Shown: positions 1 through 39,675 of the stretch, piece by piece
Layout of the letters: each line of letters begins with the position of its first letter
How positions within the stretch are numbered: position 1 is the stretch's first letter
Source of the DNA: a virus
Length of the DNA: 39,675 nt
IMG/VR virus record: IMGVR_UViG_3300034010_000197
Direction: 5' to 3' (one strand)
Made by a program: the position numbers and the translations under genes
The notes under the pieces: generated by a model
Told to the model about the DNA's origin: nothing
What the model saw: only the letters and a program-made list of their open reading frames with translations
The model's database searches: none

Positions 1-141
1 CTTCTGTATCAACGAGATGATCTTTAGAGCGCTACAGTGTCAGAAGAATAGACCGCAGTACGCCTATGTTGCCCCAGAGAAAGCACAAGCTAAGAAGATT
101 GTATGGGGTATAATGAAGGACAACACAGGCTTCCTGCCTGA
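1..141. repeat. 141-bp terminal overlap, exact copy of 39535..39675 (circular-contig closure rather than a biological repeat)
   Basis: cttctgtatcaacgag...ggcttcctgcctga occurs identically at both window ends. It lies inside the terminase ORF and joins it in frame. Confidence 0.95.
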
Positions 142-1198
142 CGTGAAGTATAATGAGGCCGAGTTAAAGGTAGAGTTCACTACAGCTGGTGGTACGAAAT
201 GTACTATCTATGTTGAGGGCGCGGATGACCCAGCGCGTCTGCGTGGGATGTACTTTGATGGAGTTGTACTGGATGAGGTTGCACAGATGCCCGAAGAGAT
301 TTGGGATAAGGTATTGATGCCAGCCCTAACCGATAGAGATGGATGGGCAATATTCATTGGTACACCAGAAGGGAAGAATCTATTATATAGGCTGTACCAG
401 AGAGGCCTTAAAGAGGATGCTCGAAACTGGTATTCACATTTATTCAAAGCCAGTGAAACTGGCATATTCACTCACGAACAACTAAAAGACTTTAGAGACG
501 AGATAGGTGATGAGGCATATAACCAAGAGTATGAATGTTCTTTTGATGCGGCAGTTAAAGGTACATATTATGGTAAGAACTTGGCCATGCTCAAGGAGCA
601 GGGCTTTGTAGGTAATTACCCATGGGACCCTTCCCTACCTGTATTTACTGCTTGGGATATCGGTGGTAATGATCCTACTGCTATCTGGTTCGCGCAGCAA
701 GAAGGTGATATTGTACGTATTATAGATTTCTATCAAGGACAAGGTCCCGATGTATCATACTACATTAATATAGTATTAGCTAAGCCATATAAATATAAGA
801 AGCATATATTCCCTCATGATATGCACCAGAATCACTGGGGACAGGGTAAGACTAGGTTGGAGCAGGTAAGGGGTGGTTTAGGTACGCACCATATCCAGGT
901 GCTCAAGAGAACGCCAGTAATCGATGGTATAACTGCAGTTAGATCTTTGCTACCTAGATGTAGGTTTAATGCACCAGTAGTTGATACAGGACTTGATGCA
1001 CTATTCTTATACAGATCTGACTATAACTCTACGACTGGTGTATATAATCAGCAGCCTAAGCACGACTGGACGTCTCACGCAGCGGATAGCTTTAGGTATC
1101 TTGCATTAGGGTTACGAGAATTGCCTAAAGATCTATTCGATGAATTTGGTGTTAGTAAGCAATATTCTTCGTATGACGACTATAATCCGCTTGACTAA
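1..1198 (+). CDS. terL: Terminase large subunit, remainder of the ORF (frame 2, open at the window start)
   Basis: Walker B-like GVVLDEV. RNase H-like nuclease motif FTAWDIGGNDPTAIWF with later HD and D residues. Size and position are typical of terL. Confidence 0.9.
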   Translation, partial: FCINEMIFRALQCQKNRPQYAYVAPEKAQAKKIVWGIMKDNTGFLPDVKYNEAELKVEFTTAGGTKCTIYVEGADDPARLRGMYFDGVVLDEVAQMPEEIWDKVLMPALTDRDGWAIFIGTPEGKNLLYRLYQRGLKEDARNWYSHLFKASETGIFTHEQLKDFRDEIGDEAYNQEYECSFDAAVKGTYYGKNLAMLKEQGFVGNYPWDPSLPVFTAWDIGGNDPTAIWFAQQEGDIVRIIDFYQGQGPDVSYYINIVLAKPYKYKKHIFPHDMHQNHWGQGKTRLEQVRGGLGTHHIQVLKRTPVIDGITAVRSLLPRCRFNAPVVDTGLDALFLYRSDYNSTTGVYNQQPKHDWTSHAADSFRYLALGLRELPKDLFDEFGVSKQYSSYDDYNPLD

Positions 1199-1251
1199 GT
1201 TGCGTAATTTATGGTATATTAGGTAGTCTTTTTATTTCACAGGGTTATCAT

Positions 1252-1590
1252 ATGGGAGCTCTTACAGCATTATTTAGTTCTATTGGCGGTGCCGCAGGCG
1301 GACTATCTGGATTAGGTAGCATAATATCCGCAGCATCATCGTTCATAGGTAGCGGAAACGATAGGGAAGTGTCTATGCCAAATCAAGTCAGCATGGCTCC
1401 AGCTACAGATGCACCAACCGTACCAGCAGAACCAGCTCAAGTAATGACGGCTGAAGAATCAATCCAAGCACAAGATGAGGATAAACGTCGTCGTCTATTA
1501 GCACAACAAAAAACCAATTCAAAATCCAATACATTAGCTGGTAATATACAAGAGCAGCCTAAGACTGGATCTACATTACTAGGAGGCTAA
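1252..1590 (+). CDS. Small low-complexity virion/ejection-type protein, TLLGG-tail paralogue 1
   Basis: 112 aa. The N-terminus is Gly-zipper-like and hydrophobic (MGALTALFSSIGGAAGGLSGLGSIISAASSFIGSG). It has an Ala/Pro/Gln linker, a KRRR patch, and ends GSTLLGG. It lies between terL and the portal, as T7 genes 6.7/7.3 lie before gene 8. Confidence 0.6.
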   Translation: MGALTALFSSIGGAAGGLSGLGSIISAASSFIGSGNDREVSMPNQVSMAPATDAPTVPAEPAQVMTAEESIQAQDEDKRRRLLAQQKTNSKSNTLAGNIQEQPKTGSTLLGG

Positions 1591-1591
1591 T

Positions 1592-2209
1592 ATGGGAGCA
1601 CCAGGAGGCGGTGGAGGTGGTAGCGGCTTTGATTACACCATGGGTGGTAGAAGTTACACTGATGACGATAATAGAGCTGTTGTAGGCTATCTAAACGAAA
1701 AAGATGCTATGACTGGACCTTATAACATGTCCAATAATTCTGCCCCTATATTCCAAAGTATGGCAGATTATAAAAAAAACTCACGTATAGTAGATGATAC
1801 TATACGAACAGGTGGTTACGACGCGTTAAAGAATTTAGTTAATAAAGATCCATATGCGTATTATGATATTTCTAAAACGATCTTATTAGGATATACCTCA
1901 CCAGAATCGCACCAGAGTTATAAAAATTTATATTCAAACCTCGGTGATCTTAATAGAGAAACTGCCTTTGGTCAGGACTCAATATTTAGTAATTTCAGTG
2001 CTGCCCGCGACGCATCACAAAAACCAGCGGCATCTAGTAGCGCACCTAGTGGCACAGGTCCAGCAGTACCAGCGCCTAGACAAACAGGTGGTTTAGATAC
2101 TCCTGAGGCCCTACTAACGGATTCGCAGAAAGAAGAACGTAGAAGAAAAGAATTAACGCCAGATTCTGGCAATCTATTATTAGGAACAACTACATTATTA
2201 GGAGGATAA
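1592..2209 (+). CDS. Small low-complexity virion/ejection-type protein, TLLGG-tail paralogue 2
   Basis: 205 aa. Starts MGAPGGGGGGSG, has an ERRRKE patch, and ends GNLLLGTTTLLGG. The ATG is 1 nt after the upstream stop, with AGGAGG 5 nt upstream. Confidence 0.6.
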   Translation: MGAPGGGGGGSGFDYTMGGRSYTDDDNRAVVGYLNEKDAMTGPYNMSNNSAPIFQSMADYKKNSRIVDDTIRTGGYDALKNLVNKDPYAYYDISKTILLGYTSPESHQSYKNLYSNLGDLNRETAFGQDSIFSNFSAARDASQKPAASSSAPSGTGPAVPAPRQTGGLDTPEALLTDSQKEERRRKELTPDSGNLLLGTTTLLGG

Positions 2210-2210
2210 T

Positions 2211-2441
2211 ATGGGTGGTTTATTTTCAATGTTTGGTGGCGGAGAGCAGGAATCAGCCCCAGTATATCAACAAGCTCCGGCAGCAGCTGCACCAGCGCCT
2301 GTACAAGCAGCGGCAGTTCAAACTAATAATGTGGATACTCCAGTAGGCGGAGAGGATGCATTAAAGAAAAAGAAAAGGGTTGCCGTACCAGCAGGTAGCA
2401 CGACTCTTACAGAAGGCTCTACAACGCTATTAGGAGCATAA
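2211..2441 (+). CDS. Small low-complexity virion/ejection-type protein, TLLGA-tail paralogue 3
   Basis: 76 aa. Starts MGGLFSMFGGG, has an Ala/Pro-rich middle and a KKKKR patch, and ends GSTTLTEGSTTLLGA. The ATG is 1 nt after the upstream stop, with an AGGAGGA SD. Confidence 0.6.
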   Translation: MGGLFSMFGGGEQESAPVYQQAPAAAAPAPVQAAAVQTNNVDTPVGGEDALKKKKRVAVPAGSTTLTEGSTTLLGA

Positions 2442-2443
2442 CG

Positions 2444-4033
2444 ATGGATGAAAATCATAAATTAATAGGACAGTTTGTTGCCAGGTTTGACAAGCTTAAA
2501 TCCGAGAGGGCTACCATTGAAAATACATGGCAAGAGATTGCAGACAACTGCGTATCTAATGGCGCCGACTTTACTAGTACAAGAAGCGCTGGGGATAACT
2601 CAAGAACCAGACGTATATTTGACATAACCGTAATACAAGCAATTGACTATCTTGTATCAGCATTACATAGCGGCTTAACCAACCCATCTACAAAATGGTT
2701 TGAATTAAGAATGAAGGATAGTGTTCTAAGCCAAGATCCGGAGATCGCAGCATTCCTAACTAAGGCTAGGGACTATATGCTAGATTGTTTTAATAGCTCA
2801 TCATCTGCATTCCCTGGCCAGAATCACGAAGTATTGCTATCTTTAGTTCAGTATGGACCAGGATGTCTACTTGTCGAAGATAACGTTGAAAAGGGCATTA
2901 GATTCTCAGCAATACACATTTCAGAAGTATACATAGCTCAAAATGCATTCGGCATTGTAGATACCGTATATAGAAAGTTTCAAATGACTGCTCGCCAAAT
3001 GGTACAAAGATGGGGCGATGCTGTGCATAGATCTGTTCAGGATGCCTATAAAAAGAATCCCGATACCAAGTTTGAAGTATTACACGTAGTAGAACCTAAG
3101 TCTGATAAATATCAGCCTAAGAATAAACTACATAATTTTGTGAGCTATCACATCGATATAACTAATAAAAGCTTAATATCTGTTGGCGGTTACTTTGAAA
3201 GCCCATATATTATAGCTAGATTTAGTAAGTTCTCCTCCGAGGATTATGGGAGGTCTCCAACCTGGCAGACCCTACCGACAGTCAAACTTGTAAACAGAAT
3301 GACCGAAACCATAATCAAGTCCGCTCAGCTACAGGTATCCCCTCCTTTACTACTAGCTGATGACGGAGTTATGATGCCAGTTCAGGCCAAACCAAATGGC
3401 GTCATATATGGCGGTATATCAATGGATGGTACGGCGCGAGTACAACCGCTCAACGTCGGAGGAAACCTAAACATCGGTGCTGAAATGCTTGGTCAATTCC
3501 AAAAGCAGATTAGGGACTCATTCTTTGTTGATCAATTAGTATTTAGGGATGGTCCTATGATGACCGCTACCGAAGTAATACAGCGCCAACAAGAAGCATT
3601 GAAATTGTTAGGTCCAGTAATTGGAAGGCTACAAACTGAATACTTAACTCCATTAATTGCTAAGATATTTTCTATATATGCGCGTAGTGGTAAGTTAGGC
3701 AGGATTCCACAAAAAGTTCTTGAGAATGAGTATGAGATTGAATACGTAGGTCCAGTACCTATGTTACAGAAGCAGCAAGAATCTGCTCAGTTCAATCAGT
3801 TCATAGGTGCGGCAAGCTCTTTGATACAACTTAACCCAAGTACCTTAGATAACTTTGACTTAGACGTTGCAGCCCGTAAGATGGCTGATAGCTTGGCTAT
3901 ATGGAAAGATGTTGTACGTCCAGTTGAAGATGTAGCTAAGATTAGGGAAGCTCAGGCACAAGCTCAACAAGCTCAAATGGCTATGCAATCAGCTGAACAA
4001 GCTGCTACTATTAACTCAATCATGAATAAGTAG
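2444..4033 (+). CDS. Portal (head-to-tail connector) protein, T7 gp8-like
   Basis: 529 aa. N-terminal pattern RATIENTWQEIADNC...FDITVIQAIDYLVSALHSGLTNPSTKWFEL resembles T7-type connector proteins. Gln/Ala-rich C-terminus. Positioned before the scaffold and capsid genes. Confidence 0.8.
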   Translation: MDENHKLIGQFVARFDKLKSERATIENTWQEIADNCVSNGADFTSTRSAGDNSRTRRIFDITVIQAIDYLVSALHSGLTNPSTKWFELRMKDSVLSQDPEIAAFLTKARDYMLDCFNSSSSAFPGQNHEVLLSLVQYGPGCLLVEDNVEKGIRFSAIHISEVYIAQNAFGIVDTVYRKFQMTARQMVQRWGDAVHRSVQDAYKKNPDTKFEVLHVVEPKSDKYQPKNKLHNFVSYHIDITNKSLISVGGYFESPYIIARFSKFSSEDYGRSPTWQTLPTVKLVNRMTETIIKSAQLQVSPPLLLADDGVMMPVQAKPNGVIYGGISMDGTARVQPLNVGGNLNIGAEMLGQFQKQIRDSFFVDQLVFRDGPMMTATEVIQRQQEALKLLGPVIGRLQTEYLTPLIAKIFSIYARSGKLGRIPQKVLENEYEIEYVGPVPMLQKQQESAQFNQFIGAASSLIQLNPSTLDNFDLDVAARKMADSLAIWKDVVRPVEDVAKIREAQAQAQQAQMAMQSAEQAATINSIMNK

Positions 4034-4040
4034 GTAATAG

Positions 4041-4340
4041 ATGTTAGATAGAATTAGGAATATATTTAATTTATCAAAGCCTAAATCAAGTAATATTGAG
4101 CTGGCTAAGGCCTATCAAGATGTATTGGCAACTGAATCTGGTAAGAAGGTCTTGACCGACCTCCTAAAATTTAGTAAAATATATGACTCAACGTTTGTAC
4201 CAAGCGATTCACATACAACTGCCTTTTACGAAGGTATGCGTAGAGTAGGCTTAAGAATAGCTTCGTTGATAAACGTAGACGTTAATGATAAACAAAACCA
4301 CGGGGAAATAAATGATGGATTCGAATCAAACGATCTCTAA
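4041..4340 (+). CDS. Hypothetical head-module protein
   Basis: 99-aa ORF between the portal and scaffold genes. It overlaps the scaffold start by 29 nt. I recognised no motif. Confidence 0.5.
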   Translation: MLDRIRNIFNLSKPKSSNIELAKAYQDVLATESGKKVLTDLLKFSKIYDSTFVPSDSHTTAFYEGMRRVGLRIASLINVDVNDKQNHGEINDGFESNDL

Positions 4341-5187
4341 TACTGAGACAACCGTTTCTGAAGCGATAGTAACTAATACCGTAGCTCCTGAAGCACCAGC
4401 TGTTGCACAAAATGCAACAGTTCAAGCACAACAAGTAACACCAGATGTAGGAGCGCCAAGTCTATTTGATTCATTAAGCGATGAGTTAAAACAGTTTGCA
4501 AACCTAAAAAATTTCAAGGATGTAAACGAGCTTGCTAAAAGCTATATGCACGCACAATCCTTAATAGGTAAGAGAATTCAGGAGTTATCTCCAGAAGATA
4601 TAAAACATATTAACTTCCTTAAGGGTGCACCAAAGAGTCATGAAGAGTACGCACTACCAGCAGAGCTTCCTAATGATGTTGTTGATTGGTACAAGAAAAC
4701 CGCACATGATGCAGGATTAAGCCAAGAGCAGGCCAAGAAAGTAGTTGACAAATATATCGAATTAAATAGAGACTTTGCAGCTAAGCAAGAAGAGCAGATG
4801 AAAATCCAAACTACTAACTGGGCTAATGAATTAAAGGCTGAGTTTGGTAATGCATTTGATAACAGGATACAGGTTGCTAAACGTGCCGTAGAAAATTTCG
4901 GTGGTCAGGAATTAAAAGATATCCTTAATCAAACAGGTTTAGGAAGTCATCCAGTAGTAGTAAAAATGTTTGCTAAGATTGGTGAAAGCTTACTAGAAGA
5001 TAGTCTAATTCAAAGTGATTATGAGAAAGTTATAGGGTTAACTCCAGCTGATGCTAAAAATACTTTGAATACTAAACTATTAGATAACGATTTTAGAGGT
5101 GCTTTGTACTCCGCTACACATCCAGCTCACAAGGCTGCAGTAGCAGAATATGAAAGATTATTGAGTGCGATGCATCCCAAAGGATAA
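4312..5187 (+). CDS. Scaffolding protein (T7 gp9-like by position and composition)
   Basis: 291 aa, acidic, helix-rich and Lys/Glu/Ala/Gln-rich, directly upstream of the capsid gene. GGGGA SD before the ATG at 4312. Confidence 0.65.
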   Translation: MMDSNQTISNTETTVSEAIVTNTVAPEAPAVAQNATVQAQQVTPDVGAPSLFDSLSDELKQFANLKNFKDVNELAKSYMHAQSLIGKRIQELSPEDIKHINFLKGAPKSHEEYALPAELPNDVVDWYKKTAHDAGLSQEQAKKVVDKYIELNRDFAAKQEEQMKIQTTNWANELKAEFGNAFDNRIQVAKRAVENFGGQELKDILNQTGLGSHPVVVKMFAKIGESLLEDSLIQSDYEKVIGLTPADAKNTLNTKLLDNDFRGALYSATHPAHKAAVAEYERLLSAMHPKG

Positions 5188-5305
5188 GCCGTGGTAGGCC
5201 CCTGTATAATAACTCGCTAGTGGCGTAACCACAGAATAGCCCCAGAAATGGACAAGCGGTTTCGAAAACAAAAAACAACTTTAATTAATTTAAAACGAGG
5301 AAAAT

Positions 5306-6172
5306 ATGTCTTATACTATGGACTCAATCTTTGTAAATGCTTATAATGCGATGTTGCATCATTTGTCTGAACAAAGAGGATCAAAACTAAAAGGCCTCTT
5401 CCAAGAGGAACAAGCAAAGGGTGAAAAACACTTCTTTGATAGAGTCGGTGCGTTCTCCGTATCCGAAATCAACAGCTTGGCATCGCCCGTTCTATTACAG
5501 GACAGCTCTATGTCAAGACGTATGGCTACCTTAAAAGCTTACGACGCCGCTACATTAATACACGATGTCGAAAAGATGAAAATGTTGGTAGACCCTACAA
5601 ACGACTACGTTGTTAAAATGATGAATGCTCATGGTAAAAACTATGACTTAGCATTGATCAATGCCTTGATTGGTACAGCAGCTACAGGTAAAGAAGGCGC
5701 AGGCTCACAAGCTTTCGACTCAAACCAACAAATAGCTCATGGATCTACAGGCCTAACAGTAGCTAAACTTCTACAAGGCTTACGGATATTGGAAAGCAAT
5801 GATGTAGACATGGATTCTAATAATGTTTATTTATTAGTTAACGCTCGTGGTCGCGAAGACTTACTTGCTGATTCAAACTTTACTTCACATGACTTCCAAA
5901 ACGTTAAGGCTTTGGCAGGTAGAGAGTTACCTTCTTTCAGAGGTATACAATTAGTACACACTGAAAGATTACCAGCTCACACAGCCGGCTCAGTATACAG
6001 AGCAATCCTCTGCACTGATAACGCTCTTAAAGTTGCTAAAGGCATGGATCCAGTTGTTGATATCTCTCAACGTAAAGATATCCAAGATCTACCATTCCAA
6101 ATCTATACAAAACAAGCATTCGGTGCTGTACGTATGGAAGAAGGTCTAGTAGTTGACATCTTGTTCCAATAA
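5306..6172 (+). CDS. Major capsid protein, T7 gp10-like
   Basis: 288 aa. Colinear by eye with T7 gp10 (G-E-K..F...G; TLKAYDAATLIHDVEKMKM...DLALINALIG; C-terminal FQIYTKQAFGAVRMEEGLVV). GAGGA SD. A 118-nt untranslated leader precedes it. Confidence 0.8.
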   Translation: MSYTMDSIFVNAYNAMLHHLSEQRGSKLKGLFQEEQAKGEKHFFDRVGAFSVSEINSLASPVLLQDSSMSRRMATLKAYDAATLIHDVEKMKMLVDPTNDYVVKMMNAHGKNYDLALINALIGTAATGKEGAGSQAFDSNQQIAHGSTGLTVAKLLQGLRILESNDVDMDSNNVYLLVNARGREDLLADSNFTSHDFQNVKALAGRELPSFRGIQLVHTERLPAHTAGSVYRAILCTDNALKVAKGMDPVVDISQRKDIQDLPFQIYTKQAFGAVRMEEGLVVDILFQ

Positions 6173-6199
6173 TAACAATTAAAATAGGAGTAATTAACT

Positions 6200-6727
6200 A
6201 TGCCAATCGGAACAGTTAAATCAGTAAACGTAACAAACATAGAAGCCAGTCCAACTAGTTTGTTGTGGAAGAAAAAAGGTGAAGTTAAGCTTATAGATAG
6301 AATATCTTTAGCTACCACCGCAATGGACGACGTGGGCGATATAATATTGATGGGCCCAGTAAGATCTGATGCTATCCTAGTAGAACTAGCGTTCTATAAC
6401 GATGCATTGGCAGCTTCTGGTCTAGCATATAATATCGGTCTATACTACTCAGGTATAGGTGGAAACCAAGCAGAACTTGGTAGAACATCTGGAACTGTAA
6501 TAGACGCAGACTGCATAGGAACCGCAGTAGCCTTCAGCACCGCACGTGTTGTACCAGGCTTTGTAGGTTTCGAAGCACGCGACATTGTTGACATAACAAA
6601 AGAGTTATGGGAAGTTGGTGGACTAGCATCTGATCCAGGTGGACTATTCTACATCGGCTTGACATGCTCTACCGTAGCTACTACACCAGCTGCTGGAGAC
6701 ATTGTTATGGTGGCTGAAACACTATAA
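6200..6727 (+). CDS. Hypothetical head protein (possible decoration or minor capsid protein)
   Basis: 175-aa ORF with a GGAG SD, immediately after the capsid gene and before a GC-rich hairpin. The function is inferred from position only. Confidence 0.4.
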   Translation: MPIGTVKSVNVTNIEASPTSLLWKKKGEVKLIDRISLATTAMDDVGDIILMGPVRSDAILVELAFYNDALAASGLAYNIGLYYSGIGGNQAELGRTSGTVIDADCIGTAVAFSTARVVPGFVGFEARDIVDITKELWEVGGLASDPGGLFYIGLTCSTVATTPAAGDIVMVAETL

Positions 6728-6735
6728 GTAATATT

Positions 6736-6765
6736 GGGGGACTGCCGGATTGTACTGGTGTCCCC
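6736..6765 (+). terminator. GC-rich hairpin after the head genes (attenuating terminator or RNA stabiliser)
   Basis: GGGGAC (6737-42) pairs with GTCCCC (6760-65), and an inner CCGG/CTGG helix is possible. The downstream T-tract is only weak (tatatacattt). A second AT-rich 9-bp inverted repeat, ATTTAAGTA-N9-TACTTAAAT, follows. Confidence 0.4.
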
Positions 6766-6818
6766 TATATACATTTAAGTATGTAAACTGTACTTAAATC
6801 TATATAATAAAGGTAAAC

Positions 6819-7373
6819 ATGGCATCAGTAACACAAATATGTAATAGGGCTTTAATAAGACTTGGAGCCAGTACAATCACAGATATAACAGAGAACTCTA
6901 AGGAAGCGCGTTTATGTAACATTATTTATGATCAGGTTCGTCAAGAACTTTTAAGATCACACCCCTGGAATTTTGCAATACGTAGAGCAACCCTAGCTTC
7001 CGATACAGAATATCCACCATTTGAATTTTCATACCAATATAGTTTACCATCAGATTGCTTACGTGTATTATCTATGGTTGATAGCGCAGAAAACTATAAA
7101 TTAGAAAATAATAAAATACTAACCAACGAAGCAGTAGTAGACATTCTTTATATAGGCGATGTTGAGGATCCAACTCAATTCGATTCCCTGTTTAATACAT
7201 TATTAGTATTGCGTATAGCTATGGAATTAAGCTATAATATTACCGGAGCTACCTTTGTATACTCAGCTATTCAATCTGAATTTAACCAGGTTAGACGAGA
7301 AGCTAAGCTATATGACGCACAAGAGGGTACACCATTAGATTTTGGAGATGGCGACTGGTTAGGGAGTAGGTAA
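6819..7373 (+). CDS. Tail tubular protein A / adaptor-gatekeeper, T7 gp11-like
   Basis: 184 aa. ICNRALIRLGASTI...ARLCNIIYDQVRQELLRSHPWNFA matches the gp11 N-terminal pattern (N..L..iG....a......y.....lL....W.F). Size and synteny fit. Confidence 0.7.
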   Translation: MASVTQICNRALIRLGASTITDITENSKEARLCNIIYDQVRQELLRSHPWNFAIRRATLASDTEYPPFEFSYQYSLPSDCLRVLSMVDSAENYKLENNKILTNEAVVDILYIGDVEDPTQFDSLFNTLLVLRIAMELSYNITGATFVYSAIQSEFNQVRREAKLYDAQEGTPLDFGDGDWLGSR

Positions 7374-7376
7374 ATA

Positions 7377-10010
7377 ATGGCAATTGTAAATTACATTCAG
7401 GCTAGCTTTGCTGCCGGAGTACTAACACCTAAACTAGCAGGACGTACTGATCTATCTAAATACAAGACAGGATTAGCATCATTACATAACTTTCTAGTAT
7501 CACCATATGGATGTGTGTTTAGAAGGCCTGGGACACGCTTTGTAGAGCCAACAATAAGTACCAGTAATATATCCCGCCTAGTAAGATTTGAATACTCTAA
7601 CGAGCAAGCTTATCAGATAGAATTTTCTGCAGGTAAGATCAGATTCTATAAAGACCAAGGTCAGATCTTAAGAAGTAGAGGTATAACTAACGGAACATTT
7701 ACTTCAGGTATTTCAGGATGGACATCCAATAATGCTGGTACGGGAACTATTTCATGGGATGCTGGTAACCAAAGATTAAGTTTAAATGGTGGTGGCGGTG
7801 CCAACTATGCTCGCGCCTATCAAGCAGTTGCTAATATAGGCTTGGGTACATTTACTATAACAATGGACGTAGTCACATCTACAATAACTTATAGAGTAGG
7901 AACTTCTGTAGGCGGATCGTCCTTAGCTACAGGAACCCTAACTGCTGGTACTGGAAAAACATTTAACTTCACTGTTACTGCAAACTCTACCGTATATATA
8001 GAATTTGAATGCGCTTCTACAGCAGGTATAGATAACATTGTTTTAAACACAGGTAATATCTACGAAATAGATATACCATATACCAATAGTGAAATAAACG
8101 ATTTAAGATTTGCACAATCTTTCGACACACTGTATATTACACATAGGTCTTACGTACCAAGACAACTTCAAAGACTTGGACATGATAACTGGGTACTATC
8201 AACTGTATTATTTATTGAGCCTCCTTATCTAGATGAAAATACATCAGATACGACAATAACACCAAGTGCTACGACTGGATCCGTAACTGTAACAGCCTCA
8301 TCTGCTATATTTGCTTCAACTGATGTTGGTAGGGCTATCCGATATAAATCCGGACCAGATAGATCTGATGTAACCAATTATACTGGAACTGGTACACAAA
8401 CCTACTTTGATATTCCCTTTTACCCACAAGGACCTAGCGATCTAGTAGTAAGTTTTATAGAAAGTTCAGGCGCTCGTACTGCCAAAACCTATACATCTGG
8501 AGCTCCGGGTGCTGGTCAATTTACTATAACTAATGGTCAGATTCGTACTGGCGATACGGCCTCATCATCACAACGTGTTGAGATATCTCCGGCATATGCT
8601 GGATCCGGAGAGTGGGGATGGATGAAAATAACCGCATATACATCATCTACACAAGTTACAGCCCTGGTACAAAAAGACTTAGCTGGTACTAATGCATCCA
8701 CAGAATGGAGGTTAGGTGCTTGGTCTGAGACTACAGGGTACCCACGAGTTGTAGTATTCCATGAACAAAGACTATACTTTGCTAATACAGAAAATCAACC
8801 ACAGACATTCTGGGGCTCGGCAATTGCTGACTACACTAATTTCCAACCAGATAATGTTTTGTATAAAGGTGCTATTGATAACGATACCTCAGTATCCTTT
8901 ACATTAGCCGCAAATAACTCACAGGCAATAAACTGGTTAGCTTCTAAGGGAGCATTAATAATAGGTACAAGTAACGCTGTATTCTCTGCTAAGGGAAGTA
9001 GTGGATCTATAACGGCATCTAACGTATCAGTTAAAAAAGAAGCCGATATACCGACAGCATTTACACAGGTCGCAGAAACTTATAATGAAATTATATTTGT
9101 TGAGAGCTTGGGGCAACGCGTCTACTCTGTATTTTACTCTTTCCAATTAGACGGTTATGACGTACAAGAACTAACACTACTATCAGATCATTTAGGTAAG
9201 ATAAGCCCAATATTAGAAATTACCTACCAACCTACCTCTAAGATATTGTGGGCTAGACGTGAGGACGGAACTCTATTGAGTTGTACCTATATCCGTAACC
9301 AAGAGGTTATTGGATGGGCTACTCACAGCATAGGGGGCACTGATTCTGATGTACAATCAATATCAGTTATCCCAGGAGCTACATATAGTGAGTTGTGGAT
9401 GGTTGTAAATAGATCTGGCATGCCATCTGGATTCAGTAGAACTATTGAGTTTATGACACAGGAGTTTGACAACGAAGAAAAAGAAGATGCTATATTCCTA
9501 GACTGCTCCTTAACTTATAACGGCACATCATCTACATCTATCAGTAACCTTGATCACGTAGCCTCTGCTGAAGTATCTGTCTTAGTAAATGGCTCTGTCC
9601 ATCCTAATGTAACAGTTAGCTCCGGTGGTGTGGCTACATTAAGTATTGGTGCAACTAAAGCTACATTCGGATTTGGATATGAGTCATATTTAGAAACTAT
9701 GAGTATAGAAGCTGGATCTAAAATAGGATCTGCACAGGGTAGTATAAGTAGAATATCAGAAGTTAGCATACGTTTCTTTGAAACTATAGGCGCTAAAGTA
9801 GGCTTCGATTCTAACTCAATAGACATCATACAGTTTAGAGAATCCAATGATTTAATGAATACATCTCCAGATCTATATAGTGGATTTAAAATAATTAAAT
9901 TTAACTCTGGATTTAACCCAGAATATAAGGTATACTTAAAGCAAGATCAGCCGTTACCAATTACGGTATTAAATATTGTATTTAAGGCCCAGATATCAGA
10001 TGCACAGTGA
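7377..10010 (+). CDS. Tail tubular protein B / nozzle, T7 gp12-like, with an inserted lectin-like domain
   Basis: 877 aa. N-terminus FAAGVLTPKLAGRTDLSKYKTGLASLHNFLVSPYGCVFRRPGTRFV resembles nozzle ('stabilisation protein') N-termini. Follows the gp11-like gene. Confidence 0.7.
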   Translation: MAIVNYIQASFAAGVLTPKLAGRTDLSKYKTGLASLHNFLVSPYGCVFRRPGTRFVEPTISTSNISRLVRFEYSNEQAYQIEFSAGKIRFYKDQGQILRSRGITNGTFTSGISGWTSNNAGTGTISWDAGNQRLSLNGGGGANYARAYQAVANIGLGTFTITMDVVTSTITYRVGTSVGGSSLATGTLTAGTGKTFNFTVTANSTVYIEFECASTAGIDNIVLNTGNIYEIDIPYTNSEINDLRFAQSFDTLYITHRSYVPRQLQRLGHDNWVLSTVLFIEPPYLDENTSDTTITPSATTGSVTVTASSAIFASTDVGRAIRYKSGPDRSDVTNYTGTGTQTYFDIPFYPQGPSDLVVSFIESSGARTAKTYTSGAPGAGQFTITNGQIRTGDTASSSQRVEISPAYAGSGEWGWMKITAYTSSTQVTALVQKDLAGTNASTEWRLGAWSETTGYPRVVVFHEQRLYFANTENQPQTFWGSAIADYTNFQPDNVLYKGAIDNDTSVSFTLAANNSQAINWLASKGALIIGTSNAVFSAKGSSGSITASNVSVKKEADIPTAFTQVAETYNEIIFVESLGQRVYSVFYSFQLDGYDVQELTLLSDHLGKISPILEITYQPTSKILWARREDGTLLSCTYIRNQEVIGWATHSIGGTDSDVQSISVIPGATYSELWMVVNRSGMPSGFSRTIEFMTQEFDNEEKEDAIFLDCSLTYNGTSSTSISNLDHVASAEVSVLVNGSVHPNVTVSSGGVATLSIGATKATFGFGYESYLETMSIEAGSKIGSAQGSISRISEVSIRFFETIGAKVGFDSNSIDIIQFRESNDLMNTSPDLYSGFKIIKFNSGFNPEYKVYLKQDQPLPITVLNIVFKAQISDAQ

Positions 10011-10461
10011 TTTAATTATACGACCATATAGAATAGAAGACGTATTTCAAATAAGAGTGCGTGACGAGCAGATAGAGTTTCATAGATCTCATAGGGGTTT
10101 AATGGATTATGCCATAAGTATAGCTAATGGTTATATGCCTATAACAGTTACAACTATTGATAATGAAATTGTTCTTATAGGCGGATTGATTCCGTTATAC
10201 CTAGATAACGCCGAGGGCTTCTTTTTACTTAGTGATACGTTTGAGCATCACTATTTGAAGAACGCACTACTATTGACTAAATCAATTAAAAAGTATATAA
10301 TTAGGTCTCCATTCAATAGGATACAGACTACGGTAAAGCAAGACTTTGCTAAGGCCGAAAAGTTTGTAAAACTACTCGGATTAGAGAAAGAGGGATGCCT
10401 AAGAAAAGGCGGTTGGGATAAAAAAGATTTGTATATTTACGGATGGGTAAGAAATGTTTGA
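10000..10461 (+). CDS. gp13-like virion-assembly protein with a GNAT-like fold signature
   Basis: ATG at 10000 overlaps the upstream stop. FNRIQTTVKQDFAKAEKFVKLLGLEKEGCLRK...DLYIYG looks like the C-terminal part of an acetyltransferase fold. It occupies the T7 gene 13 position. Confidence 0.5.
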   Translation: MHSDLIIRPYRIEDVFQIRVRDEQIEFHRSHRGLMDYAISIANGYMPITVTTIDNEIVLIGGLIPLYLDNAEGFFLLSDTFEHHYLKNALLLTKSIKKYIIRSPFNRIQTTVKQDFAKAEKFVKLLGLEKEGCLRKGGWDKKDLYIYGWVRNV

Positions 10462-11086
10462 CGTAAGTTTTTTTAGAGAGTATTCTGGATTTACTCCTAG
10501 TAGCAATAAATCCAATATGTATGACTTCCAGAGAAGTCAGATTACAAGCCAGGCCAATAATAGCTTCTTTGATATAATAGGTGGTATTGGGTCTAAACTA
10601 TCTAATGCGTGGGCCGCTAGGGATTACGCTGATCAAGTAGCGGAAGCTAAGGCTATATCGTATCAAAATGCACAGGTAGTAGCTGAGGCACAGAAAGAGT
10701 ACAATCTAAAAGCCGCAGAGTTTCAAAACGAACTGCGTCAACGTAACTCTAATATATTAATGAATAACGCGTACAACCTACGTAGCTTTGCTCTACAAGA
10801 GAAAGAGGATGGGTTTGCGTATGCAATGAGGGTTAGCGGTGATTATAAGGCTGAGTTTGCCTCATCTGGAGTACAGTTAAATACAGGATCAACCAGAGAT
10901 GTTGAAAATTTCTTAATTGATAGTGCTATGACTAAATCTGATAGGACATATAAAGATAGGTTAAATCAGATATCTGAAGTTGTCAATAAAGCTCAGTCAG
11001 AAGCTCTCGCAGGTACATATGAACTGTGGAGTGCTAAAGAACGTAATAGATTTATAGATGCTAACGCTCAAATGGTACAATACTAA
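10454..11086 (+). CDS. Internal virion protein (T7 gp14-like by position and size)
   Basis: 210 aa, coiled-coil-rich, translationally coupled on both sides, and first of three core-protein genes after the gp13-like gene. Confidence 0.5.
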   Translation: MFDVSFFREYSGFTPSSNKSNMYDFQRSQITSQANNSFFDIIGGIGSKLSNAWAARDYADQVAEAKAISYQNAQVVAEAQKEYNLKAAEFQNELRQRNSNILMNNAYNLRSFALQEKEDGFAYAMRVSGDYKAEFASSGVQLNTGSTRDVENFLIDSAMTKSDRTYKDRLNQISEVVNKAQSEALAGTYELWSAKERNRFIDANAQMVQY

Positions 11087-13146
11087 TGGCTAGAATTAAT
11101 TTACCTACACCAGAGTCAGCAATGACTCCTATACAACAAACAGCACCTTTTAATGCTAGTGAGATCAAATCATTCCAAAATCAAGTAGGATCTGAATATG
11201 ATCAATTAACTAGCCGTGCTTTATCAAGTGCAGCTAGTTTTAGAGACAGAGCTGAGGCGGCAGAGATGGCTGCCACAGAAGCAGAAAATAAAGCCAGCTT
11301 AATGAAGCTAATACCACAAGCCATGCAAGATATTGGTGATACCTTTGACAAGGCTACTGCTAAAATTGTTGCATTGGACCAACACCAATTTGAAGAAGAA
11401 GCTGCTAAAGCCGGAAGAGCATATGTACTAGAAGAAGGTATTGGGCTGCAAGAGCAGTATTTAAAATTCAGACAGCAAAACCCAGGTAACCCAGCAGCTA
11501 CACTTAAGTTTGTAAACGGTCAAATAAATGAGGCACTAAGCAGAGCCCCAACCGAGGACGCTAGATTAGACCTATTGTCTAAAGCCTCACGTATTAAATA
11601 TTCTGCACTAAGTAATGCCTTCTCAGAGAAAAGAGTTAGGGGTAAGCAAGAAAGACAGTCTCAAGTATCTAAGGCCTATAACTCTATCTTGGAGCAGGTT
11701 AAAGTAAACCCATATGATGTACAAACATCAGCAGTACAACTAAACGATATTAATAAGACCTTAAGTAATGAGGGCTTACCAGCAGATCACGTAGACTACT
11801 TAAATAAATCCATGAAATCTGGTGTGTTGAAAACACAGATCCAAACTTTCTTACAGAATGGACAAGTAAATAATGCTGCTGACGCATTAAGAGATAAGGG
11901 GTATAAGGCTACAATTGAAGCTAATGAGTACAAAGGATTAGTAGATGTAACTGCACAGGCATTTATTGAATCTAAATTAGCTACTTACAAGAAATCTGAT
12001 TTACGAACCGGAATAGCTGTATTAAGGGCTGGTGCAATCACACCAGATATGCCTAAAGCTAAGCAGTATGCTGACGCAGATTTCCTACTAAATGCTGAAA
12101 CAATGATGCCTAAACCATCAGAAATAACGTCAGATAATTATGCCCGAATTTCTGACAGCCTAAATAGCTACTGGGCCGGTCAAAAGGTCGTTGGAAGCGA
12201 TCAAATTGCCTACATAAATAACCGACTTGTTTACAGCGGAAACCCATACGAAGCTGCTGGATATGCACAGGCTATTGATAAACTATTTAATGATCCTAAT
12301 CTTAAGAATATAGAAGTAGCAAGCCAGTATGGTGATTCTAATAAGAGCACTGTAGGCATGGCATTAGACATATCTAGACAGCTTAAGTTAGGTGTACCTG
12401 CTGCTGACGCTGTACAAAACGTACGTAACCACTATGCATCACTAAATAATAAAGAAGAATCTCAGTGGAACAAGGAATTGGATAGAGCTACAAAAGAAAT
12501 TAAGTTTGATAACCTAGTAGAATCTGCAATTGATAAGTGGAATGTATACTACAATCCTAATAATCAGCCATATGCAGCTAAGGAGGCTGAGAATTTATTT
12601 AGAGCTGCTTATATGAAGACTGGGAATGTTGATACAGCTAAAGAAATGACTAAGGTTGCACTAGAAAGAGATTACTCTATTACAGAAGTAAATGGTGTAA
12701 AAGAGATCATGAAGAACGCGCCAGACAAAGTATTACCTGGACAAACCAAACGTATAGTCGAAGGGTTCCACTCAGAGATGGGTAAATACTTCACTGAGGC
12801 CGGACTAAAATACGACAATAATTATAATGTTGTAGGTCCGGATAATAAGCCTGTAAGAATACGTATGCAGCCAATGTATAATGGAATTGATACCAAACCA
12901 GGTACAAAGACATTCTTAGTTACTGACGAAGGCGGTAGACTTATAGTAAGACCTGACGGTAATTTTCTCACATACAACGTAGGATATGACCCAGATGCAT
13001 TCATAAAGGAAAAAGAAAACCTTATGCAAAATCTTGGGTTTGAAAAAGATATGACCGAGGAACGCTTGAGGGAGTCAGCTAAAAATGATATAATGAACTA
13101 CATATTAGGGGAAGACTTCTCGAAACCAAGCACAGAAGGTAAGTAA
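11086..13146 (+). CDS. Internal virion protein (T7 gp15-like by position and size)
   Basis: 686 aa, mostly helical composition, with ATGA-type coupling to its neighbours. Confidence 0.5.
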   Translation: MARINLPTPESAMTPIQQTAPFNASEIKSFQNQVGSEYDQLTSRALSSAASFRDRAEAAEMAATEAENKASLMKLIPQAMQDIGDTFDKATAKIVALDQHQFEEEAAKAGRAYVLEEGIGLQEQYLKFRQQNPGNPAATLKFVNGQINEALSRAPTEDARLDLLSKASRIKYSALSNAFSEKRVRGKQERQSQVSKAYNSILEQVKVNPYDVQTSAVQLNDINKTLSNEGLPADHVDYLNKSMKSGVLKTQIQTFLQNGQVNNAADALRDKGYKATIEANEYKGLVDVTAQAFIESKLATYKKSDLRTGIAVLRAGAITPDMPKAKQYADADFLLNAETMMPKPSEITSDNYARISDSLNSYWAGQKVVGSDQIAYINNRLVYSGNPYEAAGYAQAIDKLFNDPNLKNIEVASQYGDSNKSTVGMALDISRQLKLGVPAADAVQNVRNHYASLNNKEESQWNKELDRATKEIKFDNLVESAIDKWNVYYNPNNQPYAAKEAENLFRAAYMKTGNVDTAKEMTKVALERDYSITEVNGVKEIMKNAPDKVLPGQTKRIVEGFHSEMGKYFTEAGLKYDNNYNVVGPDNKPVRIRMQPMYNGIDTKPGTKTFLVTDEGGRLIVRPDGNFLTYNVGYDPDAFIKEKENLMQNLGFEKDMTEERLRESAKNDIMNYILGEDFSKPSTEGK

Positions 13147-16100
13147 TGTCAGTAATTGATAGTGTTACAAATTTTTTTACTACAGATTACGAAAGGGCTT
13201 TAAATAATTCTGTCAGTACTACGGCTGGAAGCGTATCATATGAACAGATGTTACAATCTATGGTACCTCCTACAATGCCTACTACCACAGAGAATCTAGA
13301 GCAAGGTAAGTGGGATACATTCACATCTAGAGCTGCACGTCAGGTAAACACTGACATTGGTGGATTGATGAATTTTGCATACGAGTACTTTGCAAAAGAA
13401 CCTAATTACAACGTATTTAAAGATCCAGAATTTACCTCACAAAGCCCAGAATTCCAAGTTAAATATGCAAGGAATCTAATGGACTCACCTAATGCACAGT
13501 ACACTCGTGGATCTATACAGAAGGCTAAAGAAACTGAAGAGCTAATGGCTAAAACCTCTGAGAATTTCTATACAGGGATAGCTGGGGATATGGTAGGTTC
13601 GTTATTTAATGTAAGTAACTTACTAGGGTTCAGAGCTACATTGGCTAATGTACCACGTATAGTAAATGCTGCTAGAGTATCTGGGGTTGCTACGGGTGCT
13701 GTTGCAATACAGGAGTTAGGCCGTCAGCAAGAAGATATTACAGTATCTGATCAAGAAGTAGCTATGAATGTCGGATCTACTATGGCATTGGGTGCATTTC
13801 TTGGATATTTAGGCTCACCGTCTATGAGTCCAAAGTTTACTCAAAATGCTAAAACTATTTTAAATCCAAACGCCCCTCTTAAAGCTGAGACTTTAGAGGA
13901 TGTACTTGCGGCTGGTGGTAATGCTGGAGCTGCGCGAGTAGCTACTGAAGAGGGCTATAACTTAGCTATGACAAACTCAGTATTTAAAAAACTAGCTGAG
14001 GTATCTGATATAACTGGTGCCGAACTACGTGGACTCCAGTCTCCATCAAAACAGATGAACTATTATACAAACCTATTTACTAGTCATAACTATCTAATTG
14101 AGCGTAACCTAAAGGGTGAGGCGTCTCCTATAAGCTTAGTTAATATGATTGATAGTGAGTTCAAACTTAAATTTAATCCATTAAGAACAAATCTAGATAC
14201 TGCATACGCCGGATTTAAAAAGGAAGGTGGTAAACTAAACCAAGACGAGTTTTTGAATGAGGCATTCGAAGTAATGGCTGGAGTTAAACAGACATCATCT
14301 AGAGAAGTATCTGATGCCGCACGTAATATGCGTAACTACTTCGACACTTTTGCACAAAGAATATCTAGTGTAGATCCAACATTTAAGCCAAGACAGAACT
14401 ACATACCAGGTATATTTGATAGAAGATCTGTAATAAAAAACCAAGCAGAATTGCGTAAAGATATAACTAACGAATTACTTGAGGTGTTACGTAGGGAAAA
14501 TGCTACAGTTAGCACATCTAAGATAGGCAAGGGAGTTAAGGCAGATAAATCCATAAATAAAGAACTAATACCAGCGGATATAGAAGACCCTGTATTTGCG
14601 GAAGCAGTTAACGCCATTTATCAAAAGATAGCACTAGATTCAGCAGGAAACACGTTTTCTCCAGCTCCTAAATCATGGACTGCCAAAAACTTAAAATCTC
14701 GTTATTTAAACTTTAGCAACGAATTCTATAATAAATATAGAAGTAAGGATGTAATGCACATCTTTAATAATTATGGTAGGCAAGCATCTAGGGATATAAA
14801 CTTTCAGAAATATCTCGGCGTGAAAGATCCTTATAAAATCATAGATAATGTGAAAGACGATTATTCAAAGTTATTACAAGATGTTGAAAAACGTACAGAT
14901 ATATCAAATAGAAATGAATTAATAGAAAGTCTGCAAAAAAACTTAGAAAGAGATATTCTAGATGCAGATAGGCTAATAAGCTTAAGTACTGGTAAATTTA
15001 ACCAAGGTGCATCTGAGTTTACTAGAGACACAACCGCAGTCTTAAAAGCCCTAGTATATATGAGGACTATGGGTAAAGTTATATTCTCAATGGTACCTGA
15101 CTTAGTACGTGTAGCTACATCTAAACTAACTTCTGTAGGACTTGGTGATGATATACTACAAACATCTACTAAAGTAGCCGATGTATTTAAAGCCATCCCA
15201 GATAGGGATGTAGGTAGATTATTCGGTGTAGTCTCTGATAGGATTACCGGTGTCGCTAGATCATCTTTATTCTCAGAAGTAATTGATCTAAACGTACCTA
15301 CTAAAATAGAGCAGGGTACTAAATTTGCATCTAGTGTATTCTCTAGATTAAACCTAATGGATCCACTAAACAATATAACGCGTACTGCAATAGCTGAGGA
15401 CGTAAGTAGAAAGGTTCTTAAGTACTCAAGGGATTTGATCGATGGTAAGTTAGTTAAAGGATCTTCGGAATATTTGGAATTATCAAAACTTGGTATAGAC
15501 AGCAAGCTTGCTAAAAAAATTATAAATAGCTTTGACACACATCAAGAAGTTACTGAGTTTGGTGGTAAGAAAGTATTAACCACAGGTATTGATAGCTGGG
15601 ATCCAAACGTATCGGCACCATTTATAGCTGCTGTACAAAGAGCTGTAGATAACACAATCATTGTACCTACTCCAGGAGCTAAACCATTCTGGACGCAAAC
15701 TCCTTGGGGAAGTGTGATATCTCAGTTAAAAGGATTCAGCTTCATCTCTTTAAACAAATATCTATTACCTGCCATGCAGAACATGGCTGGGGTTAATCCT
15801 AAAGAGTCTATGAAGGCAATGAGTGTTATACTAGCTGACTTACTAGTAGCCTCGCAGGTAGCCATGCTACAAGATTGGAGTGGCGGTAGGGAAGTTAACT
15901 ATACACCAGAGGCTTTATTAGCCAGTGCCTTGACAAAGAACTCCACATTTGCTATACTAGGGTTTGGATTTGATGCAGCTGGTATGGCCGGATTACACCC
16001 CGATCAAGTACTTGCAGATAAGCCTTCCTATTATCACAATGGGTCGGATTATGTTAAAGGAATGGCGGGAATGTTACTTGGACCATCAGCTAGATATTCG

Positions 16101-16265
16101 TTAGATATCGTAAATAATATATATGATTCTAATACTAATGGATATTCAGATTCAGAGTATAGGAAAAGTCTTCAGTTATTACCGGGTCAAAACTTAATAT
16201 ACTGGGGCTGGTTAATAAACCAAATAGGAAGACAACCAAATAATAACCAAGGTAAACCACAATGA
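13146..16265 (+). CDS. Large internal virion / DNA-ejection protein (T7 gp16-like by position)
   Basis: 1039 aa and the largest ORF. It has a hydrophobic Gly/Ala segment (VSGVATGAVAI...MALGAFLGYLG). I recognised no transglycosylase motif. Confidence 0.5.
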   Translation: MSVIDSVTNFFTTDYERALNNSVSTTAGSVSYEQMLQSMVPPTMPTTTENLEQGKWDTFTSRAARQVNTDIGGLMNFAYEYFAKEPNYNVFKDPEFTSQSPEFQVKYARNLMDSPNAQYTRGSIQKAKETEELMAKTSENFYTGIAGDMVGSLFNVSNLLGFRATLANVPRIVNAARVSGVATGAVAIQELGRQQEDITVSDQEVAMNVGSTMALGAFLGYLGSPSMSPKFTQNAKTILNPNAPLKAETLEDVLAAGGNAGAARVATEEGYNLAMTNSVFKKLAEVSDITGAELRGLQSPSKQMNYYTNLFTSHNYLIERNLKGEASPISLVNMIDSEFKLKFNPLRTNLDTAYAGFKKEGGKLNQDEFLNEAFEVMAGVKQTSSREVSDAARNMRNYFDTFAQRISSVDPTFKPRQNYIPGIFDRRSVIKNQAELRKDITNELLEVLRRENATVSTSKIGKGVKADKSINKELIPADIEDPVFAEAVNAIYQKIALDSAGNTFSPAPKSWTAKNLKSRYLNFSNEFYNKYRSKDVMHIFNNYGRQASRDINFQKYLGVKDPYKIIDNVKDDYSKLLQDVEKRTDISNRNELIESLQKNLERDILDADRLISLSTGKFNQGASEFTRDTTAVLKALVYMRTMGKVIFSMVPDLVRVATSKLTSVGLGDDILQTSTKVADVFKAIPDRDVGRLFGVVSDRITGVARSSLFSEVIDLNVPTKIEQGTKFASSVFSRLNLMDPLNNITRTAIAEDVSRKVLKYSRDLIDGKLVKGSSEYLELSKLGIDSKLAKKIINSFDTHQEVTEFGGKKVLTTGIDSWDPNVSAPFIAAVQRAVDNTIIVPTPGAKPFWTQTPWGSVISQLKGFSFISLNKYLLPAMQNMAGVNPKESMKAMSVILADLLVASQVAMLQDWSGGREVNYTPEALLASALTKNSTFAILGFGFDAAGMAGLHPDQVLADKPSYYHNGSDYVKGMAGMLLGPSARYSLDIVNNIYDSNTNGYSDSEYRKSLQLLPGQNLIYWGWLINQIGRQPNNNQGKPQ

Positions 16266-17677
16266 CAGTATCTTCAGTAGTCACACCTTTAAAACAGTAT
16301 AATGGTAATGGAGTAACAACCTCCTTTGCTACCACTTTCGTATTTACAGCAGCTACTGATTTAGTAGTAATCCTTACTGATACAAGTGATGTTGACACAA
16401 CACAAATATTAAACTCAGACTACACAGTAACCGGCGGATCTGGATCTGTTGGAACAGTTATAATGTCAGTGGCACCAGGAAGCGGTGAAACATTAACAAT
16501 ACAGCGTAGGACAGCTCGTACACAATCAGTGGACTATATTGAGAATGACTCATTCCCAGCAGAATCTCACGAGGGTGCATTAGATAAACTAACTTTAATA
16601 ACCCAGGAGTTAGAAGAATCAATAGGAAGGTCGTTAGTCTTACCTAGTACCTCAGGTATATCAGGATTAGTATTTCCTACTCCAGCATCTGACGAGTTCA
16701 TAAAATGGAATAACGCAGCTACTAACTTAGAATCAGTTTCATTGGCCTCAATAGATGCAATTGTGTTCTCGGGAAATGGAATGCTAGCCTACACAGGAAC
16801 TACCGCCTTAACTTCACGCACAATAACTGGAACATCTAACGAAATAACTGTTACTAATGGTGACGGCGTTAGCGGAAACCCTACAATATCACTACCATCA
16901 GCACTAACCTTTACTGGTAAAACAGTAACAAACGGTACGTTCTCTAACCCAACAATTAGTATGCATGATAATGATCTAACAATAAAAGATCAAACCGATA
17001 CTACTAAGAGATTTAAATTCGAAGCTTCTGGGATAACCACAGCTACAACACGTACGTTAACTGTACCAGATAGTGATGGTACCATAGCATTAACATCTCC
17101 TTCCTATGTAACATTAGGTACAGATGGAGTCTTACCAAACGAACGAGTACTTACAGCTGGATCAGGTATATCAATTACTGATGGCGGTGCTGGTAGCACT
17201 ATTACAATAAACCAAGCTGCAGGAGCCGTACTACAAGTAGTATCTACACAAGTTACTGCAACAACAACCTCTACATCTACTACGTTTGCAGATATATCTG
17301 GTTTAACTGTTAGCATAACCCCATCTAGTTCCTCTAATAAAATACTAGTACTTATTGACTTATCAATTTCAACTGACTCAGCAAACAATGCTAGTATAAG
17401 AATAGATCGTGGTGGAAGTGCAGTAGGTTCTGGTGTGGCAGTAGGCTCTAGGTTTGCCGTAGGTAGACAATCCTATGTGAATGACTCTATTACGATGCAA
17501 AATCTAACGATGCTGTTCTTAGATTCGCCCGCAACAACCTCATCCACAACTTATAAAGTACAATGGATATGTAATACCGCTGGTACAAACTATTTAAACA
17601 GATCTAGGACAGATACAGACGCATCAAACTTTGCACGTGGATCAAGCTCTATAACAGTAATGGAAATAAAAGGTTAG
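16262..17677 (+). CDS. Tail fibre protein
   Basis: 471 aa. Common fibre N-terminal anchor pattern (YNGNGVTTSFATTF...DYTVTGG...LTIQRRTARTQSVDY...HEGALDKLTLITQELEE). TRTLTVPDSDGTIAL-type repeats and a beta-rich C-terminal domain. Confidence 0.75.
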   Translation: MTVSSVVTPLKQYNGNGVTTSFATTFVFTAATDLVVILTDTSDVDTTQILNSDYTVTGGSGSVGTVIMSVAPGSGETLTIQRRTARTQSVDYIENDSFPAESHEGALDKLTLITQELEESIGRSLVLPSTSGISGLVFPTPASDEFIKWNNAATNLESVSLASIDAIVFSGNGMLAYTGTTALTSRTITGTSNEITVTNGDGVSGNPTISLPSALTFTGKTVTNGTFSNPTISMHDNDLTIKDQTDTTKRFKFEASGITTATTRTLTVPDSDGTIALTSPSYVTLGTDGVLPNERVLTAGSGISITDGGAGSTITINQAAGAVLQVVSTQVTATTTSTSTTFADISGLTVSITPSSSSNKILVLIDLSISTDSANNASIRIDRGGSAVGSGVAVGSRFAVGRQSYVNDSITMQNLTMLFLDSPATTSSTTYKVQWICNTAGTNYLNRSRTDTDASNFARGSSSITVMEIKG

Positions 17678-17679
17678 TT

Positions 17680-17973
17680 ATGAATATACAAGATGCATTA
17701 TACTTTTATAACAAAGATTTGAAAGCAGAGTACACGGTAGGTGAAGATTATGAATCACTTATTTGGCACAGTGTTAGCATACCTAAACCATCATATGAAG
17801 AATTATTGAATGCCTATATTGCATTTTTAGAATATAAAAATAGCACAAGGTATAAAGAATTAAGAAAAGCAGCTTATCCATCAATTGAAGACCAACTTGA
17901 TTTAATATTTCATGGTGGTTTAGAAGCATGGCGAGAAGTTATACAAGACGTAAAAAATAGGTATCCAAAATGA
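17680..17973 (+). CDS. Hypothetical protein (possible fibre assembly factor)
   Basis: 97 aa between fibre genes. The C-terminal motif AAYPSIEDQLDLIFHGG...YPK resembles motifs seen in phage fibre-associated small proteins. This is a weak call. Confidence 0.35.
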   Translation: MNIQDALYFYNKDLKAEYTVGEDYESLIWHSVSIPKPSYEELLNAYIAFLEYKNSTRYKELRKAAYPSIEDQLDLIFHGGLEAWREVIQDVKNRYPK

Positions 17974-18899
17974 TTGACGCAAGCGCACTAACTAAATTTG
18001 GCAATATGACATTAGGAGGCGGTCTAAACGCTGTCCTAGACTTAGACACTTCAAACACAGGATACTCAACTACTGCTCAGGGATGGGCCGGAATAACATT
18101 ATCTGTACCCACAGCTATAGATAAAGTTGAGCTTGTACCTGCGTCAAATGGATTTGATGCTAGTGGATTAACCTCATCTATTACGATAGATCTATACGGT
18201 AAGGTAGGATCATCTCCAACCTCTCCTACAAATGGTACCAAACTAGGTACACTATCTTTTACTGATGTAAACTCTCAGGTATCTAGAACCATTATGTCTA
18301 ATAATAGAGTTACTAATTACGATCATGTATGGGTAGTAATATCAACAGGTGTTTGGGCAGTTGCCTCATCTGTAAAAATATATAGTGTAGTACTGCCTTC
18401 AGCTCCATCAATTATAAACTCTAATCAATACTCATTACAGCGTTCATTGAATACTAATGTACCTCTAAACTGGTATGCTAGTGAGATCCCAGGATTTAGA
18501 ATAGCTACAATTTCAGATGTAGATTCTGTAGCAACATTAACCTTTAGAATGGATGTTATACACAATAACATATACTCAGGGGCAGTAGGTATAGCTGGGC
18601 ACATAGTAGTTAGATCTGGTAGCACATGGCAAGAATGTCAGGCGGCATCATTCTCAGATATCACCAACGCTGTAAGCGGTAAGAATATCATAGACGTTAC
18701 CGATCACTATGGTAACATAAATATCAATATAAAGTACCAACTAGTGGCAAACAGATACTATGAATTCTCTGCATCCGGATCTGCTCACTCAACTGGATCC
18801 TCTGCAAACGGGTTGTGCAGTGTTTTAGCTGAGTACGGTCAGGGCCTCAATGCCTTAATATTAACTGTAAATAAAGGGGAGCTGCTATGCATCCTATAA
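17970..18899 (+). CDS. Hypothetical tail-fibre-module protein (possible receptor-binding or lectin-like)
   Basis: 309 aa, beta-rich and Ser/Thr/Asn-rich, and coupled to the flanking genes. I recognised no catalytic motif. Confidence 0.4.
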   Translation: MIDASALTKFGNMTLGGGLNAVLDLDTSNTGYSTTAQGWAGITLSVPTAIDKVELVPASNGFDASGLTSSITIDLYGKVGSSPTSPTNGTKLGTLSFTDVNSQVSRTIMSNNRVTNYDHVWVVISTGVWAVASSVKIYSVVLPSAPSIINSNQYSLQRSLNTNVPLNWYASEIPGFRIATISDVDSVATLTFRMDVIHNNIYSGAVGIAGHIVVRSGSTWQECQAASFSDITNAVSGKNIIDVTDHYGNININIKYQLVANRYYEFSASGSAHSTGSSANGLCSVLAEYGQGLNALILTVNKGELLCIL

Positions 18900-19123
18900 A
18901 AGAATTAGATGACAAACTAGACAGTGTAATTGAAAAGCTTGAGCGTGTAACCTTTCTTAGTGAAATACTAAAAGAAAAGATAGATGATCTAGAGAATCTT
19001 GAAAATAGAGTAGCTAAAGTAGAAAATTTCCAAAGCTATATGAAGGGTATAATGGTAGCAATATCTGTAGCTGCTGCTAGTGTATCTGGTATGGTAGTAG
19101 ACGCGTTTAGGAGAATGTTTTAA
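18887..19123 (+). CDS. Coiled-coil protein with a C-terminal transmembrane anchor
   Basis: 78 aa. Heptad-like LDDKLDSVIEKLERV...IDDLENLENRVAKVENF is followed by IMVAISVAAASVSGMVV. Confidence 0.45.
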   Translation: MHPIKELDDKLDSVIEKLERVTFLSEILKEKIDDLENLENRVAKVENFQSYMKGIMVAISVAAASVSGMVVDAFRRMF

Positions 19124-20493
19124 TGACCTATATAGACAGGCGTATTGTAAGATTAATACCGGTTGGAACTACTACATTTAGTTCTACTGTGGGCGGTCTT
19201 GTACCAGCTTCTGGATTTGATGACGATAAATTTCTATGCAGTGATAGAACCTGGAAATACGTAACGTCTACATCTATATCTGATTTTAATACGGCTGTGC
19301 AGGCCTTGATAGACGCTTCAGGCGGTGGGGCTGGAGTAACTGATGGTGATAAAGGGGATATCATAGTATCTGGATCAGGATCTGTATGGACTGTGGATTC
19401 TTTACCAATATCTAGAATAACAGATTTACAGACTTCCTTAGATGCTAAAGTTGACGATTCACAAATATCTGCGTTTGGTGCAACTCTAATAGATGATGCC
19501 GATGCAGCTGCTGCTAGAGCAACACTTGAGTTAGGAACATTAGCGACACAGTCTGGAACCTTCTCTGGAACATCTAGCGGAACTAACACCGGTGACCAAA
19601 CAATAACTTTAACGTCAGACGTTACAGGGTCTGGTACGGGCTCTTTTGCAACAACTATTGCTGCTGGTGCTGTATCCCTATCTAAGATGGCTAATATGGC
19701 TACTGCATCTTTTCTTGGTAGAAATACTGCAGGAACTGGTTCTCCAGAGGTATTAAGTGCTTCAACAGCACGTACTATGTTATCTATAAATAACGTAGAG
19801 AACACTGCGCTATCTACATGGTCAGGTTCAACAAACATCACTACGCTTGGTACAGTAGCTACTGGAACTTGGAATGCTACAAACATATCCATAGGTAAAG
19901 GTGGTACTGGTGCTTCTCTAACTGATCCTAACGCGGACAGGCTAATGTTTTGGGATGATTCAGCTGGATCTGTAGCGTGGTTAACGTTAGGTACTAATTT
20001 ATCCATAACAGGCACTACTATAAATGCTACCGGAGGTGGTGGAGGTGGGCTATCAGATGGTGATTATGGGGACATAGTCGTATCTGGTACAGGTACCGTA
20101 ATGACTATAGATTCAGCCGCATCAATTCAAGTTTCTGAAATAGGAGTAGGATCTGCAACAAGCGGTTCTAATGTCTTACAAACTAATGGGGATTTATTAT
20201 TTGATGCTAATGGATCTGGGGACCTAAACGCTAACTTTAATAAGGATTCTTCGGGAGGAAGTGCGCAATTCTTCTTCTCAACGTCGTACTCTACTAGGGC
20301 TATACTAGGTACACAGGGAGATGATAACTTTACATTTAAGACATCTCCAGATGGCTCAACATTCTATACAGGATTGGTTATTAGTAAGGATAATGGTAAC
20401 GTAAACATACCTACAGTAATAACAGAACAGGATGCTAGGGTAGCTACTTTAGCAACTGCCTCTCTACTAACATTTGGCTTAACAATATATTGA
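19123..20493 (+). CDS. Tail fibre protein with an internal duplication
   Basis: 456 aa. Repeats GVTDGDKGDIIVSGSGSVWTVDS and GLSDGDYGDIVVSGTGTVMTIDS. AARATLELG and ARTMLSI motifs are typical of fibre repeats. Confidence 0.7.
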   Translation: MTYIDRRIVRLIPVGTTTFSSTVGGLVPASGFDDDKFLCSDRTWKYVTSTSISDFNTAVQALIDASGGGAGVTDGDKGDIIVSGSGSVWTVDSLPISRITDLQTSLDAKVDDSQISAFGATLIDDADAAAARATLELGTLATQSGTFSGTSSGTNTGDQTITLTSDVTGSGTGSFATTIAAGAVSLSKMANMATASFLGRNTAGTGSPEVLSASTARTMLSINNVENTALSTWSGSTNITTLGTVATGTWNATNISIGKGGTGASLTDPNADRLMFWDDSAGSVAWLTLGTNLSITGTTINATGGGGGGLSDGDYGDIVVSGTGTVMTIDSAASIQVSEIGVGSATSGSNVLQTNGDLLFDANGSGDLNANFNKDSSGGSAQFFFSTSYSTRAILGTQGDDNFTFKTSPDGSTFYTGLVISKDNGNVNIPTVITEQDARVATLATASLLTFGLTIY

Positions 20494-20500
20494 GGATTAA

Positions 20501-20905
20501 ATGGCAACTTCACCAAACTTTACTGCAACACCTAAAATCGCTTGGTCAGGAAACTTGACTACAGGTACTAACACTTATGATGGTACGTCTGGTACTACTG
20601 TAGTATTTACTGCTGGATCATCTGGATCTTTCCTAAGATCATTAGAATTAGAGGCTGCTGGTACAAACGTTGCAACAGTACTAAGGGTATTTATAAATAA
20701 TGGATCGGCTGTAGGTACTGCGTCAAACAACGCCTTAGTAATGCAATACTCTTTGCCTGCTACTACTGCCTCTGCTACTGTAGGAACTCCACATGTTACA
20801 GTCCCACTTAACTTGGCTATTCCAGCTAACTTTGTAGTGAGAGTTGTATTAGCTACATCTGTATCTGCCGGATGGCAAATATCATCAGTACACGGAGATT
20901 ATTAA
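20501..20905 (+). CDS. Hypothetical fibre-module protein
   Basis: 134 aa, beta-rich and Thr/Ser/Ala/Val-rich, with a GAGGA SD. Confidence 0.45.
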   Translation: MATSPNFTATPKIAWSGNLTTGTNTYDGTSGTTVVFTAGSSGSFLRSLELEAAGTNVATVLRVFINNGSAVGTASNNALVMQYSLPATTASATVGTPHVTVPLNLAIPANFVVRVVLATSVSAGWQISSVHGDY

Positions 20906-20906
20906 G

Positions 20907-21875
20907 ATGTACTTCATTAATGGTACCCCATCTATAGCTGATAAGATAAGGATAATCAAACCTGCGAGTGGTACGGCTGGTACTCAGAGTATGATACCAG
21001 TAACTATACCACAATGGGCTTCTGCTGTAATGATTATGGCTATTGGAGCTGGTGGGTCAGGAGCTGGTGGTGGAACTGCAGCATTAGGCGCTGCTGTAGC
21101 TGGAGCTGGCGGTGGTGGTAGCGGTGCGGTAGCTAAATTATTTATACCTACAATTCTATTACCTGGTGTTATATACGTAACTGGAGGTATTGGTGGCGCT
21201 GCGGTAGCAGCTAACACTGCTGGTAATGCTGGTACATCATTATACGTATTGGCCTATCCAGATACTTCGCTAACGGCTAACACTGTAATAATACGGGCCG
21301 ATGGTGGTGGTGGCGGTGCCGTGGCTGGTACTGCGGGTACAGCAGGTGGTGTTGCTACAGCTGCACAGACTATATACGGACAATCTGCTAACTTTGTTCT
21401 AGCTAACTCTGCAGCAGGTTATATTGCTGGTCAGGCAGGCGGTGCTGGAGCTTCGGGTGCTGTGGGTGGTTCTATAGCTATAGCTACTGCTGCTACATCG
21501 CCGTTATTTACAACTGCTGGAACAGCTGGTGGCGGAGTATCTGCTGCTAATGCTACCTTTGCTGGCGGAGCGATAACTGGTTCAGGATTATTATGGTCTC
21601 AGTATGCTGTGGCTGCAGCTCCTGCTGGAGCTAACGGATCTGGTGGAATGGATTTTACAGGATCGCTTTTTGGTAGAGCTACCAAAACGGCCTTGATTGG
21701 AACTGGTGGACTCGGTGGCGGAAGCGTTAGTGGGACATCTGTAACAGCTGGTAGCGGTGGTAATGGAGGACCTGGGTGTGGCGGCGGAGGTGGTGGAGGT
21801 GCCAATGGTACTACCGTTACAGGCGGTGCTGGTGGACGCGGCGGAGACGGATTAGTAATATTTGTATTTATTTAA
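20907..21875 (+). CDS. Glycine-rich domain protein (tail-fibre associated)
   Basis: 322 aa with long GGxGxG/AGGAGG tracts (GAGGSGAGGGTAALGAAVAGAGGGGSG ... GGNGGPGCGGGGGGGANG ... GGAGGRGGDGLVIFVFI), as in phage glycine-rich beta-helix-type domains. Confidence 0.55.
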   Translation: MYFINGTPSIADKIRIIKPASGTAGTQSMIPVTIPQWASAVMIMAIGAGGSGAGGGTAALGAAVAGAGGGGSGAVAKLFIPTILLPGVIYVTGGIGGAAVAANTAGNAGTSLYVLAYPDTSLTANTVIIRADGGGGGAVAGTAGTAGGVATAAQTIYGQSANFVLANSAAGYIAGQAGGAGASGAVGGSIAIATAATSPLFTTAGTAGGGVSAANATFAGGAITGSGLLWSQYAVAAAPAGANGSGGMDFTGSLFGRATKTALIGTGGLGGGSVSGTSVTAGSGGNGGPGCGGGGGGGANGTTVTGGAGGRGGDGLVIFVFI

Positions 21876-21884
21876 AGGTTTAGT

Positions 21885-22325
21885 ATGTTAGCGGGATTAA
21901 TATCGGGTGCTCTATCGCTTGCGGGATCTGGTGTAAAAGGATTCTTCGGAGTTAAAGAGCGTCAATTAGATACTGTACAAAGTGGGATATCAGCACTGAG
22001 TGATGCCAATTCATCTGCTGCACAGAAAGAAAGAGCTATAGCAGACATCATATCTTCAGAGATGCAGAGTGGGTATTGGTTAGCAGCTGTATGGCGTCCA
22101 ATGATAATGGTTGTATTTGCTGGATTGCTTGTGGCTTACTTCTTTGGATATACTACACCAAACTTAATGATGCCAATGCCAGCTAACTCAGTAATAGGTG
22201 AAATATTTAATTTACTTACTATTGGACTAACTGGTTATATACCTGCGAGGACTGTAGAAAAGATCGCTACGCAAATAAACATTGGTAGAGTTCTATCTAA
22301 ATTAATTGAAAAGAACGTCAACTAA
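21885..22325 (+). CDS. Holin, GTA-type 3-TM family
   Basis: 146 aa. Gly-rich N-terminus (MLAGLISGALSLAGSGVKGFFGV), then WRPMIMVVFAGLLVAYFF...IPARTVEKI, matching the W-R-P ... R-T-x-E-K pattern I recall for the 'holin of 3TMs for gene-transfer release' family. Confidence 0.6.
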   Translation: MLAGLISGALSLAGSGVKGFFGVKERQLDTVQSGISALSDANSSAAQKERAIADIISSEMQSGYWLAAVWRPMIMVVFAGLLVAYFFGYTTPNLMMPMPANSVIGEIFNLLTIGLTGYIPARTVEKIATQINIGRVLSKLIEKNVN

Positions 22326-22392
22326 TCGTCGTTAAGTAGATTTAGTATTATTACCATAAATATAAAGATTGATACTAACATTAATAGGTTCA

Positions 22393-22686
22393 TTATACTG
22401 CCTCCTTATTAAGTTCGTCTTCTAATAAAGCTAGTGCTAGGACTAAGCTGCAGGCTGCGTGTGCTATATGGTTTAAGCCGGACTCATCATCCAATTTACC
22501 TACATGTAGATATTTGTACGTATGTCTTAACGATGCTTCAATAAAGTCTTTTGGATCTCCCTGCTTCCAGCATTGATCATCTCCATATTTACTTATACCA
22601 AACTCTCTAACTTTAGATATAGCTTTTAAGGCCTGATATGGAATCAGGCTTAATCTCTCTTTACCCTGTACATCTTTAACTGTCAT
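22393..22686 (-). CDS. dATP/dGTP pyrophosphohydrolase-domain protein (phage dNTP-PPase N-terminal domain family)
   Basis: 97 aa. GKERLSLIPYQALKAISKVREFGISKYG...W...ASLRHTYKYL...DDESGLNHIAHAACSLVLAL fits the family pattern (K.R..L.P..AL..v..v..fG..KYG..NW......RH......D.ESG..HlaH.a.n). Confidence 0.5.
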   Translation of the reverse strand: MTVKDVQGKERLSLIPYQALKAISKVREFGISKYGDDQCWKQGDPKDFIEASLRHTYKYLHVGKLDDESGLNHIAHAACSLVLALALLEDELNKEAV

Positions 22687-22688
22687 GA

Positions 22689-23060
22689 TTAACCTTCTAT
22701 TTTAATTGTTGCAGTTTTTATTATATGTATGGTTCCTATTATATCACCTGGGTTTACTGAGAATGACGTATACTTATTATTTACTAACCCTAGTACAACC
22801 TCACCAGTAGACTCAGAGTCTAATATTGTTATCCCGTTTACCAATGATACGTTACTATTTAGTGATAAGAGTGGATCTATAGACAGTAAGCCTATATGAC
22901 CTTCTGGAAGTGAGATTTTAATACCTGTTGGTATTACTACTGTTGTACCCATACCTATTAATACTGGTAGATTTATACCAGCTGTAACTACGATTTGAGA
23001 ATCATCTGGTCGTATTATATGATCCATATGATTAGCTAATTTAGTTATTTTTACTTTCAT
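22689..23060 (-). CDS. Degenerate dUTPase-fold protein
   Basis: 123 aa, colinear with trimeric dUTPases. Motifs are eroded: AGINL (for AGxDL), IPTGIKISLPEGH retained, ILDSESTGEV (for IDSDYRGE), and no C-terminal GFGSTG motif V. Confidence 0.55.
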   Translation of the reverse strand: MKVKITKLANHMDHIIRPDDSQIVVTAGINLPVLIGMGTTVVIPTGIKISLPEGHIGLLSIDPLLSLNSNVSLVNGITILDSESTGEVVLGLVNNKYTSFSVNPGDIIGTIHIIKTATIKIEG

Positions 23061-23239
23061 GTATTATACTCCTCTATATAACCTAATTTAATTAGCGACT
23101 TAACTACCAGCGCGTGTGATCCGCTGTGACTTAACATTAAGTAACTAAAATCGTTACTTGTAAACTGATTGATTACTTTGTATTCTTTTTTATTTATAGT
23201 GCGTACACTACCAACTTTATATACAAAAACCTTTGTCAT
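23057..23239 (-). CDS. Hypothetical protein
   Basis: 60 aa, with an ATGA overlap with the downstream gene. Confidence 0.45.
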   Translation of the reverse strand: MTKVFVYKVGSVRTINKKEYKVINQFTSNDFSYLMLSHSGSHALVVKSLIKLGYIEEYNT

Positions 23240-23241
23240 GA

Positions 23242-23409
23242 TTACTCCTTGAAGCCTAGTCTACGAGCTTCCTCTACTACTGCCTCCTGTCCGTACTCTA
23301 CTTCTAAGTTTACTACATAGTCTATTGTGCGCTTATCAACTAAGTAAGTAAACATTTTGTCATATGTTAGACGTGTAATAAAACGTTTCTGATTTGTAAA
23401 AACTGTCAT
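23242..23409 (-). CDS. Hypothetical 55-aa protein (not in the ORF track)
   Basis: ATG at 23409 with a GGAG SD 8 nt upstream: MTVFTNQKRFITRLTYDKMF...EEARRLGFKE. Its stop is 2 nt before the next ATG, and it fills an otherwise empty gap. Confidence 0.5.
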   Translation of the reverse strand: MTVFTNQKRFITRLTYDKMFTYLVDKRTIDYVVNLEVEYGQEAVVEEARRLGFKE

Positions 23410-23413
23410 GGCT

Positions 23414-24166
23414 TTACTCCTTTATATTAAAATATTTTGAGCATGATTTGCATAATAGGATCTGCTTACGTCCCGTCTTGTTATAGTATGATCCACGTTT
23501 AATAACATCGTGTGATGAGCAGTGTGGGCATAGGTTTGGCGCATCTACTGCAAATAGATTGCTGTTGATCTTTGTATCTACGTATGGTAATAATCTAATA
23601 AATACTTTCTCAAGAAGCTCTACGTCTACTTTATTGTATTCGGCCATCTTCTTAATTGCCTCGAGATCGCCATTAGCACATCGTACCCAATCCATAGCTT
23701 CCATCTTGTTTTTGACACCCTCACCTAACCAATACCCTATATGATCTAGTTTATTAGTATTTAGTTTGAAATGTTTCTTAACTAATTTGTATGTATCTAT
23801 AGACTGCACAGGTTTTAGTGGATCTAACCCGTTAAGTAATACCCTAGAGTTAAACATCTTAATATCATGCTTATCTCCATAATGAGCTACAGTGTAGTCA
23901 GCCTCGTTATATATCTTAGCGAAAGCTTTGATTACTTCACTATCGTCATAGGGATCTTTCTTAAGATTCTTAGGGAAGTCAGCTGTAGATATTACCTGTG
24001 CTTCGCCTTCTTCAAACCACTTGTATGCTATAGATATTATAGAGTGTGTCTTCTCTATAAAAGGTAGCGTACCCATAGGTCCATTATAGACATTAAAGAA
24101 GTATCCTCTATTAGGTAAATTCTCAATATCCCATATTAATATTTTAGGTTTATTAATTGTTGTCAT
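23414..24166 (-). CDS. DEDD/RNase H-fold exonuclease with a C-terminal Zn-ribbon
   Basis: Preferred start MTTINKPKILIWDIENL (AAGGAG SD 7 nt upstream). DIE exo motif, HYGDKHDIKM, and C-terminal CPHC...CKSC. The track ORF starts upstream at a non-ATG codon. Confidence 0.6.
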   Translation of the reverse strand: MTTINKPKILIWDIENLPNRGYFFNVYNGPMGTLPFIEKTHSIISIAYKWFEEGEAQVISTADFPKNLKKDPYDDSEVIKAFAKIYNEADYTVAHYGDKHDIKMFNSRVLLNGLDPLKPVQSIDTYKLVKKHFKLNTNKLDHIGYWLGEGVKNKMEAMDWVRCANGDLEAIKKMAEYNKVDVELLEKVFIRLLPYVDTKINSNLFAVDAPNLCPHCSSHDVIKRGSYYNKTGRKQILLCKSCSKYFNIKE

Positions 24167-24332
24167 TGTTGTTCTCCTTAGCATTATATCTATTGTACTT
24201 CTGTATTCTATAATTGTCAAGATTTATTATCTCAGCACCTAAATACTTCTTAGTTACTGGGTTTGTTTGTATTGTTGACAGCATAGATAGCTGCATCTTT
24301 AGTAAGTATTCCATAATCATAAACCAGTACAT
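24153..24332 (-). CDS. Hypothetical 59-aa protein (just under the ORF-track cutoff)
   Basis: TAATG stop-start overlap with the primase-helicase stop. GGGAGG SD 6 nt upstream. MYWFMIMEYLLKMQLSML... Confidence 0.45.
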   Translation of the reverse strand: MYWFMIMEYLLKMQLSMLSTIQTNPVTKKYLGAEIINLDNYRIQKYNRYNAKENNNDNN

Positions 24333-25987
24333 TAGAAACCTCCCTTACTTTCTACGGAAGCTTCTACAAGCTTACATCCGTTTGTTGTTTTAAACCCAAT
24401 AGTTCTTCCTAAACTTCCCTGCCTACTCTTTATAACTTCCACCACGAATGTTCCTGGTACATCATCGTAATAATCTGCTTCTATCTTCTCTCTAGGATTG
24501 TCTGGGTCTTTTACTTGTTTTACTGTTCCTGTAACTCTAGCTGATTCCTTATTCCACACTTTTAATATAAGCGCTGCTGTGAATGATATATCTTTACTCT
24601 CACGTGCTTGATCTTGGAATGGGGTATCGCCAGAGGTAAGCTGTGATCCACCTACTATAATATACTTAAACTCATTTGCTAGTTGTCTAAATTTCTCCAC
24701 TATGTTCTTAACTTCTAAGTATCTTTCCTGCCTACCTCTGTTCGCCGGTACTAACTGTAGGTAATCTATGAATATAACCACTTTGCGCTTAAGCGCTGCT
24801 AAATATCTTATTGTCTCCTCAACTTCTTCCACACCTACGTCAGCATCTGTTATGAATAACCTATCTTGTTGGATGTATTTATTTACTTCATCAACTTCTG
24901 GTAATTCATTATTCTGTATCTTTTGTTTATATACTAAGTCATCTTTATAACCTACTGGATCAAAGGCTGTACCATTTAGGGTCTTTATCAACCTTAGTAT
25001 AATCTCATCATTAGGCATCTCGTAAGATAGGTATATACATGCTGTATTAGTCTGTCTTAAAAGATTTGCCATCATGTTTATTTGGAATAGTGACTTACCG
25101 TGGTTGGTACGTCCTGGTATTACTACTAATCCGTGAGTCGGTAGCTTAATATACTTATCCATGCCTGGCCATCCTAGAGATAATCCTTCTTCGATATTCT
25201 CAAACATTGATTGTACATTATCGGTATCTATTATACCTCTAAGCATTGGCTTAGCTACATTCTTACGTGTCTTGTATATCTCAGCTATTGTATCCAAAGA
25301 TAAGTTATCTGCTAGATCTGTCTTTGGTGGTAAGCTACTCACATCTACTAAGTAGATACTCTTACTTTTTAATACTCCGGCTAGTTTATTCATTGCGTCC
25401 TTACCGGCTGGATCGTTATCTGGCCATAGTACTATATCCCTATTATCGATTTTGGCCCAATCCGCTAATAAGACTGCTGTCGCACCACCTTTCCAGCTAA
25501 CAACGTCAGCCTTAGTGAATATTTTAGCGGCTGCATCAGCTGCTTTCTCACCCTCTACCACTAGTACAGGGCGACCATCATCATGCAGGAACTCTGATCT
25601 GTACAAGAAAGGTCCCTTGGTATCTGATGTTACCCACCCCTCATCGGTAAGTATGAATGGGCGTATCCACTTATCATCTCCAGATCCACGTCTAGCTATC
25701 AACATTACGCATTTGTTATCTTTGTAATACTTATGGAATATAGTATCCTCTGATTCAAAGGGTACTTCCCCATCAGGTATTTCGATAGCGTCTGTAATCT
25801 GGACTTTTTCTATCTCATCCTTATCCATGACTATCCTCTCCTTTGTTTGTATGAATTCTTTATAGCCGCAGTGAAAGCACTTGTAGCTATATCCGGATTC
25901 AAATTCTATTACTGAGCATGTAGCTAGATGTTTCTTCTTTCTTGAAGATGCACATTTAGGACATTGCTGTAGGGTTTTATTCAACAT
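24332..25987 (-). CDS. Bifunctional primase-helicase, T7 gp4-like
   Basis: Zn finger CPKC...CFHC. TOPRIM VVVEGEKAADAAA and LWPDNDPAGKD. DnaB-type Walker A IPGRTNHGKS and Walker B VVIFIDYLQL. Confidence 0.9.
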   Translation of the reverse strand: MLNKTLQQCPKCASSRKKKHLATCSVIEFESGYSYKCFHCGYKEFIQTKERIVMDKDEIEKVQITDAIEIPDGEVPFESEDTIFHKYYKDNKCVMLIARRGSGDDKWIRPFILTDEGWVTSDTKGPFLYRSEFLHDDGRPVLVVEGEKAADAAAKIFTKADVVSWKGGATAVLLADWAKIDNRDIVLWPDNDPAGKDAMNKLAGVLKSKSIYLVDVSSLPPKTDLADNLSLDTIAEIYKTRKNVAKPMLRGIIDTDNVQSMFENIEEGLSLGWPGMDKYIKLPTHGLVVIPGRTNHGKSLFQINMMANLLRQTNTACIYLSYEMPNDEIILRLIKTLNGTAFDPVGYKDDLVYKQKIQNNELPEVDEVNKYIQQDRLFITDADVGVEEVEETIRYLAALKRKVVIFIDYLQLVPANRGRQERYLEVKNIVEKFRQLANEFKYIIVGGSQLTSGDTPFQDQARESKDISFTAALILKVWNKESARVTGTVKQVKDPDNPREKIEADYYDDVPGTFVVEVIKSRQGSLGRTIGFKTTNGCKLVEASVESKGGF

Positions 25988-26174
25988 AAATTTTACCAGC
26001 TAACTTACGTGCTCTTATAGATAGTACTTTAGATCTTTCCATCAATAGTTCTACATCTATGATTGCACTTGGGTTATCCTCATTTATAGCTCTAGATGCT
26101 CGTATTGCATCATCGACTGTTGTTTTCAACTCTGAGAGTAAAGTCTCTAGTGAGTATTGTTTAACTGTTTTCAT
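25977..26174 (-). CDS. Hypothetical protein
   Basis: 65 aa, helical, and coupled on both sides. Confidence 0.45.
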   Translation of the reverse strand: MKTVKQYSLETLLSELKTTVDDAIRASRAINEDNPSAIIDVELLMERSKVLSIRARKLAGKIYVE

Positions 26175-26557
26175 TTTATTCTAACTGTACGATTCTCTAT
26201 CTCGCCAGTTTCCCTATCAATTATTATTGCTTCGGCTATTAGGCTTCCCATATAATCGTATATGTGTTCGAATACAATGTCAATATCAAAATCTCTGCAG
26301 CTATATACGTCCATCATTAGTAAGTTTTCCTTATCCCATATATGATATGCTATATGTGACGTAGCTAGGTTTACAGATCCGGTTAATCCTTCGTTTCCTT
26401 CCTCGGATACATATACTGATCTGGCTGGAGTTACTTGTACCATTCCTATTTTCTCTATAAGGGATACCATGAATGTATTTCCTTGTGATTCAGATGTTAT
26501 AGGTAAGGTTACTTTAGCCTTTATTACTAAGTGTTTGTGTATTGGTTTGAATGCCAT
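26171..26557 (-). CDS. AdoMetDC-fold (SpeH-like, pyruvoyl-dependent) decarboxylase homologue
   Basis: 128 aa. GLTGSVNLATSHIAYHIWDKENLLMMDVYSCRDFD aligns with the prokaryotic SpeH core GVSGvvviSESHltIHTWPE....iDlftCG. The processing Ser-His is kept, but the preceding Glu is Thr. Confidence 0.6.
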   Translation of the reverse strand: MAFKPIHKHLVIKAKVTLPITSESQGNTFMVSLIEKIGMVQVTPARSVYVSEEGNEGLTGSVNLATSHIAYHIWDKENLLMMDVYSCRDFDIDIVFEHIYDYMGSLIAEAIIIDRETGEIENRTVRIK

Positions 26558-26566
26558 GTTGTCCTC

Positions 26567-26791
26567 CTATTTATTAATTTTAGATACCATGTTATTAAAG
26601 ATAGCGTCAACTTTCTCTAACTGAGATAAGCTAGTGTGTTCGTTATGTACTATGTTTAAATGATATTTTATAAAACTTTTTAATGCTTTATTTTTTGGAG
26701 AAAAATCTTCTAGGGTATTTACGTTTTTATAAATAGAGCCTAAGATGGTTTTGATTCTGTTCTCGCTAGGTGTTTCTATTATATTTTTCAT
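26567..26791 (-). CDS. Hypothetical protein
   Basis: 74-aa ORF with a CAGGAG SD, downstream of a candidate internal promoter. Confidence 0.45.
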   Translation of the reverse strand: MKNIIETPSENRIKTILGSIYKNVNTLEDFSPKNKALKSFIKYHLNIVHNEHTSLSQLEKVDAIFNNMVSKINK

Positions 26792-26816
26792 TGTTGTTCT
26801 CCTGGGTTATGATTTA

Positions 26817-26845
26817 AGGATACTACGCAATAAAACCGGTGTCAA
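26817..26845 (-). promoter_or_regulatory. Candidate internal sigma70-type promoter
   Basis: On the minus strand: TTGACA (26845-40), 17 nt, TATCCT (26822-17), in the 59-nt gap after the DNA polymerase stop. Confidence 0.4.
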
Positions 26846-26850
26846 CATAT

Positions 26851-28632
26851 TTAATGAGTTTCTTTCCAAGAATTCCCAACTTTATACTCACCGTCCATTT
26901 TACATCTCATTTTAAAATCTTCACCGGCCTTAATAATACCATCTCTAAATAATGATCCTATCTTCTCTGCTATCTCTGGTCTGCATTCTATCTGCGCTTC
27001 GTCGTGTATGTTTCCCACGTAGTTGTAATCTGTTCCTAGTAAGAACCCTTCTTTAGTGTATAGCTCATATGAATTTATTAATGCCTGCTTCATTATTATA
27101 GCGCCAGCTGATTGTATTAAAAGGTTCAAGGCTGAGTATTCTTTTCTCGGATGTAGTGGCCTTCCATCTAAACCATTAAGATATTTCCGTTTTAGAAATA
27201 CGTTCTGTACATCCTTAAGTAATTCTGAGTATCCAGTGAATTGTTCTTCAATTGTGTGGCGTAGCTGTGTACCAAGACGCATAAGCTTTACCGGATCCCT
27301 CTCTGCGACACCCATGTCATCGGCCTTAATCTTTCCTAACTTAGCATTACCAGCTCCATACACCAGTGCATATATCATGGTCTTAGCACTATCACGTTTA
27401 GCTAATCCTGCAAGATCTTTGTTACGTGTGTGTACGTCGCCACTTTCTACCTCGATTGCAAATAAGCCTTTATCGTAGAATGATAGATAGTGTCCTAGTA
27501 CTCTTAGTTCTAAGGATGATGCGTCACAGCCTACTAGCTTAAAGCCTTCACGAGGCTTCCACAAATCACGCATACGTAAATCCTTTTTATCTACCTGTGC
27601 TAGATTAGGTTTGGAGTGTGTACATCTAGAGGTGTTTGCCCCGTTGGTTATAACATCTCCGTGCACTCTTCCTGTGCGGTGATTAACACACTTAATCCAC
27701 GCATATTGTCCGTCGTTTATCATACCTATTTGTTTCTGAAGTCTAAACATTCTCGCAGCAATAGCAGATGATTCAGTACCTATAGAGTCTAGGATTTTCT
27801 CATTAATTTCTGGCTGTCCTGCTTCGGTAAACTCTTTTGGTACCCACCCTAATTCCTTGAAGTATGCTATTAATTGTAGTCTACTGGTTGGATTAGGGTC
27901 AGTAAATTTAAACTCCTTAGTTACTACCTTTTTGTTAGAAGTATATGTATATGAGGTATCATTCTCTGACAGAAGGGCACCTTTCTTAATGACTGTTTTA
28001 TAATGCGTTAAATCCTTTTGTGCTGGCATTAATGAACTTAATTTCTCTCTGAGTTCTTGGTACTCTATATTTAATTCGTCGTATAACTTCTTAGCTCCAT
28101 CTACGTCTAACGTGAATCCAGCCATGATTTGTTGGTTAATTAGATAGGCGAACTTGTGCTCTATGGTTATGAAGGTAGCGTTGATATCTACTTCAGATAT
28201 AAGATGGTTATAAAGTTTTTCGGTTACTACTACGTCCTGTATACAATACTTCACCATTTCTTCAGAGTATTGACTAAAATCATTAAACTCCGATTTATGT
28301 ACGCCTAATCTTTGTCCCCAAGCGTTAAGGCTATGTCCGTTCTCCCGATCTGGGAGTAAGGCCCTACTTATTAGTATAGTATCAACTACTTTGGTAAAGT
28401 CATACTTTACATTATACAATCTTTTTAAACAAGGTAGGTCGTACATCATTATGTTATGACCAACTATCCTATCAGCTTTATCTAATATAGATTGTAATTC
28501 TACTAAGTGCTCTGGGTTCTTAAATGGTGTGAAGGTTCTTGTGGCTGTACCATTGCTGACTACTACGCACCAAACATCTGTAGCGTCTAAGAGTAATCCG
28601 TTTGCCTCAATGTCTAGAAAGTATGTCTTCAT
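26851..28632 (-). CDS. DNA polymerase, family A (T7 gp5-like) with 3'-5' exonuclease domain
   Basis: Exo I FLDIEANG, Exo II GHNIMMYDLP, Exo III YCIQDVVV. Pol motif A GCDASSLELR, motif B RDSAKTMIYALVYGAG, motif C IHDEAQIE. Confidence 0.92.
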   Translation of the reverse strand: MKTYFLDIEANGLLLDATDVWCVVVSNGTATRTFTPFKNPEHLVELQSILDKADRIVGHNIMMYDLPCLKRLYNVKYDFTKVVDTILISRALLPDRENGHSLNAWGQRLGVHKSEFNDFSQYSEEMVKYCIQDVVVTEKLYNHLISEVDINATFITIEHKFAYLINQQIMAGFTLDVDGAKKLYDELNIEYQELREKLSSLMPAQKDLTHYKTVIKKGALLSENDTSYTYTSNKKVVTKEFKFTDPNPTSRLQLIAYFKELGWVPKEFTEAGQPEINEKILDSIGTESSAIAARMFRLQKQIGMINDGQYAWIKCVNHRTGRVHGDVITNGANTSRCTHSKPNLAQVDKKDLRMRDLWKPREGFKLVGCDASSLELRVLGHYLSFYDKGLFAIEVESGDVHTRNKDLAGLAKRDSAKTMIYALVYGAGNAKLGKIKADDMGVAERDPVKLMRLGTQLRHTIEEQFTGYSELLKDVQNVFLKRKYLNGLDGRPLHPRKEYSALNLLIQSAGAIIMKQALINSYELYTKEGFLLGTDYNYVGNIHDEAQIECRPEIAEKIGSLFRDGIIKAGEDFKMRCKMDGEYKVGNSWKETH

Positions 28633-28652
28633 GGTACAACCTTATAAGTTAT

Positions 28653-29123
28653 TTAGAAGTCGAAGCCGTCTCCTGTTGGTGCAAAGGCTTTATCTGATTT
28701 TTTAAATCCAGGTGCCTGGGCTACTGACTTAACTGCGGCTTGTCTTCCCATTGCCTTTTCTCCGTCATCATCTTCAGCAGGAATGCCTAACATTGCCTGT
28801 AGTCCGTATCTTCTAGCGTATGTTATTGCACTACCTAAGGCCTGTGGGTCGTTCTGTTTAGCTACAACTACGGGCGTGGTACCAGATATAAACTCACCAC
28901 TTTCGTGTACTAGCGTTGTCTCTACTCCTGCTTCTGTTACTATCTGTAGGAACGCGATTCCGTTTTTAAGTAATGGCTCTTTGACTACAGAGACTACCTC
29001 TGCTAAGTCGGCGTATTTAGATTTAAAGAATGGGTTAGCTGCATCTTTCTTAGCTGATCCCATTGCTAGCTGTGCTTTTACTAGAGCGGTAGCTAACTTA
29101 CCTATTGATTCACTTCTATTCAT
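28653..29123 (-). CDS. ERF-family single-strand annealing protein
   Basis: 156 aa. KDAANPFFKSKYADLAEV and AITYARRYGLQAMLGI are hallmark Erf motifs. Acidic C-terminal tail. Confidence 0.75.
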   Translation of the reverse strand: MNRSESIGKLATALVKAQLAMGSAKKDAANPFFKSKYADLAEVVSVVKEPLLKNGIAFLQIVTEAGVETTLVHESGEFISGTTPVVVAKQNDPQALGSAITYARRYGLQAMLGIPAEDDDGEKAMGRQAAVKSVAQAPGFKKSDKAFAPTGDGFDF

Positions 29124-29132
29124 AGTTTCCCC

Positions 29133-29717
29133 CTATAATATTTTTACTCTGTTATGTCCTATTCTCTCACGAATCTCAGTAGATGTCAAGATAATATCCA
29201 TACCATTAATGTATGCGAACTTCTGTTCTTCTGTGAGTGCTTTACGTGCTGATGTACTATTTAGTAAGTACTTGTTAAATGCTGTATTAAATTTAGGCTC
29301 AGTTACTAATAGCCCATCCCTATCTGCTATACGTGGGGTGTGGAATAGAACCACTGCTGGACTATTTATGTATATATGATCTGCGTGAGCTAGTATGATT
29401 GCCCCGGCAGACATTACATATTTAGGTACAATGATATCGAAGCTTCCTGTAATGCTTCTCAGTAGAGCAATTACATCTACCATAGATTCTAATTCTCCGC
29501 CATAAGTAGTTAGATTAATGCAGGGTTTGGAAACCTTTCCCAACAGCTGTTTCTTTACACTATCTACCATTTGCTGGTTTACCTCACCATTATATATTAC
29601 ACATGAATTAGCATCGATAGGCTCTGGCTCGGCGTATTGATAAGCAGTATAAATCATTGATGTGGATATTGCCACTGCGCTTACTAATACTATTGCTTGT
29701 TTGAATATTGTATTCAT
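29133..29717 (-). CDS. Membrane-anchored or secreted ClpP/SppA-fold serine protease homologue
   Basis: 194 aa. N-terminal hydrophobic segment AIVLVSAVAISTSMIYTAY. ClpP-like core INLTTYGGELES...VMSAGAIILAHADHIYI...VVLFHTP, with candidate Ser in MSAG and His in FHT. Confidence 0.55.
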   Translation of the reverse strand: MNTIFKQAIVLVSAVAISTSMIYTAYQYAEPEPIDANSCVIYNGEVNQQMVDSVKKQLLGKVSKPCINLTTYGGELESMVDVIALLRSITGSFDIIVPKYVMSAGAIILAHADHIYINSPAVVLFHTPRIADRDGLLVTEPKFNTAFNKYLLNSTSARKALTEEQKFAYINGMDIILTSTEIRERIGHNRVKIL

Positions 29718-29725
29718 ATTATCCT

Positions 29726-29992
29726 CTATATCAGAGATCTAACTACTAGATTATCATATAATTTTAAGTAGTCAATATCTATTTGTTTACATATATCTCT
29801 TAGATAGTCGCTATTAAAAAATTCCTTAGCGTCTTTTCTTAGAAATCTATCTGAAGATTGTAAGTCTATTATACCGTAAACAATTACTGCTAACCACAGT
29901 CTTTTATATTCGGATCCGTAATCATCTTGTCTAAGCTGGTTCTTTCTAAGTGTATCTAATATCTCTAGTAAATCGCTTACATTAGTTTTCAT
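29726..29992 (-). CDS. Hypothetical protein
   Basis: Preferred start MKTNVSDLLEIL (GAGGA SD 8 nt upstream). The track ORF extends 7 codons further. Confidence 0.45.
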   Translation of the reverse strand: MKTNVSDLLEILDTLRKNQLRQDDYGSEYKRLWLAVIVYGIIDLQSSDRFLRKDAKEFFNSDYLRDICKQIDIDYLKLYDNLVVRSLI

Positions 29993-30021
29993 CTTATATA
30001 TCCTCATGTACATATAACTAT

Positions 30022-30048
30022 ATTATATCAGTATGTACAAAAAGTCAA
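30022..30048 (-). promoter_or_regulatory. Candidate internal promoter with an extended -10, embraced by an inverted repeat
   Basis: On the minus strand: TTGACT (30048-43), 15 nt, TGaTATAAT (TATAAT 30027-22). TGTACATA (30007-14) and TATGTACA (30032-39) flank the -10. Confidence 0.45.
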
Positions 30049-30051
30049 GAA

Positions 30052-30705
30052 CTAATTATATAGCAGTTCTATACCGTCGTATATATGCTGTAGGATAATT
30101 CTTTTACTAGGTTGATGCACTACAAAGTTCTTATTATTCTCTAAACAATTCCAAAATCTATTGGTCTCTTCTAGTATAAGATCATGTATTATTTTATTAG
30201 GTTGTATCTCATATCCTATTCCAGGAAATGGGGCGGTAAGGCTTAGACAAGCCAGGATACCTGACTTATATCCACTAATCATTAATTGAGTCTGTACCTG
30301 TAGAATGTATGCAATGGGTGGATTTGAATCCCACTCACGTATTTTCTCTATTGTAGTCTTAGCCTCTACTATATGATTACCTTCTTCACTAATTATATAG
30401 CCATCTAAGCTTGCCGATATCTTAACGGTATCATGCGCAATCATTACTACATTACCGTCTCCGGGTTGTTTAGCAATAATACCTCGTTCACGTAAATCCA
30501 TAAATACAGAACTCTCAAAGATTCTTCCTGCGCGCATATGTATACTATCAAATGGCGGCTCAGGTATGAGTTTGGATTTGATTAGTTTATTGGCTGACTT
30601 ATATGGATTCAATCCAAATAAAGATGCAACTTCGGTAGCAGTTAAATACTGTCTACGTTTGTGTAGCCACTCTGGAGAACCGTTGGTAAATTTAAATACT
30701 TGCAT
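30052..30705 (-). CDS. YqaJ/lambda-Exo-type recombination exonuclease (PD-(D/E)XK)
   Basis: 217 aa. GSPEWLHKRRQYLTATEVASLFGLNPY N-terminal signature. SLDGYI...IVEAKTT and ILQVQTQL core. Confidence 0.75.
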   Translation of the reverse strand: MQVFKFTNGSPEWLHKRRQYLTATEVASLFGLNPYKSANKLIKSKLIPEPPFDSIHMRAGRIFESSVFMDLRERGIIAKQPGDGNVVMIAHDTVKISASLDGYIISEEGNHIVEAKTTIEKIREWDSNPPIAYILQVQTQLMISGYKSGILACLSLTAPFPGIGYEIQPNKIIHDLILEETNRFWNCLENNKNFVVHQPSKRIILQHIYDGIELLYN

Positions 30706-30766
30706 CCTACCCCATTTGTATGGTAATATGTATCATCACTATTCAGTGTAACACAGAGGATGTATA

Positions 30767-31141
30767 ATGTCAACAAGATTTACTAAACGATCTAGATTTA
30801 ATAACGTAAAGGTTACTGTTAATGGTCGTAAGTATGACTCAAGGTCTGAGGCTGAGTACGCAATGACACTAGTGAGGATGCTAGAGCTTAAGCAGATAAA
30901 AAGTATCAAGGAACAAGTAAGATATGCATTACCTAATATGGATGGTAAGTTAAAGATGGCTTACATTGCAGATTTTGTAGTTATAGGTAATAGTGGTAAG
31001 GAATATATAATAGATGTCAAGGGTATGTTAACTCCTGAGATGAAGGTCAAGATGGCGTATTTTCAAACATATCACAATAAAAAAGTCCAGCTGGTTTTTA
31101 CAACTGGACCTAAAGCTTTCGATGTATCGTTCTTAATATAA
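30767..31141 (+). CDS. DUF1064-type PD-(D/E)XK nuclease (possible Holliday-junction resolvase)
   Basis: 124 aa. GRKYDSRSEAEYAMTL...IKEQVRYAL...YIADFVV...YIIDVKG fits the DUF1064 pattern. It is the only + strand gene inside the - strand block. AGAGGA SD. Confidence 0.6.
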   Translation: MSTRFTKRSRFNNVKVTVNGRKYDSRSEAEYAMTLVRMLELKQIKSIKEQVRYALPNMDGKLKMAYIADFVVIGNSGKEYIIDVKGMLTPEMKVKMAYFQTYHNKKVQLVFTTGPKAFDVSFLI

Positions 31142-31243
31142 TTTAATACCAAACGTAATTGCTAGATAGAGGAATGTTATCATACCTACTATATAGGATG
31201 GTAATATAATAAACACTAGTATATTTCTTAATTTAGTTATCAT
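31133..31243 (-). CDS. Micro-ORF, 36-aa single-TM peptide
   Basis: MITKLRNILVFIILPSYIVGMITFLYLAITFGIKLY. ATGA overlap with the upstream micro-ORF. Its 3' end overlaps the convergent DUF1064 gene by 9 nt. Confidence 0.35.
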   Translation of the reverse strand: MITKLRNILVFIILPSYIVGMITFLYLAITFGIKLY

Positions 31244-31338
31244 TGTATAAGCCCTGATAAAATTATAAACATTACTATATAAGTGAATGAGGATACTAAG
31301 AACATCAAAAACATTATATATTCATTTCTATTATCCAT
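31240..31338 (-). CDS. Micro-ORF, 32-aa single-TM peptide
   Basis: MDNRNEYIMFLMFLVSSFTYIVMFIILSGLIQ. The ATG is 2 nt after the clpP stop, with AAGAGG 5 nt upstream. Confidence 0.4.
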   Translation of the reverse strand: MDNRNEYIMFLMFLVSSFTYIVMFIILSGLIQ

Positions 31339-31340
31339 AA

Positions 31341-31931
31341 CTACCTCTTTTTCATTATTGAATCTACTAGGCCGTAATTAACTGATGCCTCTGCATCCAA
31401 CCATAAATCTCTTGTAGTATCTTTTAGGATCTTACCAAGTGTGTGACCAGTATTATCAGCTAATATTTGCATAAGTTTTTTGTTAAGTTTTTTAGTGTGT
31501 TCGAACGATGCTTCCATATCCTGTACGTTACCACGCGTTCCTGCTGAAACCTGATGTAGCATGAACTGAGCATTTGGTAATATAAACCTTTTACCTAATG
31601 TTCCTGAGGAAGCTATTACTGAGCCCATAGAGCATGCGTATCCAGTTACAACTGTAACTACGTCTGGCTTGATTAGATTCATCGTATCTACTATAGATGT
31701 TCCTGATACTACGCATCCACCAGGTGAGTTAATGTACATATAAATATCAGCATTCTTATCTTCTGATTCTAATAATAATAACTGGGCTATTATATCATCA
31801 GACATTAAATGATTAACTTCGCCATTAACAAATATGATGCGTTCCCTGAGTAATCTGGAATAAACATCCATGGCTTTGACACCCTTGTCGCTTACTTCGT
31901 ATGTTGTTGGTATAATTCTATTGTTGGTCAT
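31341..31931 (-). CDS. clpP: ATP-dependent Clp protease proteolytic subunit ClpP
   Basis: Colinear with bacterial ClpP: RIIFVNGEV...IYMYINSPGG...GYACSMGSVI (Ser), FMLHQV (His), TRDLWLDAEASVNYGLVD (Asp). ATG at 31931 preferred over the TTG at 31949. Confidence 0.9.
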   Translation of the reverse strand: MTNNRIIPTTYEVSDKGVKAMDVYSRLLRERIIFVNGEVNHLMSDDIIAQLLLLESEDKNADIYMYINSPGGCVVSGTSIVDTMNLIKPDVVTVVTGYACSMGSVIASSGTLGKRFILPNAQFMLHQVSAGTRGNVQDMEASFEHTKKLNKKLMQILADNTGHTLGKILKDTTRDLWLDAEASVNYGLVDSIMKKR

Positions 31932-32592
31932 CGTTATCCTCATGATCAATTACTTTAGGTTCTTCTTTGGCTGGTATACTGTATTGTATCACATAATTCT
32001 TAACATCTTCGTTCTTGGTTTCTATACTAGCCTTACGTGGTGTTTGGTATACAGATAGTTCCTTAGCTAATTTCATTGCTGTACTTAAGTCTAAGTTAAG
32101 CTTACTACCATTTTTCAATATCAATTGTTGGAACTTAACTGCATCCCCATCAGCTTCATCAAATATTGCATTGAGTGTGGCCTGCTGATCTTTAGCTATC
32201 TTAACAGTTTTAGGTCTACCATTAGCATTTCCTGAAACACCTTTAACGAACTTACCTCTATTACGTATTGAGGTAAGACCTTCTATATCTTTTATAGTTA
32301 TAGATCCAGGCTCTGCCTCATAACGTATATCATTACCTTTTTCTTTATTCTGTGCGTGAGTTATAACCTGTAAGTTAGCTGGTACGTGTAGTCCGCATAC
32401 TATTGGATTATTAACTGGTATTATATGATCTACTTCATGCTGTACGCCTGTTGTTGCGCTTAGATGTTTTGCTAAATCATAGAACTTATTAATATGTGTC
32501 TTTTGTTCTACTGTTAGCCAGGAAGGGGTAGCTGATTTAAGGCTATCCCTACGTCCGGCGCATTTATCTTTGTTTTTATTTATGTCTGCCAT
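31918..32592 (-). CDS. HNH endonuclease fused to a C-terminal SGNxNGRPK (DUF5681/TerS-like) domain
   Basis: HNH core HEVDHIIPVNNPIVCGLHVPANLQVITHAQNKEKGN. C-terminal half FVKGVSGNANGRPKTVK followed by a helical region. Confidence 0.75.
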   Translation of the reverse strand: MADINKNKDKCAGRRDSLKSATPSWLTVEQKTHINKFYDLAKHLSATTGVQHEVDHIIPVNNPIVCGLHVPANLQVITHAQNKEKGNDIRYEAEPGSITIKDIEGLTSIRNRGKFVKGVSGNANGRPKTVKIAKDQQATLNAIFDEADGDAVKFQQLILKNGSKLNLDLSTAMKLAKELSVYQTPRKASIETKNEDVKNYVIQYSIPAKEEPKVIDHEDNDDQQ

Positions 32593-32689
32593 ATCTATGT
32601 GCCTTTCTTTCTGCTGATGTTTCTAGTGCAAGTTTTAGTGTTGCTGGTATTACTAAATAAGCTACGCTTACTAATATTAAAGTTGTCAT
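32576..32689 (-). CDS. Micro-ORF, 37-aa single-TM peptide
   Basis: MTTLILVSVAYLVIPATLKLALETSAERKAHRYGRHK. AAGAGG SD 7 nt upstream. It overlaps the HNH start. Preferred over the 61-aa track ORF 32595..32780. Confidence 0.4.
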   Translation of the reverse strand: MTTLILVSVAYLVIPATLKLALETSAERKAHRYGRHK

Positions 32690-32712
32690 CGTATTTACCT
32701 CTTATATTAAGT

Positions 32713-32985
32713 TTATTGTAATTTCTCAAGAATGTCAAGAGAATCTTTATAGTGTCCATATATTTCTTTATACATCTCAAAGCTTACTACTTTGGATTTA
32801 CTTGTGTGGGCTTTTAGTAATTCGTACATAGCTTCGTTATGTTGTACTTCGTCTTCTAAAGACTCTAAATAGCTATCTAATTCGGAACCTTTTACTAACA
32901 TTACTTGGTTTTCTTCGTCATTTACTGCTACATCGCTCCAACCTAATGTGTCATCAGTTACGAAATCTTTATAATATATAAACAT
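32713..32985 (-). CDS. Hypothetical acidic protein
   Basis: 90 aa, with an AGGAGG SD 5 nt upstream of the ATG. Confidence 0.55.
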   Translation of the reverse strand: MFIYYKDFVTDDTLGWSDVAVNDEENQVMLVKGSELDSYLESLEDEVQHNEAMYELLKAHTSKSKVVSFEMYKEIYGHYKDSLDILEKLQ

Positions 32986-32994
32986 GGCTTCCTC

Positions 32995-33291
32995 CTATTG
33001 GAAAATTTTATTACGTTTTCTTTGTTGTATACTTTGTTTCATGTGTTCTTTGTGAGCTTCGTTATCGGCTCTTAAGTAACCATTGCTTAAATATACTTTA
33101 ATACTGTAGGCACAAATTAAACCACCAACTATTAATAAGGTTAATATAACAAGTCTATATATTACATATTGGTCTACAGTCAATACTTGGAAGTGTGTAA
33201 GTAGTTCACCAACCAACCAAGCTGCGTCTGCAGCTACTACACCCACGCCTGCTGCTGTGGCGATTATGAATGGGCTTTGAATCTTGGTCAT
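32995..33291 (-). CDS. Small membrane protein (2-3 TM)
   Basis: 98 aa. FIIATAAGVGVVAADAAWLVGELL and LVILTLLIVGGLICAYSI hydrophobic segments, with a basic C-terminus. Confidence 0.5.
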   Translation of the reverse strand: MTKIQSPFIIATAAGVGVVAADAAWLVGELLTHFQVLTVDQYVIYRLVILTLLIVGGLICAYSIKVYLSNGYLRADNEAHKEHMKQSIQQRKRNKIFQ

Positions 33292-33378
33292 CTTATTTTC
33301 CTACTTTATTCTGTGAGGGTTAATTCCCTCTATAACTTAAGTATCGCTCTTTTCTAAACCGAAGTCAATACATTTTAT

Positions 33379-33564
33379 TTAAAAATGTCTACCATCTTCA
33401 AAATGATTAGGCATGTCAGTATCTGAGCCGATTAAGCTCTGCTCTATACCTAATTCTGGTGCAAAGATATATATTAGAGTTATAAGTACTACAGCAATTA
33501 TTACTAATGATAGTATTATTCTATTACTGTCCCTTTGTTGTGCTATATAAAATTCATCTAACAT
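33379..33564 (-). CDS. Small single-TM membrane protein
   Basis: 61 aa. IILSLVIIAVVLITLIYIFA. Confidence 0.5.
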   Translation of the reverse strand: MLDEFYIAQQRDSNRIILSLVIIAVVLITLIYIFAPELGIEQSLIGSDTDMPNHFEDGRHF

Positions 33565-33568
33565 TTTA

Positions 33569-33649
33569 TTACCCCATTAATATTGTTACTACAATTATGC
33601 CTACATAACTTAAGAAGGCTACTAGTTTATATATTTCTGTTGAATTCAT
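33569..33649 (-). CDS. Micro-ORF, 26-aa single-TM peptide
   Basis: MNSTEIYKLVAFLSYVGIIVVTILMG. Strong AGGAGG SD 5 nt upstream. Its stop is 4 nt before the next ATG. Confidence 0.5.
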   Translation of the reverse strand: MNSTEIYKLVAFLSYVGIIVVTILMG

Positions 33650-33668
33650 TTCTTCCTCCTGGCGACAC

Positions 33669-33770
33669 CTACCCGATTAAAGCTACAAGTAGAGTTACTC
33701 CTATTATTATTAATACATATACTGTTACTGATCTTAGTGTTAGGTTTTCTAGTTCGTTATTGTTTTTCAT
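33669..33770 (-). CDS. Micro-ORF, 33-aa single-TM peptide (first gene of the leftward operon)
   Basis: MKNNNELENLTLRSVTVYVLIIIGVTLLVALIG. Weak AAGAG SD. Confidence 0.35.
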   Translation of the reverse strand: MKNNNELENLTLRSVTVYVLIIIGVTLLVALIG

Positions 33771-33796
33771 TTTATTAACTCTTTGGTTATATTATT

Positions 33797-33825
33797 ATTG
33801 TACTCCTAAAAAAATATCAATACAA
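33797..33825 (-). promoter_or_regulatory. Candidate promoter of the leftward (replication) operon
   Basis: On the minus strand: TTGTAT (33825-20), 17 nt, TACAAT (33802-797), about 27 nt upstream of the first micro-ORF. The -35 is weak. Confidence 0.3.
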
Positions 33826-33925
33826 GTAAAATCTTTAGTAGGCTCCTGTGCTAGGTGGAACCTAGCTAGATTCAATATTCGTAAAAAGTCAAGTTATTTT
33901 TATACAATAATTATGTTACAAACCC

Positions 33926-33955
33926 TTGACAAGGCTATTTTAAACTTGCTATTAT
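33926..33955 (+). promoter_or_regulatory. Strong sigma70-type promoter A (rightward operon)
   Basis: cTTGACA (33926-31), 18 nt, TGcTATTAT (33947-55). The architecture is identical to promoter B at 39240..39269. Confidence 0.7.
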
Positions 33956-33967
33956 ACTAGAAGCTAA

Positions 33968-34118
33968 CTGTAGTAGACTCAAGATACGAGTTATACTAAT
34001 AGATAATAAGAGTATCGATGTTATCACATCTTACACGAGTTCGATTAAAATACTCTCTACTCTAGAACGATAAACACAATGAAACTAATAGTTACTCTAT
34101 ACACGGTCTAATAGAGGT
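33968..34118 (+). repeat. Conserved promoter-proximal leader element, copy A (candidate cis-acting RNA)
   Basis: Aligns by hand with the reverse complement of 39092..39233. The 37-nt core 34011-34047 has one difference. The 22-nt block 34064-34085 has one difference. A terminal ACGGTCTA(A)TAGAG block is also shared. Confidence 0.7.
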
Positions 34119-34172
34119 ACTCATAAACTAAAATAATAATGCTTAAGGATATCTGTATCTATTATATTTATC

Positions 34173-34201
34173 TTGTAATATATGTATATGTGTGATATAC
34201 T
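34173..34201 (+). promoter_or_regulatory. Candidate second promoter upstream of the first rightward gene
   Basis: TTGTAA (34173-78), 17 nt, TATACT (34196-201), 25 nt upstream of the ATG at 34226. Confidence 0.35.
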
Positions 34202-34225
34202 TAAAGTATATAATAGAGGTGTGTT

Positions 34226-34498
34226 ATGACAGATAAATTTTCTATGATAGATAGGATGAATGAAGCCTTATCATTAAGGGACCACGAAGGTTTCTTTGTA
34301 CTATTAGATAAATACATAACAACCTACTACGATTACGGCTATGTATCAGATATGCTTGGTAATAGTACTAGTGCAGAAGTGCTTAGTAATATGGTTAGAA
34401 GCGGTAAAATAACACTAAGGATGCTAAATGTAGTATTACGTACGTTAAAAATCAAACTACGTCAAGAATCCCCACGCAATTATGAGGAGGTAGAGTAA
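34226..34498 (+). CDS. Hypothetical protein, possible HTH regulator
   Basis: 90 aa. AGAGG SD. MLGNSTSAEVLSNMVRSGKITLRMLNVVLRTL is weakly HTH-like. Confidence 0.4.
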   Translation: MTDKFSMIDRMNEALSLRDHEGFFVLLDKYITTYYDYGYVSDMLGNSTSAEVLSNMVRSGKITLRMLNVVLRTLKIKLRQESPRNYEEVE

Positions 34499-35088
34499 TG
34501 CAGATATCTTCAGCCGGAATTAGATTAATCATGGACTTAGAGGGAATCAGTAACAAACGGTACAAAGATAGTGCTGGTCTAGATACTATAGGTGTAGGTC
34601 ATCTTATATTGGATAATGATCCTAACTTGCATAAAGTTACTGGTATATCAAATAGTGATGAGGTTAAATCCCTTACTGACGCACAGATAATGAGGCTATT
34701 AGAGTTGGATTTGGTAGGTTTCATTGCAGAGATTGATAGGGTAGGAGTTATATTTACTCAAAGCCAGTTTGACGCACTAGTAAGCCTTGTTTTTAATATA
34801 GGCGTAGGAAACTTTAGAGGATCTACACTATTTAAATTATTATCTAGGCATAAAGGATCTAGGATACCAGATAGTAGAGTAGAGGATATATCACAAGAGT
34901 TTGGTAGATGGAGATATGCTGGTAAGAAAGAGATTAGAGGTCTTCTAGTAAGAAGATTGATAGAAACATTTATTTTCCTTGACAAAGCTAACGAGGATGC
35001 TATAATAGAAGGTGTAAGAGCTTCAGATATGGATTATATAATCTCCGTCTTTGAGGATTACAAAGTAAACAGAGCTCAACGAATTTAG
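34498..35088 (+). CDS. Endolysin, GH24 lysozyme (T4/lambda type)
   Basis: E15-x8-D24-x5-T30 catalytic spacing in LIMDLEGISNKRYKDSAGLDTIGVGH. QFDALVSLVFNIGVGNF. No N-terminal TM or SAR segment. Confidence 0.85.
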   Translation: MQISSAGIRLIMDLEGISNKRYKDSAGLDTIGVGHLILDNDPNLHKVTGISNSDEVKSLTDAQIMRLLELDLVGFIAEIDRVGVIFTQSQFDALVSLVFNIGVGNFRGSTLFKLLSRHKGSRIPDSRVEDISQEFGRWRYAGKKEIRGLLVRRLIETFIFLDKANEDAIIEGVRASDMDYIISVFEDYKVNRAQRI

Positions 35089-35097
35089 CGGGTAACT

Positions 35098-36105
35098 ATG
35101 ATTAACAATTTATACAACATCAGAGACTTAGATCCCGACGTTAAGGTTTATCTAGAACCACAGTTTAAACGTACACGTAAACCATCAGATTTGGTAGCAG
35201 AATTAGATAAGTTTGTTATTGGTCAAGATGCAGCTAAAAAGGCATTAGCTATTGCTATGGTTAACCATGAGGTTATAACTGAACACAATAGAAGGATTAA
35301 GAAGTCTGAAACTAGATTAAAGAAAACTAACTTAATGCTAGTAGGACCATCTGGTACAGGTAAGACATACTTATTAGAGGTTATAGGGCGTACATTAGGA
35401 AAGGACGTAATGGCCGTAGATATATCATCTTACACTCAAGCAGGCTATGTTGGTAGAGATCTAGACTCAATTATAACTGAGGCATGTGCTAGGTGCGACG
35501 ATAATCCCGAAAGAGTGGAAAACATGATCATCTTCTTAGATGAGGTTGATAAGCTATCAGACCAAGAGGGCGTAGGTAAGGTCGGTACATTGGCCGTACA
35601 ACAACAACTACTAACCCTTATTGAGGGTCAAGAGGAGTATAATGTAACCAATGATAAAGGACGCAATACCGGCTTCCAAGTCGACACCCGTAACATCCTT
35701 TGGGTACTAGGTGGCGCATTCACTGCGTACAGAGAATCAGCTATTAAGAAACTTAAGAACCCTACCACAATAGGCTTTGCTACGGAAACCAAAGAACCAG
35801 AAGAGTTTGTGTTCGATCAACAACAAGCTATTAAAGCTGGATTACTAAGGGAATTAGTAGGGCGTATAGGGCAAGTTATAGAGTTACATGACTTAAGCAG
35901 AGAAGAGTGCTACAGAATTATGGTAGAACCAGTAGATTCTATAGTTAATCAGTATAAGATATTAGGGGAATTAAGAGGATTAAATCTAACACTAACCGAG
36001 AAGGAGATCTGGGATATAGTGGACGAAGCAATCCGCTTAAAGCTTGGTGCACGTGGATTAAGGACACTGGCAGACAAGTTAATGAAAGATCGTATGTATA
36101 TATAA
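35098..36105 (+). CDS. clpX: ClpX-like AAA+ unfoldase lacking the N-terminal zinc-binding domain
   Basis: Colinear with ClpX: LDKFVIGQDAAKKALAIAMVNH, Walker A GPSGTGKT, pore-1 loop AGYVG, Walker B IIFLDEVDK, QVDTRNILWVLGGAF, IGF loop TTIGFAT, sensor-2 GARGLR. There is no Cys-cluster N-domain. Confidence 0.85.
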   Translation: MINNLYNIRDLDPDVKVYLEPQFKRTRKPSDLVAELDKFVIGQDAAKKALAIAMVNHEVITEHNRRIKKSETRLKKTNLMLVGPSGTGKTYLLEVIGRTLGKDVMAVDISSYTQAGYVGRDLDSIITEACARCDDNPERVENMIIFLDEVDKLSDQEGVGKVGTLAVQQQLLTLIEGQEEYNVTNDKGRNTGFQVDTRNILWVLGGAFTAYRESAIKKLKNPTTIGFATETKEPEEFVFDQQQAIKAGLLRELVGRIGQVIELHDLSREECYRIMVEPVDSIVNQYKILGELRGLNLTLTEKEIWDIVDEAIRLKLGARGLRTLADKLMKDRMYI

Positions 36106-36119
36106 GGAGGATTTAATAT

Positions 36120-36419
36120 ATGGCAGATCGTAAATTTATATCAAGATTGTTCCTAAACAAGGCAAAGGACTCAGGTAAAGTATATCTGAAAGGTACAATT
36201 AAGATAGCTAAAGAAGAACTAAAGGCCTTCCTACAGAGTGATGGATCAGTAGAGATACCAGTATTCGGGCACACATTCGAAGGTAAAGACAAACAAGACA
36301 ATGTATATAAAGCATATAATTTAGAGGTAGTATATGAAAGTAATTCTAAAGACGTTAAAGGTTTTAAAAAAGAGAATACTAAAACTTTTAAAAACAATTC
36401 TCTAGATACACCATTCTAA
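36120..36419 (+). CDS. Small Lys-rich protein co-transcribed with clpX (possible ssDNA-binding or partner protein)
   Basis: 99 aa. AAGGAGG SD. The C-terminus ...NNSLDTPF resembles the SSB-type D-x-P-F tip. A terminator follows. Confidence 0.4.
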   Translation: MADRKFISRLFLNKAKDSGKVYLKGTIKIAKEELKAFLQSDGSVEIPVFGHTFEGKDKQDNVYKAYNLEVVYESNSKDVKGFKKENTKTFKNNSLDTPF

Positions 36420-36452
36420 GATAAACATAAGACAATAATAGTTATACAAAGA

Positions 36453-36484
36453 GGGGGCTAGCAATAGTCCCCTTAAATATTTTA
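36453..36484 (+). terminator. Rho-independent terminator
   Basis: GGGGGCTA (36453-60), GCAA tetraloop, TAGTCCCC (36465-72). The stem is 8 bp including one G-U pair and is followed by ttaaatatttt. Confidence 0.7.
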
Positions 36485-36544
36485 CTGGACTTTACTTAAG
36501 AAATGTAGTACTATTATATTATAGATAAGAAGTTGAGGTACACA

Positions 36545-36715
36545 ATGGCCTACAAATTCAAAGTAAGAGACGAGTCTCCGGAAGATATGGATACCAAAGA
36601 TATCTTACAGTATCTAGATAGAATGAGAACTAACTTTAAAGACAGTACAGATAAAGATGAACTTAAATCATCGCTAGAATTCTTAAAGAATATGTTAGGA
36701 GAGGATAATAAATGA
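36545..36715 (+). CDS. Hypothetical acidic protein
   Basis: ATG at 36545 (MAYKFKVRDESPED...) with a GAGGT SD 6 nt upstream. The track ORF begins at an upstream TTG. Confidence 0.5.
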   Translation: MAYKFKVRDESPEDMDTKDILQYLDRMRTNFKDSTDKDELKSSLEFLKNMLGEDNK

Positions 36716-37266
36716 CAATAAGAATATTTAAATCTATAGAGTATATGGATAGAGATGGGGAGCAGCCAAGCTTTCATTTGTACCAAGCAAAGAAGGTTAG
36801 GTACAACCCAGAGTCAACAGTTATACAGGCATTTGATAGGGAACCTATACCTCTAGTTGCATTATCTAAGGATGACCTACTACAGTTAGTTAATGATATC
36901 AAATATGCCCTTGAGAATGAGCCTATAGTTAATGAAAAGCTACTATGTGATACTCTAGATGTAGACTACCAATCCCCATCTGATATAGAATCTATACGTG
37001 TATTAAATGAGGTAACGTCAGTTATAGTGAAAGAAGTGCCACAAATAACACATACTAAGTTAGATGCTAAGGATGATGATAACATAACTATACAAGAAGA
37101 AATATGTCGGCAAATGGTTAAGGACATATCTGATACACTTGATATAGCACGTCTAATGCGCAACGAAGACCATAGTATGGATTATATATACTATGAACTG
37201 ATTGACGATCTAAACCAACTAATAAATGAGCTAGCTGACGAGTTAGAAGGAGGAGCAAATGAATAA
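36712..37266 (+). CDS. Hypothetical acidic protein
   Basis: 184 aa, Asp/Glu-rich, with an ATGA overlap with the upstream gene. Confidence 0.5.
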   Translation: MTIRIFKSIEYMDRDGEQPSFHLYQAKKVRYNPESTVIQAFDREPIPLVALSKDDLLQLVNDIKYALENEPIVNEKLLCDTLDVDYQSPSDIESIRVLNEVTSVIVKEVPQITHTKLDAKDDDNITIQEEICRQMVKDISDTLDIARLMRNEDHSMDYIYYELIDDLNQLINELADELEGGANE

Positions 37267-37450
37267 TGACCTAAAGAAAGTAGCATTAGCTATCAAAAAA
37301 GACCCAGAAATAGTAACTAGAGTGGTACAATCATTATATGAAGACTTTGTAATACATGGATCACACGAACGACTAGGGAAAGAGATGATGCAATTCGGTC
37401 TAATTATACGTCAAGCAGGACTTATAAACAATAATGGAGGTGTACAATGA
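37259..37450 (+). CDS. Hypothetical protein
   Basis: 63 aa. GGAGGAG SD inside the upstream gene's end. Confidence 0.45.
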   Translation: MNNDLKKVALAIKKDPEIVTRVVQSLYEDFVIHGSHERLGKEMMQFGLIIRQAGLINNNGGVQ

Positions 37451-37716
37451 ACATGGCAGTATTACCACAATCAGTTGAGGATGTGTTGTTCGCCACACGA
37501 GGCGATATGACAATGGAAGAGTTTGCTGCAGAGTTAGGTGTCAAACTTAAGACATTAGAAGGTGTAATGTACGATGGTAAGAAAGTACCAGCAGCATTAG
37601 ACAGGGCATACTGCAATTACGTAGATGTATTCCCAGGTTATCTATTATGGGTAGAACAAACCTACAAGAGGGCATTAAAGTCCTATCTAGACTCTTACAA
37701 TGAAACATGGAGATAA
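37447..37716 (+). CDS. Hypothetical protein, possible HTH DNA-binding
   Basis: 89 aa. MTMEEFAAELGVKLKTLEGVMYDGKKVP is HTH-like. ATGA overlap and GGAGG SD. Confidence 0.4.
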   Translation: MNMAVLPQSVEDVLFATRGDMTMEEFAAELGVKLKTLEGVMYDGKKVPAALDRAYCNYVDVFPGYLLWVEQTYKRALKSYLDSYNETWR

Positions 37717-37721
37717 GTAGA

Positions 37722-37859
37722 ATGAGATACAGGATCAGATCTAAACGTACATTAGCAGCAATAGCCTATAATGAGTATCTAGTACACGATGATATTAATA
37801 AACTAATCGCAGCCCTAGAGCTAATAGAATTAGGTGAGTTTGAAGATGAACATAATTGA
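37722..37859 (+). CDS. Hypothetical 45-aa protein (not in the ORF track)
   Basis: MRYRIRSKRTLAAIAYNEYLVHDDINKLIAALELIELGEFEDEHN. Fills the gap between neighbouring genes. Confidence 0.35.
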   Translation: MRYRIRSKRTLAAIAYNEYLVHDDINKLIAALELIELGEFEDEHN

Positions 37860-38184
37860 GACAGAAGAGCAGTATAACCAGGTACTCAGGCGTATTGATG
37901 ATATATGGGACAATACTGACAACTATGATGAACTAGATAGATTATGTGCACTAGTTGAGGAATATGAAGCAAAACACTATAATATGGGAGATCCAACGAT
38001 GTCATATGATTACCTTCTATATCTAGAGAGGAGCTTGGATACAATAGAGAAGCAAGACGCCTTCATTGAGGCCTCATTTGAGGACTATAAGCGTCACCTA
38101 AGCCTAACCTACCTGATATCAGAGCTAGAATTCATAAATAAGATACGTAATACACATGCGAGGGCCAAAGATGGTACAGATTAA
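37846..38184 (+). CDS. Hypothetical protein
   Basis: ATG at 37846 (MNIIETEEQYNQ...) preferred over the GTG at 37834. Confidence 0.45.
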   Translation: MNIIETEEQYNQVLRRIDDIWDNTDNYDELDRLCALVEEYEAKHYNMGDPTMSYDYLLYLERSLDTIEKQDAFIEASFEDYKRHLSLTYLISELEFINKIRNTHARAKDGTD

Positions 38185-38599
38185 TATAACTAAGGCAGAT
38201 GGCGTAGATATACCTTCATATGCAACATTATATAGCTCAGGCTTGGATTTACAAGCCAATATAACTCAATCTATTATACTACAACCACTAGAACGTGTAA
38301 TTATACCAACTGGGATATCAATTGAGCTACCAATAGGATACGAAGCTCAGGTTAGACCAAGGTCAGGACTAGCAGCTAAGTATGGAATTACGGCACACTT
38401 TGGCACAATCGACTCAGACTATAGGGGTGAGATTGGAGTTATACTAATTAACATGAGTAAGGATGAGTTCGAGGTTAAGCCTCTAATGCGTATAGCACAG
38501 CTTGTAATAGCTAAGTATGAGTATGCTGATCTACATGTGGTTGAATCATTGAACGGAACCACAAGAGCTAGTAATGGCTTTGGATCAACTGGACTGTAG
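38171..38599 (+). CDS. dut: dUTP pyrophosphatase (canonical trimeric dUTPase)
   Basis: All five motifs are present: SSGLDL, RPRSGLA, GTIDSDYRGEIG, RIAQLVI, and C-terminal RASNGFGSTG. Start MVQINITK with a GAGGG SD. Confidence 0.9.
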   Translation: MVQINITKADGVDIPSYATLYSSGLDLQANITQSIILQPLERVIIPTGISIELPIGYEAQVRPRSGLAAKYGITAHFGTIDSDYRGEIGVILINMSKDEFEVKPLMRIAQLVIAKYEYADLHVVESLNGTTRASNGFGSTGL

Positions 38600-38855
38600 T
38601 AATAACAGTATGAATAACAGAGTTCACGTGTAGGATGAACCACAGTATACACACTACACTGTATTGTAGTCCTACATACCACAATGTGTTAATAATCAAG
38701 GAGATAGGCTGATGTTGGTGTGTACTATAGTGTACTACTGATCGGTGTCCCATAGCCCCTAGCTACTACAGTCTCCAAAAACAGGAAAAACCCTATCAAA
38801 CCCAGGCAGAATCTATCTGTGCGGGATTTGGATCTATATATAGTGTTTGCGGAAA

Positions 38856-38882
38856 GGGGTATACCCAAAATATCTGTACCCC
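38856..38882 (-). terminator. Weak candidate terminator of the short leftward unit
   Basis: GGGGTA (38856-61) pairs with TACCCC (38877-82). On the minus strand the stem is followed only by TTT. Confidence 0.25.
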
Positions 38883-38931
38883 CTCGGTGTGGCGTTAAAG
38901 TTGATGGTACTAACGGACAACAATATCGAAA

Positions 38932-39066
38932 TTATTTTTTATCAGCGGAATCACTAAGGTAGCTAACAAGGTCATTAAGATTGTCTCTAAGGTCAATCCT
39001 ATTGGATTCTTTCTCGAAGTCATCCATTATGATTAGTAAGTGAGCTAGAATTTGATCATCAGACAT
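38932..39066 (-). CDS. 44-aa acidic protein expressed from promoter B (not in the ORF track)
   Basis: MSDDQILAHLLIIMDDFEKESNRIDLRDNLNDLVSYLSDSADKK. AAGGA SD 6 nt upstream. It is the only ORF downstream of promoter B and its leader. Confidence 0.45.
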   Translation of the reverse strand: MSDDQILAHLLIIMDDFEKESNRIDLRDNLNDLVSYLSDSADKK

Positions 39067-39091
39067 AGCTATCCTTAAATTGTGAAGTATA

Positions 39092-39233
39092 CTCTATAGA
39101 CCGTTTAGTGAGTATCTTTATGTTTCATCGTGTTTATCGTTCTTGAGGAGAGGAGAGTCTAATCGAACTCGTGTAAGATGTGAGAACATCGATACTAGAA
39201 TTATCTAAAATTATAATCGTATCTTAATCTCAC
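39092..39233 (-). repeat. Conserved promoter-proximal leader element, copy B (inverted relative to copy A)
   Basis: Its reverse complement aligns with 33968..34118. The 37-nt core at 39160-39196 differs from copy A at one base. Confidence 0.7.
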
Positions 39234-39239
39234 TACAGT

Positions 39240-39269
39240 ATAATAGCAAAGTTAAATTGGTCATGTCAA
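39240..39269 (-). promoter_or_regulatory. Strong sigma70-type promoter B (leftward, faces promoter A's operon)
   Basis: On the minus strand: cTTGACA (39269-64), 18 nt, TGcTATTAT (-10 at 39245-40). The hexamers, spacing and flanking bases match promoter A. Confidence 0.7.
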
Positions 39270-39366
39270 GTAGTTTAACAAAAATTTAACATAACTATCA
39301 ATCACTAAATGTTACAAATTGTTACAATCAATGTAGTAGGGGGTTTCCACCCCACATAATAGAGTA

Positions 39367-39395
39367 TTGAGTAGAATACCTTAATGTGGTATAAT
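39367..39395 (+). promoter_or_regulatory. Sigma70-type promoter of the virion (late) operon
   Basis: TTGAGT (39367-72), 17-nt spacer, TGgTATAAT extended -10 (TATAAT 39390-95). It sits 24 nt upstream of the terL ATG and is followed by a GAGG SD. Confidence 0.7.
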
Positions 39396-39418
39396 AGACT
39401 CCTTATTCGAGGTATCCC

Positions 39419-39675
39419 ATGACAACTAAGATAATTAAGAGTCCATATCAACCTAGGCCATTACAAGCCGATCTACATAAGGACTTACGTAAATATAATG
39501 TGGTAGTTGCTCATCGTCGTTTCGGCAAGACATACTTCTGTATCAACGAGATGATCTTTAGAGCGCTACAGTGTCAGAAGAATAGACCGCAGTACGCCTA
39601 TGTTGCCCCAGAGAAAGCACAAGCTAAGAAGATTGTATGGGGTATAATGAAGGACAACACAGGCTTCCTGCCTGA
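39419..39675 (+). CDS. terL: Terminase large subunit, N-terminal part (continues at position 1 across the circular junction)
   Basis: ATG at 39419 after a GAGG SD: MTTKIIKSPYQPRPLQADLHKDLRKYNVVVAHRRFGKTYFC. Walker A is RRFGKT. It is in frame with ORF 17..1198 (offset 132 nt). Confidence 0.9.
   Translation, partial: MTTKIIKSPYQPRPLQADLHKDLRKYNVVVAHRRFGKTYFCINEMIFRALQCQKNRPQYAYVAPEKAQAKKIVWGIMKDNTGFLP
39535..39675. repeat. Second copy of the 141-bp terminal overlap
   Basis: Identical to 1..141 by direct comparison. Confidence 0.95.

Follow-up and report, generated by a model that had tools for sequence, protein, structure and literature searches.

Why should a compact phage genome carry two near-identical promoters that face each other, each followed by a similar leader that encodes no protein? 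The question is raised by IMG/VR record IMGVR_UViG_3300034010_000197, a stretch of 39,675 nt that was analysed in full and is referred to here as the window. A preliminary description of this DNA had likened the two leaders to putL and putR of phage HK022, and had suggested that they might act as paired cis-acting antitermination RNAs. Bases 1-141 of the window are repeated exactly at 39535-39675, indicating a circularly assembled genome of 39,534 bp. The window is from an uncultivated tailed phage of the podovirus type, with genes for a Terminase_6N large terminase, a T7-like portal (Head-tail_con), Bbp19 and a Phage_capsid_2 capsid, replication genes for a family-A DNA polymerase, a DnaB-primase, ERF and a YqaJ-like exonuclease, and accessory genes for ClpP, a ClpX-like ATPase, a lysozyme and two dUTPase-like proteins. 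No phage RNA polymerase was seen among the genes of the genome, and transcription should thus depend wholly on the host enzyme. The same phage was assembled from other metagenomes (4 further assemblies, 99.0-99.95% identical), which provided no useful variation. The region between and around the two promoters is organized as follows.

33926..33955, plus strand: P_A, a sigma-70 consensus promoter (-35 TTGACA at 33926-31, 18-nt spacer)
34226..38599, plus strand: transcription unit A, with a 90-aa ORFan, lysozyme, ClpX-like AAA ATPase, small ORFs and dUTPase
38600..38931, no strand: convergence zone of units A and B, non-coding, with a weak hairpin at 38853-38885
38932..39066, minus strand: unit B, a single acidic 44-aa ORF without a family match
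39240..39269, minus strand: P_B, the same promoter (-35 at 39269-64, extended -10 at 39248-40)

Sigma-70 promoters consist of a -35 TTGACA, a 16-18-nt spacer and a -10 TATAAT, optionally with an extended TG. Both P_A and P_B scored 11/12 and carry the TG in addition, so that the two near-identical TTGACA-18-TGcTATTAT promoters of the preliminary description were confirmed at the positions it had given. The extended -10 of P_A, TGcTATTAT, lies at 33947-55, and from the spacing the start sites are predicted near 33962 for P_A and near 39233 for P_B. No further site in the genome matched the TTGACA-18-TGcTATTAT pattern within 2 mismatches. P_A (+) and P_B (-) converge across a 5.3-kb early cassette adjoining the terminase gene; unit B points toward the 3´ end of unit A, and P_B points away from the terminase gene (start 39419, plus strand), which wraps round the origin. 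A terminator-like hairpin is found at 36451-36474, within unit A. The convergence zone (38600-38935) gave no fold signal, and the idea that it contains a structured RNA or a terminator was rejected. Unit A begins with the 90-aa ORFan, which has no homologue or family match; its product was modelled as a helical bundle (pLDDT 77), for which a fold search gave no significant match, the best being XRE-like (TM 0.44-0.47, E ~6). The ORFs scanned included none recognisable as N-like or CI/Cro-like.

The modules at 33926-34117 (+) and 39269-39091 (-) are inverted copies, ~81% identical. Global alignment from the -35 hexamer to TAGAG gave 183 columns with 35 differences (81% identity), and BLASTN of copy against copy gave 77% over 193 nt (E 4e-36), in line with the earlier hand estimate of about three-quarters identity for the leaders. 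A repeat search recovered the same relationship as long inverted arms at 33991-34110 and 39097-39216 (120 nt, 82%) and promoter arms at 33925-33958 and 39237-39270 (34 nt, 82%). The copies differ by five indels in 190 nt, one of them an 11-nt insertion in copy A relative to copy B (33957-33967). Within the promoters, the hexamers and the TG motif are perfectly kept and the 15-nt spacer is identical at 9/15 positions. The homology is bounded sharply, by the -35 hexamer on one side and at ~+155 on the other, and the flanks are noise. Homology upstream of the -35 hexamer was considered and was not significant (p = 0.41). A relic in copy A of the copy B ribosome-binding site was likewise rejected; the sequence TTAAGGATAtCTgTaTCT is collinear, but the local alignment gave p = 0.21. 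That a cassette composed of a consensus promoter and a long untranslated leader has been duplicated is secure.

The leaders extend for 265 and 167 nt to their genes despite a tightly packed genome, and the parts shared between the copies contain the following features.

33962..34117, plus strand: leader A, conserved part, ~155 nt
39091..39233, minus strand: leader B, ~143 nt
33983..34030, plus strand: two adjacent weak inverted repeats (-8.9 kcal/mol, z -1.6)
33992..34006, plus strand: embedded -10-like / initial-transcribed motif TATACTAATAGATAA, copy A
39215-39201, minus strand: embedded motif TATAATTTTAGATAA, copy B
34011..34047, plus strand, and 39196-39160, minus strand: 37-nt core, 36/37 identical
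34027..34104, plus strand, and 39184-39107, minus strand: 78-nt tract with C>G, G-poor, predicted unstructured
34064..34085, plus strand: 22-nt conserved block AGAACGATAAACACAATGAAAC, holding the ATG of a 10-codon mini-ORF without a Shine-Dalgarno sequence
34090..34121, plus strand: weak hairpin III (CTCTAT / ATAGAG) around the conserved loop ACGGTCTA (-8.0 kcal/mol, z -2.0)

Neither copy contains an ORF, as had been noted before: none of the six frames is shared as an ORF, and the copies offer no more than mini-ORFs of 10 and 7 codons, both lacking a Shine-Dalgarno sequence. One sense frame is open in both copies; a protein-coding leader was rejected on the grounds that this frame has no start codon and that the changes in it are non-conservative. 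Also rejected were a tRNA or tmRNA and a trans-acting antisense target, with no conserved complementarity of at least 11 nt elsewhere in the genome. The genes downstream are indeed unrelated, the 90-aa and 44-aa proteins having no similarity. Since the module is non-coding and heads unrelated genes, any constraint on it acts on the nucleic acid itself.

The conserved blocks of the preliminary description were recovered as it had given them. The 37-nt core has its single differing base in the 4-nt centre of GATGT/ACATC in both copies, and the second (22-nt) and third (14-nt) blocks are present; for an 18-mer taken from the core, 0.03 occurrences would be expected in the window and just two are found. 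The first of the two inverted repeats, GATAC...GTATC, is a 34-bp imperfect palindrome, and the second is GATGT-TATC-ACATC at 34017-34030, with the copy B palindrome at 39190-39177. These repeats (33983..34030) could be RNA hairpins, termed I and II here, or operator-like palindromes in the DNA. Hairpin III is found in copy B at 39118-39086, pairing in a shifted register. The embedded motif has no proper -35 upstream as judged from the sequence, and without a usable -35 it may be a tandem promoter core or start, or else a sigma-dependent pause element.

The embedded motif is also the piece of the leader for which related phages were informative. Only the two window copies (33992-34006, 39215-39201) were used to define a pattern, TATAMTWWTAGATAA, which in the related locus L010 finds an exact match in the -10/+1 region of each of two duplicated promoters (TTGA..-N17-TGGTATACTTATAGATAAGAG at 9161-9210 and 14029-14078); ~0.03 chance matches are estimated over the relatives searched. 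A relaxed form of TATAMTWWTAGATAA matches 3 promoter-like intergenic sites in another relative, L016, including one immediately ahead of the terminase gene. Given this match to the promoter cores of relatives, part of the leader corresponds to a promoter-type core. Both L010 and L016 keep paralogues of a promoter plus its initial region. L014, whose terminase is 52% identical, has an unrelated inverted pair of ~170 nt at 446-605 and 4352-4506, each member comprising a TTGACA-N17-TGTTATAGT promoter and a ~75-nt leader rich in ACTATAGT palindromes. The members of this pair point at each other over a 3.8-kb early cassette that adjoins the terminase region, and in the left arm there are tandem promoters with a spacing of 130 nt. 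In L006, CTAGGGT arrays are common to its two analogous intergenic sites. Where paralogous modules were found, their sequence was genome-specific and their place similar.

The general kind of element is known, namely paralogous early promoter regions, and the present one is lineage-restricted. As with T7 A1-A3, L010, L016 and L014 share with the window strong host-type promoters that are repeated within each genome together with a shared initial-transcribed sequence. The likeness to L010 and L016 extends to the embedded motif, which matches their promoter core as TATAMT-WW-TAGATAA, and the likeness to L014 to an inverted, convergent pair with a shared leader. In contrast, there is no sequence relation to any of the three downstream of the embedded motif, and the part shared past the start is ~155 nt here, compared to 15-20 nt in L010 and L016 and ~75 nt in L014. 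The length of the shared leader and the convergent placement are the unusual traits. Long paralogous modules were found in only 2-3 of the relatives' loci with enough sequence, and a recurrent architecture would thus rest on few cases.

Collectively, we tentatively prefer, at somewhat less than an even chance, to read the repeat as a duplicated DNA-level early control cassette composed of tandem promoter elements and protein-binding sites. The protein-binding leader that the preliminary description had rated as an equally good alternative comes close to this reading. A duplication would have given rise to paralogous cassettes and would have placed two facing units under the same control by the host RNA polymerase, with the ~155-bp leader working mainly as DNA or as short linear sites rather than as folded RNA. 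Behind the main promoter (P1), the second -10-like / initial-transcribed motif would serve as a tandem start or a sigma-70-dependent pause, while the short palindromes just past that motif (GATGT-N4-ACATC and GATAC...GTATC), along with the remainder of the 37-nt core, would bind a phage-specific regulator and act as an operator or roadblock. With the same sites in both cassettes, both units would be switched together. As the promoters converge next to the late operon, P_B, when active, would counter transcription that runs on from unit A into the late (terminase) genes and might in this way shield the late operon. We infer the start sites, the binding of a protein, the identity of the regulator, the co-regulation and the interference between facing promoters.

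Several observations argue for control at the level of DNA. The promoter hexamers and TG are perfectly kept next to a spacer with only 9/15 identical positions, and the one piece with cross-genome support, the embedded motif, is promoter-like. The lone difference in the core falls in the 4-bp centre of a 14-bp palindrome, which a dimer operator fits equally well as an RNA loop does. The indel that lies between P1 and the conserved part measures 11 nt, about one helical turn, the lack of an RNA-structure signal (see below) removes the main argument for an RNA device, and leaders of this length are kept in a tightly packed genome. In addition, L014 holds its own analogous inverted, convergent promoter-leader pair, and similarity within a genome together with turnover between genomes is what would be expected from co-evolution with a genome-specific regulator. 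On the other hand, no regulator was found, the 90-aa ORFan having no significant fold match, and operators 50-150 bp downstream of a start site would be in an unusual position. The absence of a usable -35 for the embedded motif, the occurrence of long paralogous modules in just 2-3 relatives, and a constraint on the leader that is unproven (p = 0.08, decay compatible with uniform) also weigh against this reading, and with two copies and no homologues the DNA and RNA levels are not separable.

The preferred DNA-level cassette has partial counterparts in better known phages. In lambda, PL-OL-nutL and PR-OR-nutR are similar within the genome and turn over between genomes, as is the case for lambdoid immunity regions. 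As in lambda, the early control regions of the window are paralogues in inverted orientation that combine a promoter with cis sites close by, and in lambda one regulator set governs two early units, as might be the case here. It differs in that neither leader holds a boxA-like site, that no N-like or CI/Cro-like protein was identified, that the conserved sequence lies downstream of the promoter instead of overlapping it, and that the promoters are convergent, not divergent. A phage-repressor operator array would combine repeated or palindromic sites, common to the promoters under control, with a cognate DNA-binding protein; conserved palindromes are present here but no repressor was found, the 90-aa protein being without a family match. 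Coliphage 186 pR/pL and long-range interference in E. coli likewise involve two strong promoters facing each other; the pair in the window, however, is separated by 5.3 kb and consists of two copies of one promoter, and the interference is one that we infer. Published work describes interference between convergent genes at distances of up to 3 kb (PMC4889929, PMC5001618), and the suggested shielding of the late operon draws on this precedent.

If the leader is functional, the locus would illustrate one way in which small podoviruses that lack an RNA polymerase coordinate their early units, with a control cassette copied whole and one copy set head-on against the early operon near the late genes. 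For now, the analysis serves mainly as a correction: a repeat within one genome behind consensus promoters, however striking, does not on its own amount to evidence of a put-like RNA.

Somewhat unlikely, though to be taken seriously, is that the leaders have no function at all. In this case a promoter with its 5´ UTR would have been duplicated, or else patch-homogenised by the ERF/YqaJ recombination of the phage, which encodes both ERF and a YqaJ-like exonuclease; selection would act on the promoter hexamers only, and the likeness of the leaders would be decaying shared ancestry. The preliminary description had seen decay in blocks and not uniformly, for which the signal was marginal. Shuffling of the mismatch positions gave p = 0.05 for the longest run containing no more than one mismatch (37), p = 0.15 for the longest run without any (24) and p = 0.16 for the variance of run lengths, and uniform decay was not rejected. 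It had further taken the conservation to act on the element itself. Of this view the non-coding module stands, but constraint on it is not proven, as the identity of the leader (124/152) compared to that of the promoter spacer (9/15) was not significantly different (Fisher p = 0.08) and uniform decay is compatible with the data. The lack of a fold signal in the leaders and the five indels in 190 nt, one of 11 nt, are what a functionless remnant would show as well.

The distribution of the element has a bearing on the same question. The element was not found in GenBank phages (blastn in distant and near modes), in IMG/VR (three core patterns) or in GTDB genomes (two patterns), and a 20-mer search of JGI metagenomes recovered only L009, which is the same phage. 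An nhmmer profile of the two copies, run against 17 loci and 80 IMG/VR terminase relatives (~1 Mb), gave nothing at E < 0.4 and no match near an early promoter in the relatives' DNA. Thus, the only carriers are near-identical strains of the same phage, and with BLASTN and nhmmer the element was absent from all of the ~90 relatives found, an outcome that the preliminary description had listed as speaking against its idea. No close relatives were found in IMG/VR by the ClpX-like protein and the terminase, and none above 45% identity by the lysozyme; the nearest terminase relatives (79%, 56% and 54%) are on short contigs without the region. Being absent from every relative, the element is lineage-specific and possibly young, as a neutral remnant would be. 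However, the 19% divergence between the copies is far older than the strain diversity of 0.05-0.6% across five metagenomes, and the limits of the homology are still sharp at the -35 hexamer and +155. Long functionless leaders would also be unusual in a compact phage genome, and the match of the embedded motif to the promoter cores of relatives is a further point against a neutral origin.

An RNA-level role without folding is improbable. The C-rich, G-poor leader could, given a host with Rho, be a rut-like site for Rho loading, or else another protein-binding RNA, and would then attenuate or time both early units. Rut regions are stretches of ~80 nt of RNA that are neither translated nor structured and in which C clearly exceeds G. 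Consistent with this, the leaders are untranslated and predicted to be unstructured, and C/G reaches 2.3-2.4 in a 78-nt window at the same place in both copies, exceeding every sense-strand window of operon A and lying near the 96th-98th percentile of the genome. There are 14-16 YC dinucleotides per leader. A pyrimidine run, ACTCTCTACTCT, sits inside the C>G tract of leader A, and the pyrimidine tract has many differences between the copies, yet is CU-rich and G-free in both. This test of composition is, however, unspecific in an AT-rich genome, where even the best windows have no more than 23-28% C. The highest C content does not coincide with the best-conserved parts, the 37-nt core and the 22-nt block, and there is no comparative support.

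About as improbable, if slightly more so, is a new kind of cis-acting early-transcript element that is unrelated to put or nut. Such a leader would be largely unfolded RNA, or RNA plus DNA, read by RNA polymerase or a partner protein, and would set the elongation, attenuation or shut-off of two convergent immediate-early units jointly; relatives such as L014 would have functional analogues that differ in sequence.

The antitermination RNA that the preliminary description had in mind is very unlikely, as is any other structured riboregulator or sRNA. The put elements suppress downstream terminators and bind the beta' zinc-binding domain of RNA polymerase, and a folded leader of this kind would bind RNA polymerase or a factor and make elongation terminator-resistant. 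The put RNA is ~70 nt, forms two long stem-loops and binds RNA polymerase (PMC9378689). The resemblance is one of layout: in both systems two related non-coding elements lie just downstream of early sigma-70 promoters in opposite orientations, with the present leaders beginning at P_A and P_B, from which they would be transcribed, and the inverted copies directly behind the two strongest promoters are reminiscent of putL and putR (PMC9378689). A -10-like element is also found early in the transcript in both systems, at +18 to +36 here, as reported for putL (PMC9378689), and unit A contains the terminator-like hairpin at 36451-36474 on which antitermination could act. There are differences, however. 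The HK022 promoters diverge while those of the window face each other, one of the two units here is a lone 44-aa ORF with nothing obvious downstream to antiterminate, and the leaders have no sequence or Rfam relation to put.

The folding data argue against this reading. Relative to dinucleotide shuffles, the whole leaders folded no better than expected (A, -27.4 kcal/mol, z -0.30; B, -23.9 kcal/mol, z +0.43). RNAalifold on the two copies gave -11.2 kcal/mol, with helices that are all invariant and of 4-5 bp, and the consensus fold on the global alignment (-9.8 kcal/mol) was equivalent to that of column shuffles (-8.5 +/- 2.9 kcal/mol; z -0.46, p = 0.31). Structure conserved beyond shuffled controls, the lack of which the preliminary description had likewise named as refuting its idea, was thus not detected. 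Folding of short segments did give the same three small hairpins in both copies (z -1.4 to -2.0), with -8.9 and -9.1 kcal/mol for hairpins I and II jointly (z -1.6 and -1.4) and -8.0 and -5.5 kcal/mol for hairpin III (z -2.0 and -1.7); this signal is faint. Between the two sequences, the pairs of hairpins I and II are all invariant, in AU-rich helices of 4-6 bp that contrast with the two long stem-loops of put, and whether hairpin III shows a U-A to A-U swap hinges on how the copies are aligned. No unambiguous compensatory change was found between the two copies. It would be circular to argue from the location of the differences in loops, since the structure was chosen to fit both copies. An RNA device that depends on geometry is also disfavoured by the 11-nt indel and by the unequal distances from leader to gene.

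Comparison with known RNA classes led to the same result. No Rfam family matched at the gathering score in the whole window, and at E <= 10 the two regions gave chance-level matches only, to unrelated eukaryotic or viral families. The boxA consensus is CGCTCTTA, or GCTCTTTAACAA in rrn. A boxA-like site is absent from both leaders at up to 1 and up to 3 mismatches, and genome-wide boxA counts are at or below chance. A nut site further has a boxB hairpin beside boxA and works with an arginine-rich N-like protein; here the 5-bp hairpin at 34017-34030 is present without a boxA partner. With no boxA in either leader, a nut-type site is not supported. With folds like those of shuffles, a weak consensus fold and no Rfam match, the put-like RNA proposed at the outset was not borne out.

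It is highly improbable, finally, that the 190-bp inverted repeats are a recombination substrate serving inversion of the 5.3-kb early cassette: their orientation is inverted, phage recombinase genes are present and a divergent ClpP / lysozyme block is flipped in L006 relative to the window, but that block is not the segment between the repeats, an identity of 81% is low for homologous exchange, the ORFs scanned included no invertase gene, and the cassette has one and the same orientation in 4/4 assemblies that span it (the window, L001, L002 and L003).

The small palindrome GATGT-N4-ACATC, which lies within the 37-nt core of both leaders, occurs six times in the window at one mismatch or fewer, against 1.2 occurrences expected, and six were reached in 0 of 100 shuffles. 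Besides those in the two leaders, the occurrences are at 7866, 8232, 11716 and 16388, all four within structural genes. A 10-mer, TAATAGAGGT, is present twice in leader A (window 34109-34118 and 34211-34220), with one copy in the third conserved block, which ends in TAGAG, and the other forming the Shine-Dalgarno region of a 90-aa gene. Pairing of CTCTAT (34095-34100) would be possible with both occurrences of the 10-mer, as alternatives. The doubled 10-mer has no counterpart in copy B.

Further elements were found in relatives. The L014 locus carries an inverted promoter-plus-leader pair of ~170 nt (446-605 and 4352-4506), 74-85% identical and containing ACTATAGT palindromes; the two copies are convergent, with an early cassette of 3.8 kb between them. 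A GCGGGG...CCCCGC stem, with TTTGG after it, encloses the copy on the right, an arrangement from which a short antisense RNA may arise. For L006, the two intergenic regions that match copies A and B in place are occupied by arrays of an (A)CTAGGGT(A) motif in both orientations (1730-1817 and 6205-6463), which look like shared protein-binding sites. Finally, L013 (60-125) and L008 (55-120), whose terminases are 54-56% identical to that of the phage, have in common a GC-rich element of ~55 nt, TTGACGCCTTTAGCCGCGAGACG.CCTAAGGT.GGGA.CCCTTGTCATG (minus strand as read), located 3´ of a terminator-like hairpin and upstream of the terminase gene. Possible roles for this element are a site for packaging, a terminal site or an RNA.

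Within unit A, the operon behind promoter P_A, we noted additional promoter-like and terminator-like sites, all on the plus strand:

34979-35006, plus strand, perfect (12/12) sigma-70 consensus with extended TG, in the 3´-terminal part of the lysozyme gene
36451-36474, plus strand, terminator-like hairpin GAGGGGGCTAGCAATAGTCCCCTT, mid-unit, between a 99-aa ORF and the next ORF
38248-38284, plus strand, third P_A-like sequence, TTTACAAGCC...CTATTATACTACAA, within the dUTPase gene

The first of these sites precedes the ClpX-like ATPase gene by ~90 nt. Transcription of the unit's distal half, past the hairpin, would require read-through or a separate promoter. The P_A-like sequence is identical to P_A at 26 of 37 positions, including an 11-mer around the -10, and may represent either a promoter internal to the unit or a relic; leader-like sequence is absent downstream of it. 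Units A and B meet in a non-coding, GC-richer zone of 330 nt (38600-38931), for which we detected neither an Rfam match nor a fold signal. In L001, a strain-level assembly of the phage, there is an indel within this zone, at ~38668-38725.

The accessory gene content of the phage includes two dUTPase-like genes as well as the following:

22393-22686, MazG-like gene
26171-26557, AdoMet decarboxylase
29133-29717, minus strand, second, distant ClpP/SDH-like protease
31341-31949, minus strand, ClpP
35098-36105, plus strand, ClpX-like AAA ATPase

The ClpP and AAA pair is kept in relatives L005, L006, L010 and L016.

The window ends in an exact direct repeat of 141 bp (1-141 = 39535-39675). The repeat is most likely a circular-assembly overlap, because 141 is often the largest k-mer used and the ENA contigs of this phage have names of the form k141_. 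The genome unit has a length of 39,534 bp. Starting at 39419, the terminase gene crosses the junction.

Follow-up and report, generated by a model that had tools for sequence, protein, structure and literature searches.

The zinc-binding N-domain of ClpX binds adaptors and some substrates, and the pore-2 loop of the E. coli protein contacts the N-terminal loops of ClpP. The closest AAA+ relative outside the ClpX family, HslU (ClpY), has no IGF loop. ClpX-deltaN (residues 62-424), from which the zinc-binding domain was removed by engineering, is active on ssrA-tagged substrates, and recognition of the ssrA tag needs the RKH motif; the change of RKH to AAA abolishes the degradation of ssrA-tagged substrates (PMC7112951). 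Phage-encoded ClpX, sometimes together with ClpP, has been annotated in the jumbo phages and megaphages PA5oct, Atu_ph07, Lak phages, phage G and AP-J-162, and is functionally uncharacterised. These proteins are full length (408-419 aa), possess the Cys4 domain and the C-terminal strands, and cluster among cellular ClpX; as to RKH, Lak phages keep the motif, Atu_ph07 has RKN instead and PA5oct has lost it. Our literature search found no published description of the truncated ClpX clade presented below.

The stretch of DNA analyzed here (39,675 nucleotides, hereafter the window), from an uncultured phage, encodes a 335-aa protein, mini-ClpX, that an initial annotation had taken for a ClpX unfoldase without its zinc-binding domain. 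All of the hallmarks on which that proposal was built (Walker A and B, GYVG, IGF and GARGLR) were located in the open reading frame (Table 1). The best NCBIfam match of mini-ClpX is the ClpX equivalog NF003745 (8.8e-72, 242.2 bits), and ClpX remains its best-scoring family despite bit scores under the curated equivalog cut-offs (242.2 against 359 for NF003745, 206 against 370.75 for TIGR00382). In a sequence search of solved structures, the best matches were all ClpX (4.6e-50), residues 26-334 of the query aligning with ClpX residues 65-385. The AF2 model (pLDDT 86, pTM 0.83) recovered only ClpX chains among its top 50 Foldseek matches, with E-values down to 1.4e-26. Mini-ClpX thus resembles E. 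coli ClpX and ClpX-deltaN in its AAA+ fold (TM 0.7-0.8, 32-35% identity), and shares with the E. coli protein Walker A and B, GYVG, the IGF loop, the arginine finger and sensor-2. Placement with HslU, which the initial annotation had named as a possible alternative, was rejected: the HslU model scores 125 bits, only the first ~100 residues (29-128), within the part of the N-terminal AAA+ module common to both proteins, align well, and mini-ClpX has an IGF loop and no I-domain insertion. Profile, solved-structure and Foldseek matches likewise point to ClpX over any other AAA+ family. In the model, the IGF tripeptide, expected to lie in a loop, falls within a coil that directly follows a helix and is predicted with low to medium confidence (residues 221-240, pLDDT 56-72). 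Taken together, profile and sequence comparisons and the predicted structure support the assignment of mini-ClpX as a ClpX without zinc domain.

Table 1. Features of the mini-ClpX cassette and of the ClpP region, with positions in the window
Feature	Position	Strand	Residues	Description
Second Clp-fold protein	29133-29717			N-terminal hydrophobic anchor or signal-like segment
Cellular-type ClpP	31341-31931	-	196 aa from ATG	Pfam CLP_protease 1.1e-66; solved ClpP structures 5.9e-57
ClpP Asp (TRDLW)	31401-31415	-		Aligns with E. coli D171
ClpP His (MLHQ)	31551-31562	-		Aligns with E. coli H122
ClpP Ser (CSMG)	31623-31634	-		Aligns with E. coli S97
224-aa protein	31918-32592	-	224 aa	HNH-like N-terminus and weak DUF5681 match; overlaps ClpP start
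Promoter-like site upstream of cassette	33926-33955	+		11/12 matches, TG-extended -10; consensus match only
First cassette gene	34226-34498	+	90 aa	No membrane segment
T4-lysozyme-type endolysin	34498-35088	+	196 aa	Pfam Phage_lysozyme 8.7e-26; phrog_7
Perfect sigma-70 consensus	34979-35006	+		TTGACA-16-TATAAT with TG; consensus match only
Mini-ClpX	35098-36105	+	335 aa	ATG start; ClpX-family AAA+ unfoldase (profile, sequence, structure)
Walker A GPSGTGKT	35344-35367		83-90	Mini-ClpX
Pore-1 loop GYVG	35443-35454		116-119	Mini-ClpX
Walker B IIFLDE	35527-35544		144-149	Mini-ClpX
Shortened pore-2 region	35548-35601			Mini-ClpX
RKH-equivalent NDKGRNTG	35650-35673			Mini-ClpX
IGF	35770-35778		225-227	Mini-ClpX; aligned with E. 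coli I268-G269-F270
Arginine finger VGRIG	35857-35871		254-258	Mini-ClpX
Sensor-2 GARGLR	36046-36063		317-322	Mini-ClpX
Lys-rich small protein	36120-36419	+	99 aa	17 Lys in 99 residues; strong AAGGAGG ribosome-binding site
Terminator-like hairpin	36451-36474	+		3' of the 99-aa gene; weak T tail

The two losses reported in the initial annotation were borne out. The alignment of mini-ClpX begins at about residue 65 of E. coli ClpX, and its residues 1-60 contain neither a cysteine nor a CxxC...CxxC pattern, so that the Cys4 domain removed by engineering in ClpX-deltaN is naturally absent. At the position of RKH, mini-ClpX has G-R-N and the loop is 3-4 residues shorter; the family alignment revealed that RKH is missing from every member. 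Further differences from E. coli ClpX were observed at the C-terminus, which lies 19 residues past the sensor-2 GAR motif in mini-ClpX versus 29-84 residues in cellular ClpX, which runs on for some 30-65 residues more; the ~35 residues missing correspond to C-terminal strands, in the small AAA+ domain. Compared with cellular ClpX, the pore-2 loop has 5 residues fewer, and the segment following IGF is also shorter. This trimming of the C-terminus and of the pore-2 loop, beyond the zinc domain, adds to what had been annotated.

The truncation is common to about 30 clusters (50% identity), nearly all of them carried by podophage contigs of 37-42 kb, which form a clade apart from cellular and jumbo-phage ClpX, both full length. 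Compared with jumbo-phage ClpX, the members of this clade, which was delineated by HMM search of cluster representatives, are separate, doubly truncated, encoded by ~40-kb podophages and set in a fixed endolysin cassette. All catalytic motifs and GYVG are invariant in the alignment of the close family; in the wider clade pore-1 is mostly G-Y-[VK]-G, with G-Y-I-G in P0130 and G-Y-H-G or S-Y-R-G in P0128. G226 and F227 of the xGF motif are invariant in the close family, and the motif is mostly kept in ~25 further clusters. Scans of IMG/VR returned two close loci and one unrelated ClpP locus, and a metagenome scan with the family alignment yielded, among the matches listed, only full-length cellular ClpX. 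No near-identical phage was found in GenBank. In the search for a host, a scan of GTDB genomes with the capsid protein gave no match, and a degenerate DNA pattern for LW[VI]FGGAF gave 119 loci, none of which encodes a relative.

The canonical ClpP announced in the initial annotation on the opposite strand is indeed of the cellular type. Its Ser-His-Asp triad is intact, and it keeps the N-terminal axial-loop region and residues Y60, Y62, F112 and L114 of the IGF-binding pocket, F82 being replaced by L and M92 by T. It scores 224.7 bits in Pfam (cut-off 20.2) and 239.9 bits with the NCBIfam ClpP subfamily, slightly under the cut-off of 249; an alternative TTG start at 31949 would lengthen it to 202 aa. 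Many phages have prohead proteases with a ClpP fold, and the window protein matches PHROG head-maturation protease families such as phrog_94 (8.1e-49), which would be compatible with a prohead protease whose closeness to an AAA+ gene is coincidental. We find this reading highly improbable, and it was rejected in line with the initial annotation: the cellular ClpP subfamily outscores the ClpP-related head-maturation model (240 versus 88 bits), alignment with solved ClpPs extends from end to end and includes the N-terminal loops, and the gene sits in a non-structural region together with early/replication genes, the head module being on the other strand and having its own gene in scaffold position (4312-5187). 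The co-occurrence of ClpP and mini-ClpX across lineages, detailed below, also argues against coincidence. A DUF5681-type gene immediately precedes ClpP in L110 and L113, as the 224-aa gene with its weak DUF5681 match does in the window, and is found by tblastn a few genes from ClpP in L014, L111 and L115, where one gene table has no Pfam match. The window also encodes a second, membrane-anchored Clp-fold protease that the initial annotation had not reported. With an N-terminal anchor or signal-like segment and neither the N-terminal loop nor the pocket residues of ClpP, it was rejected as the partner of ClpX; its domain is probably extracytoplasmic.

A survey of clpX-clpP co-occurrence, which the initial annotation had called for, showed that eight divergent lineages, window included, encode a cellular-type ClpP with an intact catalytic site no more than 10 kb from mini-ClpX. 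The position and strand of ClpP relative to mini-ClpX differ between lineages. The phage ClpPs have derived motifs in common and are 43-63% identical to each other versus 37-44% to E. coli ClpP. In L116, xGF is lost from ClpX and the pocket residues Tyr60/Tyr62 are lost from ClpP, a covariation seen in this one lineage. Co-occurrence, mutual likeness of the ClpPs and this paired loss lend comparative support to the earlier idea of a phage ClpXP. No canonical ClpP was recognized in the ~21 of ~39 kb examined of sublineage B (P0003/P0004/P0005), the remainder being syntenic with the tail module, which is ClpP-free in the window; a ClpP in cis thus seems dispensable. This sublineage keeps an [I/M]GF motif (MGF, MGF and IGF).

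The retention of [I/M]GF where no ClpP was seen brings up a reading in which mini-ClpX mainly targets host ClpP, either redirecting it to substrates chosen by the phage or occupying it as a competitor, phage ClpP only adding capacity. Occupation would stop host ClpXP/ClpAP from, for example, degrading phage proteins or antitoxin-based defence triggers. The pocket of phage ClpP is near the cellular type, which makes cross-docking plausible, and the trimming removed elements of substrate recognition (N-domain and RKH) while retaining the ClpP-docking element. However, most lineages encode a ClpP, which seems to have been inherited together with ClpX and is needless for a pure competitor, the intact Walker B, arginine finger and GYVG argue for a working motor and against a decoy, and no host was found in our searches. 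We therefore regard a main role on host ClpP as quite unlikely.

Mini-ClpX belongs to a cassette ordered as small protein, endolysin, mini-ClpX and tail-tipped small protein. As initially described, its gene lies between those of the endolysin and of the 99-aa protein, with gaps of 9 and 14 nt, respectively, and the terminator proposed after the latter corresponds to a terminator-like hairpin. The endolysin is devoid of an N-terminal membrane segment. In all ~40-kb lineages examined, an endolysin gene directly precedes that of mini-ClpX, often overlapping it; for most lineages, gene junctions range from -4 to +15 nt, and homologues of the 90-aa protein open the cassette in most relatives. Promoter-like sites similar to the one upstream of the cassette precede the first cassette gene in relatives (consensus matches only), and the perfect sigma-70 consensus, which falls within the 3'-terminal part of the endolysin gene and precedes the mini-ClpX start by ~90 nt, occurs in this lineage only. 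Rfam gave no match and no tRNA was found in the window; PADLOC reported nothing relevant. Most relatives carry the cassette immediately 5' of an exonuclease/Erf/DNA polymerase/helicase operon and in the same orientation, and because the cassette heads this replication/recombination operon its expression is probably early or middle.

Host ClpX disassembles the MuA transpososome, and this neighborhood would also suit a ClpP-independent remodelling chaperone that unfolds or disassembles complexes for phage replication/recombination or for lysis, ClpP being a separate accessory. The lack of a visible ClpP in sublineage B and of xGF in the L116 ClpX are consistent with such a chaperone. On the contrary, xGF is kept in nearly all members, including that same sublineage, ClpP accompanies mini-ClpX in eight lineages, and L116 lost xGF together with the pocket tyrosines, as expected if the contact matters elsewhere. 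On balance, we view the chaperone reading as unlikely.

All ~40-kb lineages encode a homologue of the 99-aa protein 3' of mini-ClpX, and its C-terminal Phe (...SLDTPF) is invariant among homologues. The AF2 model predicts that ~72 aa at the N-terminus fold into a domain of four strands and one helix, followed by a disordered tail (residues 75-99). The protein belongs to no Pfam or PHROG family, and Foldseek returned no significant match in PDB or BFVD. Its disordered tail and terminal Phe, in a D-x-P-F context like the SSB tip, are its only SSB-like traits, and no SSB gene was recognized in the window. An SSB identity found no support and is at most a weak possibility: Foldseek gave no significant OB-fold match in PDB or BFVD, hhalign probability was <1% against E. 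coli SSB and T7 gp2.5, and there was no consistent Pfam or PHROG SSB match. In SspB, a flexible linker joins a folded domain at the N-terminus to a short, conserved peptide at the C-terminus, and the 99-aa protein is, by analogy, laid out like such tethered adaptors. No sequence or fold similarity between SspB and the 99-aa protein was detected. Moreover, the SspB tether binds the ClpX zinc domain, which mini-ClpX lacks. SspB tethering is described in PMC9963277. The conserved position and predicted architecture of the 99-aa protein may fit an adaptor or a substrate role, as the initial annotation had supposed. A bolder and doubtful proposal is that endolysin, mini-ClpX and the small protein constitute one functional unit, in which the small protein would be a tethered adaptor or built-in substrate whose C-terminal Phe peptide docks on the zinc-domain-less ClpX, phage ClpXP controlling the endolysin or another timing factor. 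If true, this would be a phage-encoded adaptor-protease system setting lysis timing or driving host takeover.

The analysis shows to which family mini-ClpX belongs, which motifs it has, where it is truncated and what fold is predicted for it, as well as its conservation across the clade, its co-occurrence with ClpP and the synteny of its cassette. We consider a ClpXP run by the phage, with a non-canonical substrate choice, to be a reasonably probable explanation of this locus. Mini-ClpX would act as an ATP-driven, presumably hexameric unfoldase, its GYVG pore loops gripping substrates and its IGF loops docking in the hydrophobic pockets of ClpP. With a phage-encoded partner, the assembly would be a phage-specified ClpXP protease, which may be produced early or midway through infection. 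The specificity of host ClpX would not be copied, because the zinc-binding N-domain and RKH motif are missing, and mini-ClpX could thus select a set of host or phage proteins other than that of host ClpX. The ClpP-less sublineage, the sub-cut-off equivalog score, the shorter pore-2 loop, the missing C-terminal strands and a covariation drawn from a single lineage were all counted against ClpXP.

Phage-encoded ClpXP had until now been annotated only in jumbo phages, and is here placed in a clade of ~40-kb podophages, in which it takes up about 4% of the genome. For AAA+ proteases, a natural minimal ClpX of ~330 aa with a dedicated ClpP would show which parts of ClpX are dispensable in evolution, and would offer a compact system for the study of degron recognition. 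Within the host, the phage is probably able to carry out targeted protein degradation by itself. The fixation of the mini-ClpX gene beside the endolysin and a small tail-tipped protein suggests that infection regularly involves proteolysis under phage control, with possible uses in host takeover, counter-defence or timing.

The 335-aa product of the ClpX-like gene located directly downstream of the endolysin gene, hereafter mini-ClpX, is near certainly a ClpX-family unfoldase. The hallmarks by which the initial annotation had called a phage ClpX (Walker A, GYVG, Walker B, IGF and GARGLR) were all located in its ORF, as was an Arg finger. Profile comparison gave the ClpX equivalog as the top curated family (8.8e-72, 242 bits), followed by HslU with 125 bits. 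A sequence search of solved structures returned ClpX for the top 15 matches, with residues 26-334 of the query aligned to ClpX 65-385. A confident AlphaFold2 model obtained from 41 sequences (pLDDT 86, pTM 0.83) places the IGF tripeptide in a coil (221-240) that follows a helix (209-220), and a Foldseek search of the PDB gave only ClpX chains among its best 50 matches. The neighbours were also as described: the endolysin, the 99-aa Lys-rich ORF, the hairpin that follows it and the opposite-strand ClpP.

We aligned mini-ClpX with E. coli ClpX (sequence verified against PDB 8e91) and three jumbo-phage ClpX proteins. Besides lacking the N-terminal zinc domain, mini-ClpX ends directly after the sensor-2 helix, with ~35 residues forming the C-terminal strands of the small domain missing; its pore-2 loop is 5 residues shorter, its RKH loop is 3-4 residues shorter and without RKH, and the post-IGF segment is shortened as well. 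All four further reductions and the same end position were found in 6 of 6 close homologues (43-53% identity, 331-338 aa), indicating that the truncations are a family trait, neither an assembly nor a frameshift artefact. A perfect sigma-70 consensus (TTGACA, 16 nt, TG-extended TATAAT), a consensus match only, falls within the endolysin gene, at its 3′ end, ~90 nt before mini-ClpX starts; a scan of four related loci (L001, L005, L007 and L014) did not reveal it at the equivalent place.

A word-indexed search returned only six close mini-ClpX clusters. When 1.84 billion cluster representatives were searched exhaustively with a profile, ~25 more proteins of 318-353 aa emerged, in which the match reached the protein's own C-terminus; where known, contigs of family members are mostly 37-42 kb. 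In a neighbour-joining tree (midpoint-rooted, without support values), all short-C-terminus proteins are outside the cellular ClpX group, and ClpX of Lak, Atu_ph07 and PA5oct are inside it. Loss of the C-terminus may have come first, since the N-terminal CxxC...CxxC is still present in a few C-terminally truncated proteins (P0142, P0143 and P0148). Among the best matches to the mini-ClpX profile are also multi-module proteins (P0128, P0137, P0138 and P0140): a 1238-aa protein with three ClpX-like AAA+ modules in tandem, a 700-aa protein with two, and two proteins of ~780 aa in which a hydrophobic N-terminal region precedes two modules. Annotated examples of phage ClpX and of ClpXP pairs come from jumbo/megaphages (phage G, AP-J-162, Atu_ph07, PA5oct and Lak). 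These ClpX proteins, functionally uncharacterised, are full length (408-419 aa) and carry the zinc domain, in contrast to mini-ClpX. The nearest PHROGs family, phrog_4339, is listed there as function unknown, and no publication on a clade of truncated ClpX proteins from small phages was found.

The window holds the whole 39,675-bp genome of an uncultured podophage in a circular permutation that cuts the terminase ORF at the window start. In two further contigs of the same phage (L008 and L009), a dUTPase runs directly into the 437-aa terminase. No close DNA relative was found among GenBank phages; the portal is ~40% identical to that of HTVC010P-type pelagiphages. Neither tRNAs nor Rfam matches were found in the window. 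G+C content is ~45% across the last tail-module genes (20000-23000; window mean ~38%), and both the GC and the AT skew switch sign at ~22.3 kb, where the direction of transcription changes. The S-adenosylmethionine-decarboxylase-like gene beside the DNA polymerase gene is kept clade-wide, with PF02675 in relatives. Tyrosine-recombinase/integrase genes occur in two related lineages (L113 and L014), so some clade members may be temperate; no prophage copy was found in GTDB representative genomes.

Coordinates of features in the window and in related loci
Feature	Locus	Coordinates	Strand	C-terminal end
Ends of the window, with the terminase ORF cut at the window start	window	1-1198 and 38156-39675	+	
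Portal, T7-type	window	2444-4033	+	
Capsid	window	5306-6172	+	
Tail	window	7377-10010	+	
Replication/recombination module (exonuclease, DNA polymerase A, YqaJ-type exonuclease and the next three)	window		-	
Primase-helicase	window	24332-25987	-	...SKGGF
AdoMet-decarboxylase-like	window	26171-26557	-	
Erf	window	28653-29123	-	...GDGFDF
Second Clp-fold serine protease, 194 aa	window	29133-29717	-	
ClpP	window	31341-31931	-	
224-aa protein	window	31918-32592	-	
61-aa membrane protein	window	33379-33564	-	...DGRHF
Third block	window	from 34226	+	
Sigma-70 consensus	window	34979-35006	+	
Mini-ClpX	window	35098-36105	+	
99-aa protein	window	36120-36419	+	...LDTPF
ClpX (P0145)	L116	10001-10963		
ClpP	L116	7531-8163		
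Second Clp-fold homologue	L001	8038-8667		
Second Clp-fold homologue	L005	14526-15152		
Second Clp-fold homologue	L111	12947-13504		
Second Clp-fold homologue	L014	3633-4199	-	
Second Clp-fold homologue	L115	5720-6334	-	
Integrase	L113	7873-8811	-	
Integrase	L014	5863-6714	-	

The ClpP encoded by the window is of cellular type, as initially annotated. Its Ser-His-Asp triad and N-terminal loop region are retained, as are most of the pocket residues into which IGF loops fit in E. coli. It could be a prohead protease whose proximity to ClpX is coincidental, an explanation that is poorly supported: models of cellular ClpP give the protein far higher scores than head-maturation models related to ClpP do, and its gene is located among non-structural genes. 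Co-occurrence of the pair was seen in eight lineages, with a cellular-type ClpP at most 10 kb from mini-ClpX; the ClpP gene is on the other strand, downstream and preceded by a DUF5681-type gene, or on the same strand and upstream. Among themselves, the clade ClpPs share 43-63% identity, compared with 37-44% to E. coli ClpP, and they have derived features in common, among them MAH[RQ]VSSG and Thr at position 92, which suggests that ClpP was inherited within the clade together with ClpX. The 224-aa protein whose gene overlaps the ClpP start resembles HNH endonucleases in its N-terminal part and matches DUF5681 weakly. In L110 and L113 a DUF5681-type gene directly precedes ClpP, and in L014, L111 and L115 one lies within a few genes.

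In L116, ClpX has no xGF and ClpP has Arg and Val replacing pocket Tyr60 and Tyr62; this joint loss, a single case, is consistent with what would be expected from IGF-pocket docking elsewhere. A rival to such docking is that mini-ClpX acts as a ClpP-independent remodeller. In sublineage B (clusters P0003, P0004 and P0005), no ClpP was seen in the ~21 kb examined, yet MGF or IGF is kept. Host ClpP would have to serve as the partner in this sublineage, unless the unseen tail module encodes a ClpP. Another rival explanation is that mini-ClpX is a hijacker or competitor of host ClpP.

The second Clp-fold protein also keeps a Ser-His-Asp triad, and its gene adjoins Erf in most lineages. We rejected it as a ClpX partner: the protein and its homologues carry a hydrophobic anchor or signal-like segment at the N-terminus and lack the N-terminal loop and pocket residues of ClpP. 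It has weak matches to NfeD, SDH and SppA-type proteases and is taken to be a separate protease, probably an extracytoplasmic one.

Gene contexts were retrieved for thirteen mini-ClpX clusters. A T4-lysozyme-type endolysin gene is directly upstream of mini-ClpX in every ~40-kb lineage, with junctions from a 4-nt overlap to a 15-nt gap (70 nt in one case); the sole exception is L114, a 258-kb jumbo-phage-like contig. This linkage persists despite relocation of the cassette: in the window, L014, L111 and L115 it diverges from the replication genes, in sublineage B, L110, L113 and L116 it precedes them in the same direction, and in L112 it lies behind tail genes and a holin. The linkage may reflect co-regulation only, or a functional tie to lysis.

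A small protein of the 99-aa family is always encoded downstream of mini-ClpX, as the second gene in L113; in L116 the protein has 196 aa and likewise ends in ...VPF. Across twelve diverged members, only one Gly and the C-terminal Phe are invariant. AlphaFold2 confidently predicts a small domain of four strands and one helix (1-72), followed by a disordered tail, with no significant fold match in the PDB or BFVD and no Pfam or PHROG family. An identity as SSB is unsupported, as profiles of E. coli SSB and T7 gp2.5 showed no similarity either. The architecture, in which a flexible, Lys-rich linker joins a folded domain to the invariant terminal Phe, is found in tethered adaptors and SSBs alike and, with the strictly conserved adjacency to mini-ClpX, is consistent with the adaptor or substrate role proposed in the initial annotation. 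A replisome-contact role is equally open because Erf and the primase-helicase of this phage also end in Phe. Several of the four Phe ends in the window follow acidic or Gly residues; they recall the C-terminal Phe tails known for T7 gp2.5 and gp4.

The most economical reading is that mini-ClpX would be an active ClpX motor docking on ClpP via its IGF loops, and the two likely function as a phage ClpXP. With neither N-domain nor RKH, mini-ClpX would still be a motor, and its substrate choice should differ from that of host ClpX.
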